A stretch of 55,726 nucleotides of DNA from positions 1 to 55,726 of IMG/VR virus record IMGVR_UViG_3300017938_000011, one strand, 5' to 3'. This DNA comes from a virus. Taxonomy: Duplodnaviria; Caudoviricetes. Both the position numbers and the translations under genes were made by a program. Positions 1-55,726 of the stretch are shown here, in pieces. The notes below the pieces were generated by a model. The model made no database searches. It had not been told where the DNA came from and saw only the letters and a list, made by a program, of their open reading frames with translations. Every line of letters starts with the position of its first letter. Position 1 is the first letter of the stretch.

Positions 1-203
1 ACGATCCCGATGACCTGTTGCACCTGCGGGTCGAGCATCGCCTTGACCTTGTCCATCGGCGCGTCGTTGCCTTCCGGGACTGGTTCGGCGAGCGCCTCGC
101 GGAGCTTGTTGACTTTGCCTTCGATCGCGGGACCGCCGAGCTGACCGTTGGCGCGTTGGTCAAAATCGGCGATTGAATCGCGTGGCTTTTCGTCTTCCGT
201 CAT
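1..203 (-). CDS. Hypothetical phage protein, runs off the left edge
   Basis: ATG at 203-201, frame open to position 1 (MTEDEKPRDSIADFDQRANG...); same strand as terL. Confidence 0.6.
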   Translation of the reverse strand, partial: MTEDEKPRDSIADFDQRANGQLGGPAIEGKVNKLREALAEPVPEGNDAPMDKVKAMLDPQVQQVIGI

Positions 204-267
204 AGGAGTTCTTCTTTTGCTGTAAGCATCGCCTTTATGGCCTGAATTTTTGTTTCATCCCTTATAT

Positions 268-605
268 CATGCTTATCCGGTTTAGACACACAGCCCTACA
301 TCTTGTGGTCAGGTTCGCGCCCGTGAAAATCTTGGGCTTGGTCCCAGCGTTCGCCGGTCTCGCCGCCTTTGCTTACCGAGCAAACGATAGATGCCCATTC
401 CGCCGCTGGAATTACCAATGTGGTGCGGCCATCACCCGGCGCGCAGTTAGGATCGTGCTTTTCAAAGTCGCCGTGATTGCGAACTTCTACGCTGCCATCC
501 GGCAGCCGCGACCAGTACCATCCATTTTGCCAGTGAAAAGCCATCGTCATTTTCTCCTATATCTAGTGGGTTTCAGGGCTTGTGTGTGGCAACCGGATAA
601 GCAAT
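268..605. mobile_element. Non-autonomous IS1595-like cargo element E1
   Basis: Left end catGCTTATCCGGTTTAGACACACA (268-292), right end TGTGTGTGGCAACCGGATAAGCaat (581-605); encloses one ORF; no transposase; no 8-bp TSD. Confidence 0.8.
296..550 (-). CDS. Cargo hypothetical protein of E1 (84 aa)
   Basis: AGGAGA RBS before the ATG; TAG stop lies within the element's subterminal palindrome. Confidence 0.75.
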   Translation of the reverse strand: MTMAFHWQNGWYWSRLPDGSVEVRNHGDFEKHDPNCAPGDGRTTLVIPAAEWASIVCSVSKGGETGERWDQAQDFHGREPDHKM

Positions 606-679
606 GTTTTCGTTTTTAAGCGGCATATTCTGAAACGTTTGAAGACGCATCAGTAAGTTCGGATGGAATCGAAATTCGT

Positions 680-886
680 TCATCGTCGCCTCTCCTTAAT
701 AAAACAGCTTAAACCATAGATGAAAAACCAAGGCCAAAGAGAAATTCCTAAAAACGAATCTATAATTCCTTCGTGCCAACTTTTGCGGAAATGCGAAAAT
801 CTCTTGGTGATAAGGTCCATCGTTTGTAGAAATAAACCTATAAGCAAATATAAAGTTAACGCAATTAGTTCGAGATCGTCGCTCAT
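680..886 (-). CDS. Small two-TM membrane protein
   Basis: Two hydrophobic stretches; AT-rich; GGGAGA RBS. Confidence 0.6.
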   Translation of the reverse strand: MSDDLELIALTLYLLIGLFLQTMDLITKRFSHFRKSWHEGIIDSFLGISLWPWFFIYGLSCFIKERRR

Positions 887-1006
887 CGTCGTTCTCTCTG
901 TTTAGCGCCAGCAAAGTGAGCGATGCGCCACCATCGTAACGGCAGGCTGGACGCGCGTGGCACCGGCAATGTGTCCGATTTGCATTTCAGAACCCTTTCG
1001 CGTTGT

Positions 1007-1084
1007 TTATAGACGCCAAAGTAGCGCATAGATAGGAATCATTGCTACAGCGATACCGAGCACGATCCACCATTCCACCGGCAT
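1007..1084 (-). CDS. Putative 25-aa hydrophobic peptide
   Basis: MPVEWWIVLGIAVAMIPIYALLWRL starts 1 nt after the extended terL stop. Confidence 0.35.
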   Translation of the reverse strand: MPVEWWIVLGIAVAMIPIYALLWRL

Positions 1085-1137
1085 CTCAGAATCCCTTTGC
1101 GTTACCAAGGGCAATCGCCACGCCATAACAGAAGCAG

Positions 1138-2442
1138 TCAAAGCAAGTCGTCGGACCGAGTCGGCGTCTTGTCGCCGACTCGGAAGCCAACGACTTCCCC
1201 TAAGAGATGATTCCTGGTTGTGCCTTTGTAAATCGTCGTTTTGTCATAGGCGTGGCGGCTGATCTTGACGAAGCCGCGATAGACGTATCCAGAGACAGAG
1301 ATTGCGCGCTCGTCCTTGCCTAGAGCTGTCAGCTTAGAATCGATCGCATGCGCTGGCCAGCCGCGCCGCATGGCCTGTTGAATCAGGACCATGCCCGTCG
1401 CTTTATCCTCGATCATTGAACCGAGAGAGCCCATGCGAGCATGGCAAGTTTGCGCGAAATGTTGCAGATGCTGGAAGACAGTCGGGAGCCAAGTCTCCAA
1501 TAGCGCGCCTTCGATCTGCTGAATATCCCAATCGAGGATGATGAGATTGTATTGCGGGCCAACAACGCCTTCAGCGGAGACCGACCGAATAACGTTTCGG
1601 AGGAGCGCGTAATAGACCACCGCCGTTCCATCGTTTTCCTTCCCGGTCTTTACGGCCGTGTCGATAACGGCGAACACAGCTTCGCAGCGAATGGGATAAT
1701 CTACGGGCTGACCATTCACAAGCAAGCTGTCGCGCGTGAAAAAAGCCGACCCTGACCAATCCACAAATTCAGCAAGAAATTCTTGCTCATAAACGAGCGG
1801 GAGATTGTCTCGTTGTAATGCCTCGACCTCGGCGCGGGGAAGATACGGATTTGATCGTGTCGGGGCATGAAATTGAACAAAGCCGTATCTCGCCTCATTG
1901 CATAGCGCAAACAACATGTTGTCAGGATCGATGCCGTTTGTGTTCGACATCATCAGCGCGCGGCCGCCGTAATCGAGAAGCGTCGGTTTGATCGATTTCG
2001 TCCAGATGTCGATCGACTTCGGCTTGGTGAATGCGATTTCGTCGCCGATGACGCGATGGTATTTCCGGGACCGGCCGGCGTTCTCGTCCTCCATCGACCA
2101 GAACTCGACGCGGCCTCCGGTGATGGTCTCGATCATGCCGTGGGTCTTGTCGGATCGTTTCTTGATCGGATCCAGCGCCTCGACGATGACGTTGTAGCTC
2201 TCGGAGAGCCGCTTGTTCTCCGGGGCGAACCAGCCGACCCGCAGGCCGTGCGCGGCATCATCGCTGGCGACCGTCTCGCCGACGACGTTCTTGCCCCATC
2301 GCCGACCACAGCGGGCGACCACGAACCGGCACTGCGACATCAGCCAGCGAAGTTTCGCTTGGGCCGGGAAGAACGTCGGGAGATTGACGACCGCCGTCTC
2401 GGAGTTCTGCGGCGGCAGATCGAGAAGTGTGGCGTCGGACAT
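1138..2442 (-). CDS. terL: Terminase large subunit; C-terminus continues to 1086 in the +1 frame
   Basis: Walker A-like CGRRWGKN, Walker B VIGDE, nuclease IDTA...D and DDLL; +1 frame gives DCFCYGVAIALGNAKGF*. Confidence 0.93.
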   Translation of the reverse strand: MSDATLLDLPPQNSETAVVNLPTFFPAQAKLRWLMSQCRFVVARCGRRWGKNVVGETVASDDAAHGLRVGWFAPENKRLSESYNVIVEALDPIKKRSDKTHGMIETITGGRVEFWSMEDENAGRSRKYHRVIGDEIAFTKPKSIDIWTKSIKPTLLDYGGRALMMSNTNGIDPDNMLFALCNEARYGFVQFHAPTRSNPYLPRAEVEALQRDNLPLVYEQEFLAEFVDWSGSAFFTRDSLLVNGQPVDYPIRCEAVFAVIDTAVKTGKENDGTAVVYYALLRNVIRSVSAEGVVGPQYNLIILDWDIQQIEGALLETWLPTVFQHLQHFAQTCHARMGSLGSMIEDKATGMVLIQQAMRRGWPAHAIDSKLTALGKDERAISVSGYVYRGFVKISRHAYDKTTIYKGTTRNHLLGEVVGFRVGDKTPTRSDDLL

Positions 2443-2456
2443 CGTCTATTACGATC

Positions 2457-2642
2457 CTACTTTTTGGGTAGTGTTGTCCCAAATGAAACGGTCGGCCGGG
2501 AAATCGCAGCAGTCATTGGCAGGCAAGCCGGCGCCTTGTCGCCGTCATCCCAAGCGAGGCCGCACCGTTCGCACTCCCAACCTGCCCAACCTGTGGCGAG
2601 CTGCTGGGCGACGCAGACGATGGCAGGTTTCTCTTCACTCAT
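2457..2642 (-). CDS. Small Cys-containing hypothetical protein
   Basis: MSEEKPAIVC...WECERCGLAWD; overlaps the upstream stop. Confidence 0.5.
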   Translation of the reverse strand: MSEEKPAIVCVAQQLATGWAGWECERCGLAWDDGDKAPACLPMTAAISRPTVSFGTTLPKK

Positions 2643-2868
2643 ACGCGATTGCCCATCCGTAGATCTCTTGCGCGGCATTCTGATAGGCGGCAGCGCGAGC
2701 CTTGGCAGCACCATAATCTGCGCCAGGGAACTGCTCTGACTTCTCCTGTTTCTGACTCAGCCAATCGCCGGCGCGGTAAAAAGCTAGTCGGGTCGCGGCG
2801 TCGGCGATCTTGGCTTCTCGCTCAGAAAGGTTTTCAAGCAATGTGCGATCGTCATCTGCTCGGCTCAT
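2635..2868 (-). CDS. Hypothetical protein
   Basis: ATGA coupling with the upstream gene in a tiled operon. Confidence 0.6.
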   Translation of the reverse strand: MSRADDDRTLLENLSEREAKIADAATRLAFYRAGDWLSQKQEKSEQFPGADYGAAKARAAAYQNAAQEIYGWAIAYE

Positions 2869-3122
2869 GCGCTGCGCGCCTCTCTGGCATTGACACCCAT
2901 GCCGATACCATGAATTTCCTTTTGCCGGTCGACTCGGAGATCAAGCGACCCTTGCAAAGGACTGATTCTCTTAGGCCGCGTTGTCGCAGGTAAGTGCCTG
3001 ATTTTTCTGATCATTGCACCGATTCTCTTGTGAGGCCGTTCTGACGCTTTTGCCGCGACGATTTGCGCTTTTTTGATGATGTCGGCGACGGTGTCTGCAA
3101 TTAATTTGGCGCGTATTGTCAT
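2865..3122 (-). CDS. Basic hypothetical protein
   Basis: MTIRAKLIAD..., GGAG RBS, ATGA overlap. Confidence 0.55.
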   Translation of the reverse strand: MTIRAKLIADTVADIIKKAQIVAAKASERPHKRIGAMIRKIRHLPATTRPKRISPLQGSLDLRVDRQKEIHGIGMGVNAREARSA

Positions 3123-3436
3123 GTTTTGCTCTCCGCCTTTCGACGCCACCAGGTTCGCTCCGAAATACCTTGGGCAACCCACGGCTTGCGTTGCGTGATC
3201 GTTTCCTGTTCGCTTCCGCGCCGCGGACGGCCACCAGTTCCCTTTGGCGGACCTTTCCGTTTCTTTGGCGGCTTGGACGTTATGCCAGTCAAGATCTTCA
3301 CCGCCGTAATAGTGGCCTTGGCTACTCCGATCATACCGCCAGAATGCTTCGTTGGTTTGTTCGGCGTTCCCATGAATTTGGGGCACGGCCCGATGCGATG
3401 CCGTTCGCCGCACGTCCTGCATTTCACTGCGTCCAT
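3119..3436 (-). CDS. Basic putative DNA-binding protein (Zn-knuckle plus HTH-like tail)
   Basis: CRTCGERH...C at the N-terminus; KPWVAQGISERTWWRR at the C-terminus. Confidence 0.6.
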   Translation of the reverse strand: MDAVKCRTCGERHRIGPCPKFMGTPNKPTKHSGGMIGVAKATITAVKILTGITSKPPKKRKGPPKGTGGRPRRGSEQETITQRKPWVAQGISERTWWRRKAESKT

Positions 3437-3469
3437 GACATACTTAAAGGCATACTTTTGGCACGGTGT

Positions 3470-4150
3470 CTAGCTCGCCGCGGCTCTCGGCGGCGGCAAC
3501 GGCGCTGATTCTTCGCCTTCTGGCGGATCATCCTCGGCCGTGATCACCGTCAGCGCCGGCAACGCCGCGCCCTCTAGCTCCACTGAAGGCTTAAAATCAT
3601 TAGGCATTCCGCCTTCCACCTTGATCTTCGTCACCACGGTCGCCCCGACGACAACGGCCGAATAGCGGGGATCCTGGAACGGTGCCAACGCCTTGGCGGC
3701 ATCGACCGCCAGCGCGGCGTATTTGTCGAATTTCGCGTCGTCCGGCTTCCGACCCGGCGGCGGCACGGTCATCCCCGGAGGGAGCGGCTGAGACACCGCC
3801 GCCATCCCCGCGAACAATTCCATGAAGTTTTCCAATACCTTCTTGGCCCGCCTCGAATCCGGCATGCCCTTGCGTTCCAAGGCCTCGATCGCCGCGTCCT
3901 TCGCCACCGCCGCGGCCGCCGCCTCCCGGGCAACCCGCTTTAATCTCTCGATCTCGAGCGTCTTCTTGTTCTTGATGCCGGGCTTGCGGCCGCCTTTGCC
4001 CTTGGGTGGCCCGCGTTTCTTCTGCGGACGCCCGTCTTTCGTTAATTTGATGGGAGGTGGCTCACTACCGGCAATGTTGGTTCCGCCTTCCAGCGGCGTT
4101 TTCTGCGCGATTGCGGGGCCTTCTGGTGGCGATGGGAGATCGTCTGACAT
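3470..4150 (-). CDS. Putative terminase small subunit
   Basis: GGRKPGIKNKKT motif typical of TerS-like proteins; upstream of terL. Confidence 0.65.
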   Translation of the reverse strand: MSDDLPSPPEGPAIAQKTPLEGGTNIAGSEPPPIKLTKDGRPQKKRGPPKGKGGRKPGIKNKKTLEIERLKRVAREAAAAAVAKDAAIEALERKGMPDSRRAKKVLENFMELFAGMAAVSQPLPPGMTVPPPGRKPDDAKFDKYAALAVDAAKALAPFQDPRYSAVVVGATVVTKIKVEGGMPNDFKPSVELEGAALPALTVITAEDDPPEGEESAPLPPPRAAAS

Positions 4151-4227
4151 GCCTTGAAAATAGTTTATGAAACTTAATTTTGGAAACTTTTTTGTTAAAC
4201 CATTGATTTCATATATGCTTATCCGGT

Positions 4228-4398
4228 TTAGACAGACAGCCTTACAGCTTGTGGTTCGTGGGTTAGCAACAGTTGCATGAGATGCTGATCTTTGCCGCTG
4301 CGAAGATCGTAAACGCCGATGCGGCTGAAATCGGCGCTGAGGCGGCTCAACCAGTCTCCGGAAAAGTCAACGGACAAATAATCCGGGCAATTGTCCAT
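4228..4398 (-). CDS. 56-aa cargo ORF of E2
   Basis: AGGAG RBS, MDNCPDYLSVDF...; TAA stop lies inside the terminal repeat. Confidence 0.45.
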   Translation of the reverse strand: MDNCPDYLSVDFSGDWLSRLSADFSRIGVYDLRSGKDQHLMQLLLTHEPQAVRLSV

Positions 4399-4676
4399 CG
4401 CTCCTAATTGTACGTGCGCGTAGCGTCACGACCGTCCGCAAAGGTACGCGCAATATTAGGAGCGTCGCGGCTTCCTTGCCTTTGGCCGGTGCCCGCCGGC
4501 TGGTGACGGTGACCATGTCGGTTCTCCCCGACCGGAGAATCGCAGGCGAGGGTTAATGGTTCCTGACAAAAGCCGCCGCGAAGCACCTGGGGCGGCAGCG
4601 TTTCCGGGCGGTGTAGGGCCGCCAGCTTCACTTTTTGGATCAATAAATCGGTCGCAAAAATGAAGCCCAGACCGCG

Positions 4677-4910
4677 CTATGAGCTAGCATCCGCCCGGTT
4701 CCAAGACGCCAGCCCAGCTAAAACACGCCATATCATAACAATGGCATTGTTATTGGATAATTTGCAGTGGCGTAGGGCGTATGGCCAAGGCCCCTCTCGA
4801 AGGGCGAGATCGATTTCTTCATTGAGAAGCGGATCGTCCTCAAATGCCGCTCTAGCAACTGCCGCTACAGCTTCTTCTTCTCCGGGCACCATGAGATGAT
4901 ACGTCAACAT
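4677..4910 (-). CDS. Cargo ORF of E2 (77 aa)
   Basis: ATG provided by the subterminal palindrome (MLT...). Confidence 0.4.
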   Translation of the reverse strand: MLTYHLMVPGEEEAVAAVARAAFEDDPLLNEEIDLALREGPWPYALRHCKLSNNNAIVMIWRVLAGLASWNRADASS

Positions 4911-4955
4911 CTAGTATCTCTCAGAATTTGTGTGTGGCAACCGGATAAGCATGAT

Positions 4956-5177
4956 TCAGAGTGTCGGCCTTTTATAGCCCAGATACCGAAGCGTTGCGGC
5001 TTCCCAGTCGAGATCGTTCATGTTCTCGCGGAATGTCGCGTCGGCAGCACTAATGACAGCCTTGGCAACATCGGGATCGTCGTATTCGATGTAGTCCTGG
5101 CCGGTCCAGCGGGAGGCGGCTTGGGTGATGATGCGGGAGCGGCGGGCGAGGTGGTCAGTGGTGGAGCGGTGGTTCAT
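4956..5177 (-). CDS. Hypothetical protein
   Basis: 73-aa ORF with plausible composition between E2 and E3. Confidence 0.55.
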   Translation of the reverse strand: MNHRSTTDHLARRSRIITQAASRWTGQDYIEYDDPDVAKAVISAADATFRENMNDLDWEAATLRYLGYKRPTL

Positions 5178-5377
5178 CAGAGTGCGGTTGCTTTCTGCGT
5201 CGATCCATCATTGCGCGGCATCGGCGATCACGGCAAGTTCCGCCCGTTTTTCTAGTTCCTGATAACTCGGAAGTGGCAACTTTAGTTTCTCCGCGCGACC
5301 AATCCAGAAGCTATGACGATAACAGTGTGAACGGTTAGCCGAAGGCTCGGGCGCGTCGAGGTCGTAGCCATCCATAT

Positions 5378-6052
5378 CATGCTTATCCGGTTGACACACA
5401 CAGGCCGAAAATGCCCCAACATGTAGTGGCTCCTTCATGGTCTACCTGTAGTGGGTTGCTTGATTTCGATGGCGTGCGTGATGTGCCACTTGCCGCTCGC
5501 GCGCGGATATTGCGAGATCAAGTGAGGGGCGATGACGCGCGTCCAATCCTGCAAAGAGCACCATCCGGTGCCGTTATTCATGCAGTTGATGTCAAAAACC
5601 CCGTAGGAAGATCGGCCACCCTGACCGCCAACCCAATGGGTATAGCGATAGCGGGCGCGCATCGGCACCTCGGGGCGCGTCCATGGCCCCTCCCATTGAA
5701 TGCGAACAAGCCCATAGCGGGGCCAACCGATAAAATCGTCCGGCGTAAGGGCGTAGCCGAGCGCCGCAGAGCGATATTTTGCGCCGATGCTTTTCAGCGC
5801 ATCAAACATCATCGTTGGGTTCGTGTAGCGCTTGTAATCAAAGCCGATCAGGTGCGGTCGTACTTCATCCAGCGTCATGCCCATGATCGCGGCGAGCGCG
5901 CCGGGGCCGCAATTTGCGCCCCATTCATCGTGAGCGCGGTCGGCGTCGGCCAACGTGAAACGCGGCGCTATAGGTTGTGTTGCGCTCGCCGCCGGGTCTT
6001 TCGTCTGTGTCGTCAACATTTAGTACCTGTGTGTGTCAACCGGATAAGCATG
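5378..6052. mobile_element. Non-autonomous IS1595-like cargo element E3 with perfect 8-bp TSD
   Basis: 27-bp perfect TIR CATGCTTATCCGGTTGACACACACAGG; ATCCATAT at 5370-5377 and 6053-6060. Confidence 0.92.
5435..6019 (-). CDS. Cargo of E3: putative papain-fold (C39-like) cysteine peptidase
   Basis: NCGPGALA ... THWVG ... FDIN gives a Cys/His/Asp pattern; fills the element. Confidence 0.65.
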   Translation of the reverse strand: MLTTQTKDPAASATQPIAPRFTLADADRAHDEWGANCGPGALAAIMGMTLDEVRPHLIGFDYKRYTNPTMMFDALKSIGAKYRSAALGYALTPDDFIGWPRYGLVRIQWEGPWTRPEVPMRARYRYTHWVGGQGGRSSYGVFDINCMNNGTGWCSLQDWTRVIAPHLISQYPRASGKWHITHAIEIKQPTTGRP

Positions 6053-6203
6053 ATCCATATAGCCTTCGATCATTTCAGCGTTCGCTTGTTTCATGGTACA
6101 CCCGATTGATTCGCAGGATAGAGAAATATTTACCTATTGTCTAGACGGGCGCGGCCCCAATGCGCTAACGTATCGGCCCGGAGTAAAGTTGTGGAGAGTT
6201 CCG

Positions 6204-6611
6204 ATGCCGAACTTGAGGCCGCGGGCGCGCGACTTGCTGATCGAGTATCTCGACGGGCGACACGTCCCGATCATCCGCCAGCAACGCAACGGGCATTTCT
6301 CGAACTGCGATCCCGACGTTTCCCGCCGGAACCAGTCTATCGGCGCGTTGCTCAAGCAAGGCTGGATCAAGCCCGTCACCGTGGCCGGGAAGGCCGGGCC
6401 CATCGCCACCGTCATCACCGAGGCCGGGCGGCAGGTCATATCCGAAGCCCTCGCGGATTGGGCCGACGCGCTCGACAGGGCCAGGATCGCCAGCGATTTT
6501 GCGCTGGACAACGCCGCCGATTCACGGCTTAATGATCGGGCGCCGGTGCAGGGAAACGTTTACCTTCCGCTCAAACCCTCTCCCTCCGCCGCCGATAGGA
6601 GCGACCCATGA
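6204..6611 (+). CDS. Hypothetical protein, possibly winged-helix
   Basis: GGAG RBS; LLKQGWI...VITEAGRQ motif resembles a wHTH wing. Confidence 0.6.
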   Translation: MPNLRPRARDLLIEYLDGRHVPIIRQQRNGHFSNCDPDVSRRNQSIGALLKQGWIKPVTVAGKAGPIATVITEAGRQVISEALADWADALDRARIASDFALDNAADSRLNDRAPVQGNVYLPLKPSPSAADRSDP

Positions 6612-7030
6612 GATACGACTACATCACCGAATCCGGCAAGACGATCACGCAGGACACGCGCGATGTCTGGCCAACGCGCGCTTTCACCGCGACTGGGCAA
6701 GGCGTCACCGTTCACAAATCGACCGGACGCCTATTCGTCGCAACCGGCGAGGATGAGATCGTTCCGCTGGTCAGGCGAACCGCCCCGGTTCGCAACATCA
6801 TCGAAGCCGCCGCCCGTTGCGACGATCTCTTCCTCGCCATGCGGACGATCTCCGACGCGCTGGAGTTGGAACGGCTGCGGCTCGCCGAGGCGAACCTGAG
6901 CAATGCCGCCCGCTGGCGCCGTCTTCCCCATTCCGCGAGGCTGAAGGAGATCGCGGGGTGGCTCACTGCGGAGTGCTTCGAACTCATGGATCTCATCGAA
7001 GTCGATCACGTCAGCACCATCGGAGATTGA
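6608..7030 (+). CDS. Hypothetical protein
   Basis: AGGAG RBS, ATGA overlap. Confidence 0.7.
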   Translation: MRYDYITESGKTITQDTRDVWPTRAFTATGQGVTVHKSTGRLFVATGEDEIVPLVRRTAPVRNIIEAAARCDDLFLAMRTISDALELERLRLAEANLSNAARWRRLPHSARLKEIAGWLTAECFELMDLIEVDHVSTIGD

Positions 7031-7032
7031 CC

Positions 7033-7293
7033 ATGAGCGCGCGCATGACGCCCATCGTCAAACTCGCTCGCGAGATTTGGTGGTGGGACTTCTCGCCGAG
7101 AGGACGGCGGAAATACCGCAAGGCATCGCAGTGGCAAGCGATCAAAGAGGATAAGCGTCAGATGTACCTCTCTGAGGCTCGCCGCTTCGCCTACCTGCTC
7201 AAGCGAATCGATGTGAATGTCCTCAATGACAATCTTGAGATCATCCAAATCATGTTTATCCGGTTGCCACACACAAACGCGGAGAGCCACTAG
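7033..7293 (+). CDS. Hypothetical protein, 3' end interrupted by E4
   Basis: GGAG RBS, MSARMTPIVK...; last codons read through the E4 end to TAG. Confidence 0.55.
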   Translation: MSARMTPIVKLAREIWWWDFSPRGRRKYRKASQWQAIKEDKRQMYLSEARRFAYLLKRIDVNVLNDNLEIIQIMFIRLPHTNAESH

Positions 7294-7756
7294 ATGTTGA
7301 CGGAGGTGAAAATGGAGCGGCCGTTGATGAAATGCGGATGCGTCGCGCAAGGCGTTCTTCGCGCCAGAGGCGGCGAGACTTTGGACCCGCCGATCCCGGC
7401 TTATGTTGTCCATGAGTGCTACGATGTTGCGGACGATAAGCCCGATTTGACTGGCCGCATCGCACAATGTGCCTATTTGCCAAAAGGACATGCGCCCAAG
7501 CCGTCGTCCTATGATCTGGCGTTTTTTGAATATCTTGGTCCCGGCTCCCGAGAGTCGTCTGACCTGTGCAAATGCGGCTTCTCAAAAAAGCCCCACGATG
7601 AAAATGGCGGTCGTATTCCGCCGAAAAAGTACGCCGCCAACATGAAAGGTTGTGCAGCTTTCACGCCGAAAGGTCCCGCCGAGTTTGACCGCTACTATTG
7701 TGGTTGCCACGGATGGGACTAGGGGTAGGGCTGTGTGTCTAAACCGGATAAGCATG
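7251..7756. mobile_element. Non-autonomous IS1595-like cargo element E4 (inverted relative to E1/E2)
   Basis: catGTTTATCCGGTTGCCACACACA ... TGTGTGTCTAAACCGGATAAGCatg; flanks ATCCAAAT / ATCCAAAC (7/8 TSD). Confidence 0.88.
7294..7722 (+). CDS. Cys-rich cargo protein of E4
   Basis: CGC, CKCG and YYCGCHGWD motifs; alternative start 7312 with GGAGG; start and stop lie in the subterminal boxes. Confidence 0.75.
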   Translation: MLTEVKMERPLMKCGCVAQGVLRARGGETLDPPIPAYVVHECYDVADDKPDLTGRIAQCAYLPKGHAPKPSSYDLAFFEYLGPGSRESSDLCKCGFSKKPHDENGGRIPPKKYAANMKGCAAFTPKGPAEFDRYYCGCHGWD

Positions 7757-7837
7757 ATCCAAACAGCCGAGAGAATCCGCGACTGCGGATTCCCCGATTT
7801 CCTTAACCGCTGGCTGATGATGCTGGAGGAGGAGAAC

Positions 7838-8251
7838 ATGGTTGCGATCGGACCAAAAGAACAAGCCCTGCGCGATGCGCGGAGAATTACTGCCCGCTCG
7901 GCAAAGCCAGCAGAATCAGCCGCGAAAGCGGCCCAACAGGAGGTCCCAATGGAGACCCAAACCACGGAGAGTGTCGTGAGCAAGACGAAGAAAACAGCGA
8001 AGTCGAAAAAGCCCGCCCGCGCGAAATCCCGCACGACGGTGAAGCCTGAAGCCAAGACGAATGGCATCCGGGCAGGATCGAAGCTGGAGATCATCGTTGG
8101 CCTCCTGAAGCGGCCAGAAGGCTGCACGATGGCTGAAGTAACCGAGGCTGTCGGCTGGAAAACCATGAGTTTCCCGCAGCAGGCCAAAGCCGCAGGGTTG
8201 ACGCTGAAGAAAGAAAAGGACGGATCGGTGACCCGCTATCGGGCCGCCTGA
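7838..8251 (+). CDS. DUF3489-like domain protein
   Basis: GSKLEIIVGLLKRPEGCTMAEVTEAVGW; GGAGGAG RBS. Confidence 0.75.
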   Translation: MVAIGPKEQALRDARRITARSAKPAESAAKAAQQEVPMETQTTESVVSKTKKTAKSKKPARAKSRTTVKPEAKTNGIRAGSKLEIIVGLLKRPEGCTMAEVTEAVGWKTMSFPQQAKAAGLTLKKEKDGSVTRYRAA

Positions 8252-8287
8252 GCCAATACGCGCGCCGCTGGTGCGGCCATGCCGGGG

Positions 8288-8313
8288 AGAGCGCCATCAG
8301 GGCGCTCTTTCTC
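8288..8313 (+). terminator. Intrinsic terminator
   Basis: AGAGCGCC-atcag-GGCGCTCT followed by a T-rich tract, between convergent genes. Confidence 0.55.
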
Positions 8314-8479
8314 GTTTAAGCGCCTACGGGCGCCCTGTGGCTCGGCGGCAGGGCATCCGCAGGGCTAGGCCATATGGACTGACCATTGGTCATGATGCGT
8401 CCCCCGGAGGCTCGGGAGCGGTATCCAGCCGAGCAGGACGTAATCCATCGCCAGAGCGAAGGGCGCGAAGCGGTGCAGG

Positions 8480-9886
8480 CTAACTGAGCTTTTCCAATCT
8501 GGCGCGCAATTTGTCGCCTGAGATGAGTTGTTCGGGATGCTCTTTGATTTCAGCGAGTCGCTTGCGGGCAATTCGGACATCGCGCTCATCCTCTGTTTCT
8601 CGTTTCGCCTTCCCCTTGCGGCGCGCGGCCGCGACTTGGTCTAGCGTCTTTCCGTCAAGCGTCGCTAGCCGATTCGTAAAACGCTGCCAACGCACGATGC
8701 TGACTTCGACAAAACGAGGATCAACGTCCATTGCTGCGGCTTTCCGGCTGTTCATCTCGCAGGCAATAATCGAGCCGCCAGCGCCGACGAAAGGATCAAA
8801 AACGATTTGGCTGACCTTACTGCTATTCGCTATTGCCTCGGCCGCGAGCGCAACCGGTTTCTGGGTCGGATGCTCGTAGTCGGATTTTTGGGCATCGCGA
8901 TTTAGCGTCCAAACAGTCGTCTTAGTTCGATCCCCATAGAAGCGGTGCTTGCCCTTTCCTGGCTTCCATCCGTAGAGCATCGGCTCATGTTGCGAGCGAT
9001 AGTCCTGCCAGCCCATCCCGGCCGCTTGCTTCACCCAGATGATCGTCGCTGACTTCGTAAAGAACTCAGCGAAAGCGCGCTCGAAGGCGAGTTTCGGACC
9101 AGATGCAGCGTCGGGATGGCAAACATAGATCGAGGCCAAGTTCTTCATATTCGCCGCGATCACTTCGAACGATGATCGCAGGAAAGCGGCAAAGTCCTTC
9201 TCGCTCATGTCGTCATTCTTGATCGTACCGAGCCTATTCTGGCCGAGGCCAGAATAGGCTAGGTTGTAGGGCGGATCGGTGAAGACGAGGTCGGCTTGTG
9301 CGCCCCCGCCCATGCACATTGCCACGTCAGATTCGGACGTAGCATCGCCGCAGACTAAGATGTGGTCCCCTAAGACCCAGCGATCACCGCGACGCACTAC
9401 CGGCTTCTTCGGCGGCTCCGGTGTGGCTTCTGGATCGGCTTGGCCTTCGGTGCCCATTTGGACGCCCCAGCCGCGAAGCTGAGATTCGGGGAAGCCGAGC
9501 AAGGGAACGTCGTAGCCAGCGAGTTTGAGATCCTTAAGTTCGGCGGTGATCAGCTCGACTCCCCACGTCGAAAGTTCGGCATAGGAATTATCTTTGATCC
9601 TGACGGCGCGCTTCTTCTCTTCGGACCAGCCAATCGCTACGGCGACTGGATAGCGCGTATACCCATTCTGAAGAGCCGCAAGTCGCCGACCGTGTCCGTA
9701 AATGATCACGCCTGCTTCATCGACGAGGATCGGAGCGGTGACTCCATCATCCTTCATTGAGGAGGCAATGAGATCAATCTGAGCCTGAGAATGTTGGCGT
9801 GGATTTTTCTCATAAGGCCGGATTTTTTCTATCGGCCACAGCGCGACCTTTGATGCTGGCCATGTCTCTTCAAGTCGCTTCGCCAT
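8480..9886 (-). CDS. ParB-N-terminal-domain DNA amino-methyltransferase (N4/N6)
   Basis: PYEKNPR/GHGRRLAA ParB-like domain; DPPY, HPTQKP, DPFVGAG motifs. Confidence 0.92.
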   Translation of the reverse strand: MAKRLEETWPASKVALWPIEKIRPYEKNPRQHSQAQIDLIASSMKDDGVTAPILVDEAGVIIYGHGRRLAALQNGYTRYPVAVAIGWSEEKKRAVRIKDNSYAELSTWGVELITAELKDLKLAGYDVPLLGFPESQLRGWGVQMGTEGQADPEATPEPPKKPVVRRGDRWVLGDHILVCGDATSESDVAMCMGGGAQADLVFTDPPYNLAYSGLGQNRLGTIKNDDMSEKDFAAFLRSSFEVIAANMKNLASIYVCHPDAASGPKLAFERAFAEFFTKSATIIWVKQAAGMGWQDYRSQHEPMLYGWKPGKGKHRFYGDRTKTTVWTLNRDAQKSDYEHPTQKPVALAAEAIANSSKVSQIVFDPFVGAGGSIIACEMNSRKAAAMDVDPRFVEVSIVRWQRFTNRLATLDGKTLDQVAAARRKGKAKRETEDERDVRIARKRLAEIKEHPEQLISGDKLRARLEKLS

Positions 9887-10095
9887 CAGGCCACCTTCGG
9901 CCGCGCGCCGGGGAGCGGCTCTTTTGGGTCATCGTACCACCGGACCGCCTTCAGCGGCCACGGCCCTTTTCCTCCCGGCATGTCGACGTCGAGATCGACG
10001 AGCTTGCCATCGAGCCGGACGTTCGTCACCATGGCGCTCCAAATATCGCCGGCAAAGCTCCGATAGGTTACACGCTCGTTGATGGCAGGCATCAT
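9886..10095 (-). CDS. Hypothetical protein
   Basis: 69 aa, coupled to the MTase start. Confidence 0.6.
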   Translation of the reverse strand: MMPAINERVTYRSFAGDIWSAMVTNVRLDGKLVDLDVDMPGGKGPWPLKAVRWYDDPKEPLPGARPKVA

Positions 10096-10307
10096 GGTTC
10101 CTTCGGCTTGTTCGTGTGCCCTTTGAAAAACTCTGGCATCGCTTCCGCGACGGTGCGGTTGAGGAATGGCTCTGGATCGTTAGTCGAGATTGCGACGCGG
10201 CTTCTCGCCATCCCAGCTTCGAACGCGCCAAATAGCTTCAGCGCGGCCGCAGCGATTCGGTAGTCGCGCGGGATGCGGAGCGAGGTCGAGTTCTCGATGA
10301 TCTGTTT
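10092..10307 (-). pseudogene. 3' remnant of a gene truncated by the IS1595 element
   Basis: Open frame KQIIENSTSLRIPRDY...KPKEP* begins at the element boundary with no start codon. Confidence 0.45.
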
Positions 10308-10322
10308 TATGCTTATCGGGTT

Positions 10323-11396
10323 TCAACATGCAGTGTCTAGCGGTTGATCGTCATCATGACTGACCTTTTGATGCTGCCACTTGCCGCTGTAGAGGCCGTC
10401 ATAGGTCGGGCTTTCACCGTTCGCGCCGATGCCCAAGAGGGAGCGGAAGGCGTTGAACGGGTAGAAGCGGCGATTGAAGCGGAAGGCAAATTCGTTGAGG
10501 TAGGCTTGAAGGTGCTTTGGCTCGACGCGCCCGTGATGGGTGCTTTGCAGCCATGCTTTGAGGTTGCTGAAAACAAGGTGGACGATGGGCAGGTATTCTT
10601 CCGCGACTTCGGGATTGCCACCTTCGACCACCGGCAGATGGGCATAGCCGCGTTTTTCGAGCGAATTATACGCGGGAGCCGCGTCGGTGATGACGATTGC
10701 GCCAATGGCGACGGCGGCTTCCACAAACCCGCAAAGAGCCTTTTCGGTACGATCTGGCACAATCTCGATACGAAGCCGCCCCGCGTATCGGCCGCCTCTC
10801 CGCATGGGCTTGTCGCCTTTCTTAGCTGCCCGCTGGCGGACTTCGACGGCAGCAATAATCAGGCATTTTTCATCGGCGTGGGGGCCTTTGCCCTTCCCGC
10901 GCGTCTTGCCGCCGATGTAGCACTCGTCAACCTCGACGTGATCGCTACGCGCCAGATTGCCGCCGATGGGATCGCGGTTAGGTCGCACCATGCCCGCCCG
11001 CAGCTTGTGCAGGATTTGGAAGGCGGTTTCGTAGCAGCCGACACCGACTTGCCGATGCAATTGCACCGCCGAAATGCCGGGTGTCATGCTCGAAACAAGA
11101 TAAGCGGACCAAAACCATGCCGTCAGGGACGTGTGGGTTCCTTCCATGACGGTTCCGACCGTGATGGAAGTTTGCTTTCGGCAGGCGCGGCAGGCCAGCA
11201 CCTTCGGCCGACTCGCCAAGCGCACCGGCTCGCCCTTTTCGTGGCAGTGCGGGCATTCAAAGCCCTTCAACCATTTCGCGCCTTCAAGCCAACGGGCACA
11301 CGCGGCATCGTCAGGAAAGAGCCGCTGGAAGTCTTTGAGAGATTTCGGGAAGGGCAGGTGTTCCCATTGATGAACGTCGGGGATGGCGGGCGACAT
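10323..11396 (-). CDS. IS1595-family DDE transposase
   Basis: N-terminal Zn ribbon (CPHC...CRAC), VEVDECYIGG, ITD, YLNEFAFRFNRR; stop lies inside the TIR. Confidence 0.95.
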   Translation of the reverse strand: MSPAIPDVHQWEHLPFPKSLKDFQRLFPDDAACARWLEGAKWLKGFECPHCHEKGEPVRLASRPKVLACRACRKQTSITVGTVMEGTHTSLTAWFWSAYLVSSMTPGISAVQLHRQVGVGCYETAFQILHKLRAGMVRPNRDPIGGNLARSDHVEVDECYIGGKTRGKGKGPHADEKCLIIAAVEVRQRAAKKGDKPMRRGGRYAGRLRIEIVPDRTEKALCGFVEAAVAIGAIVITDAAPAYNSLEKRGYAHLPVVEGGNPEVAEEYLPIVHLVFSNLKAWLQSTHHGRVEPKHLQAYLNEFAFRFNRRFYPFNAFRSLLGIGANGESPTYDGLYSGKWQHQKVSHDDDQPLDTAC

Positions 11397-11666
11397 CTAT
11401 CCGCTCACTTTTTGCCCTTCGGCTTCCGCAGTCGCACATGCATCGCAATAATCCCCAACAAGATCAGCGCCGCAGCACTCGCAAATTCCTTCTACTGGCG
11501 CATCCCACGCGCCGCGTGGCGACGGACAGCCCGCACCTTCACATTCTGGACACTTTCCAATATCGGTTTCGAGGCTAGGATCGTCCGGTTGCGGGTCGTG
11601 CCGCATGAGGCGACCGTCTATGCACCGGGTCTGGGTAGTATGGAAACTACGGTTTCGGCGGCTCAT
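11397..11666 (-). CDS. Passenger gene: Zn-finger-rich small protein
   Basis: CPEC, CECC and CDAC motifs; stop abuts the transposase ATG. Confidence 0.65.
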   Translation of the reverse strand: MSRRNRSFHTTQTRCIDGRLMRHDPQPDDPSLETDIGKCPECEGAGCPSPRGAWDAPVEGICECCGADLVGDYCDACATAEAEGQKVSG

Positions 11667-11669
11667 AAT

Positions 11670-11918
11670 TTAGGCCCCCGCGTGGATCGGATGACGAATG
11701 TCGTGACCACAGATCGCGCATTCGTCGATGGATTTGCCGACCATCGTCCCGGCAGCATGGCAATGGTCACGCTGTTCGGCGACGATCAGGGTCTTTTTCG
11801 TGGCTTCGTATGCCGCCTCAATGTGATCCATGATGATTTTGTCATCGGATGGCGCACGTTGCCGAATAGCCGCCCCAAGGTGGCCAAGGATGTTTTCAAG
11901 GTGCTGGACTTTCATCAT
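11670..11918 (-). CDS. Passenger gene: hypothetical protein
   Basis: 82 aa with CAICGH; GGAG RBS. Confidence 0.65.
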   Translation of the reverse strand: MMKVQHLENILGHLGAAIRQRAPSDDKIIMDHIEAAYEATKKTLIVAEQRDHCHAAGTMVGKSIDECAICGHDIRHPIHAGA

Positions 11919-11921
11919 GGC

Positions 11922-12347
11922 TCAGGCTCCAACACCGAATTGCCCATTATCGGCTCGGATTTGTTCGGCCTGTTTCTGGCGATCAGAGCACCAACCCCGC
12001 AGACCGTTGTCGATGATCCCGCCCCTTCCGATCAGCGACTCGACGTTGATCGAAGTGCTCGGGGCGTTGTTGGCATCGAAATGGAGCCAAGTTCCATCGC
12101 GACCGCAGTTAATCGACAGTCCGCAATCATCTATCGGGATAGTCGTGGCTTGTTCGATTTTGGCGGGACTGGCGGGCAGCGGCATCCAATGTGTCGGTTG
12201 CTCGTCAGCCGGGTAGGGCGAATAAGCCGGACCATTTGTGGCCCAACACCCTTGCTGCCGGTGCCAATGGCAAACGGTCATCCATTGGCCTGTGCAAGCA
12301 AGGAAACTGGACCCGTCTTTCGGTGCGCTCTCAATCAGTTTCCACAT
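11922..12347 (-). CDS. Passenger gene: DUF551-like protein
   Basis: WKLIESAPKDG...PTHWMPLP signature; AGGAG RBS. Confidence 0.8.
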   Translation of the reverse strand: MWKLIESAPKDGSSFLACTGQWMTVCHWHRQQGCWATNGPAYSPYPADEQPTHWMPLPASPAKIEQATTIPIDDCGLSINCGRDGTWLHFDANNAPSTSINVESLIGRGGIIDNGLRGWCSDRQKQAEQIRADNGQFGVGA

Positions 12348-12389
12348 CTTAGTCTCCTGTTAACTAAGGCCGTCCATCGGCCTAACCAT

Positions 12390-12418
12390 TATCTAGCACA
12401 GGTAGGTGCATGTGTCAA
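12390..12418 (-). promoter_or_regulatory. Inward-facing sigma70-like promoter in the E5 end
   Basis: TTGACA-17nt-TAGATA pointing into the passenger/transposase operon. Confidence 0.6.
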
Positions 12419-12431
12419 CCCGATAAGCATG

Positions 12432-12502
12432 AAACGAAATGCCTTGTCGGTCTCCCCGCGCTTCTCGGCGGCAATATCGACCACTTCCCGATGTCTACTC
12501 AC
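12432..12502 (-). pseudogene. 5' remnant of a small phage gene cut by E5
   Basis: GTG overlapping the upstream stop; SRHREVVDIAAEKRGETDKAFRF runs into the TIR. Confidence 0.5.
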
Positions 12503-13173
12503 GGCGCGATTTCCTCGCTCGGCTTTGAGCGTCCTGATACTTCTCGCTCCTCGCTCGCATATTTCTCCCGCAGCGCGCTGTCCGTCAGCGGCGCCTTCCA
12601 GGTCCGCGCCATCCGCGTCCCGCCTTGCGAGTAGAACGCCGTTAGCGTGACCCAGATGCCGTGCCGGCCACCGAAGTCGCCCCATTTCCACTCGCGGGGG
12701 TCGACGTCCCTCCCGGCCGCCCATTCCTTCATCGCCTCGTAGGACGGCGAATCGTCGCCGATGAAGACGTTCGCGAAGCATCCCGGCTCCCGCGGCGGCG
12801 GCTCGTAGTACCGCTCAGCCGGGCGGCGCGGCGCCTGCGCGAGGTTCCGCATCGTCTGCGTGGCCTCGTGGCACGCGCTCCTGACTTCGGCCAAGTTCGG
12901 TACCCACTTGACCCGGCTCTGGACGCCGGTCCGGGCGTCGGTGACGAAGTCGACGACGGCGCGCGCGAACTCGCTGAGCACCGCGGCGACGCCGGAAACG
13001 TAGATTTCAGGGTTGTTCACTTCGTCCTTTCGATAAGAGCCGAACATCAGTTCCGCCCGGCTCAGGCAATAGACTAGGTCGGGGCGCGAGTCTGAGCTCC
13101 CCGCGTTCGGCTTGCTCGGCAAGACGCCCGGCAGCGCGGCTTGCGCTTTTGTCATGTCCATTCGATCCTCCAT
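12499..13173 (-). CDS. Putative replication protein (helicase loader-like position)
   Basis: Follows a DnaT/O-like gene; VTDARTGV...WVPNLAEVRSAC; start uncertain. Confidence 0.55.
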   Translation of the reverse strand: MEDRMDMTKAQAALPGVLPSKPNAGSSDSRPDLVYCLSRAELMFGSYRKDEVNNPEIYVSGVAAVLSEFARAVVDFVTDARTGVQSRVKWVPNLAEVRSACHEATQTMRNLAQAPRRPAERYYEPPPREPGCFANVFIGDDSPSYEAMKEWAAGRDVDPREWKWGDFGGRHGIWVTLTAFYSQGGTRMARTWKAPLTDSALREKYASEEREVSGRSKPSEEIAP

Positions 13174-13390
13174 TTTGTTTTGCTACTCGACGCATCCAGC
13201 CCTTGAAGGCCATAGACCAGTTCGCTTTGCAGGCGACCTGCCGGTTACCGTTCGCCCCGGCCCAAAGGCGCATGTCCTCCGCCATGTCGTCGATCTGCGC
13301 GTCCGATAGATGCAAGACGCGATGACCATAGTCGCGATCATCGTTCGATGGCGACCACTCATCCGATAGCGTTGTTCCTCGCGCCATCAC
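13007..13390 (-). CDS. Stand-alone replication-initiator C-terminal (DnaT-like) domain
   Basis: RGTTLSDEWSP...KANWSMAFKGWMRR resembles the C-terminus of phage O-like initiators. Confidence 0.6.
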   Translation of the reverse strand: MMARGTTLSDEWSPSNDDRDYGHRVLHLSDAQIDDMAEDMRLWAGANGNRQVACKANWSMAFKGWMRRVAKQNGGSNGHDKSASRAAGRLAEQAERGELRLAPRPSLLPEPGGTDVRLLSKGRSEQP

Positions 13391-13899
13391 GCCGCCTCTG
13401 GCTGGATCTTAAATTCGACGCCGTTTTTGCGTAGCTCGGCTTTCGATAGTTCGTCGGCAAGCGAATTAAGGTCCCGACTAATCCACGTCCCGCGAAGCGC
13501 GCGGAACTTTTTGATCTTCTCGCGTGCAGCCTTCGCGTGCTCGGCATAGAAGCCGCCCTTGATTCTCCATTTTCCGAAACATTGTTGGATCACGAGGTTC
13601 GAATCGCCTTTGACCAAGATCAATTCCTTTGTCAACCCTTGCTCGATGAACCAATCAAGGACGGCATTGAAGGCGAGGTACTCGGCGACGTTGTTCGATG
13701 TCTGAGGCGAGGCCGGGATCATTCCCGAAGTTTGCCAAACGCGCGCGTTATTTTTGAAAATGACCGCTCCGTATCCCGCGGTCCCGCCAGGATTGCGCGG
13801 CTCGCAGCACCCGTCGAAAAAAGCAATATAGGCACCCATTGATTCGGCATACCGGACCGCATTTTCGTCTGTTCGTACTCGCGCCCGCCTTCGCTTCAT
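13387..13899 (-). CDS. rnhA: Ribonuclease HI
   Basis: FFDGCCEPRNPGG, SNNVAEY, GDSNLVI, RDLNSLADELS. Confidence 0.92.
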   Translation of the reverse strand: MKRRRARVRTDENAVRYAESMGAYIAFFDGCCEPRNPGGTAGYGAVIFKNNARVWQTSGMIPASPQTSNNVAEYLAFNAVLDWFIEQGLTKELILVKGDSNLVIQQCFGKWRIKGGFYAEHAKAAREKIKKFRALRGTWISRDLNSLADELSKAELRKNGVEFKIQPEAA

Positions 13900-14231
13900 T
13901 TAGCTCCCCTATCAGATAGCCGAGTCTTCAATGCGTCGATAGCAAAGTGCATCGTATGTTCAGTCAAGAGAATGCATGGCTTGTTTGTCGCCCTGAAATA
14001 ACGGTTGATCTGTTTGTGGTTTTTACGCATACCGCCGCGTCTTTTGATCTCGACCGTGCAGACTAAATCTCGGCTGTCTGAACGGAATACTGCAATATCA
14101 AACCGACAGTTGCGATACGAATACTCGCCTCGCACGATGTAATCTTCACCAAGAGCTTCCTTGAGAAGAGAGATTGCCTCAGCTTGAACTTCAAACTCTG
14201 ATTTTGGCTTGTTTTTGGCTATTTTCATCAC
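13896..14231 (-). CDS. PD-(D/E)XK nuclease-like protein
   Basis: GEY...RFDIAV...VEIK motif; lower GC. Confidence 0.7.
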   Translation of the reverse strand: MMKIAKNKPKSEFEVQAEAISLLKEALGEDYIVRGEYSYRNCRFDIAVFRSDSRDLVCTVEIKRRGGMRKNHKQINRYFRATNKPCILLTEHTMHFAIDALKTRLSDRGAK

Positions 14232-14562
14232 GTCCCCGCGCGCTTAGAGAGGCAACCTCGGACTCTAGTTTCTTAACCCTTCCTCGCCTACAAAAACTTA
14301 AAGGCAGGAAAGAAAAACCAAGGGAGGTCGGAACCTCCCACAATCAACCGAGGGCGTAAGCCTTTGCCGGTCATCCATGTTTGTCGCGCCCGACACCATC
14401 CGACGCCCATTCTACGGCTGGGCCAGACCGTACTCCTTTGTGGGCCGCCCGCAGGGTCATCCCTGCTGCGGTGTAATCCCGTTCGGTTTCCCTGCCGCGC
14501 ATGAACCCGCGAGCAGGCAGGCCCTTGGGACCTGACGTGCGCGATGGCGGCATGTGGTGGAA

Positions 14563-14591
14563 TTGACGGGCGTTACGAAAAATCGTACATA
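14563..14591 (+). promoter_or_regulatory. Antisense sigma70-like promoter
   Basis: TTGACG-17nt-TACATA, opposite to the operon. Confidence 0.55.
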
Positions 14592-14597
14592 CGCCCT

Positions 14598-14669
14598 CGA
14601 TCGCAACCCGCCGCCAAGCTAGATTGCGATCCGCCCGGCACGGAACCATCCCGGCCGGGCATTCTTTTT
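14598..14669 (+). ncRNA. Putative ~70-nt antisense RNA
   Basis: Promoter, hairpin GATCGCAA/TTGCGATC, then GCCCGGC/GCCGGGC terminator with ATTCTTTTT. Confidence 0.45.
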
Positions 14670-14930
14670 CTAAGCCGATTCGCTGCCATCGTTCCAGCCG
14701 CTAGACCTAGAGCTATTTTCCAAACCGTCGCTAGGGATAGATCTCCGCGCCAGTTCGGCGTCGATCATGGCGCGAATCAGTGAGTCTTCGGCCTTCACCG
14801 GGAACGAGGTCAGTCCCACCGGCGCCGTCCGCGGCTCGGAAGGGGAGCGGAACTCGAGGCGTTCCAGCGCCAGATCCCGCTTCGCCTTCGCCTTGCGAGC
14901 GGATTCTTTGGGGGAATAGCGACGAGTCAC
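14670..14930 (-). CDS. Hypothetical protein
   Basis: GTG start overlapping the upstream stop (MTRRYSPKES...), GGAGG RBS. Confidence 0.55.
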   Translation of the reverse strand: MTRRYSPKESARKAKAKRDLALERLEFRSPSEPRTAPVGLTSFPVKAEDSLIRAMIDAELARRSIPSDGLENSSRSSGWNDGSESA

Positions 14931-15163
14931 TTCTTTGCCTCCAGCTTCATCCGCTTCGTGCGGCTCGGGTTCGGATTGTTCGGCGTTATCGTCACCACCG
15001 CGTTGTTCTCGATCTCGAACATGTGGCCTTTGGCCTTCACCGTGCCGCTGGTGACGCCGGCGCAGATTGCTTGAATTTCCTTGCGGTCGCGGTCGAAGTT
15101 GAAGCCGCGGACGCGCTCGAGCCAGCGGATCAGGCAATGATCGGTGACGCGGAGCAGCTTCAT
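14927..15163 (-). CDS. Hypothetical protein
   Basis: VTDHCLIRWLERV motif; ATGA coupling. Confidence 0.7.
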   Translation of the reverse strand: MKLLRVTDHCLIRWLERVRGFNFDRDRKEIQAICAGVTSGTVKAKGHMFEIENNAVVTITPNNPNPSRTKRMKLEAKK

Positions 15164-15753
15164 GCGGCGATCCCGAATTTGTCGGCTTCATCACCCCTGA
15201 CGACCCAGCCGACACGTTGCTGGCGACCGAAGAGTTCAAGGCGCGGCCCGTCGCAATATCGTTCGACGCGCTCATAGAAACTCTCTGGTTTCCGGCTGTG
15301 CTCGCGCCGTGGCTCGATGATGACTTCGTGGACGCCGGCGTCGCGACGGACCGAGCGGCCGCGCTTGCCGATAAGGCAAAATTCCGCATTCTTGCGAGTC
15401 GTGAAACCTCCGCCGATCGATAGATCCGTCTTCAGGATGAAAAGCGACGCCGCGCGTGGGTTTAGCTTGATCCAGACGAATCCCATTCCGGATGGTTTGA
15501 AGCCCCAGGCCCTCATGATCGGCAGGTGGGCCCCGACGGCGAGCAGCGGCCCGGTGATCCAAAGGAAGAGCGCGGCGTTGTCCGCCGCATAGTCGCCGAC
15601 CGGGAGCCCCGCGATCTCTTCGATCATCATGCAGCGGTAATGCCGCCTGGCGTTCCTTCCCGGTTTCGCCTCACTGTTACTCTTGAAAAGGTAAGGTGGA
15701 TCAATGGCTAGGCAAGCGAACTGACTGCGTTGAAGTCCGTCGAACATTTGCAT
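15160..15753 (-). CDS. MT-A70-family adenine methyltransferase
   Basis: DPPY, LFLW, EHSRKP, RLELFGR. Confidence 0.92.
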   Translation of the reverse strand: MQMFDGLQRSQFACLAIDPPYLFKSNSEAKPGRNARRHYRCMMIEEIAGLPVGDYAADNAALFLWITGPLLAVGAHLPIMRAWGFKPSGMGFVWIKLNPRAASLFILKTDLSIGGGFTTRKNAEFCLIGKRGRSVRRDAGVHEVIIEPRREHSRKPESFYERVERYCDGPRLELFGRQQRVGWVVRGDEADKFGIAA

Positions 15754-15833
15754 GGGGAAGCCCGCCCGAATCGTCCGCCAAGGAAGGCCGAGTCCCGCGC
15801 CGGTGTCCAGCCTTGGCGGGAAAACTGTTCCCG

Positions 15834-16286
15834 TTAATCCCGCTGTTCGCTCTCGAAAACCTCAATTTGCGAGATTTCGACGCGGAGGCGCGGGTTTTCG
15901 GCGTACAATTTCACTGCCCGGCCATCTACGACCTGGACGTCGTCGGTCCACACTATGCCCTTCAAGGCGTCCATCTGCTTGATTATGTTGTCATAATCAG
16001 GCTTTACCGTCGGCCTTAGCGTTCCGGCCAGGGCGGCGTCTCGTTTCCGGCCGGACCAAGATGCGGGGACGGGCATGAAGGCTATCACTAACAGCCTCAG
16101 CGGCCCCGCCAGCGGGCCTTGCCCCTTCATGGCTACCTTGGCTGCCAAGGCAACCGCGCGCTGATAGGCGCGCGTCTCTGCGGGAGTGTAAATGGTTGCA
16201 AAAGGCTTCTTGCCCTTCGGGGTCACGACGCGGAGTCCGGTCCGCTGCCAGCCGACCGGCTCGCCATGAAGTTCGAAGGAAATCAT
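15834..16286 (-). CDS. rusA: RusA-family Holliday junction resolvase
   Basis: KPDYDNIIK, DALKGIVWTDDVQVV. Confidence 0.92.
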   Translation of the reverse strand: MISFELHGEPVGWQRTGLRVVTPKGKKPFATIYTPAETRAYQRAVALAAKVAMKGQGPLAGPLRLLVIAFMPVPASWSGRKRDAALAGTLRPTVKPDYDNIIKQMDALKGIVWTDDVQVVDGRAVKLYAENPRLRVEISQIEVFESEQRD

Positions 16287-16678
16287 GCCGATGGCGTGGC
16301 GGCCCCGGGCTGGCGCAGGTTGCTTGGCCGCAAGTCCTCTTCCGCAGTATTGCCTTCGACCTCAGTCCCGGCGACCAGGGACAGCCGCGGGGCGGAATTG
16401 GCACGGTCGATCAGGCCGAGGACATCCCGGTAGTAGTCCTGGGCGTCGTAGAAGTCGGCGAGCTTGTCCGGCTCCATGCGATCCTCGGCCAATACGGCCC
16501 GGAACGCCTTGCGGTGAAGGTGCTTGTTCTCGACGGCGTTCGCGATGGCCTCGCCGAGGCGGCCGGCCATCTCGCTGACGTCGTTCTTCGTTGACCGCGT
16601 CAGTTTCACCAAGTCTTTCAATGCATTGACGCCGATCTGCTTCGCCTTCTCCGTCCCGGTCTCTGACTTCTTCGCCAT
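16283..16678 (-). CDS. GapR/DUF2312-like DNA-binding protein
   Basis: Helical profile, KAFRAVL...DYYRDVLGL; GGAGG RBS. Confidence 0.5.
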   Translation of the reverse strand: MAKKSETGTEKAKQIGVNALKDLVKLTRSTKNDVSEMAGRLGEAIANAVENKHLHRKAFRAVLAEDRMEPDKLADFYDAQDYYRDVLGLIDRANSAPRLSLVAGTEVEGNTAEEDLRPSNLRQPGAATPSA

Positions 16679-16697
16679 TTTCCGTCCTCCGTTGGGG

Positions 16698-16883
16698 TCA
16701 ATGAATCTGCCGGTGGGCAGCCTCGTCGTCCACGCGAATGTCTCGCAACATCGACGCGACGATCGCCGCCGCCCTTTCGTCGCAGCCGCCCGCCAGCGCC
16801 GCCAGCCATGCCAGCGTCGCCCGGTCCAAGGGGAGGGCCAGGGGAACGACTTCGACCTCGTGCTCTTCGGCGTGCGAACTCAT
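16698..16883 (-). CDS. Hypothetical small protein
   Basis: ORF in the early operon. Confidence 0.55.
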   Translation of the reverse strand: MSSHAEEHEVEVVPLALPLDRATLAWLAALAGGCDERAAAIVASMLRDIRVDDEAAHRQIH

Positions 16884-16946
16884 GGGCGCGCTAGATACAC
16901 GATTCGGGAATCCCAAACCGGGAAAAATTAAAAATCGGGGAAAACT

Positions 16947-17225
16947 TTACCCGCGCTCGTGAGGGCCCCGGATGATGACGGCGGGGCCTAAAGGCCAGTC
17001 GCCGTCCTTGGGCCAATCAGCGCGGATTTTCGTAAGGAGTTCATCGTATTTAGAGGCCGTGATCGACGACTTCCCGGACAGATAGGTCTGGAGCGCCGAG
17101 GGGTGGCCGTAGAACTTACTGCTGATGGTCGCTATCGCTAGGCCGGTAGCCTTCCGGTACGCGGCGACGATCATCGCCATGTTTTCCCGGAGGAGGCGAT
17201 CAACATATCCTTTCCTTTTAGCCAT
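16947..17225 (-). CDS. Cro-like HTH regulator
   Basis: First gene of the leftward operon; TGLAIATISSK...WPKDGDWP. Confidence 0.6.
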   Translation of the reverse strand: MAKRKGYVDRLLRENMAMIVAAYRKATGLAIATISSKFYGHPSALQTYLSGKSSITASKYDELLTKIRADWPKDGDWPLGPAVIIRGPHERG

Positions 17226-17271
17226 GCGGCAAGGAATTACCACGCAATTAGGCCGTGACGCAAGATGCCTA

Positions 17272-17300
17272 TAGACTTAGGTAAATGATTAGGCTATTCT
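17272..17300 (+). promoter_or_regulatory. Rightward early promoter
   Basis: TAGACT-17nt-TATTCT in the divergent intergenic region. Confidence 0.5.
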
Positions 17301-17339
17301 CCGACTCGCGACGCATCCGAAACGCTGCGGACGAGGACC

Positions 17340-17444
17340 ATGAACGCCCAAATCCACATCAACGTCGGCAACGTCTTGATCGCCGCCTTTCTCGCGGTGA
17401 CGGTCATCGCGAATCTTTTTGAGATCGCGCGCGTGGTGCTATAG
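17340..17444 (+). CDS. 34-aa hydrophobic peptide
   Basis: GAGG RBS; MNAQIHINVGNVLIAAFLAVTVIANLF... Confidence 0.45.
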   Translation: MNAQIHINVGNVLIAAFLAVTVIANLFEIARVVL

Positions 17445-17461
17445 CCGTAAAAGAGGGTCTG

Positions 17462-17746
17462 ATGCGAAAGCATGACTGGGCCGACGAACTGGCGCAACAG
17501 ATCGCACGCGACTTCGATGTACCAGGTCAGCCGAGAGAACGACTTGACCTCGTCGCAGCGCGGCTCCGCGTCGTCCGCCAGGAAGGCATCGGGATCGGAA
17601 TCGATCAAGCAAAGATAGAGGCACTCAAGGCAATTTCGAGGGACTTCATTGGTTTCCTGGCTACCGATTCATCCAGGAGACGAGAAAAAGACGAGACGCT
17701 GCTGTTGCCGTTGAAAGAAAGCGATTTTGAAGGAGAAACTAAGTGA
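17462..17746 (+). CDS. Hypothetical protein
   Basis: GAGGG RBS; overlaps the next start. Confidence 0.65.
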   Translation: MRKHDWADELAQQIARDFDVPGQPRERLDLVAARLRVVRQEGIGIGIDQAKIEALKAISRDFIGFLATDSSRRREKDETLLLPLKESDFEGETK

Positions 17747-18699
17747 CCAAGCCGAGTTTGAAAACGATTGCTTGGGAAGGCGTGCCAATCAACAAACCGG
17801 GCATGTACGGCGGCATGGACATTGATATTTATCACGCCTCTGGCGTTTGTGAGGGTCCTTCGATTTCATCAAGCGGGCTGCGTCAAATCTTTAACGAATC
17901 GCCGGCGCACTTCTTCGCGCAGTGGCGCGGCAATCCCAAGCGAGTCGACAAGCCGGAGAGCCGCCATTTCATCATCGGCCGAGCGGCGCATCACTTGCAT
18001 TTAGGACAACAGAACTTCTCTTCCATGTTCGCGGTTCAGCCGACTGAATACGAGGATGAGAAGACCGGCGAAGTAAAGCCGTGGAACAACAATGCTAATG
18101 CCTGCAAACGATGGCATGCTGCGCGGAAAGAAGAAGGCAAGACAGTTCTCAACGCCAAGGAAGCCGAGCAGATCATCGGCATGGCCGAAGAGCTCGGCCG
18201 GCATCCAATCGTGGCGCACGGCGCGCTGAACGGCCTGGTCGAGCGGTCGATGTTCTGGAAGGACGAAAAAACCGGAATCTGGCTCAAAAGCCGTCCCGAT
18301 GCGATCCCCGGCGACAGCGGCGATTTCGTCGACTACAAAACCACGACCAGCGTCGAATGGACCGCCTTGGTCCGGTCGATCTACGATTTCGGCTACAATC
18401 AGCAAGGCGCCTTGGTGCGGCAGGCCGCGCGCGCGGTTCTGAAAATTCCAAACCCATCTTTCTCTTTGGTGTTTCAAGAAAAAGAGCCGCCCCATTGCGT
18501 TCGTGTCGTCACGCTGAAAGACAACGATCTGGAGCTCGGCGACAAGCAGAACCGCGCCGCGCTTGATCTCTTCGCGAAGTGTCTGAAAGAAAATCATTGG
18601 CCCGGCCCTGGCGGCGACCAGCGCGACGCTGACCCGATCGAAATGAGCGAGGCGGCGCACAAGTGGGTCGATGATCGACTTGCTCTCATGGGGGTCTGA
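17743..18699 (+). CDS. RecE/exonuclease VIII-like (DUF3799) PD-(D/E)XK nuclease
   Basis: ISSSGLR, SPAHF, GRAAH, KSRPD, DYKT, YNQQGA. Confidence 0.9.
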   Translation: MTKPSLKTIAWEGVPINKPGMYGGMDIDIYHASGVCEGPSISSSGLRQIFNESPAHFFAQWRGNPKRVDKPESRHFIIGRAAHHLHLGQQNFSSMFAVQPTEYEDEKTGEVKPWNNNANACKRWHAARKEEGKTVLNAKEAEQIIGMAEELGRHPIVAHGALNGLVERSMFWKDEKTGIWLKSRPDAIPGDSGDFVDYKTTTSVEWTALVRSIYDFGYNQQGALVRQAARAVLKIPNPSFSLVFQEKEPPHCVRVVTLKDNDLELGDKQNRAALDLFAKCLKENHWPGPGGDQRDADPIEMSEAAHKWVDDRLALMGV

Positions 18700-18701
18700 C
18701 G

Positions 18702-19832
18702 ATGAACGATGTTATCGACAACGAAGCGGTAGACAACGCGCCATCAAGCGCGAAAGACGCCATCCGGCAATCCCGCGAACTAGTTTCCGTCACGTCGACG
18801 GGCGTGCAGATCCACGACCTCGCTCAACAGGTCGATTACGCGCAGACGATGGCGAAGGCGAAGGCGGCCATCCCTAAATTCCTGCAGGAGAACGTCGGCG
18901 ACTGTTTGGCGATCATCGACATTTCCTCCCGCGCCGGGCTGTCGCCGTACATGGTCGCTCAACATTGCTACGTTCAGAACAATCGGCTTTGTTTCGAGAG
19001 CCAACTGTTTCACGCTTTCCTGCAGGCGTCGCATTTGCTGAAAGGCGATCTCGAAGTCGAGTACGAAGGCGAAGGCGGCGAGATGGTTTGCGTCGTCACT
19101 GGCCATCTGCGCGCCGACCCGACGAAGGCGCGCGTTCATCGATCGCCTCCACTGAAAGAGCGGCATCCCGGCTTCGTCCTCAAAAAGGCATACGACGACG
19201 GCAGCACGGCGAAAAAATATCTGTCCTACTTGGACGGCGAAAAGCTGCGCCAGGAAGGCAAGATCGAGGAAGGCATGAAATTGTTCTCTCAGGGTTCGCC
19301 GCTCTGGGTGACGAAACCGCTGGTTCAGTTCTTCTATGATACATCGCGGGACTGGACCCGCATGTTCGCTCCGCGTGCCACGCTCGGCATCTACACGCCG
19401 GACGAGATCGCCGAGTTCAGCCCCGAGATGGCGCGCGACGTGACGCCCGTTGGATCTGGCCTATCTGAACGGCTCCGTTCCAATGCGGTCGATAAGACCG
19501 AAGGCCACAAGGACGGTCAAGCCGCGACCGAAATGGGCAAGGCGAAAAACGGCGAGGCGGCGGCGCCGAAGACGCGCGCAAAGAACAAGAAATCCGCAGA
19601 AAAGCAGACCGAAGCGGCGGCACCGAAGAAAGAAGACATCAAAACCGCCGCGCAGTGGAAGCAATACTGTCTCGCCTGGATCAAGGCCGAATCGAGTTTT
19701 GAGGCAATCCGTCAGAGATGGAACGATGAAAGGCAGCTTCGCAACAACTGCGGTGTGACCTCCGATGAGCGCGATCCCGTTCAGACACAGATGGTCGAGC
19801 GATGCAAAGAATTAGGAGAACCGGCAGCATGA
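18702..19832 (+). CDS. RecT-like single-strand annealing protein
   Basis: Adjacent to RecE; IPKFLQENVGDCLAI, SPLW, LGIYTPDE. Confidence 0.75.
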   Translation: MNDVIDNEAVDNAPSSAKDAIRQSRELVSVTSTGVQIHDLAQQVDYAQTMAKAKAAIPKFLQENVGDCLAIIDISSRAGLSPYMVAQHCYVQNNRLCFESQLFHAFLQASHLLKGDLEVEYEGEGGEMVCVVTGHLRADPTKARVHRSPPLKERHPGFVLKKAYDDGSTAKKYLSYLDGEKLRQEGKIEEGMKLFSQGSPLWVTKPLVQFFYDTSRDWTRMFAPRATLGIYTPDEIAEFSPEMARDVTPVGSGLSERLRSNAVDKTEGHKDGQAATEMGKAKNGEAAAPKTRAKNKKSAEKQTEAAAPKKEDIKTAAQWKQYCLAWIKAESSFEAIRQRWNDERQLRNNCGVTSDERDPVQTQMVERCKELGEPAA

Positions 19833-20005
19833 GGCGCTTCGCCTTCTTCTGCGCTTCTATCGCCTGCTTCTGCGCGATCATCAGGATCGCGGGCTTCGAT
19901 TCGGATGGTTCGATCGGCTCGATCACCATCACCGCCTCAGAAGTCGTTGGCACGTCGTTCGCTGGTTGGCTCGGAATCGAATGTTTAGGGAAGGCAATGC
20001 GATGA
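19829..20005 (+). CDS. Small hydrophobic protein
   Basis: ATGA overlaps on both sides. Confidence 0.45.
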   Translation: MRRFAFFCASIACFCAIIRIAGFDSDGSIGSITITASEVVGTSFAGWLGIECLGKAMR

Positions 20006-20331
20006 GCCGCATCGCAGAATCCGCCTATGGCGACCGTCCGCTGGCTTATCCTACCGAAAGAGCATGGAAAGAGTCGGGAACGTCGAAAGACGCAGCCAAG
20101 GCTATTGTCGGTGATGCCTCGATCCTTCGGGAAAGAGCCTATGCCGCCCTTGCGGCGGCCGGTAGTGCGGGCCTAACGGCAGACCAGGTTGCCCTAGCCC
20201 TCGGGCGCGATCGCCTTTCAGTGAGGCCCAGAATTACCGAGCTTGCCAAAATAGGTCGCGTAATCCGAACGGGAGAACGGCGCCAGAACGAATCCGGTCT
20301 TTCTGCCGCCGCGTGGAGGATCGTTCCATGA
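20002..20331 (+). CDS. Winged-helix-like hypothetical protein
   Basis: GLTADQVALALG...VRPRITEL...TGERR. Confidence 0.7.
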   Translation: MSRIAESAYGDRPLAYPTERAWKESGTSKDAAKAIVGDASILRERAYAALAAAGSAGLTADQVALALGRDRLSVRPRITELAKIGRVIRTGERRQNESGLSAAAWRIVP

Positions 20332-20684
20332 GCGATCGCATCTTCACCACCGAAGAGAAGCTGGCCGAAGTAGAGCAACTCGTGGAAAACTTTAGATGGT
20401 CCCGTCGTTACCCAGAAGATCCTGAATATCAGACCTACCTGGTTCTGAAAGCTATCGCCGAAGATCTCCGCGCTCCGCTGCCGGCGACTCAGAACAAGGC
20501 ACTCGAAGTCGTTGGCTTCGTCGTCAACGCGGCGATGCGGTCCAAGGCGCAGCTCGGCTATCTCGAGGTCGGTCACCAGCAAGCAATCGCGGATCGTGTG
20601 ATGAAATACTGGGGAACGATCAGAAGCGCGCTCGAGCAATGCGGTGGCAAGGAGAAGGTTTCAGCAGGGGAGTACCAACGATGA
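20328..20684 (+). CDS. Hypothetical protein
   Basis: GGAGG RBS, ATGA overlap. Confidence 0.7.
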   Translation: MSDRIFTTEEKLAEVEQLVENFRWSRRYPEDPEYQTYLVLKAIAEDLRAPLPATQNKALEVVGFVVNAAMRSKAQLGYLEVGHQQAIADRVMKYWGTIRSALEQCGGKEKVSAGEYQR

Positions 20685-21064
20685 CGCCTGACGTGGAAGT
20701 GTTCAACGGTCTATTGGATCGGATCGAGGCGCTGGCGAACAAGGCCGGGCGCTTGGAGGGCGAGCGCGAGCAGTTCCGCCTCGCCATCGAGGACGCGAAG
20801 CGCGAGATCGTCGCGCTCCAAAGCGAGAAAAAGTCGCTCGCACTCATGAACGCTGAGTATGTTCAGAACCGCGACCGAGCAATCACAGCATGCGAGCGAG
20901 CGGAGAAGATTGAACGCGAGGCGATCAACATCATACGCGATCTCTCGGCCGCCGCGCGCGCTTATTGCAATAATCGCGGTCGACGAAGAGCGAGGGCATT
21001 TGCGAGTCTTCAATCCGCGATCCTTGTCGCAGACGCGAAAGTCGAGGCTTTTAGGCCGTTCTGA
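20681..21064 (+). CDS. Coiled-coil hypothetical protein
   Basis: GGAG RBS, heptad-like sequence. Confidence 0.7.
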   Translation: MTPDVEVFNGLLDRIEALANKAGRLEGEREQFRLAIEDAKREIVALQSEKKSLALMNAEYVQNRDRAITACERAEKIEREAINIIRDLSAAARAYCNNRGRRRARAFASLQSAILVADAKVEAFRPF

Positions 21065-21507
21065 TGCGTCTATACAGACCATATGTTCCGATTGCCGTTC
21101 GCATCAAGGTCGCGGAGCGGCAGTTGCTAACATGGAAAACTCACGATCAAGTGTTTGTTGCCTCACTGCAAAAGCTATCGCCGTCGCGCTATCTTGAAGC
21201 ATTGCTCGCGTATATGTTTTATTCCTTCGTTTTTCATCTTGATCACGATCCGGCGCTAGAGAACCGACCGTTCAACAAGCGGACCAAGAAATACACTCCC
21301 GACGCGAACGATCCGGAGTTCCTGATCTATCGTACGAAGGAAGATCATCGAATCAAGACATTAGTGCGAGGAGATGGCGCGCAACTCTCCGACGCGGCGA
21401 TTGCCAGGAAGCGGAAACGCAAAGAACGAAAGATGCGACGACCGAAGACGCGATGGCCTTCTCGACCGCTGCGCTCGCGTAGTTTTGTGAAGGTCGCACC
21501 AATTTGA
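21064..21507 (+). CDS. HNH-like hypothetical protein
   Basis: LDHDPAL...ANDP...HRIKT; basic tail. Confidence 0.6.
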   Translation: MRLYRPYVPIAVRIKVAERQLLTWKTHDQVFVASLQKLSPSRYLEALLAYMFYSFVFHLDHDPALENRPFNKRTKKYTPDANDPEFLIYRTKEDHRIKTLVRGDGAQLSDAAIARKRKRKERKMRRPKTRWPSRPLRSRSFVKVAPI

Positions 21508-21519
21508 AGAAAGAAAACG

Positions 21520-21879
21520 ATGATGAGCAACGATAAACCTTTGTCACTGGTTAAAGTCGAAACGAGCGATGATCCCGATGTCGCGCGTGTCCTGGAAAAC
21601 ATCTCCGGCATCCGCCACGAACGCGACGTCCTGAAGCTCGATCTGGAAAAATCGATGCGTGATCTCGCGGTCGCTGACGGTAAGATCGCCTATCTGCAAA
21701 GACGCCTCGATGAAATGCAACGCCAGCGCGATCACTTCATGGGTAAGTTGATTGAAGTGATGACTAACTTCCAGACCATCAAGGGTGCCGTCGAAGCGAT
21801 CGAAAGGGCCGCCAACTCATCGGTCCAAGTCGGCAAGATAGCCGCCGACGCGGCGCGGGATCTGAAACGGTCTTCGTGA
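21520..21879 (+). CDS. Coiled-coil hypothetical protein
   Basis: Last gene of the rightward operon. Confidence 0.7.
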   Translation: MMSNDKPLSLVKVETSDDPDVARVLENISGIRHERDVLKLDLEKSMRDLAVADGKIAYLQRRLDEMQRQRDHFMGKLIEVMTNFQTIKGAVEAIERAANSSVQVGKIAADAARDLKRSS

Positions 21880-21905
21880 AAAAAGGCCCGGCAGCGGGCC
21901 GGGCC
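21879..21905 (-). terminator. Intrinsic terminator at the early/late convergence
   Basis: GGCCCGGC/GCCGGGCC stem with a T6 tail on the minus strand. Confidence 0.65.
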
Positions 21906-21978
21906 GAGTCGGGAGGAAACGCCTCCAAGGAGCTGACGGCAGCGATGAATATAGCACGATTCGATTTCTGATGCGATT

Positions 21979-22329
21979 TCAGAATGAGCGTCGTCGTATG
22001 TCGCGCCTGCTATTGTTGTCTTCGGCACGCATGAAAAAGTCCTGCGTCATGTAGCCGAGCGCCCGTAATAGCGGAAAGACGATGATTCCGAACAACAGTA
22101 AGAGTTGCCAGCCACATTCTTTCCAGTCCGCAGAATAATCGTCATTCAATCGACCGATGCCGAGAGCGAACAGTGCCAATGCCATGAGTGCGTAGATCGC
22201 GCGGCGGAAAAGCACCCATCGAGTTTGGCTCGTTAAAAAACCGGCCCTTGACGTGATCTTTTGCATCGCTGCGAGCATCACGATGCCGCAGATTGTGTCC
22301 GAGATGCCGAGCACGTAATCGGGGGTCAT
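21979..22329 (-). CDS. Three-TM membrane protein (holin/antiholin candidate)
   Basis: Three hydrophobic helices, basic C-terminus, lysis region. Confidence 0.6.
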   Translation of the reverse strand: MTPDYVLGISDTICGIVMLAAMQKITSRAGFLTSQTRWVLFRRAIYALMALALFALGIGRLNDDYSADWKECGWQLLLLFGIIVFPLLRALGYMTQDFFMRAEDNNSRRDIRRRSF

Positions 22330-22634
22330 GAATGTGGCTCCTTTGGCCCCGGTCCGTTGTGGGCGCTGAGGTATTTTCGCACTAGGACTTCAATTCCCTG
22401 CATGATCAAAATCGCAAAATATCCGACGATGAATGCGGCACCGTAATCCCCGACCCAGGACGGCACGACGTGTTGCGCGGCCGGACCGAGAAAATTCGCC
22501 ACCAAGATGCCAACGATGATCGAACCAGCGACCACGCCAGTACTGAAATCTCTTACCGTAAAGACATGAGCAATACCGCCGGCGAAGCCGCCGATCAATC
22601 TGGCCGCGTTCAGTCCTAAATCTTCCAAAGTCAT
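22326..22634 (-). CDS. Putative holin
   Basis: 102 aa, LIGGFAGG and three TM segments. Confidence 0.65.
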   Translation of the reverse strand: MTLEDLGLNAARLIGGFAGGIAHVFTVRDFSTGVVAGSIIVGILVANFLGPAAQHVVPSWVGDYGAAFIVGYFAILIMQGIEVLVRKYLSAHNGPGPKEPHS

Positions 22635-23323
22635 CCCCCGCTCCCGGCCGCTTGAACTGCATGCACTGTGCTGACGTAGTTTTTGATGTAGTGATCCTGG
22701 ATTTTGACGTGCAGGTTGTCGAGCCAGTTGTCGTCGAGCGTCGCGTCGGGACCGACGTGGTCGAGCGGGACCTGTTCATAGGGCCATAGCGGCTCCCAGT
22801 GGAACGGGACGCGGGGCACCGGATCGTCGCCATACCACGGCGCGCAGAGTGGGATAGACGTCAGCACCCTCACGAACTGGGCGCCGCCGACCCGCGGCAA
22901 CGCGAACGCGCCGATCTTCATCGGCGCCAAGCCGTCGTTGACTTTAAGGCGGGCGCCCAGCAGCGCGCCGACGGCGGCGCCAAGACTGTGGGCGCCGATC
23001 GCGAACGGCTTCCCCCGCCTCTCCAGTTCTGCGAGGATGCGGCCATAGATCCTGTCGACGATGAGGTTGAAGCCGGCGTGAACGAAGCCGAGGCTCGGAT
23101 GGTCGATGCCGCCGTGATCCTTGATGCTCAGCGCGCAGAAGTCGAGCGCCCAATCAATAGCGTCGTGAGATCCTTGCGGGGATACGATGATGAAGCCGTC
23201 ATCGCGCGTCGTTAGGAATACCCGGATGGCCGAATCGACATCATCAATGAAGGGCACCGCATCTGGATCATTAGTCCGTGCGGCAGCATCGACCAGATCG
23301 GCATCTGAAGGCGGCGCGATCAT
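22631..23323 (-). CDS. Lipase class 3-like alpha/beta hydrolase
   Basis: VHAGF, AHSLGAA nucleophile elbow, PRVG, DPVPRVP, DHYIKNY; ATG at 23323. Confidence 0.85.
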   Translation of the reverse strand: MIAPPSDADLVDAAARTNDPDAVPFIDDVDSAIRVFLTTRDDGFIIVSPQGSHDAIDWALDFCALSIKDHGGIDHPSLGFVHAGFNLIVDRIYGRILAELERRGKPFAIGAHSLGAAVGALLGARLKVNDGLAPMKIGAFALPRVGGAQFVRVLTSIPLCAPWYGDDPVPRVPFHWEPLWPYEQVPLDHVGPDATLDDNWLDNLHVKIQDHYIKNYVSTVHAVQAAGSGG

Positions 23324-23544
23324 GTCGGCTTCCCGAACACCCTCTCGGCCTCGGTGAGCTGGCGCTCCCGGAGCTCCTTGACCTGATTCAGGGCAACGTC
23401 GAAGCCCTTCATGAGCTCGTCGACCGAGTTGACCTTGCCGGAAAGCTTGAACCACTCCGACATCGCGGCGTTCTTCACATTCTCGTCGAAGGCGTCCTCG
23501 ATCGTCGATCGGACACGGTTCGCGAGCGAAACATCATCAGCCAT
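23320..23544 (-). CDS. Hypothetical protein
   Basis: GAGG RBS, coupled to the lipase. Confidence 0.6.
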   Translation of the reverse strand: MADDVSLANRVRSTIEDAFDENVKNAAMSEWFKLSGKVNSVDELMKGFDVALNQVKELRERQLTEAERVFGKPT

Positions 23545-23586
23545 GTCAGGCCGCCTCTGATGATTTTTGGGGATGAGCCACTAGAA

Positions 23587-24135
23587 TCAACTCCCAGCCT
23601 TGGCCGTTGGTGATGCCGCAATTATCGCAGCGCCCGCAGTACTTTGAGGTATGAAATCTACGATTCTCTTGGCAACGCTCTCCGGCGTTAGCCCGAAGCG
23701 CGCCGCAGCGTCGGGGGCGGCGGCGAGCGCGGCATTTGCAGCCTCAGCAAGAGCCTCATTATCGACGGTGATCGTCTTGCCCTGTAGTGCCACCTTGCCA
23801 TCGGCGATGAGTGATGCCGCTTGCCGCTGCGCTGCCGCCGTGATTGAGGCGCGGTGCTCGGCATCAATGTTTATGTTGAGTTTGGTCCGCAGCAGCCAGA
23901 ACAGCCAAGTTAGCCCGGCCATAATCAGCGAGTTGACGGCGGCGTTGATATAGGGCTCGGCAATCTCGCCGAAGGCTTGGCCGACGTTGATGACGCCGCC
24001 CTGCTTCTGAGGCACGACGATCATCGGCGAACCTCCGACGGCCGTGGCGAGAAAGGTTGCGTATGTCGGAACTTGAGCATGAGCTGAGACGATGAGCATC
24101 GCGATCAGCGCGGCTGCGGCGAACAATCGCTTCAT
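23587..24135 (-). CDS. Secreted/membrane protein
   Basis: Signal peptide (SAHA|Q) plus an internal TM segment. Confidence 0.7.
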   Translation of the reverse strand: MKRLFAAAALIAMLIVSAHAQVPTYATFLATAVGGSPMIVVPQKQGGVINVGQAFGEIAEPYINAAVNSLIMAGLTWLFWLLRTKLNINIDAEHRASITAAAQRQAASLIADGKVALQGKTITVDNEALAEAANAALAAAPDAAARFGLTPESVAKRIVDFIPQSTAGAAIIAASPTAKAGS

Positions 24136-24156
24136 GGGAAAGTCTCCCCAGAAATG

Positions 24157-24187
24157 AAAAAGACCGCCTCCGAATCCAGAGGCGGTC
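24157..24187 (-). terminator. Intrinsic terminator after the OMP gene
   Basis: GACCGCCTC/GAGGCGGTC stem plus T5. Confidence 0.7.
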
Positions 24188-24225
24188 CCGATATATCACG
24201 GATGCGCGATCAACACATCTGGCGT

Positions 24226-25029
24226 TTATAGGCCGAATAATACGTGCAGCCCGAGCCAATACTGCGTGCCGAGCGAGACGCTGGCGCCGGTCGTCAGCGG
24301 CGCTCCGTTCGCGGCAAACACGTTGTTCAACGTCAGCCCGTTGACCGGGAAAGCGACGCCAGCAAAAGCCTCGATCGCTCCGCCGTTCGGTTTGCCGTTA
24401 CTGCCCAAGGTCGGCCAGACGAAGCCGGACGTGAGCATCGGCTCGACCAACCATTGCGATCCAGACGCGGCACCAATAGTGCCGCTGAGGCCGACCTCCT
24501 TGACGCCCACACCGACATATTGCTGCGGAGCGCCGACCGTAATGTTGCTAGGCAGCGTCGGAGTGAAGGTGGGGAAGTTGATGTTGGCGTTGACCACCGA
24601 CAACACCGGCGTCAGCAGGGTCTGGAACACGTTCAGCCCGATGTCGGCTTCCTGGGACGCCGACCAACGCGCGGCGAGGCTGGCACCGCCGCCGAGCGGC
24701 GTGCCGGCGGTGACGTTCTCGTAGCTCCCCGTGGCCTGAAAGCGCGCCCAGAAGCCCTGGCGTGCCCAGATGTAGCCCCAGACGGCGTCGACGGTGGCGC
24801 CGTCAGCGGTCAAGTTGCCGTTGACCAAGCTGGTCGCGAACACGTTGTTGCCGGAGACGCTGGATTGAGCGACCGAGGCGCTGGAACCAACGCCGACATA
24901 CCAGCCGGAACCGTTCTGGATGAGGAACGGGTTTTGAGACGCCGCTTTCGTCGGCAATAGGTCACCGGCAAATGCTGCCGTTGACGCGAGAATGGCCGCA
25001 GCGATCGCGGCCAGAAGCAATCTGCGCAT
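24226..25029 (-). CDS. Outer-membrane beta-barrel-like protein
   Basis: Signal peptide, AGDLLPTKA N-terminus typical of rhizobial OMPs, GWYVG, C-terminal YWLGLHVLF. Confidence 0.65.
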   Translation of the reverse strand: MRRLLLAAIAAAILASTAAFAGDLLPTKAASQNPFLIQNGSGWYVGVGSSASVAQSSVSGNNVFATSLVNGNLTADGATVDAVWGYIWARQGFWARFQATGSYENVTAGTPLGGGASLAARWSASQEADIGLNVFQTLLTPVLSVVNANINFPTFTPTLPSNITVGAPQQYVGVGVKEVGLSGTIGAASGSQWLVEPMLTSGFVWPTLGSNGKPNGGAIEAFAGVAFPVNGLTLNNVFAANGAPLTTGASVSLGTQYWLGLHVLFGL

Positions 25030-25110
25030 TTGGGTCTCCCCTGTTGATGGAATTTACAGTGGCAGCTTATCAGCGATAACTGTGACTTTTACGCCACATT
25101 CGAGAAATCT

Positions 25111-25458
25111 TTATCGTCCGATCACGTCGAGGCGGACCGACGCCAATCCGGAGAAGCCAAGAGCGCGCGCCGCGGCCGGCGAGAGATCGATAACTCTTCC
25201 GCGCCGGAACGGCCCCCTATCCGCGATACGGACGATCGTGGTGCGCCCGTTCCGGAGATTGGTCACTTTCACCCTCTCGCCAAAACGAAGCGACCTGTGA
25301 GCTGCGGAGAGGCTTTGGCAGTCCAGCGGGCGACCACTAGCCGTTCGGTGGCCACAGAGTGCCGCGCTGTAAATCGAGGCGATACCGGTCTGCTGGGCGG
25401 CCGCGGGGCCGCAGACCAGCAGGATCGCGGTCAGAGCCGCGCGAACAGGCGCTGCCAA
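25111..25458 (-). CDS. RlpA-like (DPBB) lytic transglycosylase
   Basis: GIASIY, TASG, SAAHRSLRFG, IADRGPF, IDLS; probable TTG start. Confidence 0.85.
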   Translation of the reverse strand: MAAPVRAALTAILLVCGPAAAQQTGIASIYSAALCGHRTASGRPLDCQSLSAAHRSLRFGERVKVTNLRNGRTTIVRIADRGPFRRGRVIDLSPAAARALGFSGLASVRLDVIGR

Positions 25459-26252
25459 ATGCTTCCGCCGGATGTCGCGGGCGAGACTGCCGCCGTTGCT
25501 GGGACCGATTTGCCAGGGGTTCCCCAGGCGGCGGCCAATTTGGCGACGGTCATCGGACCGATCACCGTGGAATTGTCGCACAATGTCGTGATGCCGGGGA
25601 TGCGGTGCGGGCCGGGTCCATATGTGTCGCCATCGTCCTGATGCAGAATCGGGTAGCCGACCGCCTGCCAAGGTCGCGGCAACTCCTTCGGATTGAACGG
25701 CCCATATTGGCAGAACCATAGCGCGCGCGCGGCGAAGGCTTCCAGCATTGCGTCGGGGATGTTCGCGAACGAGAGTTGCTCGCGTGGCACATTGCCACCG
25801 TAGACCCAGCACGGGCGACCGATGGCGTCCTCAACGGTCTTGCAGAAGGCGTCGGCGCAGGCCGCGGGCGGCGAGTAACTCTTGCCGACGGTTTCCCAAT
25901 CGGCGAACGGCTCGTCGCCAGGCTCGAGCGCAGCGGTGGTGATGAAATGCTTGGCCTCCTGAATCGCTGACGCCTCGCTGGCACCGTGTAGAAATTGATA
26001 TGCACCCCATTTACGCGCGACGGTGATCGTCGTGCCGTCGACGTCGACCAGCGTCACCGCGCCGCCGGCCATCCACTTCGCCCGACGCGCGGCGTAGCGC
26101 GAATCGGTCTCGGTCAAACCTTCGCTGGCCTTATGGATCAGGAACGGGATGCCATCGCCAGCAACAAGATCGAGGCCGGCGAGCGGCGTCGGGTCATCGC
26201 TGACGGCGTCGCCTTGATAGAGATCGATGCAATAGGGCTTGTTCACCATCAT
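25431..26252 (-). CDS. GH25 muramidase endolysin
   Basis: IDLYQG, KASEG, GAYQF, DWE, LWFCQY. Confidence 0.85.
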   Translation of the reverse strand: MMVNKPYCIDLYQGDAVSDDPTPLAGLDLVAGDGIPFLIHKASEGLTETDSRYAARRAKWMAGGAVTLVDVDGTTITVARKWGAYQFLHGASEASAIQEAKHFITTAALEPGDEPFADWETVGKSYSPPAACADAFCKTVEDAIGRPCWVYGGNVPREQLSFANIPDAMLEAFAARALWFCQYGPFNPKELPRPWQAVGYPILHQDDGDTYGPGPHRIPGITTLCDNSTVIGPMTVAKLAAAWGTPGKSVPATAAVSPATSGGSIWQRLFARL

Positions 26253-26254
26253 TC

Positions 26255-26803
26255 TTACTCCAGGATTGGCGCGAGCGGCGGAATCAGATTGCCGGGGACG
26301 TGGTTCTCGCGTGGTTTGAGCGCCGACTTTTTGATGCGGAACAATTTCGGAATCTCTCGCTCGCTGTCAAGCAGTTCCTGGACTCGATCATTGAGCGCCT
26401 TCTGCGCGTCGGCATTATCCGGCGTGAGCGGGCCACCGTTCTTGCTCTCCGCCTCGGCGACGATGCTCTTGCGGACCTTCTCCGCAGTGTCGAGGAACTT
26501 TTGCAAGATCTGAATGTCGTCGACCATCGCCCAAGTCGTGTCGTCGTCGAAGGCGTAAGGTATCTGAACCGTTCTCTGATTCGATCCTTGGCCGATGATC
26601 TCGTCATGCGTTCCGGTTAGATGATCAAGCGCGTTGCGAAGATCCATCGCCTTGCGGACTTGGATCGTTTCTGTTGGTCCGGATGGCGGTTTGTCGGAGA
26701 TCTGAGCGGCGGTGACGATAGAAGCGGATAGCGCGAATGCAGTGAAGGCTGCGATGAAACGTTTCATGGGAACCCTATTAAGAGATTGTGGAGAAACGAT
26801 CAT
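26255..26803 (-). CDS. Hypothetical protein with signal-peptide-like N-terminus
   Basis: MKRFIAAFTAFALSAS...; start 26803 or 26767. Confidence 0.65.
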   Translation of the reverse strand: MIVSPQSLNRVPMKRFIAAFTAFALSASIVTAAQISDKPPSGPTETIQVRKAMDLRNALDHLTGTHDEIIGQGSNQRTVQIPYAFDDDTTWAMVDDIQILQKFLDTAEKVRKSIVAEAESKNGGPLTPDNADAQKALNDRVQELLDSEREIPKLFRIKKSALKPRENHVPGNLIPPLAPILE

Positions 26804-27042
26804 TGGATCTTTCCTTGATTTGGAGTGCAGCTGACCTTGATGACCTCGCCGGGCCGCAGCGCATAGTTGAACGCCCGCACGAGATAGTTCTCGACCCCGC
26901 CATGCTGCGCATTGGTTTCTTGCTGATATAACAGACACGCCCGCAGCGTGATCCGCGTCTGCGTGAACGTGTGCAGCGCGTTTCCGGCCACACAGTTCGC
27001 CAGCGAAGCACAGATCAGCACCGTCATCGTCGCCATGTCCAT
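26800..27042 (-). CDS. Small hypothetical protein
   Basis: AGGAG RBS; Cys-containing. Confidence 0.55.
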   Translation of the reverse strand: MDMATMTVLICASLANCVAGNALHTFTQTRITLRACLLYQQETNAQHGGVENYLVRAFNYALRPGEVIKVSCTPNQGKIQ

Positions 27043-27055
27043 GTTGCTCGTTCTC

Positions 27056-29650
27056 CTAGCACGCAGTATTCGACGAAGCATTGGAGCCGATGTTGCCGTT
27101 GCACCGGCTGATCACGGCGCCGATGCTGTCGTTGTTGGTGTTAGATGTTATCAGATTGCCGTTGATGGCGATTGAGCCTAAGCCAGACGTTCCAATGCCG
27201 TAAGCGTTAGCGACGATTGTGCTACCCGAGATGACATAATTGCCGCCGCTGTCCGTCAGGCTTATTCCTGTACTAGAGTTGCTGGCAACGTGGGCGCCGA
27301 CGAACTTTGAATACGATCCGCCGGCTCCAGCACTGCCGGATTGTGTAGGGATACTAAATCCATTGCCTGTATTACCTGCCGACCAGCAACCAACACACTC
27401 CAAAAGGGCCATAGAATTGGTGCCGACGACCACTCCACCAGACGTGTTGCTATCAACATCGCTATTCGTGTTCATAAAGATTTCGCGGTTAGCAATCCCG
27501 CCAAGTGACGTTTCAATGGTTATTCCGTATGCGTTCAGAATTGAGCCAGCGGCAATACGGACGCCGCCCATACCGCCGCCGATTATAATCCCGCTATAAG
27601 CGCATCCCAAAATGATGCTGGCAGGATCAATATAAAATTCGGCGTTAGGAGCCGAGCTGTAGACGACAATCCCATTTCCGAGACAGTTATTGACATGCCA
27701 ATTACGAAGGCTGATTTCGCCAAGGCCGGCGCTGGAATTACCCGAAAACTGCGCGCCGCTCCAGATGTTGCTGTCCATCCAGATATTGCTAGACGTGAAA
27801 GGGCTGACACCTTGAGCAGTTAACATGTTGCCGCCGGTCGGCGTCCCGGAGTGAGTAAACCTCATATTATTTAATTGAAAATTTGTTATTGTATTTGTGC
27901 CATCGCCAATGCTCAGAATGCAATTGGTCGCTCCGGTCGCCTGCATATTGGTGCTGTATCCGCCACCATCAATCATGCCACCTGTGACCGCGCCAGTGAT
28001 CGTCGCGCAAGTGCCGATCGAATAGGTTCCCGCAGGCACGTGGCACCGCCCCCCAGCTGCAGCGGTATTGACGCAATCTTGCCAAGCCGTCGAACAATCG
28101 TGCCCAGACGTACCGCAGCCAGGGTCATGCACCTGCGGCGTATCGTATTGCGACTTGCCGCCGATTGAGAGAGTTCCAACCGCGAGATTGAGATTAGCAA
28201 TGTCGAATGTGCCATAAGTCGAAGTGCTGTAATTATACTCCTGGGCGTAACCAATGCCGTTGATGGAATCTATGTTCAAATAAGTGCCGCTATTCGGACT
28301 TGTAGGCAAGCTCACAGTATCGGCAATAAGAAACTCGCCGCTGCCGATGCCAACATAGCCGGAATTGTTGCTGGTGATGTTGACGCCACTGTAACTCCAC
28401 GGCGTGTTGATCGCACCACCACTCACCGAGAATCCGGTGCCGAGCGAGACTTGACTCAACGTGCCACTGTTGTTGGAGAGCAAATCGCCCGATGTGCCGC
28501 CGCCGATCGAGGTCACGCCGATCGTGATGCTTGATGCGGCCGCTCCGATCACCGTCAGCTTGCCGCTGACGACGACGATCGTCGAGTTGTCGGGATAGCC
28601 GCACCCGATCTGCGACGCCGTCATTGTTGTGCAGGAAATCACGCCGGTCGATATTGTCAGCGTCGAGCCGTCACCTTGTACGATGCCTTGCGCGGCCGAA
28701 GTGGCGATGGGGAGATATGCGGCACCGACCGTGCCGGAATTGATCTCGGAACCCGCGATCGACTTATTGGTCAGAGATTGCGTGTCGGTCGTGCCGACCA
28801 AAAGGCCGCTTGCCGGAAAAGTTTCGGCCTGCCCGCCGATCTCGAACGTGCCGGTAAAGTTCGCCGTGCCCGACACGGTTTCCCCGGCGATGGTAGGTGC
28901 GGTGGCAAGCACGACACTGCCGCTGCCGGTGACCGCGATCTGCGTCAGGCTCGGCCCGCTTCCCACGGCAAGAATATCGCCGGGCGTGCCGTTGATGACG
29001 CCGGTCGGAGAGCCGCCGCCGACGGTGACATTCGCCGCCGTCGCCGTAATCGAGCAACCGGGAGATGCGACGCCGAGCGTGCACGGCACGCCATTCACGT
29101 AAACGTAATCGAAGGCGAGGTCGGTGTTCGTAATGAGACCGGCCGCCGAGACAGAGCCAGTGAAGGTCGGGTTGGCGATCGTCGATCCGGAAGAAAGCAC
29201 CATCGCCCCGGTGCCGGTGACCGAGTTCGACAGCGTTACGCCGCCGTAAGTAATCGCGGCGGAAAAAGTTGCACCGTCGGAAAAAGTTTGTGGTGCTAAC
29301 CAACTATTCGCGTGCGACAGGTTGATGCCGAGATTGTTGCTACCGTCGACGGTGAGGCTGCTGTTGATGTTGAGCGAGAGTGTCCCGGCGCTGTAGTTGA
29401 GCGGCGCGTCCGTCGCCGTGACCGATTGAACCAGCGAGTTGTTGAGATAGTAACCGTCGCTCGCATTGAACGTGCCGGCGCCGGTGTTGTTCAATGATGA
29501 TGTTCCGGCGTTCACGCTGCCGTTCGGGTAGTAGATCAACGGCCCGTTCTGAACCCAAGGCTGCGTCGGTCCCGGTCCCGGCTGCGCCGAGGCGGCGGTT
29601 GCGAGCAGAGAAAAGATCAGCGCGAGGATCGTTCTCATCCGATTCACCAA
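27056..29650 (-). CDS. Tail fibre/spike with C-terminal beta-helix (pectin-lyase-like)
   Basis: G/S/T-rich shaft; DCSTAWQDCVN...VPAGTY and Asn-ladder repeats. Confidence 0.75.
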   Translation of the reverse strand: MVNRMRTILALIFSLLATAASAQPGPGPTQPWVQNGPLIYYPNGSVNAGTSSLNNTGAGTFNASDGYYLNNSLVQSVTATDAPLNYSAGTLSLNINSSLTVDGSNNLGINLSHANSWLAPQTFSDGATFSAAITYGGVTLSNSVTGTGAMVLSSGSTIANPTFTGSVSAAGLITNTDLAFDYVYVNGVPCTLGVASPGCSITATAANVTVGGGSPTGVINGTPGDILAVGSGPSLTQIAVTGSGSVVLATAPTIAGETVSGTANFTGTFEIGGQAETFPASGLLVGTTDTQSLTNKSIAGSEINSGTVGAAYLPIATSAAQGIVQGDGSTLTISTGVISCTTMTASQIGCGYPDNSTIVVVSGKLTVIGAAASSITIGVTSIGGGTSGDLLSNNSGTLSQVSLGTGFSVSGGAINTPWSYSGVNITSNNSGYVGIGSGEFLIADTVSLPTSPNSGTYLNIDSINGIGYAQEYNYSTSTYGTFDIANLNLAVGTLSIGGKSQYDTPQVHDPGCGTSGHDCSTAWQDCVNTAAAGGRCHVPAGTYSIGTCATITGAVTGGMIDGGGYSTNMQATGATNCILSIGDGTNTITNFQLNNMRFTHSGTPTGGNMLTAQGVSPFTSSNIWMDSNIWSGAQFSGNSSAGLGEISLRNWHVNNCLGNGIVVYSSAPNAEFYIDPASIILGCAYSGIIIGGGMGGVRIAAGSILNAYGITIETSLGGIANREIFMNTNSDVDSNTSGGVVVGTNSMALLECVGCWSAGNTGNGFSIPTQSGSAGAGGSYSKFVGAHVASNSSTGISLTDSGGNYVISGSTIVANAYGIGTSGLGSIAINGNLITSNTNNDSIGAVISRCNGNIGSNASSNTAC

Positions 29651-29934
29651 TAGATCGCAGAAAAGCCATGCCCACTAGACGCGGCATTGCATGTAGTTGC
29701 GGTCGTCTGGCCAGGAATGACGGTCCAAGTCTGCCCCGGCGCGAGACCGAACGTAGTCCCGCCAGCGGCGAGTTCCGCCTCGGTGACTGGGCTCACGAAT
29801 AGCATCTCCGTCGCCGTGGCCGGATTGGTGATGAATCCGCCGTTCGGATTGGCGGGAATCACTTCAACGGGATTGCCTCCCGTCGCGATCTGGGAGACGA
29901 GACCGGGACCTGGGGTGACGGGAGTCACTGTCAT
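29644..29934 (-). CDS. Small tail-associated beta protein
   Basis: Paralogous to the N-terminus of 31629-32726. Confidence 0.7.
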   Translation of the reverse strand: MTVTPVTPGPGLVSQIATGGNPVEVIPANPNGGFITNPATATEMLFVSPVTEAELAAGGTTFGLAPGQTWTVIPGQTTATTCNAASSGHGFSAIYW

Positions 29935-29935
29935 A

Positions 29936-30967
29936 TCAGTACTTCACGAGCATGATGACGGTGGAGGTCGGTTGGACCGTGGGCACGGCAATCTGAGTGA
30001 CGCCGCCGTTGATAGAGTTCGTCGTTATCGAGCCAGAATCCTGTGACCACGTTGGTTCCGTCGAGAGTGCCTGGTTTCCCGATGGTGCGTTCGCGCCAGG
30101 ACCGGCGTTCCAGGGTTGACCACCGAACGCGCCGCCTTGACCAATGCCGACTGCGCCGTCCGAGTTGTGGCCCGTTATGGTGGCGGAACCGCCGAGAGTG
30201 ACATTCGGGAGAGAACTCTGCGCCAGCGTGCGGTTCTGCGCGCCGCAGTTCACCCCCGGCCCCGTCGCGGCGCAGCCGCTCCCAGAGTTCGTCAAGATAT
30301 TCGCCGTCACGCCGCCTTGGGTGTCCGCAGCGACCGAGGCGCGACCATTGGCGAACTTGATGTGGAATTGCCCGCCAGGACAAGCGCCGCCGGTCGATCC
30401 CGGCGAATAGAGGTCCGTGCTGCCGTAACTCGCGTACAGCGCGGGATAGGTAGTTTGAGACATACAGATGCCGTTCTCGACGAGATAGCCAGACGGGAGG
30501 GCGGCGGCTGCCCCACTGAACAGTTTTTCCGTTCCTACCGGATCTGTGCCGGTCGCCGGATTTGTCTGTGTGAACTGCGTGCCATCCCAGATGATCTCGG
30601 CGCGGACCCCAGAACCGAAGTCGCCGCCAGCGATCGGGACCAACGCGCCGCCCGATACTCGATAGACAGTCTGCGTCGTCAGAACATTCGAGAAGCCGTT
30701 GTAAATCGTGACCGTCGTTGCGCCGGCGGAATTGGAAGAAGCCGGCAGAAAGCGGAGAGGTACGCCGAGTAGATCACTTGATGATGTGACGTTGGGAATC
30801 GTCAAAATCACCGCGTTCGACGTGCCGCCGACGTTTGCGCTGGTGACCCAAGTCTGGACCGCGTCAAGCTGCGCGCGCGCCTTGCCGACGTATTGCGAGA
30901 GAAATGATCCGGCGGCGACCGCAGCGAGAAGTGCAACACCAATGAAAAATTTTCCGTTTAGCCTCAT
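29936..30967 (-). CDS. Tail fibre protein with tail-collar-like domain
   Basis: PVG...LPSGYLVENG...SQTTYPALY; C-terminal VQPTSTVIMLVKY. Confidence 0.75.
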   Translation of the reverse strand: MRLNGKFFIGVALLAAVAAGSFLSQYVGKARAQLDAVQTWVTSANVGGTSNAVILTIPNVTSSSDLLGVPLRFLPASSNSAGATTVTIYNGFSNVLTTQTVYRVSGGALVPIAGGDFGSGVRAEIIWDGTQFTQTNPATGTDPVGTEKLFSGAAAALPSGYLVENGICMSQTTYPALYASYGSTDLYSPGSTGGACPGGQFHIKFANGRASVAADTQGGVTANILTNSGSGCAATGPGVNCGAQNRTLAQSSLPNVTLGGSATITGHNSDGAVGIGQGGAFGGQPWNAGPGANAPSGNQALSTEPTWSQDSGSITTNSINGGVTQIAVPTVQPTSTVIMLVKY

Positions 30968-31608
30968 AATTTGACGCTCCAGATGTTGTTGCCGTAGTAG
31001 ACGAAGCGTGCGCATTGCCGATTGTAATTGAGCACGACGGCGGCCTCGCCAGCGATAGTCTGTCCGGCCGGCGCGTTCACCGTCACTGGATAAGTCGAGA
31101 AGTTCCCCGCCAAGTCCTCGATGCCGTATTCCTGTCCATCTTCCGCGTTCGGCGGCAGCGTCGTCGAGGAAGCCGCAACCGAAACCGTCCTGTTCAAGCC
31201 GACATGCCCGTTCGCATCCGCAGTCGTCATCGCGAAGACGCCGCTCGCCGTCACGATCCTCGACGGATAGAGCGTCGAGACTTGAAGCATCGCCTCCATC
31301 TGTCCGGCGGTAAGTAAGTTAGCGGCGAGATCGCCTGCAAGCCACGCCTGCGCCGTCGTGCCTTCCTGGCCGCGGAGGAGCGGAAGCGAAACCGAGCCAA
31401 ATGTGTCACCGGAAACCGTCTGAACGTAGATGATTTCCGTCAGCAGCCCGGTCGCGGCGTCGTTCATCGTCAGCGAGAACTGCTGATTCGAACTCGGAAC
31501 GGGAAAGAGCGCGCCGGTGCCGGACGCCAGCGTCAGCGTCGTCGCCGTGCTCGAGATCGGGGCGGCCAGTGTCGAGCTGGCGTCATTGCTGAAGATAAAC
31601 ACGGCCAT
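30964..31608 (-). CDS. Tail fibre base protein
   Basis: FSNDASSTLAAPI...GALFP...RGQEGTTAQAW motif. Confidence 0.7.
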   Translation of the reverse strand: MAVFIFSNDASSTLAAPISSTATTLTLASGTGALFPVPSSNQQFSLTMNDAATGLLTEIIYVQTVSGDTFGSVSLPLLRGQEGTTAQAWLAGDLAANLLTAGQMEAMLQVSTLYPSRIVTASGVFAMTTADANGHVGLNRTVSVAASSTTLPPNAEDGQEYGIEDLAGNFSTYPVTVNAPAGQTIAGEAAVVLNYNRQCARFVYYGNNIWSVKL

Positions 31609-31628
31609 CTATCAGTCCCTCTCCCGGA

Positions 31629-32726
31629 TCAGATGCTTATCACGACCTGATTCTGAAATGGCAGGATCAGCACGCCCGATTCGACCGCTTCAGCCAGAAC
31701 ATTAGCATACATCGGTGGACTCGATCCGCTGGAGAATATCGTCCGCAGCGCGTTGAACGGCATCCTGTTGTAGCCGAAACGGTTGTAGAGCGCACCCCCA
31801 GTGATGGTCCGCGTTCCGTAAGAAAGCCGGACGGCAATGATCCCTGGTCCGTAAGTGACGCTGATCTGGTAGGTCTGATCGACGTTCGGCGCCATTCCAT
31901 TAGGCCCGATCAGGAACCGCATGATCCGCCGCTTCAGCCAGCGAACATTGAAGACATTGCCGTCGCCCTTGTAGAAGTTCCAGGTCATGATCCGCTTGAA
32001 GACGTCGTCGGACGTGACCGTGATGTTCCTGGGCCCGACGAGCTTCCGGACGTTGAATCCTAGTTTATTGTAGCCCCAGGTATTCAGCGGGCCGATATCG
32101 AGGTTCTTCCCGGAGGAGAGCGCGGGGCGCGTCATCCCGTAGATGCCTTCCGCCACCCAATCGAGCAGCGCGCCGACGATCAATGGATTCGTGTAAACCG
32201 GCAGCATGATCGTGGCGAAGAAGGCGACGAACTCGTTGGCGATCGAATTGAACGCCGCGACGAAGGCCTGCAAATTGTCGTCGTCCGCGTATTCTTGATA
32301 GAGGTAAGAGCCCATCCAGACGGTCTCGCCAGGGGCACCGAGCGACGTCAACGTGGTCGGCCCCGGCGGTGGGAACGTCCCGACCTGTGGCACCGGCGGA
32401 TAGGGTGTCGGCGTCTGAGTGACGAAGCCGGAGAATCTATGTCCAGCCGTCGCCGCGTTGACGCTGATGCTTGTCGTCTGATCCGGCGTGAAGAAGTAGG
32501 ATGCGCCGGGCTGGATCGCGATCGTCGTCTCCGTGACCGCAAGTCCTGCGGGAGCGCCGGTCGGGTCGACGTAGATGACTTCCGCCGTCCCGATTCCTTG
32601 CTGTTCCGTCGATGCCGGATTCGTGATGATGCCGCCAAGGAACGGTCCATAGGCAACCGTGACCGCCCTGCCGCCGACGGCAATAGCCGAATTTGCAAGC
32701 GGATAAAGCGATATGGGCGCCGTCAT
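31629..32726 (-). CDS. Baseplate wedge protein (DUF2612-like)
   Basis: YLYQEYADDDNLQAFV, LLDWVAEGIYG, DDVFKRIMTW; follows J-like gene. Confidence 0.75.
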   Translation of the reverse strand: MTAPISLYPLANSAIAVGGRAVTVAYGPFLGGIITNPASTEQQGIGTAEVIYVDPTGAPAGLAVTETTIAIQPGASYFFTPDQTTSISVNAATAGHRFSGFVTQTPTPYPPVPQVGTFPPPGPTTLTSLGAPGETVWMGSYLYQEYADDDNLQAFVAAFNSIANEFVAFFATIMLPVYTNPLIVGALLDWVAEGIYGMTRPALSSGKNLDIGPLNTWGYNKLGFNVRKLVGPRNITVTSDDVFKRIMTWNFYKGDGNVFNVRWLKRRIMRFLIGPNGMAPNVDQTYQISVTYGPGIIAVRLSYGTRTITGGALYNRFGYNRMPFNALRTIFSSGSSPPMYANVLAEAVESGVLILPFQNQVVISI

Positions 32727-32730
32727 CGGT

Positions 32731-34185
32731 TCATCCCTGAACGAAAGTTATTCCAGCGACCGTGGCCTCGAAATACGATTCCGGGTCCCCGAAATAGAGC
32801 TTCGTCCCGCTCTGCGGCGGCGTCGACACGCCGTTGATCGAGACCGCGTAGGTCAGGACCGAGATCTGCGATTCCAGAAGCACGCTGGCGACCGCTTCGA
32901 TGAATGCGTCGTCGAGCTCCAGCGCATTGATCGGCTGTCCGACCGGAATCGAGTTGACGTAGGCCGCGATCGCCGGGCCGGCGAGTTGCTCGATCGCGCT
33001 CTGGGAGACGAAGTTCGGCCCGGTCGTGTTCCAGGTCACCGCGATGGTCACGGTTTGTTGCGGCGGATTGACGAACGTGATCGCGTACTGATCTGGGTAA
33101 TCGTAGATGCTGACGGTGACGTTCCGTAGGTTCGGCGACAGCACGCCGCCGCTGACGTAGGCCGGGAAGCCGGTCGTGTTGACGTTGATGGTGAAGTTCT
33201 TCTCGTCAATGATCGTTTCGACGGTGAAGAGGATGCCGTTGAGATTAGTCATCCCGACGATGCCGGTCGCCGTCGCCTGCTGTCCGGCGCTATAGCCGTG
33301 ATTGATGTCGGTCGTGATCTGCGCGCTCACGGCTTGGGTGACGGCGGTGATCGCGAGCGTCGATCCGGTGACTCCCTGAATGTTGATCCCGGAATCGCAG
33401 ATTGCGTTCGCTACTTCGTAAGGATCGCCGCCGCCGACGATGATCTCCCAGTTCCCGTTTTCCGCTTGAACGACGGAGATCAATCGCTGCTGGACGCCGG
33501 GGACTTGGCCCAGCAGCGTCTTCAATTGCTGCGGCGCCCCGGTGGATATGGCTTGCCCGGCCTGAACGACGCGCGCGCGGTACTGCGCCTGCGTCTCCGC
33601 AGGGCCGCCGGAAGTCCCCGGCGTCGGATTCGTGCAAGTGAGCGTGATGGTCCCTGGAACGGAAGTCACGATCTGCGAGACGGAGTTCGTCGGCACCGCC
33701 CAGGTGCCGGGGATCGTCGCTTGGCAGAAGATCGGCGAGGAATAGCCGCTCGACGTCGTGACGCCGCCGTTCTGGATGATGTACTGGTACGTTCCGTCGG
33801 AAACCGTGAATCCGACCGGGATGACATAGCCCGGCAATGGGTTTGAGCTGGCGTCCTCCGCGTAGAAGACGACGTAGACCGACGTGTTCGTCGGCACCGC
33901 CGGCGCAGAGCCCGGCCCGAGATAAACCTGCCCAAGTTGGGACAACATGAACGGGTTCGCGGTCGATGGTGAGATCGAGTTGATCGTCTCGACCGCCGCA
34001 GTGTCGCACATCACCAGTGCGCCGACTTCGGTGGACGAGATGTCCTCGATCAAACTCGCTGGCAACGTGAAAGTTATCCCGGGAACGACGGCCGTGACCG
34101 AAGCGATGAGGTCCGCGAGCAGCGCCGCCGGCGGCGTCGGCTGCGCGCCAGATGGGCCTATCGTGAAGTCGTAGATGTTCGACAT
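32731..34185 (-). CDS. Baseplate J-like protein
   Basis: LPASLIEDISST, ETQAQYRARV, VGGGDPYEVANAI. Confidence 0.85.
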   Translation of the reverse strand: MSNIYDFTIGPSGAQPTPPAALLADLIASVTAVVPGITFTLPASLIEDISSTEVGALVMCDTAAVETINSISPSTANPFMLSQLGQVYLGPGSAPAVPTNTSVYVVFYAEDASSNPLPGYVIPVGFTVSDGTYQYIIQNGGVTTSSGYSSPIFCQATIPGTWAVPTNSVSQIVTSVPGTITLTCTNPTPGTSGGPAETQAQYRARVVQAGQAISTGAPQQLKTLLGQVPGVQQRLISVVQAENGNWEIIVGGGDPYEVANAICDSGINIQGVTGSTLAITAVTQAVSAQITTDINHGYSAGQQATATGIVGMTNLNGILFTVETIIDEKNFTINVNTTGFPAYVSGGVLSPNLRNVTVSIYDYPDQYAITFVNPPQQTVTIAVTWNTTGPNFVSQSAIEQLAGPAIAAYVNSIPVGQPINALELDDAFIEAVASVLLESQISVLTYAVSINGVSTPPQSGTKLYFGDPESYFEATVAGITFVQG

Positions 34186-34192
34186 CGCGCTC

Positions 34193-34576
34193 TCATTCCG
34201 GAATTTGTTGCGTGATTTTTACACCAGTGTTCGTTGTAACATTTATCTGATAGGTCGGCTTCGTCGCCCCAGGCACGCGCGAGACGATCAACGCAGCGAA
34301 GTATTGCGCGAACAGTTGTTGCGTCCGCGCGACGTAGTAATCGGGCCAGACCTGTTGGATGACGGACTGTTCGGCGGGTAAGCCGAAAGAAGCATAAAAA
34401 GGACTTTCACCCAAATTAAGTAAAAGAACCTGACAAAGAGTCACGAGCCATACCAAGTCATTCGACCCAGTTACTGGATCGGTCTCAATGGCTTCCCAGT
34501 ACGGATACCCGGGCGGCTGCGGCTTCGCCCGCGTCCCGTCCGGATTGAGATAAAACACCCTTCCCCACGTCCTAAT
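34193..34576 (-). CDS. Baseplate wedge subunit; probable ATT start
   Basis: GGGAGG then ATT-AGG-ACG-TGG-GGA-AGG; LNLGESPFY motif. Confidence 0.7.
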   Translation of the reverse strand: MRTWGRVFYLNPDGTRAKPQPPGYPYWEAIETDPVTGSNDLVWLVTLCQVLLLNLGESPFYASFGLPAEQSVIQQVWPDYYVARTQQLFAQYFAALIVSRVPGATKPTYQINVTTNTGVKITQQIPE

Positions 34577-34593
34577 GGCGGCCTCCCGATTCC

Positions 34594-35235
34594 CTACTGC
34601 GCCGTGAGGATAGTCGTTAGCTGCGCGGAGGTCATCTGCTGAGTTGGAGGCGAGCCGTTCGAGGGATGCGTGTGATTATTGAACAGGGCCTCAAACGCGG
34701 CGGTGACCAGACGACTGACTTTCTCCGTCGCGGCAGTGCCCGCGATGACCACTCCACCGGATTCATTCAGCGTGAGGGTGACCGTCTTCGCGATGTTGCG
34801 GAGGATGGTTCCGTTCGGCCCGTAGATCACGACCGCGTTCGGATCGTCCGTCGCGCTGAAGTTCTTGTTCCCGATTGAGAGGAAGATCAGCGACGAGAGA
34901 TTCGCTTGGAGGGAAAGATCGGCGGTCCCGCCACCGAGCCCGGAAACGCCGCCGAGATAGACGTCCGACGGAATCACGACCCCCTTGTCGCCGATTTGCG
35001 TCGGCATCCGGACGTATTCCGGCCCGGCGATAGGGACCGTGACGTTCGGCAGCGTGTAGGGCGAGTTCGTCGTCGCGGCGAGCAGGAACTTGACCGTGAC
35101 GATCGAGTTGGAGACCGAGACGACCTGGGCGGGCAAGACGTTCCCAAGTAGCGCCATCGCGCCGCGAATCTTCTTCTCCGCGAATTGATTGAGCGACCGT
35201 GCGAGCGGAATCTTTTGCCAGTTTCCAGCGTCCAT
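34594..35235 (-). CDS. Baseplate spike (gpV/Gp138-like)
   Basis: PAQVV, LPNVTVP, GDKG, C-terminal HTH metal-binding motif. Confidence 0.8.
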   Translation of the reverse strand: MDAGNWQKIPLARSLNQFAEKKIRGAMALLGNVLPAQVVSVSNSIVTVKFLLAATTNSPYTLPNVTVPIAGPEYVRMPTQIGDKGVVIPSDVYLGGVSGLGGGTADLSLQANLSSLIFLSIGNKNFSATDDPNAVVIYGPNGTILRNIAKTVTLTLNESGGVVIAGTAATEKVSRLVTAAFEALFNNHTHPSNGSPPTQQMTSAQLTTILTAQ

Positions 35236-35243
35236 GATGGTTC

Positions 35244-36305
35244 CTATAACGGCGGATTGCTTGCTAATACTTGCTGATTCGGCGCAAGCGTAAACACGGT
35301 TACCCACGCATCAGCACTTGGTTGTCGGAAGTCTCCGTAATGATGAATGTCATGAATCCAGAATCCTCCTTGAAAAGTCGCCTTCAAATTCACCAACGAT
35401 GAATTAGCCGCTTGCGTGTTCTTGATCAAATACGGAGGCAAGGTTACTTGCTGGAAAACCGTCAGATCGCCCCGCATGACGGTCTTCATGGAAATCATCC
35501 CTGCCTCGATCCATGTCGGCTGCCCGATGAGGTCTTGAAATGCGATCTGCTTGGCGTTGCCTGTCTGCGGATTGCTGTTGTCGGAAATCAAAAAACCACC
35601 TTGCGAAGTGACTACGATCATGACGCCCGGATAGCCTTGCGTGCCATTGGGGTCGATCGAGTTCTTGCTTAGTTGTTGAACGATCCAGCCGAACTCTTCG
35701 ATCGTCGGATATTTGCCGAATTGACCTGGCGCTGGCGTGGCGATGTTGGGATTAATGTTGCCGAGCGTGATCTGCGCGCCGGGATACGCCGTCTGCAAGG
35801 CGTTCTGAATCGCTTGGCCGAATGGCGTTCCGGCTTTCCAATTCAGGACGATATTCTTCGGCTTTCCGAGTGTTCCAACACCACCCGTATTGGACGATGT
35901 CGCGAATGGTCCCGGCATGACGACGAGGTCCAACGTCATCGCCGTTCCAATCCAATTTCCAAACGCCTGAAATATCTTGCCTTGGCAGATGAGACCTTGT
36001 TCGGCCGGATTTGCTAACGGAAGTCCTTTTGCCATCCCCGCAAAAACTTTGATGTTCTTGCCAGCGAGATTGTTTGCTTGGCTGATTTCCTGAAGGCTGA
36101 TTCCCCAGATGCGAACGGTGCCGAAATTCGCTGGCGTGGCGGCGTTGATGATCGCGATGTCGATTTCGACGTTCCAAGCCGACGGCAACGTCTGTCCGTT
36201 CGCGTAGCTTCCGTAGCTTTGATTTCCGAGCAAATTGCCAAAACCCGGAGGGGTGTAAAGCGCGCCTGTTTTGGCGTCGGTGATGATGATCGAATAGAAT
36301 CTCAT
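35244..36305 (-). CDS. Baseplate hub protein
   Basis: VRIWGI, AGMAKGLPLA, DLIGQPTW, HYGDFRQ...W. Confidence 0.8.
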   Translation of the reverse strand: MRFYSIIITDAKTGALYTPPGFGNLLGNQSYGSYANGQTLPSAWNVEIDIAIINAATPANFGTVRIWGISLQEISQANNLAGKNIKVFAGMAKGLPLANPAEQGLICQGKIFQAFGNWIGTAMTLDLVVMPGPFATSSNTGGVGTLGKPKNIVLNWKAGTPFGQAIQNALQTAYPGAQITLGNINPNIATPAPGQFGKYPTIEEFGWIVQQLSKNSIDPNGTQGYPGVMIVVTSQGGFLISDNSNPQTGNAKQIAFQDLIGQPTWIEAGMISMKTVMRGDLTVFQQVTLPPYLIKNTQAANSSLVNLKATFQGGFWIHDIHHYGDFRQPSADAWVTVFTLAPNQQVLASNPPL

Positions 36306-36814
36306 GGCGAGACTTCAAATTGCGAACTGGATTCGCGAAACACGAGTGATGACGTGAACGGAGTTCCGTTCTCATCGCTGAACCCGCCGACCAAATTCAG
36401 ATTAAAATTCGCGACGCCGAAACTTGTCGCGGCGCCTGGATCGGGAGCAAGATCGTATTGAAATTTGGTAGGGCTGATTATCAAGCAATCAAACAATCCG
36501 CTGTACGCGCTCGGCGTCGCTCCAGAGATTGTCAGCGCGACAACGCTGCCGATTGTATAGCCGTGCGGCGCTTCTGTGGTCGCCGTCACGATTCCGATCG
36601 TTGACCAAGACAGAGATTCGATGATGATGCCGCTCGGAGAGGCGATCAACGGTTGCGAGACGATCAACGCGCCATTGAGCGAATAAAGATTCAGATACCA
36701 TCGTTGCCCGAAGACATTCCAAGTCACCGTCGCGTTATAGGTCTGCCCGTCCAAAACTGGTTGAAAGGAGAATGCTTGTGACGTGCTCGGGACGAAGTTC
36801 GTAAACGTGGTCAT
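36302..36814 (-). CDS. Baseplate plug-like protein
   Basis: FSFQPVLDGQTY...WNVFGQRWY; SSLVFRES. Confidence 0.75.
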   Translation of the reverse strand: MTTFTNFVPSTSQAFSFQPVLDGQTYNATVTWNVFGQRWYLNLYSLNGALIVSQPLIASPSGIIIESLSWSTIGIVTATTEAPHGYTIGSVVALTISGATPSAYSGLFDCLIISPTKFQYDLAPDPGAATSFGVANFNLNLVGGFSDENGTPFTSSLVFRESSSQFEVSP

Positions 36815-37548
36815 GGCTGAGGTGCCACAGTGCCGCCGCCGGCCGGGTTAGCGAGAGCGGGAACGGTGGCCGGTCCAGCATCGCTTACTGTCGTGCCGAC
36901 GTTCGTCGAGAGACCGTATGGTGATGCCGATGTCACGGCCGTTCCGTTAGTAATTTGGCTCATGAGACCGTTAAGTGATTGCTGCGCCCCGACCGCATCG
37001 GAGAGTGTCAGCAGTGGTTGTTCAAAGTCCCACTGCCAAGTGTTTTGCGCTTGTTTGTCGTTCGTGTTCGACGTGTCGAACAGCCGCTTGAAGACGCAGC
37101 TCGTGAAGAAGAACGACGGCGTCGCACAGATGTAGGTTCCGCCCTGTGCGTTGTGCTGCGAGAGCGCGGCCCGGAGCGCGAGCATTGTCGCCAGCTTCAC
37201 CGCGTAGCCCGCTTCACCGCTTGCCGGGCAGATCATCCGGTAAGAAACCGGAAGCGATTGCCGAATGACCGCGTTCGCCGCGGTCGCTTGGTTGGCGAAC
37301 GGATACTTGCCGAGTTCCTGCGCGAGCATCTCCGTTCCTGGCAGCGGGTGGAAATTCGCGAAAAAGTCGTCGAGATTGGCCAGTTCGCTGCCGCCAGAAA
37401 GCAAACCTTCAGTGAAATTCGCCGCTTCGGTCAAACTGACTATGGGTAGCATATTGCCGGGCATCCCCGTCGCGATGCCGTTTTGCAAAATGATCGGCGA
37501 AAGCTGGAAGCTCAAGCGATATGCGGCAAGACCAGGAGAGATACCCAT
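36811..37548 (-). CDS. Tail/baseplate initiator protein
   Basis: YPFANQATAANA, WQWDFEQPL; follows the tape measure gene. Confidence 0.7.
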   Translation of the reverse strand: MGISPGLAAYRLSFQLSPIILQNGIATGMPGNMLPIVSLTEAANFTEGLLSGGSELANLDDFFANFHPLPGTEMLAQELGKYPFANQATAANAVIRQSLPVSYRMICPASGEAGYAVKLATMLALRAALSQHNAQGGTYICATPSFFFTSCVFKRLFDTSNTNDKQAQNTWQWDFEQPLLTLSDAVGAQQSLNGLMSQITNGTAVTSASPYGLSTNVGTTVSDAGPATVPALANPAGGGTVAPQP

Positions 37549-37712
37549 CGGCTATTTCCTTCGGAGTGGTTTTCTCATCCTGATCGTTCGAGAGGCTTCT
37601 TCGAGCGTTCTCCGTCGGCGGTTATGAAACATCAGAGAACCAGGAAAACGGCGCTTGATAATGTCGTACAAGCATGATGCGAAAGTAAGTTCCTTACGAT
37701 AAACCGCCATCT

Positions 37713-39362
37713 TTAGTTTCCTGTTTTCAGTCCGTTGACGATGGTGGCGACATTCGCGCCGGTCGTGTTGTGAATTTCGACCTTGACCGAACTGTCTCGA
37801 TATTGATTGTAGCTGGCCGCGCGTTCCAGATAACGCTGCGTCTCCGCCGGCAGCACGGCGGGATTGTCGCCAGCCCTTTTGAATCGGTTCGCGGCGCCGG
37901 GACCGGCGTTGTAAGCGGCGAGAACTTCGGCGATGTTGCCACCATATTGCCGGTAAAGATCGTTCAAAATCGCTTGGGCAACTTTCTCGTTATAGGCCGG
38001 ATCAGTTAGCCGCGAGGGATCGTACCCGTATTGCCGCGCGGTGCCCGGCATGATCTGGTAACGCCCGATCGCACCTTTCGGACTGATGGCGGTGTCACCG
38101 CTACCTTCCAATTTACGAACCAAACCTAGAAGATCAGATGATGTATGGAGCGCGCGATCGAGAAAACTGCCTTTTTCAATAGTCGGATCAAAGGTGCCGA
38201 GTGGTCCCAGATCGAGCAATGGCTTATCGGAGAAGATGCGACGGCCTCCGGCATCCTCAGTCTTGGGAAGCTTCCCGGTGATCCATGTAGAAAAGTCGTC
38301 GATAACAGTCCCAAATTTTTTGACCGTTTGCTTGAAGTCGTCGCCACCGATATAGCCTGCGAAAGCCTTCAAAGCGTCTCCCGATTCATCGACCCATTTC
38401 TTGAGTTCTGGGACACCAAACAAAGAACTGATGAGTTCCTGGATGCCTTCCGAAAGTTTTTTCAGACCAGGAGCGAGCGGAACGAGACCTTGGATGAACG
38501 TGTTTTTGATGCTCTTGCCGGAGAAATCTATGTACATCGTCAAATCTTGCCACTTCATCAACGTGTCGTCGTCGATTTTCAGCTTCCGCGCGTAGTCGGC
38601 TTGCGTCGCCAGAGTCCTTTCAAATTCCGCGGGCCTAGTCCGTTTCAATCGTTCGAGATCGAACTCCGAGACGCCTTGCAGACGATAGGCTTGGATCGTC
38701 TGAGCGAACAATCTCGGATCGGTCCTGTCGGCGAGTTCCTTTAATTTGCGAAGATAGGAGATGCCGAGTTCTGCGGTATCGCCACCCGGCCGCACACCGA
38801 GACTGAGCAGTCCGACGCTTTTGGTGATGTCGAATCTCGCTCCCGCCACGGCTTCTAAAAAGCCGGGACCGACGAAACGTTCGGTGCCGGTCTGGAACGC
38901 CTCTTGGCCGCCAAATGTCGTTCCCAAGCCAAGCGCGGAGCGGCGGCCAGCAGCGGCGCTGGCGGCGAGGCGGTCGATCCCGAATAAGCCGCCCGCACCG
39001 ATTAAGCCGGAAACTATCCCGGTGATTCCGCTCCAACGAATCAGCGAAATCGTCGCTTCCTTGATGTTCGTCGAGAAATTCTTGGTGTACGTGGACATCT
39101 CGCGCCAGAACCGGGACGACCGTTCCAGATGCGCGTTTGTGGCGTTTTGCTCGGCCGCCGCGATGCGCGCGAGGTCGTTCTGCGCCAGGATGGCGGCGGC
39201 GATCGCCTCGAAGCCCTTCCGCTGCGCCTGGATCTCCTTGGTCGCGGCGGCCCAAGCGCCAGGAGCTTTCTCTAAAGTTTTTTGATATTTTTCATAGAGA
39301 TTTGCAAAATTTTTGAACGCCGCGTCATCGACCTGAACGTCTATTATACTTTTGACGGCCAT
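37713..39362 (-). CDS. Tape measure-like protein with C-terminal SLT lytic transglycosylase
   Basis: Helical N-terminus; LEGSG...AISPKGAIGRYQIMPGTA, LAAYNAGPG. Confidence 0.85.
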   Translation of the reverse strand: MAVKSIIDVQVDDAAFKNFANLYEKYQKTLEKAPGAWAAATKEIQAQRKGFEAIAAAILAQNDLARIAAAEQNATNAHLERSSRFWREMSTYTKNFSTNIKEATISLIRWSGITGIVSGLIGAGGLFGIDRLAASAAAGRRSALGLGTTFGGQEAFQTGTERFVGPGFLEAVAGARFDITKSVGLLSLGVRPGGDTAELGISYLRKLKELADRTDPRLFAQTIQAYRLQGVSEFDLERLKRTRPAEFERTLATQADYARKLKIDDDTLMKWQDLTMYIDFSGKSIKNTFIQGLVPLAPGLKKLSEGIQELISSLFGVPELKKWVDESGDALKAFAGYIGGDDFKQTVKKFGTVIDDFSTWITGKLPKTEDAGGRRIFSDKPLLDLGPLGTFDPTIEKGSFLDRALHTSSDLLGLVRKLEGSGDTAISPKGAIGRYQIMPGTARQYGYDPSRLTDPAYNEKVAQAILNDLYRQYGGNIAEVLAAYNAGPGAANRFKRAGDNPAVLPAETQRYLERAASYNQYRDSSVKVEIHNTTGANVATIVNGLKTGN

Positions 39363-39463
39363 CTAAAGCCCCCGCGCATAACGTTGCCGGAATTGATGGG
39401 CGTCGTCGAAGTCCAGCCCGATCTGCTTGGCGAACTCGCCGAAGCCTTCGTTCGCCACCCAAC

Positions 39464-40159
39464 TCAATGCGGCAGCAATGCAGGTCTGCCTTCCGCGGGC
39501 GCATTCGCAGGATCCGGTTTGTGCGCCGCAGACGCAGACGCCGGTTCGCCAGAACTGGCGGTCGCGGTCGACGTCCCCAAGGAACTCGCGAAGGCCGTAG
39601 CGTTCAATGGCGAGAGTCGCGCGTCCCAAAGGTCCGCCACCGCCTCGAGCATCTGCTTGCGCGGCTCGCGGGGCAATGTGGCAGAAGTCGCAATAAAAAA
39701 AAGGACGGCGTTCTCGACCTCCGCCTTGTCTTCCGAATCGAGCTTCTTCTGCGCGACTGCGACTTCGAGCGGGATGGCGTGCCAGCCTTTTTCTGTTGGA
39801 ACAATCACGTTCGTCAAACGCCTGATTTCCTCGACGAGTCCTTTGTCGACGCCGTCGTCTCCGTCCCAAGCGTTCGACGCCATCGCGATGTTTTTCAAGA
39901 TGCGCATGGCTTTCGCCGGTCCAGCGGTAACGCCGAGACCGAGGCCAAAGCATCCGGAATATGTCTGCGCGAGGATGATCTCGTACTTTTCCAGAACCTC
40001 GCCAGCGAGCGGGACGGAGTGAACCCATGCGATGACCGTCCGCGTCATGACCGGCTTACCGTTCTTCGTTTCTGGCTTTCCGTCAGAGCCGAACTTGGCG
40101 ATTTCCTCACCGTAAATAGGGACTACAAAATTCAGATGCCGGTTGATCTTCAGCCCCAC
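39464..40159 (-). CDS. Tail assembly chaperone; -1 frameshift form extends to 39363
   Basis: Between tube and tape measure; slippery CTT-TTT-TTT at 39695-39703; -1 frame ends 1 nt before the TMP ATG. Confidence 0.75.
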   Translation of the reverse strand: MGLKINRHLNFVVPIYGEEIAKFGSDGKPETKNGKPVMTRTVIAWVHSVPLAGEVLEKYEIILAQTYSGCFGLGLGVTAGPAKAMRILKNIAMASNAWDGDDGVDKGLVEEIRRLTNVIVPTEKGWHAIPLEVAVAQKKLDSEDKAEVENAVLFFIATSATLPREPRKQMLEAVADLWDARLSPLNATAFASSLGTSTATASSGEPASASAAHKPDPANAPAEGRPALLPH

Positions 40160-40172
40160 GCGCGCTCTCCCG

Positions 40173-40613
40173 TCAGTTGAAGGCGTTGGCGTTGACGTAG
40201 TAGACGCCGCGCAAAGTAATTCCCCACAATGGCGTCGTGCCATTGAAGGTCATTTCGCCGACGCCTTGAATCGCCATGCGATTTAATTGGTAAGGACCAA
40301 GCCCAGATGAGACATCTGGCCATGCCGTCCCATCGCCGATGATCGAGTTGGATTCCATCTGAGACTTATAGGCATCGGAAAGTGATTGAGTCTTCAGCAG
40401 CGAGATGAGGAGGCTCACCGGCATGTATGGCTGCGGCGACTGAACAATATTAGTCATCGTCTCGTGCTGAATCGTCGTCGATCCTTCCAAACGAAGCAGC
40501 AAACCAGCTTTGTCCATGAAGGAAGCCGTGACATTCAGACCAGAGAAATTCGCCCAATTAACTGACGCCTTTAGCAGGTTCAGTTGGCCCTGGTCGATGA
40601 GCGGATTGCCCAT
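40173..40613 (-). CDS. Tail tube protein
   Basis: 146 aa directly after the sheath; NPLIDQGQLN, VQSPQPY. Confidence 0.75.
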   Translation of the reverse strand: MGNPLIDQGQLNLLKASVNWANFSGLNVTASFMDKAGLLLRLEGSTTIQHETMTNIVQSPQPYMPVSLLISLLKTQSLSDAYKSQMESNSIIGDGTAWPDVSSGLGPYQLNRMAIQGVGEMTFNGTTPLWGITLRGVYYVNANAFN

Positions 40614-40624
40614 GCTTCAGCTCC

Positions 40625-42265
40625 TCACGTCGTGAAGGACGATACGCTGATGTTCACCGTGATCGATTCGAACCCGATCAGCGGCGTGTAGTCGATCGAG
40701 ATGCCATCGTAGGTCCCGGGCGCGTAGTCGTTCGGGTTCTCCGTGACGTAGCTCGCGAACGGATCGGCGTTGACCACCGTGAAGCCGTCGTAGGTCCCGT
40801 TGTCCAACGCGGCGACGAAGTCCGCGGCGTCGAGCGTCGTCATCTTTACGTTGTTGAGCACGAGTCCATCCGTGATGCCGGTATTCATCGTCGAAACGGC
40901 GACTTGTTGCAGTGTGTTGATCCCGGCTTGATTGTAGTAGATCGGATTCTGCGGATTGTTCGCCGCCTCGATCAGCGCAGCGGTGATGTTCACCGCGAGG
41001 TTAGTCTGCACCCAATCGATCGAATACCAATAGTTGAACGGATTGCCATCGAGCGTATTGCCGCCGATCAGGATGTTCGCCGAGATTCCGCCCGCCGCGC
41101 CGGTGCCGACGAAGTTGACGTTGCCGACGTTGAGTTCTGTGAGCAACGCCGCATTGCCCTCGGTCGGAAACGGTGTCACGCCGACAAGGTAGGACAAGTT
41201 GAGCGGCGTGACTTTGTTGGTCGATGACGGCTTGTAATTCAGCGTCACGCGGAAATCGGAGGCGTGGCTGAACTCAGTCGGCGGGATGCCAGCGGAGGCG
41301 TATTGGCTCTGAACGAGCGTGCCGAGCTGCGTCTCCGCCCCGGTCGCTGCCGGGACGTTGAAGACGATCGCGTCGGTGGCGGTGCCGGGAAGCGCGAGGA
41401 ACCAGCCGTTGTATGCGGCCGGAAGATTGCCGGAGAGCTGGAAATACTCACCCGGAGAGACGCCGTGGTTCGTCGTCGTCACCGCCGTCGCCGTCCCAGA
41501 AGTCTGTGTCAGTCCGGTCAGCGCGTTCGCCGGCCAGACGCCGTAAGCCGGACATTCGATCATGAGATCGACGCACTTGTCCGTGTCGGGATAAAGCTGC
41601 CAATTCTGCAGCGTCGTCGTGACGAAGAAGTAAATCTTCGACGTCGTCGCGTTGAAGTTCGCCAGGAAGGCGAGGAACGAGGCGTTGCCGTCCCAGGATC
41701 GCGGCACGAGGTACGAGTAGAACGTGTTCGGGTTCGCCGCGATCCATGTCGTCAAGAATGCGACGCCAGCACTCGGTTCCCCCGGACCCAACTCGAGGAC
41801 GGTAACGCTCTGTGCGGTGCCTTGCGCGAAGAAGGTCGTCGCCATCGCGACGAGCTCGGCCTGGTTCCGCGGCGTATAGGTGATCGTTCCCGTCGCGGGC
41901 GACGTGCCGCCGTCGGAGGCCAGCTCGTAAGTGAACTGCGACACCGTCGTGGCAGTGGCAAGGACCGTGCCGTTGTAAACCGCCGGAATCGCCCCGGCGA
42001 TCATGGTAAGGAATTGGTCGCCGACCGCGACGCCGTGGTTGACCGACGCCGTTGCCGTCGCGACGCCTCCTGACCACGACAGGTTGGAGATGGCTAGCGG
42101 AGCCGCCAGGATCGGCGTCAGGTCGGAAGGCTGCGTCAGGAGAGACTTCGTGCCCGGGCTCGTGTTCGTCCCGCCTTGCGAGATGAAGGCTCCGGTCTTC
42201 TGCAGCGTCGGTGGTGCCGGGGCAACGAGAACGCTTACGTTGACGGAAACTATCGGATTGCTCAT
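40625..42265 (-). CDS. Tail sheath protein
   Basis: MATTFFAQG, YWYSIDWVQ, PIYYNQAGINTLQ, NPNDY. Confidence 0.85.
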   Translation of the reverse strand: MSNPIVSVNVSVLVAPAPPTLQKTGAFISQGGTNTSPGTKSLLTQPSDLTPILAAPLAISNLSWSGGVATATASVNHGVAVGDQFLTMIAGAIPAVYNGTVLATATTVSQFTYELASDGGTSPATGTITYTPRNQAELVAMATTFFAQGTAQSVTVLELGPGEPSAGVAFLTTWIAANPNTFYSYLVPRSWDGNASFLAFLANFNATTSKIYFFVTTTLQNWQLYPDTDKCVDLMIECPAYGVWPANALTGLTQTSGTATAVTTTNHGVSPGEYFQLSGNLPAAYNGWFLALPGTATDAIVFNVPAATGAETQLGTLVQSQYASAGIPPTEFSHASDFRVTLNYKPSSTNKVTPLNLSYLVGVTPFPTEGNAALLTELNVGNVNFVGTGAAGGISANILIGGNTLDGNPFNYWYSIDWVQTNLAVNITAALIEAANNPQNPIYYNQAGINTLQQVAVSTMNTGITDGLVLNNVKMTTLDAADFVAALDNGTYDGFTVVNADPFASYVTENPNDYAPGTYDGISIDYTPLIGFESITVNISVSSFTT

Positions 42266-42280
42266 ACGGCGATTTCCTTC

Positions 42281-42481
42281 TCAGTGACCGCCGACTACGC
42301 TGCGCGGGATGCTGCCGCAGAGCGCGGGAACGATGAATTGGCCGAAATTGGCGAACACGACTGGACCACCGGGATTGCCGACCGCGACCACACTCCCGGC
42401 TCCCAAGTTGATCTGCTCTTGAAATCCGGACGGATTGACCGGCCGGGCCGGGATGGCCAATGGGACGAGACCCTGCGGCAT
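42281..42481 (-). CDS. Small hypothetical virion protein
   Basis: MPQG start shared with the upstream gene; AGGA RBS. Confidence 0.55.
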   Translation of the reverse strand: MPQGLVPLAIPARPVNPSGFQEQINLGAGSVVAVGNPGGPVVFANFGQFIVPALCGSIPRSVVGGH

Positions 42482-42499
42482 GACGTTTTCCTTCTAAGA

Positions 42500-43438
42500 T
42501 CAACTGGCCGGGATGCCGATGTTGTTCGTGGTCGGCGCTGCGGTCGACAACTGGCCGACCCAGATTTGCGACGAAGACGCCGCGATGGAGTTGGCGCCGA
42601 TCGAGATGCAATTCGGGCTGAGGATGACGTCGCCGTTCGGTGAGCCGAGCGCGTTGGAGATCGCGGCCGTCATCGCCGTGCCAAAGCTGTGAAGCAGACA
42701 ATCATCCAGCCAAAGATAACGATCCATGCCGCCGGATTGGACGAGGACATGGACGTTGCCGGCAAGTCCGTTCCAACACTGGAACGCGCTGGATCGGATG
42801 ATGTTGCGCGGCGATCCGCCGACGATCTCGATCGTGGCGTTCGCGTTGTTGATCCGTTCGATGGTGTCGAGGCCGAAGGTGCAGCCGACGAACAGGTTTT
42901 CGCCCGCGCCGCCGATGGTGAGAGAGCGCATCGCCGCCGCCGCTGCGACGTTGGCGTCGCCGCCGCCGAGGAACTGGACGTTCGAGTAGAAGTTCCGACC
43001 GCCGGCCTCCTCCCAACAAATCGGCGTGGTCGGTGCCGTCAGACTCGACGCGCCGTAACCGTAGAAGGTGCCGAGATTGACGAATGAACAACCCTCCGCT
43101 GTGACGTTGACCAGCGGGCCGAACGCGGTCCATTGAATCTGCGTGAGGCTGTCGGCGACAGAAATTCTGCCTCTGTCGTTGTCGGAGGGAGCGGATAGAC
43201 CGACCAGGGAGACGCCGTTCTTGGCCCAGTTCAGCGTAGCGGATTGGTGCGACGTCCCCATCAGATAGACGACGTCATTATTGTTCGCCACTGCGGCGTT
43301 TTGAGCGGCGGGGAGCGTCGCGAAAGGGAGCTGCGCATTGCCAGGATAGTTGTCGTTCCCGGTCGACTCATTGACGAACCACGAGTTTCCGATGGCGGCA
43401 CTGTTGGTGACCCGGACGGCGATCGGCCCCTGCGGCAT
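42500..43438 (-). CDS. Beta-helix virion protein
   Basis: WFVNESTGNDNYPG...PFATLPAA, DVVYL; AGGAGG RBS. Confidence 0.7.
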   Translation of the reverse strand: MPQGPIAVRVTNSAAIGNSWFVNESTGNDNYPGNAQLPFATLPAAQNAAVANNNDVVYLMGTSHQSATLNWAKNGVSLVGLSAPSDNDRGRISVADSLTQIQWTAFGPLVNVTAEGCSFVNLGTFYGYGASSLTAPTTPICWEEAGGRNFYSNVQFLGGGDANVAAAAAMRSLTIGGAGENLFVGCTFGLDTIERINNANATIEIVGGSPRNIIRSSAFQCWNGLAGNVHVLVQSGGMDRYLWLDDCLLHSFGTAMTAAISNALGSPNGDVILSPNCISIGANSIAASSSQIWVGQLSTAAPTTNNIGIPAS

Positions 43439-43533
43439 GGTAGCCCCTCCTGATGGCGGCCGGCGGAATTGAGGCCGCGTCGAAGTTCCGATTCCACCTT
43501 CTACAGCAGAACGAGCCTCCGCACTAGCGGGTT

Positions 43534-44565
43534 TCAGGCCGCCTCGTCCGCTTGGCCGTTGATGTAGTAAGTCGGGATCGCGGTCTTGATGATCTTCTGC
43601 GCGACGTCGCGGATGCGACTCTGGTGATACGAGATTTCCCAGGTGAGCGACTTCTTCATGGCGATGGTGCCGAGCTCGGCCTGCGTCCGCTTCTCGTCCT
43701 GCGGAGCAGGCGAGGCGCTCATCAAGCCGAAAATGCCGACATCGGTGCTGTATTGATTGACGCAATCGACGAAATCCATCGCTTCGTCGTTCCTGGTCCC
43801 CCAGAGCGTGATCTTCACCCGTTCGGCGCAAAGCTGATAATGGCTTGATCTCGACCCGATGCGCGGCGCCAGCGCCAGCGGCCGCGTGCTTTCCGGGAAG
43901 ATGTGCACCGCGGCGAACGGCGGCACGATGTTCGGCGGCACGAGGAACGACGGGTAGAGCGTGATCCCGGGGTTGCCGAATCCGTAGGGCGGATCATAGC
44001 CGTTCAGCGCCAGCCAAGCCGGCAGGCTGTTCGAGACGACGACGCTGGAATCATCGAAATCAGAAACGTCGTCGACGAGCTGGTTCTCCATGTCGGGGTA
44101 GACGGCGTTGCCGAAGTAATGAAATAGCGACGCCTGCCGGTAGAAGTTCTTCCGGTTCGAGAACGCGAACCGCTGGCCCTCGAACTCGGCGACGTAGAGC
44201 AGCGTGGGGCCGACCTTGTTAAGGTCCTGGACCTCCTCGAGCGACGTGAAGGTGACCGCGTTCACCGCCAGCGTCTCTGCCTCTTCCTGGCGGACGTCGA
44301 TGGCATAGTGGAGCGATCCGAGCGCCTTGATCTTAGGCAGCGGCATATCGGCGCTGGAAAGCTGCGCCGCGGCGACGATGTTGGCGAGCGTCACGGCGCT
44401 GAGCAGGTCGGCTCTTATCCAAAAAACCCAAGAATCGAGAGGCAGAACGATTTTGGCGTAGAGCGTGAACTCGACGCGCTGCGTCAGTGATATGGTCTCG
44501 ACGCCAGCGGCGAGGTCGCTGGCGAGCGGCGTCTTGGCGGCTGCGGCTTCCTTGGCTGAACTCAT
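43534..44565 (-). CDS. Neck/tail-completion protein
   Basis: VLPLDSWVFW, GSLHY, VSNSLPAWL, DEKRTQAEL. Confidence 0.7.
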   Translation of the reverse strand: MSSAKEAAAAKTPLASDLAAGVETISLTQRVEFTLYAKIVLPLDSWVFWIRADLLSAVTLANIVAAAQLSSADMPLPKIKALGSLHYAIDVRQEEAETLAVNAVTFTSLEEVQDLNKVGPTLLYVAEFEGQRFAFSNRKNFYRQASLFHYFGNAVYPDMENQLVDDVSDFDDSSVVVSNSLPAWLALNGYDPPYGFGNPGITLYPSFLVPPNIVPPFAAVHIFPESTRPLALAPRIGSRSSHYQLCAERVKITLWGTRNDEAMDFVDCVNQYSTDVGIFGLMSASPAPQDEKRTQAELGTIAMKKSLTWEISYHQSRIRDVAQKIIKTAIPTYYINGQADEAA

Positions 44566-44575
44566 TTTCCGTTCC

Positions 44576-44875
44576 TCATGCCGCGATCAGGTCAGAAGCC
44601 TTGACGAAGAACTTGGTAGCCGGGGACGTCGCGATCACCGCCCCCGTTCCCTGCCATTGATACGTCCATTCCCCAGGGCCGGAAGGCACGAACAGCATGT
44701 AGTAAACGCCGACGCTGGTCCGCACGATGGGAGTGCCGGGACCGTATTCCGTCACGTTGCCCGACGGATCCTCGACGTACAAGATCGTCGTCGTCGGATC
44801 GGCCGGGATGTTGGCGGCCACGTTGTAGAATTTCCCGTTGAGCTGGATCTGCGTGTCGATCTGATACATGTTCAT
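44576..44875 (-). CDS. Small Ig/BppU-like beta-sandwich protein
   Basis: ADPTT...DPSG...GVYY...GEWTYQWQG. Confidence 0.6.
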   Translation of the reverse strand: MNMYQIDTQIQLNGKFYNVAANIPADPTTTILYVEDPSGNVTEYGPGTPIVRTSVGVYYMLFVPSGPGEWTYQWQGTGAVIATSPATKFFVKASDLIAA

Positions 44876-47800
44876 GACCGAGGAGCCTTTCCGATGTCGC
44901 TCGCGAATACCACGAAGGACGCGAAATCGCTGGCGACGCAAGTGTCTGGCGCCACCGGCGTGATGTTCGCTGGGTCGAGGTTGACGGCGACTTGATAGGC
45001 CGGATCGGGCGGAACCCACCCGATCAGGACTGTGAGCGGCACGCTCGATCCTAGGAACGGCGGGTTCTGCGGCTGCGGCGCGCTGACGGGGATGGGCAAC
45101 CGCAGCGGTTGATCGGGCTGGTATCCATATCCGAGCCAAGCGATCTCGATCTCCAGCGGCTCTTTTGCGCCAGCGAAGGGAAACGGACCGGATGGAACCG
45201 CCAAGATGCGCTGCTGGATCGGTTCCGGCGCGAGCCAATTCACCAAGACTTCGACGGGAACCTTGGCTCCGACCAGCGGCGGAATGGACACCAGCAGCCC
45301 TGGCGCGGTCGCCCGTCGCGTTTGGACGTCCGGGGCTGGAACGGCCCACCAGGAAAGAACGTCTTGTCCCACGCCCACGCCACGCGGAACGAAGGCCGTC
45401 CTGGGAACGATCTTCGCGGTGATGACTTGGTCCGGCGCGAGAGCCACCCACCAAGACAGGACATCCTGACCAATGGCGGTGCCGCGCGGCAGGAAGGCCG
45501 TTTGCGGGACCACCTTGGGGATGAAGACCTGGTCAGGCGGCGGTATCTGCCACCAAGCCAGGACCGGCAGCGGTACGCTCGACCCGATCGGCGTCTTTTG
45601 CGGCGCGCTCGGCGGCGTCCGTAGCTTCGCCGTCTGCGCCGCAGGCGGCTCAATGGATTGCCACCACACCATGACAGGCGCGGGAACTTGCGACCCGAAC
45701 GGTTGAACGTGAGCACTCGGCGGCGTCAGCGACGGTGCGGTCTGTGGTTGCGGTGATATTGGCGACCACAACGCTTGGATAATCTCCAACGGAGCGCGGG
45801 AACCGGGGAATGGCGGGTTCTGCGGCGTCGGGCCGTTGGGTGGCGTTAATGGTGGCGCTACGATTGGCTGCGGGTCAGGCGGCAGCCAGTTGAGTTGCAC
45901 TTCGTCGGGCAATCTTGCGCCAACCAGATGGGTTGTCGGCGCTGGCCCACTCGGCTCCGTCAGCGACGCACCCACGATTGGTGCCGGATCTGGCGGTAGC
46001 CATGTCAGTAGAACCGGCAACGGCACCTGAGCGCCGCCAGCAAACGGCGGGTTTTGCGGGATCGGCGGCGGGACAGTCTGTACTCTTGCCGGCAAAGGCA
46101 AAATCGGAGGCAACCACGCCAGCAGTTCCGCCTCGCGGAAGTTCGATCCGATCAGCGGCGGGTTCTGCGGCACCGACCGCGGCGGAGAAAGCAATCGCGC
46201 CGCTTGGAACGCGGGAGCGGGCGGCAGCCACGAGGCCAAGATCTCGGTCGAGACTTTCGTCCCGATGGGCGTCGGCGGCGGTGCCGAGCGCGGCGTCAAC
46301 CGTGCCCCGATTTGGAATGGCGGATCCGGCGCGATCCAGGCGTCGAGGACCGCTATCTGCGACGCTGGGGCGAGGACGTAGGCGGGCCCCCTGAGTACGG
46401 CGGACTCTGGCAATTCCACAAAAATCGGCGGTGCATACCAAGAGAGAACTTCTAACGACACCTTGGTGCCAGGGAACGGGATCGGCACTGCCGGTCCCGG
46501 CTGCGGAGGCGTCAATCGCGCGCCAGTTTGTGGCTGCGGGGCGTGAGGCAGCCAAGCAATCTGAATCTCCACCGGAACCTTGGTCCCGGGGAACGGCGGA
46601 TTTTGCACTGCGGGCCCGCTCGGCTCCGTCAGCGAAGCTCCGATTTGGAACATCGGATCGGGCGGCAACCAAGAAATCAAAACTTCGACCGGCACCTTCG
46701 CTCCGACTGGCGGCGGCGGTTGTCCCGCTGGCCCGCTCGGTGGAAGACGCGGCTGGGTTCTGATTGGTTGAGGCGGCGGCGGAATCCAGCCGACGAGAAC
46801 CTCGATCGGAACCTTGGTCCCGATAACGGGCGGGTTCTGCGGAATATTGCTGCTGAGGACGCCGGAAGGCGCCAAATCAATGATGGCTGGCGGCTTCGCC
46901 CATGAGATCAAGATCGGCAACGGGACGCCGATCGACATAACGGCTGGCGGGTTTTGCGGGGCACTTACCGGCGGAGAAAGATTCCGAACCGTCTGGAAGG
47001 CCGGGTCTGGCGGTAGCCACGTTTCCAGGACCGCGCCGAATTGCTGCGATGTTGCCCCCGGGAAGGGCGGGTTCTGCGGCGTGGGTCCGCTCGGCGGTAT
47101 GAGATTGCGCGCGACTTGGAACGCAAAATCGACGCTGGCCGGCGGCGTCTGCCACGAGAAGTTTTCGACCAGCGGCCTCGTGAACGGCGTCACCGGGGCT
47201 TCGATGGGAGGCGATAGCAGCCGAGTAGTTTGGAAAACCGGGTCGGTCGGAAGCCATGAAATCAGGACCGGCAACGGCACGGCGGTCCCGATCGACTGGA
47301 ACGTGGACAACGTCAGATTGGGGCCGGTTTGGAACTGAGGATCGGGCGGAATCCAGTTGATCTGGACCTCAAGCGGAACCCGCGACCCGACCGGAGTAGG
47401 CTGCGGCGCCGACCGCGGGGGCACCAACAAGCGAACGGTTTGGAACGGCGGGTCTGGCGGCAGCCAGGCGTTCTGCACCACGACTTGTTGCGATACGAGA
47501 GGCAGCACGAAGCCCGGAGCCGCCGCCGACGGCGGCAACCCGTTGATCGGGATCGAGACGACCGTGGTCGCCGACCAAGAGTTCAATACCGACTGCGGTA
47601 CTTTGGTCCCGGGAAACGGCGGGTTCTGAGCAAGAGGCGCAGAGATCGGAGGATTGAGAAGCCGCGCTGTTTGGAAGGCCGGATCGGGCGGAATCCAGGC
47701 GACTAAGACGGGCAGCGGCACGCTGCTTCCGATTACGGGCGGATTTTGCGGGGCCGAGATCGGCGGCGTCAGCAGTTCTTGGCAGTACGGCTGCTGGTTG

Positions 47801-48093
47801 CCTTCGTAGATCGGCGGCGGGGGTGGCAGCCAAGCATTGAGGATTTCGACCGGGACGCGGCCGCCAATCACAGGAGGATTCTGCGGCTGCGAGAGCGGCG
47901 GGTTGAGATTGGTCGCGACGATGGGCTGCGGCGGCGCAGGCGTCCACGCGCCAAGCACGACCGCCAACGCCATCGCGGCGGCGCCCATGAATGGCGGGTT
48001 TTGAGGTTGGGATTGCGGCGGAACCAGCAGCTTCTCTTGAAGCGGCTGCTGGTTGCCGACATTGTAAAGGGGCGGGTGGTAGAAGATGCCCAT
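44872..48093 (-). CDS. Proline-rich repeat protein (~27 repeats of ~38 aa)
   Basis: Recurrent PQNPP-x-G-xx-VP-xx-VL-xx-W-LPPDP. Confidence 0.8.
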   Translation of the reverse strand: MGIFYHPPLYNVGNQQPLQEKLLVPPQSQPQNPPFMGAAAMALAVVLGAWTPAPPQPIVATNLNPPLSQPQNPPVIGGRVPVEILNAWLPPPPPIYEGNQQPYCQELLTPPISAPQNPPVIGSSVPLPVLVAWIPPDPAFQTARLLNPPISAPLAQNPPFPGTKVPQSVLNSWSATTVVSIPINGLPPSAAAPGFVLPLVSQQVVVQNAWLPPDPPFQTVRLLVPPRSAPQPTPVGSRVPLEVQINWIPPDPQFQTGPNLTLSTFQSIGTAVPLPVLISWLPTDPVFQTTRLLSPPIEAPVTPFTRPLVENFSWQTPPASVDFAFQVARNLIPPSGPTPQNPPFPGATSQQFGAVLETWLPPDPAFQTVRNLSPPVSAPQNPPAVMSIGVPLPILISWAKPPAIIDLAPSGVLSSNIPQNPPVIGTKVPIEVLVGWIPPPPQPIRTQPRLPPSGPAGQPPPPVGAKVPVEVLISWLPPDPMFQIGASLTEPSGPAVQNPPFPGTKVPVEIQIAWLPHAPQPQTGARLTPPQPGPAVPIPFPGTKVSLEVLSWYAPPIFVELPESAVLRGPAYVLAPASQIAVLDAWIAPDPPFQIGARLTPRSAPPPTPIGTKVSTEILASWLPPAPAFQAARLLSPPRSVPQNPPLIGSNFREAELLAWLPPILPLPARVQTVPPPIPQNPPFAGGAQVPLPVLLTWLPPDPAPIVGASLTEPSGPAPTTHLVGARLPDEVQLNWLPPDPQPIVAPPLTPPNGPTPQNPPFPGSRAPLEIIQALWSPISPQPQTAPSLTPPSAHVQPFGSQVPAPVMVWWQSIEPPAAQTAKLRTPPSAPQKTPIGSSVPLPVLAWWQIPPPDQVFIPKVVPQTAFLPRGTAIGQDVLSWWVALAPDQVITAKIVPRTAFVPRGVGVGQDVLSWWAVPAPDVQTRRATAPGLLVSIPPLVGAKVPVEVLVNWLAPEPIQQRILAVPSGPFPFAGAKEPLEIEIAWLGYGYQPDQPLRLPIPVSAPQPQNPPFLGSSVPLTVLIGWVPPDPAYQVAVNLDPANITPVAPDTCVASDFASFVVFASDIGKAPRS

Positions 48094-48136
48094 GCCGCCC
48101 CTCTAAGCGCGGCTTACGAAAGCCTCGTCAGTTGGC

Positions 48137-48634
48137 TTAGACGCCCTCGGCGTAATTGATCCCAACTGCCCAGTTCGACAGCGAAGCCGCCGCCGCTGGC
48201 AGGAAGAGGCCGAAACCGGAGCCGAACGCCGGCGGCAGGTCGATCTGCTCGCGCGGGGTCGCGACCCAGAGATAGCCGTTGAGAACGTTGAAGTTGTCGC
48301 CGAACATAATGGTCTTGGAGCCGGCGTTCTCGGCCGAGGCGTTGATGCCGCAGGTGCCAACCGCGCCGGTCGTCGCGCCGGAGACGATCGAGGCCGTGGT
48401 GTCGCCGAGCTTCAAGTGCTTTGGCGTGGCGCTGACCAACGTCGGGAAGGCCGAAGCCTGGGTCTCCGCCTCGATGCGTTGCTGCGCGGAAGTCGCGGAG
48501 CCCTGCTGCGACGCCCACATGCGGAGGACCAGGATGTCGACCGACGGCGCCGCGGGCGGATTGATGTAATCGAGCGTGATGGCTGAGTTCGCGAGCGTGA
48601 GGCCGTCGCCGCCAACCGTAAATTCACGAGACAT
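48137..48634 (-). CDS. Hypothetical beta-rich virion protein
   Basis: GGAG RBS; FNVLNGYLWVATP. Confidence 0.7.
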   Translation of the reverse strand: MSREFTVGGDGLTLANSAITLDYINPPAAPSVDILVLRMWASQQGSATSAQQRIEAETQASAFPTLVSATPKHLKLGDTTASIVSGATTGAVGTCGINASAENAGSKTIMFGDNFNVLNGYLWVATPREQIDLPPAFGSGFGLFLPAAAASLSNWAVGINYAEGV

Positions 48635-49943
48635 GGTGCATGGTCTCCGCTGATGTTGTCTTAGCCGATTGCGACCTGCCCTGTTGCACCAAGTCGCTGA
48701 GTCTTGCTCTTAGCACGGCGACCACGGATTTCCAATCCCCGTCGTGAGGTTGCCGAAAGCACGTCGCCGACGGATACCAGGGATTGTCAGTGCGGCCGCG
48801 AATCCAGAGCCAATATGTTCGATACGATGTCAGCATCACCCATGTTTTGACGCCGACCGTGCCGGCCAAATGAGCGACCGACGTGTCGACCGTGATCACG
48901 AGATCAAGGCCGGCGATGACGCAGGCGGTGTCGAGGAAATTCTTCACCTTCGAGCCGACGTCGAAGATGTCCATTTCGTCGAACGCGGCCTTGTCGGTGT
49001 CCCTGATGTCGAGTTGCAGGCTGTAGAACTCGACGCCGGGAATCTCGAACAGCGGCGCGAGTTCACGCAGCGGGATGTTGCGGACGCGGTCGTACTGGCT
49101 CTCGCGCGATCCGGACCAGCACAGGCCAACGCGCAAACGCGGCTCGCCCATCAACATCCCGGATTTCCACTTCGCCTTGAGTTGGAGCGGCAGTTGATAC
49201 GGAGCTGGTGGCGGGCAGGTATCGACATCGGTGCCGAAGCAATGGGCCAAGCTCATCATACGAACCCAGTAATCGTGCTTCGGCGTCTCATCCTTGATCT
49301 GGAGCATCAACCCCGGCAGCGTGGCGGCGAGTGGCTGCATGACCGAGGGGACGGCAGCGATCACTTTAGCTCCGCACTTCCGCAGCATCGGCACGTAGCG
49401 CAGGAACATGATGTTGTCGCCGTGACCCATCTCGCCGACGATGAGGATGGTCTTGCCGTCGAGCGGCTGCTTGCCGGTCCACTCTGGCGTCGAGCGCGGT
49501 GGCAGTTTCATTTTCTTGCGATACTCAAAATCCACGAAGCCGTCGCGCAAATTGCCGAGCACGAGATTGCAGAAGCCGCGCCCGAAGCGCGCCGCGTGCT
49601 CATAAGGCTTTTCCACATCAGGATTGTCGATCAGCATGTCGTAGTTGGTGATCGCGTCCTCGTGGCGCTGCACCTGCATGAGCAGGTGGCCAAGGTTGAG
49701 CCGCGCGACGTGGTAGAGTGGGTCATTGCGGAGAATGGCGTAGAGGATTGACAGCGCCTCGTCAGCACGTCCTAGTTCTCCAAGCGCAACGGCCCGATTG
49801 CATAGCGCGGCGCGCATATCCTCCTGCATCTGGGCAATGGCTTGGTCGAGCCACGGCAATGCCTCCTCAAAATATCTTTTCTGAACTAATTCGAGGCCAA
49901 TCATAAGCCTGCCGTGAGCGTTTAAATCCGGCATAGAGTTCAT
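48624..49943 (-). CDS. TPR-containing glycosyltransferase (GT9-like)
   Basis: TPR helices; EMGHGDNIMFLRY, VGLCWSG, LDLVITVDTSVAHLAG. Confidence 0.88.
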   Translation of the reverse strand: MNSMPDLNAHGRLMIGLELVQKRYFEEALPWLDQAIAQMQEDMRAALCNRAVALGELGRADEALSILYAILRNDPLYHVARLNLGHLLMQVQRHEDAITNYDMLIDNPDVEKPYEHAARFGRGFCNLVLGNLRDGFVDFEYRKKMKLPPRSTPEWTGKQPLDGKTILIVGEMGHGDNIMFLRYVPMLRKCGAKVIAAVPSVMQPLAATLPGLMLQIKDETPKHDYWVRMMSLAHCFGTDVDTCPPPAPYQLPLQLKAKWKSGMLMGEPRLRVGLCWSGSRESQYDRVRNIPLRELAPLFEIPGVEFYSLQLDIRDTDKAAFDEMDIFDVGSKVKNFLDTACVIAGLDLVITVDTSVAHLAGTVGVKTWVMLTSYRTYWLWIRGRTDNPWYPSATCFRQPHDGDWKSVVAVLRARLSDLVQQGRSQSAKTTSAETMHHVS

Positions 49944-50134
49944 CGGCTTCCTACTCCTGGAAAATGCAGCACCATCATTTTGCCTGGGTTCTGCGGGGGC
50001 GACGATGGAGGCGGCGCTGTCGATACCGTTTCGTTGACGTAGACCGGACCTGCTGCGATGGCCTGCCGCGTCCCGGTCTCGTTGATGTAGAGCGGGAAGG
50101 GGAATCCGGCGACGATAGCTTGTCTGCCTGCCAT
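49940..50134 (-). CDS. Small hypothetical protein
   Basis: Duplicated RQAI...Y(I/V)NET; PPQNP tail. Confidence 0.6.
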   Translation of the reverse strand: MAGRQAIVAGFPFPLYINETGTRQAIAAGPVYVNETVSTAPPPSSPPQNPGKMMVLHFPGVGSR

Positions 50135-50141
50135 GTCAGCC

Positions 50142-52061
50142 TCAACTGAAATTCATCAGAGGGTCTACAAAAAACGTCGTGCTTGCCTCGGCAGCCTTCA
50201 CCGTGCCGTAGATGTAGCCAACCATCTGCGCCGTCAGCGTCACCACCATCGAGAACCGACACCCGGCGCGGAACGTGGCACCGCCGTCAGTGACGGAGCC
50301 TCCGTCCACGGCACTCGCGTATCCGGCAGGCTCGCTGCTGGCGCTGGTCCCCGCCGACGTGCAGAAGAACACGCGGCCCGCGTTGTCCGGCACGCTAATC
50401 GTGTTGCCGAGCGAATAAGACGTGCTGTTGGCTCGCGCCGTCGCGTTCCATTGCGACGTTGAGTCGGCGGTGAGCGCGGTGCCGGTAGCGAGATTGTTGG
50501 CTTTGGTATCATTGGCGAAGCTGGCCATCGGCGAACTCGCCGAGCCGAAGTATTCGCACTCCAGCCATATCTGATCGTTGTTAGGAACTGCGGCGGCGTT
50601 GACGAGACCGTAAACCGTGACATTGCGGGACGATCCGGTAAGTGTGTTCCACTCTGGAATCTGGAAAGCATTGAATGGATTGATCCACTTGCTGTTCGCT
50701 GTCGTGACGATGTTCCAGCTAATCGGCGTCGTGCCGTCCGATGCGCCGCCACTGCGGTAAACCGATGTCGATTGCGTCAAAACACCGGAGTAGTGGTATC
50801 GTGCCTGCCGGTAATTTGTCGCCGCGCTATCGCTAGTGATGAAATCTACGTTACATCCTGGGTAAGTTTGCGCGATGCAAGGCGTCACGCCAGACCCCAA
50901 CAGACAATCCCTGAATATCACGCCACCGTTGAGCGAAGTCGAATCAACAAGTGTCTTACCGGAGCCCAAGGCCGAAAGGTCAACGCCGTCTATCAATGCC
51001 AATCCGAGGACAATACCTTGGAATAGATTCGTCGGCAAAGTCGCGCCTTGGATTGCACTCGGCGTATTCTTCCAGATAAAATTAGAGGTATTAATCGATA
51101 CCCCATCGGCGGTGGTTCCGATTTGCAGCGTCGTGTTAACGAGTTCGACGTAGATGTTATACACTGTTGTAATAGAACCTGAGTTAGAAGATGTGCCCAA
51201 TTTTGCAATCGTGCAATTTTCTATCTTTTGCCAGTTCGCTCCAAAAGTAAAAGTAGCATAAGAGCTTGAACCGCTGCCCGCGTTGAACGTGAGGCCATTG
51301 CAATAAACGGCGGTGCCAGCAAGACTAAGGTTACTAATCAGAGTCGTAGAAATTGATGCGCCAGTGATTATGTCGCCGGTGCCAGGCGGAACGCTGCCTG
51401 GGGATTGTGCCACGCAGTAGCAATATGCCGGAGCGGCAAAAGTGCCAGGTGAAGTCAGCGTGTTTGCTGATGCTTGCGTCTCGGCATGAATGGCGCTGAT
51501 GAAGAAAGAGTTCCCGGCCTGTCCCCAAGTTGAAGCGAAGGCGTTACCTAGCCGCGCGTGCGGCGCGCTCCAGATTGAAAAGCCACTTGCCAGCCCGAGC
51601 GAAGTCCAGGTCGCGCTGGCGTCCGACGCGGTGACGCCAGCCGTCGCCGAGAACGTTGGAGAACCGGAGGTCTTGCCTGCTCCGCCGACCGTGCAAATCT
51701 GGATCGAGGTCGTGCCAGGATCGTAGATGTGCTGACCAAGCACCCAAGTCTTGCTCAGTGACCACTGCGGCGTGTTGGTGATGTCGCCGTTGAGGCCGCT
51801 GAGTCCGGTACATTCCTGGAAGACCGCCGTACCGCTGGTGTTCAGCGCGCCGCGCGTCACCGTCCATGTCGGTTCCGTCGTGGTCGAGCCCGCCGTTGTA
51901 ACGATGAAGCAGCGTTCGCTGCCAACCGCTGGCGTCGTGAGCTGCCGATAAAGCGCGCCAGCCGCAACAACGGTCAAGCCAGGGAATGTCGGGATGGCGT
52001 AATAGCCTGTCGAGGAGCCGTTGCCGAAGTTGACATACCAAGCATTATCGACGAGGGCCAT
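50142..52061 (-). CDS. Large beta-rich protein with three CBM5/12-like repeats
   Basis: Repeats such as TTAG...EPTW and CTSAGTS...EP...VTDG. Confidence 0.7.
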   Translation of the reverse strand: MALVDNAWYVNFGNGSSTGYYAIPTFPGLTVVAAGALYRQLTTPAVGSERCFIVTTAGSTTTEPTWTVTRGALNTSGTAVFQECTGLSGLNGDITNTPQWSLSKTWVLGQHIYDPGTTSIQICTVGGAGKTSGSPTFSATAGVTASDASATWTSLGLASGFSIWSAPHARLGNAFASTWGQAGNSFFISAIHAETQASANTLTSPGTFAAPAYCYCVAQSPGSVPPGTGDIITGASISTTLISNLSLAGTAVYCNGLTFNAGSGSSSYATFTFGANWQKIENCTIAKLGTSSNSGSITTVYNIYVELVNTTLQIGTTADGVSINTSNFIWKNTPSAIQGATLPTNLFQGIVLGLALIDGVDLSALGSGKTLVDSTSLNGGVIFRDCLLGSGVTPCIAQTYPGCNVDFITSDSAATNYRQARYHYSGVLTQSTSVYRSGGASDGTTPISWNIVTTANSKWINPFNAFQIPEWNTLTGSSRNVTVYGLVNAAAVPNNDQIWLECEYFGSASSPMASFANDTKANNLATGTALTADSTSQWNATARANSTSYSLGNTISVPDNAGRVFFCTSAGTSASSEPAGYASAVDGGSVTDGGATFRAGCRFSMVVTLTAQMVGYIYGTVKAAEASTTFFVDPLMNFS

Positions 52062-52372
52062 CAGACGAAGCCTCTCCTAGACCGGCTGAATGACTTCCAG
52101 CCGTAATGCCCGAAAATCTTCACCACGCCGCGCTGGTACACGATCTTGCGCGCGACCTCCCCGGTATCAACATCGTTCCGCATCACCGTCCACTCGAACT
52201 CGCCGCTGTGGACCTCGTACTGCGTCCCGATGGTCCAGGCCGCACCGTCGGAATCGGTGATGATGAAGGCTGGCGGTATCTCGACATAACTCTCCGTCTT
52301 GTTCGCGCGCTCGTAGCGGGCACCGTTGATGATGCCGACGAGCATGTCTTTGTCAAAAAGAAAATCCGTCAT
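52061..52372 (-). CDS. Hypothetical protein
   Basis: Tiled with its neighbours. Confidence 0.65.
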   Translation of the reverse strand: MTDFLFDKDMLVGIINGARYERANKTESYVEIPPAFIITDSDGAAWTIGTQYEVHSGEFEWTVMRNDVDTGEVARKIVYQRGVVKIFGHYGWKSFSRSRRGFV

Positions 52373-52373
52373 G

Positions 52374-53300
52374 TCATGCTGCTTTCTTCGGCAGGATCAG
52401 GCCACGATTCGGCACTAGCAAGCCAGACTTTCTATGCCGCTGGTAGCGTGGCGGTAACCAACCCACAGATTTCCGCCGCTGCGCCAGGATAGGCCCTTGC
52501 TGCGGCCAAGGATTATAAGGATTGAGGCCGGTAGCGCCGCCGGTCTGCGATAGTGCGTCCACCATGATGCCCCAGCCGCCCGCCGTCGCGGCAGAGGCGA
52601 ATGCGGCAGAGGCGGAGGAAATAGTGGCGGCCAGAACCCGATATTCTACTTGGAGACCAGCCGCATTGCTTCCAGAGTTTTCAAGCGCGACATCCGGCGT
52701 GACCGAAGTTCCTGTTGTACCAGCGAGTGGTCCAGGCTGGACACTTTCAAAAAATGGGACAGTAGCGCCGTTGTCCGAGCTACCGCCGAACGCAAAGGTT
52801 AACGTCGCGGCATTCGCGGTTGAGACGTTAGCCCCGGACGTCAACTGTGTCCGCGTAGCGCCGTTGTTGGTGACCGCAAACCCGAGTGCCGTCGTTGCCG
52901 ACTGATCCCACGGATTTGTCCGATAGGATGTTCCCGTGAACCCGGTGACCGAGAAGCTCATGAACGCGCCGTTGTCCAAGGCACCGCCAGCGGTGGTGAT
53001 CGAAATAGAACTCGAGACTGTTAATGCCGTGGCAATGTAGGTCCACCAGATCTCCAAATCGGTCAATCCGCTGCCAAACGCCGAATTAGACGTGTACTGA
53101 ATGCCGTTGCGTTTTTGATAGATGTTGCTGGTTCCGTCAGATGGCGGAGTAGAAGTCGATATCGTTGGGTACGATGCGCTGACACTGTCCATGACGGAAC
53201 AAATGATGACGACGTCACCCACGCTCGCGAGCATCCCAGTTTCCGCGATGGGCGAGGTCGTCGAGATTCCCGAGGCATAGTCTCGTATGCTTAGAGCCAT
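52374..53300 (-). CDS. Beta-sandwich virion-type protein
   Basis: S/T/A-rich; Pro/basic C-terminal tail. Confidence 0.7.
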   Translation of the reverse strand: MALSIRDYASGISTTSPIAETGMLASVGDVVIICSVMDSVSASYPTISTSTPPSDGTSNIYQKRNGIQYTSNSAFGSGLTDLEIWWTYIATALTVSSSISITTAGGALDNGAFMSFSVTGFTGTSYRTNPWDQSATTALGFAVTNNGATRTQLTSGANVSTANAATLTFAFGGSSDNGATVPFFESVQPGPLAGTTGTSVTPDVALENSGSNAAGLQVEYRVLAATISSASAAFASAATAGGWGIMVDALSQTGGATGLNPYNPWPQQGPILAQRRKSVGWLPPRYQRHRKSGLLVPNRGLILPKKAA

Positions 53301-53301
53301 C

Positions 53302-54780
53302 TCATCCGCCTAAGTTGGCGCCAGTCTTCAGGTTCGTGTTGCCGGAATAAGTGATTGTTGGATTGTAAGTCCCTTCGCCTTCGTTAGCCACAGAGAACAC
53401 TCCGTAGTCCGTTCCGGTCGGATCGACAAAATTATTCTCATAGGTCATCGAGGTCTTAATGTTGCTCGTATCGACGTACCAATCATAGCTGACGGTATTC
53501 GTCCCGAGCGTCACCATTGTATTATTATTCGTAACGACAACGGTTGCGCTGCCGCTGTTGCCAGCCGCACTGACGATGCTTAAACCTTGTGTCGCGGCTC
53601 CGGCATAAGTTCCCGTCAAGCCCGGTTGGCGCCAAAGATTGAAGTTCGTGGTGATAGTCTGAATGTTGCTGGCGGAAATGTTGAAAACCTGCAACCAGTC
53701 ACCATGAGAACCGTCGATTGGAAAACCAGCTCCAGCGACTTCAACTAGATTGTATTGAATTGTCAGCGTCACTCCGGTTTGTGCCGGAGTATCCTGACCA
53801 TAGACAACATCTTCGTTCCAGAAATTCTTGATCCAATTATATTGGATTAGATTAGTGCCATACCCATTGCCCTCAATCCCTCCGGCATTATTGTTGGTGT
53901 AACCCTGCAACGCACCCCCGTCCACGATGTTGTACGCGACCGTTACGTTGGATGCCACAAGACTCGCGGAACCTACTGTTTCAATTCCCGGTACAGTAAT
54001 CTGGCCAGACCCATAAGTCGTGCCGCCGCCGCCTTCATGCCAATAGTTATCGCGGATAGTGAACCCGGAACAATTAGCCACGATGATGCCAATGCCAGTA
54101 TGCAGCGAGAAGTCATAGCCCCACAACACGGCATTATTGGCCGATGATCCTGAGAACTGAATAGCTTGACCATTGCCGCTATAAGAGCCGGGGTAAGTGC
54201 CGCCAATCGCTGTCAGTATAGAGACGAGCGTTCCGACCGTGTTGCTTGTGTAGCTAGAGAACGGATCGCGCAGGAAATAAAAGTTGTTCCCCGACATACC
54301 AGAAGTCGAGGCGTTGATCGCCGATCCGCCGCTAGTTGTCGAGACTTGGAATTGCGTTTCCGTCAATCCAGTCGAAATGACATAGTACGGTACGCCCTGC
54401 GTCAGCGCGCTAGGCAAAACGTTCGTGCTGGTCAGTGGTAGACCGCTGGTGGGAGAAATGTTGTCCTGTTGTGCATAGAAGGTGATGATCTGGCCAGCGG
54501 AAAGACCATGCGTCGACGGTAACCCGGGCGGTGCGACATAGGTAAACAAGATCGTCGAACCAAAGTTTGACATCGTCAAGTTGGCATTGATGCCGACGGC
54601 GTAATCCCAACCGCTTACCTTCCATGCCGGTGGATGAGCATAGTTGGCCCGCTCGTTCGGCCACTGCGCCGAGCCAATCGCAGCGTTCGGCGAGCCATCC
54701 ACTCCCGCATATGGATCGGTGGACGAACCGGACGATGGCGGCGACAATTTCGGCTTTGTCTGAATGAGAACGTAATCCAT
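53302..54780 (-). CDS. Beta-helix protein
   Basis: IQYNWIK/IQYNLVE Asn-ladder repeats; GAGG RBS. Confidence 0.7.
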   Translation of the reverse strand: MDYVLIQTKPKLSPPSSGSSTDPYAGVDGSPNAAIGSAQWPNERANYAHPPAWKVSGWDYAVGINANLTMSNFGSTILFTYVAPPGLPSTHGLSAGQIITFYAQQDNISPTSGLPLTSTNVLPSALTQGVPYYVISTGLTETQFQVSTTSGGSAINASTSGMSGNNFYFLRDPFSSYTSNTVGTLVSILTAIGGTYPGSYSGNGQAIQFSGSSANNAVLWGYDFSLHTGIGIIVANCSGFTIRDNYWHEGGGGTTYGSGQITVPGIETVGSASLVASNVTVAYNIVDGGALQGYTNNNAGGIEGNGYGTNLIQYNWIKNFWNEDVVYGQDTPAQTGVTLTIQYNLVEVAGAGFPIDGSHGDWLQVFNISASNIQTITTNFNLWRQPGLTGTYAGAATQGLSIVSAAGNSGSATVVVTNNNTMVTLGTNTVSYDWYVDTSNIKTSMTYENNFVDPTGTDYGVFSVANEGEGTYNPTITYSGNTNLKTGANLGG

Positions 54781-54789
54781 CGTCGCCCT

Positions 54790-55726
54790 CTATGGTGCCG
54801 TCAGCACCAAGACCCAGTCCGGGTCGCCGTTGGCGTTGTTGGATGTCGGAACAAAGTTATGCGTGCCGGTATTGGAAAACGGCGAACCAGAGATGGCCGT
54901 AAATGCTCCGTTAGTCGGGTCGAGCCATCGTGCCGTCACGCTGCCAGCAAAGTGTGACATGGCAACCGTGAGCGTGCCTGTCTGACCATAGATGAAATAC
55001 GCGAGGGCCAGCGTACCATCCGGCGTCGCCGACACCGTGATGTAGTTGGTTGCTGCGAAGCCAGTGGCAGCAGTCGGGTTTGAACCATAACCAGCAGTGC
55101 CTACGGTGTGGGCGTTATCTGGAACTAGGTTCTGCCACGCGATAGTGGAAAGGAAATTTCTTTGTACGGTAAGATCCGCGACGCCCGGCGTCGCCATGTT
55201 GTTCTTCCATCGCGGCGACGTGTTGTTGTAACCAGTCACCTGAATGTTAGAACCGACGTTGACCTCAAATCCGGTACTGAGAAAGCCATTACCGTATTGC
55301 TGCCCGAATACCCCAGAGCACAGCGTCCACCATGCCTGCTGCCGCAGATTCAGACGGTTGCCGGGGTTGCCGACGTTGTTCTCATATTCGTAATTGGCTT
55401 CAAGCATCGTTGACGGGCACGGCGTCGGCGTCTTATTGGTGCCGGTCACGCCGGCGAACGCGGCTGGCGACTGCAAATAAGACACGAGCGAATACCAAAA
55501 GGTCACATAGTAGGAATAATTGCCCGTCCAGTTGACGTAAGACCTGAAGTTCGCATCGTCGAGCGCGGTACTGTCTGATGGAGTATAATTCATCTCCATC
55601 GTGATCAGCGTGCCAGCAGGAGCAGTTTCCTGGACGCCTAACATCATGGCGGCGACCTGCGCGTCGAAAGAGCCGCCGTAGTCGTTGCCGAACTGATAGG
55701 CGACGTGCTTGTAGCTCTTGTAGCGG
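54790..55726 (-). CDS. Apiosidase-like (DUF4038) glycoside hydrolase with C-terminal collagen-binding-like domain; 5' end off-window
   Basis: RYK...GND, EANYEYE, RQQAWW, W..LVPD, ARWLDPTNG, DWVLVL. Confidence 0.8.
   Translation of the reverse strand, partial: RYKSYKHVAYQFGNDYGGSFDAQVAAMMLGVQETAPAGTLITMEMNYTPSDSTALDDANFRSYVNWTGNYSYYVTFWYSLVSYLQSPAAFAGVTGTNKTPTPCPSTMLEANYEYENNVGNPGNRLNLRQQAWWTLCSGVFGQQYGNGFLSTGFEVNVGSNIQVTGYNNTSPRWKNNMATPGVADLTVQRNFLSTIAWQNLVPDNAHTVGTAGYGSNPTAATGFAATNYITVSATPDGTLALAYFIYGQTGTLTVAMSHFAGSVTARWLDPTNGAFTAISGSPFSNTGTHNFVPTSNNANGDPDWVLVLTAP

Follow-up and report, generated by a model that had tools for sequence, protein, structure and literature searches.

A passenger-carrying IS1595-family element and transposase-less cargo cassettes among the core genes of a phage

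Five elements with IS1595-type ends

The window, i.e. the whole 55,726-nt stretch of phage DNA analysed here, was searched for GCTTATCSGGTT allowing at most one mismatch, which returned 11 sites where 0.47 were expected, a number reached in none of 100 shuffles. Ten of these sites pair in opposite orientations (+/-) and delimit five elements, at positions 268-605 (E1), 4214-4953 (E2), 5378-6052 (E3), 7251-7756 (E4) and 10308-12431 (E5), while the eleventh (40671, one mismatch) is without a partner. This bears out the five elements, with their coordinates and their bounding nnnGCTTATC(C/G)GGTT inverted repeats, that a preliminary description of this DNA had listed, as well as its statement that no others occur in the window. 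The motif stands, but the repeats are longer than was stated there (23-38 nt, with 83-89% complementarity), and the C>T change reported at one end was located at position 7255 (GTTTATCC). Forward ORFs make up 75-95% of each element (75-87% in E1-E4 alone), in agreement with the claim that cargo fills the space between the ends. As had also been read, the transposase is confined to E5, which holds the only IS1595 transposase match of the whole 55.7-kb record; searches of Pfam, PHROGs and NCBIfam revealed neither a transposase family in any ORF of E1-E4 nor any match for their cargo. The cassettes are interspersed with core phage genes, adjoining the terminase, and form no separate accessory region, so that their earlier placement in a phage accessory region does not hold.

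E5 (10308..12431, minus strand; 2124 bp) has the features of an autonomous element of the IS1595 family that carries passengers; its tips are of the CGGG type and its ends conform to nnnGCnTATC(C/G)GGTT. Its inverted repeats (arms 10304-10332 and 12407-12435, 29 nt) are 86% complementary. The transposase (10323..11396, minus strand; 357 aa, full-length, sole copy in the genome) ends in a TGA lying within the inverted repeat, 15 nt from the tip. It combines a DDE domain (Pfam DDE_Tnp_IS1595, PF12762, 7e-33, profile positions 3-153 of 153) with an N-terminal zinc ribbon (Zn_ribbon_IS1595, PF12760, 2e-9) and matches NCBIfam transpos_IS1595 (NF033547, 3e-53, 181 bits against a cut-off of 75). Three passengers share its strand: a 141-aa protein with a Pfam DUF551 domain (11922..12347), an 82-aa protein (11670..11918) and a Cys-rich 89-aa protein (11397..11666), the latter two devoid of Pfam, PHROG and NCBIfam matches. 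A 69%-identical homologue of the DUF551 passenger makes up the whole cargo of L012_2172_2490, a cassette lacking a transposase.

E3 (5378..6052, minus strand; 675 bp, arms 5376-5413 and 6017-6054, 38 nt) is a cassette of the short-module subtype with its start at nt 34, and is flanked by a perfect 8/8 duplication, ATCCATAT, at 5370..5377 and 6053..6060. Identical copies occupy the same site in the related loci L053 and L095. Its cargo ORF (5435..6019, minus strand; 194 aa) belongs to a phage-restricted family, for which a papain/C39-like fold is a weak lead, and another cassette, in L019, carries cargo 64% identical to it. E4 (7251..7756, plus strand; 506 bp, arms 7249-7275 and 7732-7758), whose left tip bears the C>T change, is flanked by ATCCAAAT (7243..7250) and ATCCAAAC (7757..7764), which agree at 7 of 8 positions. 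Both duplications had thus been correctly described, and the empty-site comparison proposed at that time proved clean for E4: in L095, a 99%-identical relative, E4 is precisely absent and a single target copy is left, GAGATC ATCCAAAC AGCCGAG running uninterrupted, so that the right target copy equals the empty-site sequence. The Cys-rich E4 cargo ORF (7294..7722, plus strand) encodes 142 aa from the module ATG, or 136 aa from an ATG behind GGAGGTG, and fell into no known family of Pfam, PHROGs or NCBIfam.

Comparison of the flanks showed no 8-bp target duplication at E1 (CCTTATAT/GTTTTCGT), E2 (ATTTCATA/ATTCAGAG) or E5 (ATCTGTTT/AAACGAAA), and the insertion events of these three elements themselves are therefore undocumented. 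E1 (268..605, minus strand; 338 bp, arms 270-292 and 581-603) is a transposase-less cassette with its 3' module at the left end and its 5' module at the right; an identical copy with the same flanks is present in L039, and 83 unrelated bp take its place in L053 and L095. Its ORF (296..550, minus strand; 84 aa, no Pfam, PHROG or NCBIfam match) has its own RBS variant, TAGGAG, after the module, and a TAG stop within the 3' module, 28 nt from the tip. E2 (4214..4953, minus strand; 740 bp) is a composite, decayed, transposase-less cassette. Its first ORF (4677..4910, minus strand; 77 aa) starts at the module ATG (ATGTTGACG) and its last (4228..4398, minus strand; 56 aa) matched no Pfam or PHROG family, with a possible 79-aa middle ORF between them (4404-4643). 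In L053 and L095, E2 is 1238 bp longer than the window copy and its right tip lacks 6 bp; the extra DNA holds a 119-aa ORF, a 3'-module remnant and the gene for a 284-aa DNA methyltransferase, and in L053 the first ORF begins ATGACG, after the methylase gene. At the E5 region L095 has about 370 unrelated bp. E1-E3 were found in contigs from runs dated 2014 to 2021.

Family members inserted by transposition in unrelated phages

The search of viral and metagenomic contigs for the repeat pair, as proposed in the preliminary description, was carried out on viral, metagenome and Hyphomicrobiales contigs (246 loci; inverted-repeat pairs less than 3 kb apart) and yielded 185 elements, 163 of them distinct, with a median length of 573 bp. 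Some family matches lie in genomes without clear prophage context. Perfect 8-bp duplications, exactly 3 nt outside GCTTATC, flank 124 of the 183 testable elements and are missing in 59; in the viral set, 58 of 86 were perfect at that offset and none at seven other offsets tried. The targets comprise 55 unique sequences with 30% GC, as compared with 57% in the flanks, and the insertion sites are AT-rich and intergenic, mostly short gaps that immediately precede the next phage gene. Eight pairs of elements share cargo 85-99.9% identical, while fewer than 100 nt of their 1.6-kb flanks align; among them are cassettes of 99.9% and 98.5% identity whose flanks are unrelated and whose perfect duplications differ. 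On account of these duplications, the empty site of E4 and the near-identical cassettes in unrelated flanks, the elements have really transposed, and family members have done so recently, in unrelated phages. Targets were also used more than once: the same 8 bp occur before, between and after two cassettes in L118, and before and between cassettes in L215, four distinct tandem junctions have a tip-to-tip spacing of exactly 8 nt, and the target CAAGAGAC carries different cassettes in L052 and in L044/L015.

The cassettes share two end modules of about 45 nt. In the 5' module the inverted repeat is combined with an ATG and with stop codons that close all three frames, and the 3' module contains the ORF stop, with the inverted repeat at its end. 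Among the 163 distinct elements, the start of the first ORF is at nt 44 in 56, nt 34 in 18, nt 37 in 12 and nt 59 in 10, and the distance between the last stop and the tip is 41 nt in 34, 28 nt in 20 and 14 nt in 16. An upstream ORF enters the module in only 15 of 94 insertions, so that the built-in stops would seldom be needed. Coding sequence accounts for 65-95% of 84 of the 88 viral-set elements. The elements are co-oriented with the neighbouring phage genes at 99 of 109 called flanks and, where both flanks could be called (n = 35), at both in 31 and opposed at both in none, these counts including a few near-identical loci (window/L039/L053/L095 and L017/L111); orientation was called with a home-made codon model, which for 81 of 88 elements gave the same direction as the ends.

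The preliminary description had raised the possibility that cargo is invariant across relatives. This is contradicted by the 199 cargo ORFs of the 163 distinct elements, which fall into 141 clusters (111 singletons), 23 clusters each being found at two or more different perfect duplications. Pfam families among them include C5 methylases, Dam, MT-A70, Mom, NADAR, RlaP nucleotidyltransferase and TnpB; a DHH phosphoesterase was named by PHROGs (3e-71), its Pfam DHHA1 match being under the family cut-off. DNA-modification genes are thus well represented, and the cargo probably consists of accessory genes for anti-restriction and counter-defence in Hyphomicrobiales phages.

Origin of the cassettes and source of the transposase

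E1-E4 have the ends of an autonomous IS, no transposase, unrelated passenger ORFs and, in E3 and E4, a target duplication of the parent's length; E5 has the DDE transposase with its N-terminal zinc ribbon and inverted repeats at both ends. We thus consider it likely (probability of roughly 85%) that E5 is an autonomous IS with three passengers and that E1-E4 are non-autonomous derivatives of the same IS1595 lineage, of the mobile insertion cassette (MIC) type. The earlier reading of one autonomous IS1595-type copy and four transposase-less cargo elements is supported, and the elements are not internal deletions of a plain IS, an origin it had considered.

Which transposase moves the cassettes is a separate matter. 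Transposases 64-85% identical to that of E5 occur at 23 viral loci, and 21 of the elements bearing them are complete, perfect 8-bp duplications flanking 17 of these; they measure 1.3-2.6 kb, all therefore with extra ORFs, and mostly have CCGG-type tips. The possibility, less probable than a transposase of the E5 clade but to be taken seriously, is that a different enzyme, matching the cassettes' own sub-terminal modules and encoded by a co-infecting phage, a prophage or the host chromosome, mobilises them; it affects only the source of the transposase. The tip of E5 has G at position 11, where the cassettes have C, and its sub-terminal 10-30 nt are also different (GACACATGCA versus GCCACACACAAACGCTGAG); neither the 21 relatives nor the 163 elements included one that combines a transposase with cassette-type modules at each end. 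Moreover, of 30 phage records that carry cassettes and are 90% complete or more, only 12 encode any IS1595 transposase (8 a close one), leaving 18 with none, and a metagenome contig (L205) carries a 61%-identical simple IS with an ACACACA-type end. On the other hand, the outer 15 nt (CATGCTTATCCGGTT) are identical in cassettes and most autonomous copies, even though the sub-terminal parts differ, and CCGG tips flank transposases 84-85% identical to that of E5. Sub-terminal sequences also vary among autonomous copies with perfect duplications, and strict recognition of this stretch may therefore be absent.

It is improbable that the window elements are inherited, immobile fossils, whose present activity is limited to reshuffling by homologous or illegitimate recombination between the conserved ends. 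Such a history would fit the lack of duplications at three of the five elements, the decay of E2 and its variation by internal deletions, the replacement of E1 and E5 by other DNA in relatives rather than their precise absence, the flank swaps seen between cassettes, and the recovery of E1-E3 over the 2014 to 2021 runs. It is opposed by the precise absence of E4 from a 99%-identical genome, with its single target copy, by the cassettes of 99.9% and 98.5% identity that lie in unrelated surroundings, each with a perfect duplication of its own, and by an E5 transposase that is full-length and matches whole Pfam and NCBIfam profiles.

Far less credible still is that the ends serve phage genes as regulatory or recombination modules, with genes exchanged by homologous recombination and not by transposition. 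Promoter stem-loop cassettes are known from T4-type phages, and the conserved 45-nt modules holding start codon and stop, the co-orientation with operons and the different cassettes at one site in related phages would all suit such modules. The reading is contradicted by the duplication statistics (124 of 183 with perfect 8-bp duplications of unrelated AT-rich sequence at one exact offset), and the ends are the same as in IS1595 elements that bear a transposase, and similar to those of ISAcr1. Nor was there a promoter, terminator or stable fold in the modules: positions 1-13000 of the window contain 6 promoter-like and 16 terminator-like sites, against 5.5 and 13.9 by chance, with no excess of either, and four modules (3' ends of E1, E3 and E4, 5' end of E4) folded no better than shuffles. 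A true integron-like system with a dedicated recombinase acting at a fixed attachment site, to which single-ORF, apparently promoterless cassettes and arrays with a constant-length spacer might point, is refuted for practical purposes by one-offset duplications at 55 different targets, by transposase-bearing relatives whose DDE transposase is the sole recombinase inside the elements, and by ends that are IS inverted repeats unlike attC sites.

Comparison with known systems and a model for cassette spread

The ISSod11 group of IS1595 (ISfinder) has nnnGcnTATC ends and 8-bp duplications, and passenger-carrying members exist. The ends found here, compared with this consensus, read (C/T)ATGCTTATC... 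and are compatible with it. Among named IS, ISAcr1 from Acidiphilium plasmids comes closest, with a transposase 60% identical to that of E5, the same IS1595 DDE domain and zinc ribbon, and 8-bp duplications; its ends read CTTGCCTATCCGGTTGAC... with the sub-terminal stretch CCTACTAGAT, or CTTGCCTATCC in the comparison with the ISSod11 consensus. ISAcr1 is a plain 1.07-kb IS, whereas E5 and its 21 complete phage-borne relatives carry extra ORFs, and the phage lineage has also yielded a large family of transposase-less cassettes.

MICs include MIC231 from the Bacillus cereus group, which IS231A mobilises in trans, and the Tn3-derived MICs of Xanthomonas. As in these, IS-type inverted repeats surround transposase-less passenger ORFs, autonomous relatives coexist and the target duplication has the length of the parent IS's (E3 8/8, E4 7/8; 124 of 183 in the family). 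The present cassettes differ in that (i) their parent is an IS1595-family element and their carriers are phage genomes, (ii) at least 141 cargo clusters occur in 163 elements, (iii) 45-nt end modules fix the start and stop of the ORF, (iv) the copies that are retained show a strong bias towards the direction of the host operon, and (v) tandem arrays form on a re-used 8-bp target. Passages of PMC6199540, PMC6542083 and PMC4337579 use the term mobile insertion cassette. The kind of element is thus already known, as MICs and passenger-carrying IS; we found no description in the literature of the present cassette family.

The cassettes resemble MITEs in being short and non-autonomous, with inverted repeats and target duplications, but MITEs are non-coding and the cassettes are mostly coding; with forward ORFs over 75-87% of E1-E4, this identity was rejected. 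MPMEs are ultra-small mycobacteriophage elements of about 440 bp whose one conserved ORF is thought to be their own transposase. They too are small, bounded by inverted repeats, carried in phage genomes and variably present among close relatives, but the cargo here is hypervariable and unrelated to transposition, and the transposase family is identified. The term MPMEs occurs in mycobacteriophage papers.

The likeness to integrons drawn in the preliminary description holds for the layout (mostly single, apparently promoterless ORFs, very diverse cargo, orientation with the driving transcription, tandem stacking) and fails for the mechanism. An integron has a tyrosine integrase with attI, and its cassettes end in attC and are inserted without target duplication. 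The present elements contain no tyrosine integrase, attI or attC; their insertion, by a DDE transposase at many AT-rich sites, produces 8-bp duplications, and the cassettes are dispersed between core genes of the phage instead of standing together in a single array.

In the model that we favour, an IS1595 transposase of the E5 clade would move the cassettes in trans, supplied by E5 itself or by a copy in a co-infecting phage, prophage or host. The eight pairs of near-identical cassettes with unrelated flanks lend indirect support to such movement in trans. Judged from the sequence, cassettes would lack a promoter and terminator of their own and be expressed by read-through from phage promoters, translation presumably beginning at the module ATG. 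A duplicated target that is hit again would give rise to tandem arrays, new cargo could be acquired by illegitimate or microhomology joins and by loss of the inner ends between neighbouring elements, and recombination between the conserved modules may swap cassettes and flanks. The net effect would be a transposase-driven plug-in system for accessory genes among Hyphomicrobiales phages.

Five elements in a complete phage genome

The window record (55,726 bp) is complete (100% by CheckV) and corresponds to a myovirus-like phage that encodes a tail sheath, a baseplate wedge, a RecT-like protein, a ParB-like DNA methyltransferase and a large terminase (1138-2442); its nucleotides 1 to 13000 matched no public phage record by megablast. 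When at most one mismatch was allowed, the motif GCTTATCSGGTT was found at 11 sites of the window, versus 0.47 expected. Ten of these 11 sites form five inverted pairs, with inverted repeats of 23 to 38 nt, at the ends of E1 (268-605), E2 (4214-4953), E3 (5378-6052), E4 (7251-7756) and E5 (10308-12431), so that the five elements, their positions and their ends stand as the preliminary description had them. The remaining match (40671-40682; GCTGATCGGGTT) carries one mismatch, has no partner, lies within a tail-sheath-like gene and is probably due to chance. Among the five elements only E5 encodes a transposase, as had been proposed, and this gene (10323-11396; 357 aa; Pfam DDE_Tnp_IS1595 and Zn_ribbon_IS1595, NCBIfam transpos_IS1595) is the single IS1595 transposase gene of the whole window genome. 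It is preceded within E5 by three ORFs of 141 aa (DUF551), 82 aa and 89 aa. The cargo ORFs of E1 to E4 showed no family match in Pfam, PHROGs or NCBIfam; in the Atlas, the E3 cargo fell only into phage 'hypothetical' clusters, with a weak C39-peptidase-like structural lead, and the E4 cargo matched nothing. The perfect and near-perfect target duplications previously assigned to E3 and E4 were both recovered, as ATCCATAT on each side of E3 and as ATCCAAAT and ATCCAAAC around E4; the flanks of E1, E2 and E5 showed no target duplication.

Three viral contigs (loci L039, L053 and L095) share about 99% identity with the window in this region. The E4 site is intact in L095 (...GAGATC ATCCAAAC AGCCGAG...) and holds a single copy of the target; E4 is therefore a true insertion, polymorphic among near-identical phages, and provides the empty site that the preliminary description had suggested looking for in relatives. 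At the position of E1, L053 and L095 have 83 unrelated bp instead, and L095 has about 370 other bp in place of the E5 region. In both L053 and L095, E2 is 1238 bp longer than in the window, the extra DNA comprising a 119-aa ORF behind the conserved 5' end module, then a 3'-module remnant devoid of the repeat and a 284-aa DNA methyltransferase. The right tip of this longer E2 has lost 6 bp (L053:6977-6990, compared with window 4939-4953), which should immobilise the L053 copy. In the short E2 of the window, the ATGTTGA of the module is fused to the downstream ORF at a TGA microhomology, and this fusion is one observed way for the gene behind a module to change. Two further differences were noted in this region. 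Window 2839-3110 (272 bp), which holds a small ORF on the minus strand, is absent from L053 and L095 and, having no inverted repeats, represents a gene indel of another kind; L095 is also devoid of window 7967-9674 (1.7 kb), which includes most of the ParB-like DNA methyltransferase gene (8480-9886).

The window phage was present in at least 20 sequencing runs from peat, wetland and soil (2014 to 2021), and its source may be among them; these data are assembled contigs, which break at repeats and are blind to rare excision or insertion events. Low-depth contigs of runs X3 and X18 skip 223-653, that is E1 and its immediate flanks (222 joined to 654), and this skip probably represents a third allele of the E1 site beside those of the window and of L053/L095. 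In one contig of run X1, position 6053 is followed by 5378 with 7 intervening letters (an 8-nt spacer when counted from the tip), at a depth of 4.4 versus 24 for the phage; this back-joint could stem from cassettes arranged in tandem elsewhere in the sample, or from a circle junction. Where run contigs show joints within the repeats of E3, other cassettes of the same samples are the probable source.

A family of cassettes with standard ends

The search for paired ends in viral and metagenome contigs, another check put forward at the outset, uncovered a large family. The pattern ATGCTTATCCGGTTNNNACACACA was found in 104 stretches of viral contigs, 25 of a one-genome-per-species collection and at least 116 of metagenome contigs, with at least 185 plus/minus pairs lying less than 3 kb apart (window included). 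Among the matches listed, at least 163 element sequences are distinct (median 573 bp; 153 shorter than 1 kb), and 124 of 183 testable pairs are flanked by perfect direct repeats of 8 bp that begin exactly 3 nt outward of GCTTATC. Such repeats occur at that offset in 58 of 86 elements of the viral set and in none at each of seven other offsets tried. Most phages carry one to three cassettes, which puts the five of the window at the top of the range. The genome matches fall mainly in Hyphomicrobiales and other Alphaproteobacteria (Bradyrhizobium, Rhodoplanes, Xanthobacteraceae, Pseudolabrys, Hyphomicrobium), and these 25 stretches in bacterial or MAG assemblies mean that the ends are not exclusive to phages. 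Two of these genomes are from cultured Hyphomicrobiales. In Bradyrhizobium viridifuturi (L117), one stretch at least without clear phage genes beside it, the neighbour is a FabG-like gene and none of the three ORFs tested is clearly of phage type; in Rhodoplanes elegans (L135/L136) the neighbours of the ends are tail-fibre-like genes.

A high AT content sets the 55 unique targets apart from their surroundings (GC 30% vs 57% in the flanks); they have only a weak consensus and lie mostly in gene junctions. The upstream ORF stops short of the element in 79 of 94 unique insertions and enters the module in the other 15, and the start of the next gene is often within about 20 nt of the element tip.

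Once oriented, the ends proved to be modules of about 45 nt, longer than the 12-15 nt repeats. The common 5' module, CATGCTTATCCGGTTGCCACACACAAACGCTGAGACCTACTAGATGTTGA, has stops in three frames and places the cargo ATG at nt 44; variants start at nt 34 or 37, or have TAGGAG with a start near nt 59. Among the matches listed, the start position of the first ORF is nt 44 for 56 of the 163 elements, nt 34 for 18, nt 37 for 12 and nt 59 for 10. In the common 3' module, (TGA)CCACAAGATGTAGGGCTGTGTGTCTAAACCGGATAAGCATG, the cargo stops 41, 28 or 14 nt from the tip. Promoter-like and terminator-like sites in window 1-13000 were at chance level, and four modules (3' of E1, E3 and E4; 5' of E4) folded no better than shuffled sequences. 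A layout for translational coupling, with the upstream gene stopping in the 5' module and a tip ATG restarting the downstream gene, is present in E3 and E4; as a family-wide feature it was reduced to a minor point, since an upstream ORF enters the module in only the 15 of 94 insertions noted above and the tip ATG comes first among the in-frame starts in 10 of 45 cases.

Flank orientation was called from codon usage, with a model for which long ORFs of the loci served as training set, after a test based on the longest open frame had yielded noise in this GC-rich DNA (69 co-oriented, 40 opposed) and misread E3. By this model, the flanks are co-oriented with the cassette in 99 of 109 called, a count that includes a few near-identical loci; where both flanks were called (35 elements), 31 elements have the two flanks in agreement with the cassette and no element has the two opposed to it, and E1 to E5 all agree with their flanks. 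Since the repeat tips are symmetrical, this bias probably reflects selection, and the copies kept may be those read through from phage promoters or not colliding with them.

Clustering of the enclosed cargo, also suggested in the preliminary description, assigned at least 199 forward ORFs to at least 141 clusters, 111 of them singletons among the matches listed, so that cargo diversity is far from sampled out. Pfam matches among 86 representatives of the viral set included two C5 methylases, Dam, MT-A70, Mom, NADAR, an RlaP nucleotidyltransferase, TnpB, DUF551 and ASCH, among others; PHROGs added further DNA methyltransferases, a PAPS reductase and a DHH phosphoesterase, the Pfam DHHA1 match of the latter being under the family cut-off. 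Most of the 86 representatives had no match in Pfam or PHROGs. Given the prominence of DNA-modification enzymes, the cargo may serve in anti-restriction and counter-defence. At L055:3703-4850, a 357-aa TnpB (OrfB_IS605 and Cas12f1-like TNB domain) is the sole ORF between IS1595-type ends, with no duplication.

Movement, tandem arrays and the source of transposase

For at least 23 cargo clusters, members are flanked by two or more distinct perfect duplications, and in at least 8 cassette pairs the cargo part is 85-99.9% identical while the flanks share fewer than 100 aligned nt. The cargo parts of L102 and L181 are 99.9% identical within unrelated flanks, and L011 and L025 (98.5% identical) lie between different duplications, CTATATTT and AATGGATA. 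Cassettes also stack head to tail: in assembled contigs, at least four distinct junctions have exactly 8 nt between a 3' tip and a 5' tip (tandem loci L118:2899-3806, L215:1507-2134, L066:2346-3026, L108:13836-13851 and L274:96-105), and one junction has 12 nt. The same 8 bp (CGTTGATC) stand before, between and after the two cassettes of L118, and in L215 the same 8 bp stand before and between its cassettes, a repetition that implies either a target hit again or dimer/circle-junction chemistry. Related phages carry different cassettes at the target CAAGAGAC, one of these cassettes with a swapped flank, which points to recombination between conserved modules. A different layout was seen at L081:1153-2685, where two co-oriented cassettes with GAGGATT-type flanks are separated by 432 bp of phage ORFs, GAAGGATT immediately following the first cassette and immediately preceding the second, without the normal arrangement of duplications.

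A protein-based scan of viral contigs identified relatives of the E5 transposase at 25 loci. Complete elements of 1.3-2.6 kb were delimited in 21 of the 23 loci examined, 17 with perfect 8-bp duplications, and all 21 are longer than a bare transposase gene and hence carry passengers, upstream or downstream. Their tips, CATGC(T/C)T(A/T)TC(C/G)GGTT, are chiefly of the CCGG type, which makes the CGGG type of E5 a minority form, and their sub-terminal parts (GACACATACA, GACACATGCA, GACACCCACA, GACTCCCAA) are unlike the cassette module. The sole hybrid, L150 (= L057), combines a cassette-type 5' end with an IS-type 3' end and has no duplication. A homologue of the DUF551 passenger of E5 (69% identical) is the only cargo of a transposase-less cassette (L012), and this shared cargo links the autonomous and transposase-less forms. 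The nearest named IS, ISAcr1 of Acidiphilium plasmids, is 60% identical and is a plain 1.07-kb IS with the ends CTTGCCTATCCGGTTGAC...CCTACTAGAT.

Among 50 records of cassette-carrying phages with a length of 30 kb or more, 14 encode an IS1595 transposase (9 a close one); for the 30 that are at least 90% complete, the numbers are 12 and 8, so most cassettes reside in genomes without a helper. Distant IS1595 transposases (28-35% identity) were considered as helpers, as they occur in cassette-bearing phages, and were set aside because their ends differ (e.g., GGCGATTATCCGG). This distant set (L164-L175; e.g., L173:711-2507), found in 8 of the 50 cassette-bearing phage records, shows that these phages host more than one IS1595 lineage.

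Relation to known elements and significance

In kind, the elements come under two known concepts, the mobile insertion cassette and the passenger-carrying IS, with a transposase and end type of the IS1595 family; the ends would fit the ISSod11-type consensus. They differ from MITEs in that they code for proteins. Integron cassettes resemble them in the single-ORF format, here apparently promoterless, and in cargo diversity, orientation rule and tandem stacking. In contrast to integrons, the elements themselves have neither integrase nor attC, and insertion is by a transposase, into many targets, with duplications made. The nature of the elements had been largely correctly recognised in the preliminary description, while its integron analogy and the role it gave to E5 were overstated. 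Full-text searches of openly accessible articles found no paper on IS1595-derived cassettes in phages and, as far as we have checked, the wider family is an undescribed variant of known element types.

The broadest reading, to which we give slightly less than an even chance (about 0.45), is that phages of Hyphomicrobiales host a dedicated cassette system, based on a transposase and active at present, which is functionally analogous to integrons and has 45-nt modules, an IS1595 transposase acting in trans, arrays and a pool of anti-restriction and counter-defence genes, and that this system forms a major route of accessory-gene exchange. The standard end modules would make any ORF a promoterless, translation-ready plug-in, which the transposase would drop into AT-rich gene junctions; re-use of the duplicated target would stack such plug-ins into arrays, and through the pool, unrelated phages would exchange methylases, Mom, NADAR and many genes of no known function.

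Minimal ends and a transposase could become a gene-insertion tool for alphaproteobacterial phages, and the conserved ends already serve as a search key, one scan yielding hundreds of candidate accessory genes with no assigned function. Phage genomes are generally regarded as poor in insertion sequences, and recombination is the usual explanation for the spread of phage accessory genes ("morons"). The IS lineage described here thrives in phages, and from it has come a standardised cassette format that comprises at least 141 cargo families, offering a concrete, testable mechanism by which small accessory and counter-defence genes may hop between unrelated phages. If the broad reading is true, IS-derived cassettes would be a major route of phage accessory-gene exchange.

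Follow-up and report, generated by a model that had tools for sequence, protein, structure and literature searches.

A predicted, conserved antisense small RNA gene at the head of a candidate replication module in a tailed phage

The plasmid countertranscripts, which include CopA/CopT of plasmid R1, the attenuation RNAs of pT181 and pIP501, RNA I of ColE2 and the ctRNA of alphaproteobacterial repABC, are small, constitutive and hairpin-rich RNAs that are complementary to the 5' leader of a replication mRNA. Their loops are variable and the promoters stand face to face. In ColE1 the antisense RNA, RNA I, is directed against a long sense RNA without coding function, RNA II, at its 5' end. In bacteriophage lambda the oop RNA is transcribed from pO just upstream of gene O, and the activity of pO modulates replication (PMC3985674). 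A primer role was at first proposed for oop, which later proved to be an antisense RNA (PMC3985674).

The locus discussed here lies in the window, which is the whole 55.7-kb stretch of tailed-phage DNA that was analysed; it makes up an entire record and is rated 100% complete. An earlier note on this DNA had proposed that it may carry a ColE1-like, RNA-primed replication module. The features of the locus are listed below in the order in which a minus-strand transcript would meet them.

14670..14933, minus strand: upstream 87-aa ORF, whose GTG start overlaps the stop codon of a 78-aa gene; it has no family and is not a conserved part of the module
14667..14696, minus strand: putative sense promoter, with a -35-like TGGAAC (14691-14696), an 18-nt spacer and a -10-like TAGAAA (14667-14672)
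14598..14670, plus strand: predicted antisense small RNA (sRNA) of ~72 nt with inferred ends, comprising hairpin 1 (14599-14631), a terminator hairpin (14633-14660) and a U-run (14665-14669)
14563..14591, plus strand: predicted sRNA promoter, with -35 TTGACG (14563-14568), a 17-nt spacer and -10 TACATA (14586-14591)
14340..14562, minus strand: non-coding, window-specific part of the leader, which cannot be aligned to the leader of the relatives and on which model R2 is silent
14312..14339, minus (sense) strand: terminator-like site, a G+C-rich 7-bp stem with a 4-nt loop (14322-14339) followed by UUGGUUUUUC
14232..14311, minus strand: A+T-richer spacer, which by its sequence includes the ribosome-binding site of the 111-aa gene
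13896..14231, minus strand: probable PD-(D/E)XK nuclease of 111 aa, below the Pfam cut-off and found in this phage lineage only
13387..13899, minus strand: RNase H of 170 aa, matched by Pfam RVT_3 and RNase_H and by phrog_531
13007..13390, minus strand: headless YdaU/DUF1376-type replication protein of 127 aa, consisting of the C-terminal DnaT-like region only
12499..13173, minus strand: conserved partner protein of 224 aa, whose gene shares 167 nt with the 127-aa gene, read in a different frame

The sequence at the upstream end of the non-coding tract points to a small transcription unit, a predicted sRNA gene on the plus strand. The fold of the sRNA has a minimum free energy of -33.3 kcal/mol and a z of -4.11, with 0 of 200 shuffles as good, and the covariance model of the sRNA (R1) scores the window copy at 69.5 bits. 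The promoter and terminator were missed by a simple promoter/terminator scan, the promoter because its -10 lacks the final T. They are proposed from a reading of the sequence, from folding and, above all, from conservation in 10 further distinct loci. There is no strand bias in the helices (G-U 10 versus A-C 7), therefore the assignment of the strand rests on the promoter and terminator signals. The earlier note had called a counter-oriented promoter at 14563-14591 and a terminator that together define a two-hairpin antisense RNA, and at the level of sequence the signals, the fold and the 11 loci agree with it. No Rfam family (release 15) matched the window at the gathering level, and at E <= 10 the region 14100-14800 gave chance-level matches only, with no countertranscript family among them; a tRNA or tmRNA search found none. 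In the relatives Rfam returned one tRNA only for L001-L005 and nothing at E <= 1 for L032, L003 and L009.

Counting the window, 11 distinct loci from a small group of related phages carry the sRNA gene. Eight of these were retrieved via a neighbouring protein, and all eight retain TTGACG-N17-TA; this motif also occurs in the three further loci, which were retrieved with a DNA pattern that required it. Covariation is seen in both hairpins, with 12 of the 18 pairs changing on both sides among the 11 sequences. The covariation score is 0.52 versus 0.198 in shuffles, none of 500 of which reach 0.52, and slid partners give 0.02-0.09; the paired cells amount to 88.4% versus 70.1% in shuffles. Both the loop and the stem of hairpin 1 vary among the relatives, and loop lengths vary as well. 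The headless replication gene and the gene of the 224-aa partner lie downstream of the sRNA in all nine loci with enough downstream DNA. This association is partly circular because eight loci were retrieved with the headless protein, and among the three pattern-only loci L032 alone extends far enough to show the headless gene. The three most distant protein relatives are without the sRNA, and two of them, L013 and L014, have a full-length DUF1376 protein at the syntenic place. Both flanks have been exchanged while the sRNA gene was kept, and the distance from the sRNA to the replication gene ranges from 290 to about 2500 nt.

A putative sense promoter faces the sRNA gene. A block of the form GGCTKS(-35)...GANTC...TAsAAA(-10) stands at a fixed distance in 11/11 loci despite differing upstream genes, and conservation reaches 48 nt past the sRNA 3' end. 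This promoter-like block lies just past the antisense terminator, where a sense promoter of the ColE1 type would be expected; its match to the sigma-70 consensus is moderate. In the window the -10-like TAGAAA holds the stop codon of the upstream ORF and continues into an A-run. Judged from these elements the sense transcript may start near 14661, inside the complement of the sRNA, and with such a promoter the geometry of the overlap would be that of a plasmid countertranscript. The upstream neighbour varies by locus and can be a methyltransferase, GcrA (L012) or phrog_8252; in the window the sRNA extends up to the upstream gene's stop codon, and in the relatives it ends 25-60 nt after that codon.

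Like lambda oop, the predicted sRNA is short, folds into two hairpins, has a promoter and an intrinsic terminator of its own and is opposed to the early operon just upstream of the replication genes. The lengths are also close, ~77 nt for oop and a predicted ~72 nt here. There are differences, however. No homology to oop could be demonstrated: in positions 38000-39800 (1.8 kb) of lambda the best R1 score was 8.0 bits (E 0.24), on a minus-strand stretch with a hairpin plus U-run, which we take to be the place of oop, an RNA that is absent from the feature table of the lambda record. In lambda the oop RNA covers part of cII at its 3' end, and pO directly adjoins gene O at its start, whereas the sRNA here stays outside the upstream gene, a leader of at least 290 nt separates it from the next gene and transcription from a dedicated sense promoter seems to begin within the overlap. 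Replication proteins belong to the YdaU C-terminal type here and to the lambda O type in lambda. Compared with the plasmid countertranscripts, the predicted sRNA shares the complementarity to a replication-gene leader, the variable loop and the face-to-face promoters, but it occurs in a tailed phage with a long leader whose 3' part is exchangeable, it matches no Rfam family, and in silico it shows no sRNA-dependent terminator or ribosome-binding-site switch.

The tract itself, 14232-14669, consists of 438 nt between the 87-aa ORF and the 111-aa gene. It had been described as a hairpin-dense, 430-nt non-coding tract. That it is non-coding is upheld, as the ORFs within it have zero matches to Pfam or PHROG families, and a coding tract was ruled out on this basis. 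The hairpin density is not: the whole tract folds with a z of -3.06, but the 251 nt beyond the sRNA complement (14312-14562) have a z of -0.70 and 50 of 200 shuffles fold equally well. A decayed initiator head in the tract was ruled out by tblastn with 55 proteins, including N-terminal parts, which gave nothing at E < 1, and a type I toxin-antitoxin system was ruled out since no SD-preceded hydrophobic small ORF is found. An inverted repeat (I16) provides a perfect 10-nt long-range pairing of 14349-14358 with 14590-14599. The probability of this helix is 0.92-0.98 in the free leader and ~0.3 when the target of the sRNA is masked; further copies of this part of the leader occur only in L023 and L027, which are both 100% identical. 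In sense-strand folds of most loci a third hairpin brackets the sRNA promoter, with a mean stem of 6.5 within sequences versus 5.4 across sequences in what is a weak test.

The leader of the relatives is a different RNA that runs right up to the ribosome-binding site of the gene behind it and ends there. Model R2, which was built from this structured leader and retrieves the held-out L004 at 30 bits, finds nothing in the tract or in L019, L023 and L027, and homology between the leader of the window and that of the relatives was ruled out. In the window and in L019 the downstream leader has been replaced and the sRNA gene kept. As a separate observation, the leader of eight relatives constitutes a second conserved structured RNA, which has no match to a curated family. 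The simple scan found 10 terminator-like sites versus 7.3 +/- 2.8 in shuffles, so by count the site at 14312-14339 is not above chance, and a comparable T-run is absent from the leaders of six of the eight relatives.

The genes that follow the tract differ in how widely they are shared. The 111-aa protein, named a PD-(D/E)XK nuclease in the earlier note, falls below the cut-offs of Pfam (HSDR_N_2, 4.8e-4, 20.6 bits, cut-off 25; NucS_C, 9.4e-3, 16.4 bits, cut-off 24). A D...ExK motif is visible by eye and its neighbours in the protein atlas all belong to the PD-(D/E)XK clan (scores 0.86-0.90). Its gene has a GC3 of 0.47 versus 0.64-0.86 in the neighbouring genes. It occurs in one of nine loci, being absent from L001-L005, L009, L012 and L032, and no relatives were found in viral contigs. 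The identification of the 170-aa protein as RNase HI is confirmed by RVT_3 (7e-14, 52.2 bits, cut-off 21.6) and RNase_H (27.3 bits, cut-off 25.8). It has four acidic residues by eye at what are presumably the expected positions. The RNase H gene is found in two of nine loci, the window and L001 (88% identical), and is absent from the other seven. The RNase H and nuclease genes are therefore both variable cargo. Co-occurrence in relatives, which the earlier note had put forward as a check, holds for the headless gene and fails for rnh.

The 127-aa protein had been described as DnaT-like and lacking an N-terminal domain, and this is borne out by its homology to the C-terminal part of YdaU/DUF1376 proteins. 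It matches positions 189-281 of the 302 in phrog_1408, 'replication initiation protein', at 1.2e-6, and five of the six members of its family match phrog_1408. Its likeness to YdaU (DUF1376) of Rac-type prophages and to E. coli DnaT lies in an alignment with 53 longer proteins over their C-terminal region (E down to 2e-32); of these, 21 carry PF07120, three PF13730 and one also PF17948 (DnaT). Unlike in YdaU, the DUF1376 domain (PF07120) is missing, with no Pfam match in the 127-aa protein and none in six frames of the record. The Pfam DnaT model is matched by only one of six family members, at a non-significant E of 0.69, and the structure model (pLDDT 48.5) is too poor for comparison. The 224-aa protein is conserved in seven loci and has only two matches in a search of 5.8 billion proteins. 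It belongs to no Pfam or PHROG family, and has no fold match in the PDB at E <= 0.001 and no named match in Foldseek. Among the structure searches on the module, those of the PDB with profiles gave nothing useful. The earlier note had taken its gene for loader-like, a name that the results do not sustain: no Walker A is seen by eye, IstB/DnaC (PF01695) has no match in six frames of the record, and the leads toward a helicase loader are faint (lambda-P; G39P in two of seven members, E 0.075; atlas leads 0.88). A conventional initiator elsewhere in the genome would have spoken against RNA-primed replication, and DUF1376, DnaB_C, IstB and Phage_rep_O have no match in six frames of the complete record. 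The sRNA-headed block is therefore its only recognisable replication module.

Antisense control is supported by an sRNA that is conserved with covariation in 11 loci and heads the headless-gene block in 9/9. The reading that we prefer, at about an even chance of being correct, is that the tract opens a self-contained, antisense-controlled replication operon that stands near lambda pO/oop and the plasmid countertranscripts. Its observed basis is the sequence signals and the way in which these are conserved, together with covariation, linkage and gene homology; both transcripts and their ends are predicted ones. A sense promoter with its -10 at 14667-14672 would start a long untranslated leader that continues into the cargo genes and then into the headless YdaU/DnaT-like gene and the gene of the 224-aa partner. 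The convergent plus-strand promoter at 14563-14591, ~80 bp downstream, would yield a two-hairpin countertranscript of ~72 nt, a perfect complement of the predicted leader over its initial ~64 nt. By analogy with the plasmid countertranscripts and lambda pO/oop, which also suggests the direction of the effect and the mechanism, pairing of the two folded RNAs would reduce the output of the replication genes, and the collision of convergent polymerases would likewise do so. Together they would set the timing or the amount of phage replication. The sRNA probably throttles the replication genes much as plasmids control their copy number. Hairpin 1 differs among the relatives, so the control would be phage-specific.

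The leader hairpin at 14322-14339, which resembles an intrinsic terminator, would make downstream expression depend on read-through. In equilibrium folds that end at the U-tract its probability is ~1 whether or not the target of the sRNA is masked, and masking shifts the accessibility of the ribosome-binding site of the next gene by <= 0.07 in six of six loci. Attenuation or occlusion of the ribosome-binding site that depends on the sRNA was accordingly rejected for want of an effect in such folds. An antisense-controlled leader, which the earlier note had offered as its alternative in the form of attenuation, is a better reading than RNA priming, and the folding gave no hint of an sRNA-dependent terminator. 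Between the sRNA and the replication gene downstream of it there are 290 to about 2500 nt, so that the sRNA may control the first gene of the slot instead.

It is distinctly unlikely that the tract is an RNA-primed R-loop origin, as the earlier note had suggested. In such an origin the leader would stay on the DNA in a persistent RNA-DNA hybrid. The role of RNase H would be to cut this hybrid back to a primer or else to stabilise the strand that it displaces, the host helicase would be assembled on site by the headless DnaT-like protein together with its partner, and the sRNA would keep the hybrid from forming as RNA I does in ColE1. The geometry fits: the sRNA is the complement of a sense RNA at its 5' end, and in the window this RNA, which codes for no protein, would span ~345 nt from its predicted start to the terminator. 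The tract has an RNase H gene beside it both in the window and in L001, the replication protein is missing an N-terminal domain that presumably binds the origin, and no helicase, loader or other initiator family is found in a record that is rated complete. Replication of ColE1 and R-loop-dependent replication use the PriA-DnaT primosome, and in T4 and T7 transcripts act as origin primers, both of which count in favour. So does the role of E. coli DnaT as a primosome adaptor (PMC4132743). What weighs against this origin is that RNase H is present in only two of nine loci and the nuclease in one, that the leader outside the target of the sRNA is not unusually structured (z -0.70) and has no diverged homologue, and that the leader of the relatives ends at a ribosome-binding site as an mRNA leader would. 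In ColE1, moreover, a preprimer is conserved, whereas here RNAI of Rfam has no match, RNase H is unlinked across relatives and two conserved protein genes follow; Pfam DnaT, for its part, is matched by just one of six members, at E 0.69. A further proposal, which we consider very unlikely, is that RNA has replaced the origin-recognition head of a YdaU-type initiator. The origin would then be designated by the leader transcript, either in an R-loop or through a structured RNA to which the headless protein and its partner bind, and the sRNA, with a promoter region rich in GANTC methylation sites, would exert a replication-coupled control of copy number and incompatibility. If true, a tailed temperate phage would harbour an RNA-governed replicon in the style of a plasmid.

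It is also unlikely that the sRNA is an oop-like or immunity RNA directed at something other than the replication genes. It could then destabilise the upstream early transcript at its 3' end, act in trans on some other phage or host RNA, or act on superinfecting relatives, and the position of the sRNA would be inherited and not functional. Its size, two-hairpin build and position are those of lambda oop, which acts on the upstream cII message and not on O and P (PMC3985674), and the loop and stem of hairpin 1 vary as specificity determinants would. On the other hand, the sRNA does not reach beyond the upstream gene's stop codon, this gene differs between loci, and no trans site rose above background when both strands of the 55.7-kb genome were scanned for duplexes (best -67 kcal/mol versus ~-60). 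That the hairpins act as DNA, in an origin or a single-strand site of the primosome-assembly type with TTGACG and the A/T run as protein-binding or unwinding elements, is highly improbable. The hairpins pair equally well on either strand, the replication module follows directly downstream of the block, and GANTC is ~4x enriched in the block (19 in 1498 nt versus 373 in 120626 nt outside). However, a -35 that never varies, a 'TA' spaced exactly 17 nt from it and a G+C hairpin that leads into a U-run are the usual hallmarks of a small transcription unit, the surroundings of the block yielded neither iterons nor repeated boxes, and varying loop lengths are unusual for a protein-binding palindrome.

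With 11 loci, strong covariation and no match to Rfam release 15 in the DNA scanned, the predicted sRNA represents a small RNA family, and it is tied to an unusual replication module with a YdaU-type protein minus its N-terminal domain. Should the sRNA control this module, the copy-control logic of the plasmid countertranscripts would be at work in a tailed phage, probably one that infects Alphaproteobacteria. A literature search surfaced no description of such a countertranscript-controlled phage replication module. The compact fragment of ~2.3 kb is suited to testing the RNA control of phage replication as well as the R-loop idea.

Further searches bear on the distribution of the locus. A blastn search with 12400-15200 against 50,697 phage records gave no match. 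Across 151 genomes of the class of L015, R1 gave one weak match (E 7.6e-4), and on the own genome of L015 it gave none. L015 is the one distant locus found in a scan of genome contigs and comes from an alphaproteobacterial MAG; together with the GcrA gene in L012 it makes Alphaproteobacteria plausible hosts.

The tract between the 87-aa ORF and the 111-aa gene of the window is non-coding. On the plus strand, at its upstream end, a promoter (TTGACG at 14563-14568, a 17-nt spacer and TACATA at 14586-14591) is followed by two hairpins and a U-run, and the predicted small RNA (sRNA), about 72 nt long, has a folding energy of -33.3 kcal/mol (z -4.11). A simple consensus scan of the window listed neither this promoter nor the terminator, so the signals in the window alone could be due to chance. 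Comparison with relatives settles the question, as far as sequence can, in favor of a genuine sRNA gene, and the earlier note's description of a tract with an opposite-strand promoter, two hairpins and a terminator was largely right. The window record (55,726 bases, 'linear', completeness rating 100%) carries genes on the minus strand from about 17243 down to 8480.

Features around the tract in the window
From 17743, plus strand (opposite): exonuclease VIII-like and RecT-like genes
15834-16286, minus: RusA-like resolvase
15160-15753, minus: MT-A70 methyltransferase
Then, minus: 78-aa phrog_8252 protein, followed by the 87-aa ORF with its end at 14670
14691-14696 and 14667-14672, minus: putative sense -35 and -10, with a predicted start near 14661
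14232-14669: non-coding tract
Past the tract, minus: 111-aa gene, 170-aa RNase H, 127-aa gene, 224-aa gene
Past the 224-aa gene, minus: DUF551, IS1595 transposase, ParB-methyltransferase

Relatives were gathered from viral contigs and one genome contig by searches with the 127-aa protein and RNase H. A 127-aa-type protein (61-97% identity) occurs in eight distinct loci, the window and contigs L001-L005, L009 and L012, and the same small opposite-strand gene lies upstream in 8/8. TTGACG is invariant in each, with 'TA' exactly 17 nt on, the stem of hairpin 1 varies via paired changes, and every sRNA ends in a G+C hairpin and a U-run. Scans used a degenerate pattern and R1, a covariance model of the sRNA built from these eight loci. 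The viral scan returned seven stretches, six known contigs and L019. The metagenome scan returned 20, and eight pass R1: six are copies of known loci by score and sequence, including the window-type copies L023 and L027, and two are new (L024, L032). The remaining 12 have no relation to the sRNA, and most belong to a single coding family. There are thus 11 distinct sRNA sequences, three of them pattern-found and preselected for promoter and terminator motifs. On the 11-sequence alignment, which was fitted to R1, pairing reaches 88.4% of cells versus 70.1% in shuffles, and 12 of 18 pairs have double-sided changes. The covariation score is 0.52 versus 0.198 in shuffles (0/500 reach it) and falls to 0.02-0.09 with partners slid. 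The helices have no strand bias (G-U versus A-C counts 10:7). The invariant promoter and the covariation are comparative evidence that backs the earlier proposal of antisense control.

Conservation reaches past the U-run. When the 11 loci are aligned by anchoring on the sense-strand A-run, another conserved block, ~48 nt long, is common to all, with GGCTKS at the -35 place, GANTC (9/11) and TAsAAA at the -10 place entering the A-run, at a spacing of 16-18 nt. The block is not coding conservation because the genes upstream of it differ by locus (methyltransferases, GcrA, phrog_8252 and the window's 87-aa ORF, whose stop codon falls within the sense -10). It is somewhat more probably than otherwise the promoter of the sense leader, the minus-strand untranslated RNA ahead of the cargo, 127-aa and 224-aa genes. 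With a start near 14661, the leader's initial ~64 nt would be complementary to the sRNA. The two facing promoters would have about 80 bp between their -10 boxes, a convergent geometry with overlap like that of plasmid countertranscripts and ColE1 RNA I/RNA II.

The 127-aa gene and its 224-aa partner are present in 9/9 loci with sufficient downstream reach; L019 and L024 are outside this count because their contigs end too early. The two genes overlap by ~150-170 nt in different frames, also in relatives (window 13007-13173; L003:4218-4375; L005:4227-4384), which may be a true gene overlap or reflect a frameshift product fusing both. The 127-aa protein aligns with the last third of phrog_1408 'replication initiation protein' and with the C-terminal part of 53 longer proteins, with DUF1376 (YdaU family) in 21, HTH_36 in three and Pfam DnaT also in one. 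In contigs L013 and L014 the syntenic position is taken by a full-length DUF1376-type protein and the sRNA is absent, and L015 has a 180-aa form lacking both the DUF1376 head and the sRNA. The C-terminal-only matches and the full-length forms in L013 and L014 therefore indicate that the headless initiator is real; its 'DnaT-like' label rests on a link via family members, not a direct match. The loader-like label for the 224-aa partner was not confirmed. The protein belongs to no family, and faint helicase-loader leads (G39P in 2/7 members, E 0.075; atlas neighbours at 0.88) have no supporting fold or sequence match. A conventional initiator elsewhere, which would count against RNA-primed replication, was not found: a six-frame search of the record gave no DUF1376, DnaB_C, IstB or Phage_rep_O match, and no polymerase, primase or helicase turned up among 40 further ORFs scanned against Pfam and PHROG. 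The conserved unit is a predicted convergent promoter pair with ~70-bp overlap, heading the only recognizable replication genes.

Between the sRNA and the conserved genes lies a slot with contents that vary by locus.

Contents of the slot
L032: nothing
L002, L003, L005: small ORFs
L012: two ORFs
L001: RNase H
L009:752-3004: 750-aa SNF2-family helicase (SNF2-rel_dom 4.4e-30, Helicase_C 3.9e-17)
Window: probable nuclease (111-aa gene) and RNase H

The probable nuclease gene (13896-14231) is foreign in base composition, with a GC3 of 0.47 versus 0.64-0.86 in its neighbours, and the viral contig collection holds no relative; it was apparently gained recently, along with the window-specific leader. 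The leader of eight relatives is conserved as a structured RNA of ~180-300 nt, situated past the sRNA promoter and ending at the ribosome-binding site of whichever gene follows.

Leader RNA in relatives
L003:3474-3810; L005:3485-3840; L009:490-860; L001:3684-4010
L002:2350-2650; L032:728-1034 (minus); L012:1995-2330; L004:3608-4000

GNRA-type tetraloops are visible in the alignment of these eight sequences, and 13/31 pairs have double-sided changes (0/500 shuffles). R2, a covariance model built on seven of them, recovers the held-out L004 at 30 bits. The RNA has no Rfam match. R2 finds none in the window's tract, nor in L019, L023 or L027, and alignment of the window leader to the relatives' leader fails past -35. 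A weak R2 match at 28848-29000 (minus; 16.8 bits, rough E 4e-4), in the 864-aa ORF 27056-29650, is probably chance. The window's own 251-nt leader part folds on the sense strand no better than shuffles (z -0.70), and no copies turned up apart from ones with 100% identity over 12565-15124, which can carry no covariation. It ends in a terminator-like hairpin and U-tract (14312-14339, minus) of a kind missing from most relatives. A perfect 10-nt inverted repeat (14349-14358/14590-14599, 231 nt apart) is predicted to enclose the entire window-specific domain of the sense leader. Compared with an L001-like ancestor, the family leader has given way in the window to a different leader plus a terminator and the nuclease gene.

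Countertranscript control of the replication operon is the most economical reading; the sRNA would control the operon of the 127-aa and 224-aa genes. A route for the signal was not found in silico. With the sRNA target masked in folding, the window terminator hairpin stays at a probability of ~1, the ribosome-binding site of the next gene changes in accessibility by at most 0.07 in six loci, and only a long-range 10-bp helix (14599-14590 with 14358-14349) loosens, from 0.92-0.98 to ~0.3. The signal may pass by duplex-triggered cleavage, by collision of polymerases or by co-transcriptional effects. The earlier note proposed that replication may be ColE1-like and primed from an R-loop; the comparison does not support this RNA-primed half of its interpretation, which keeps some appeal in this phage, where a non-coding, terminated sense RNA of ~345 nt adjoins an RNase H gene and a primosome-adaptor-like protein is present with no other initiator. 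Its supposed defining parts are exactly those that lack conservation. The sRNA accompanies the headless gene in all nine loci with sufficient downstream reach, but RNase H occurs only in L001 and the window, and the supposed hairpin-dense preprimer neither folds better than shuffles nor matches the relatives' leader.

For countertranscript control, the closest phage analogue of the sRNA is lambda pO/oop. According to PMC3985674, oop is a short counter-transcript just upstream of gene O; a primer role was put forward for it first, antisense action on cII was demonstrated afterwards, and pO promoter activity modulates replication. R1 scores only 8 bits on the corresponding lambda stretch, so the likeness is architectural and descent is not shown. 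In mechanism, the proposed control comes nearest to plasmid countertranscripts, among them the repABC ctRNA of Alphaproteobacteria. None of the Rfam countertranscript families matches the sRNA or tract, and literature listings and abstracts contained no description of such an sRNA tied to YdaU-type phage replication genes. The element would be a known kind of control in a new variant, on computational evidence.

The GcrA gene in L012 and an alphaproteobacterial MAG (L015) as the sole genome-contig match suggest an alphaproteobacterial host. Within the early operon, an IS1595-family transposase (10323-11396, minus) has DDE_Tnp_IS1595 (7.4e-33) and a zinc ribbon. The near-identical metagenome copy L027 has ~370 nt in place of window 10096-12529, which makes the insertion sequence and its surroundings a recent difference. 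GANTC, the CcrM methylation motif, is enriched ~4x in window 14563-14700 and its counterpart in 10 loci (19 in 1498 nt versus 373 in 120626 nt outside, uncorrected for relatedness). One site lies just past the sRNA U-run in 9/11 loci and others in the sRNA promoter spacer in 6/11; genes for adenine methyltransferases occur in these phages, as does GcrA in L012.
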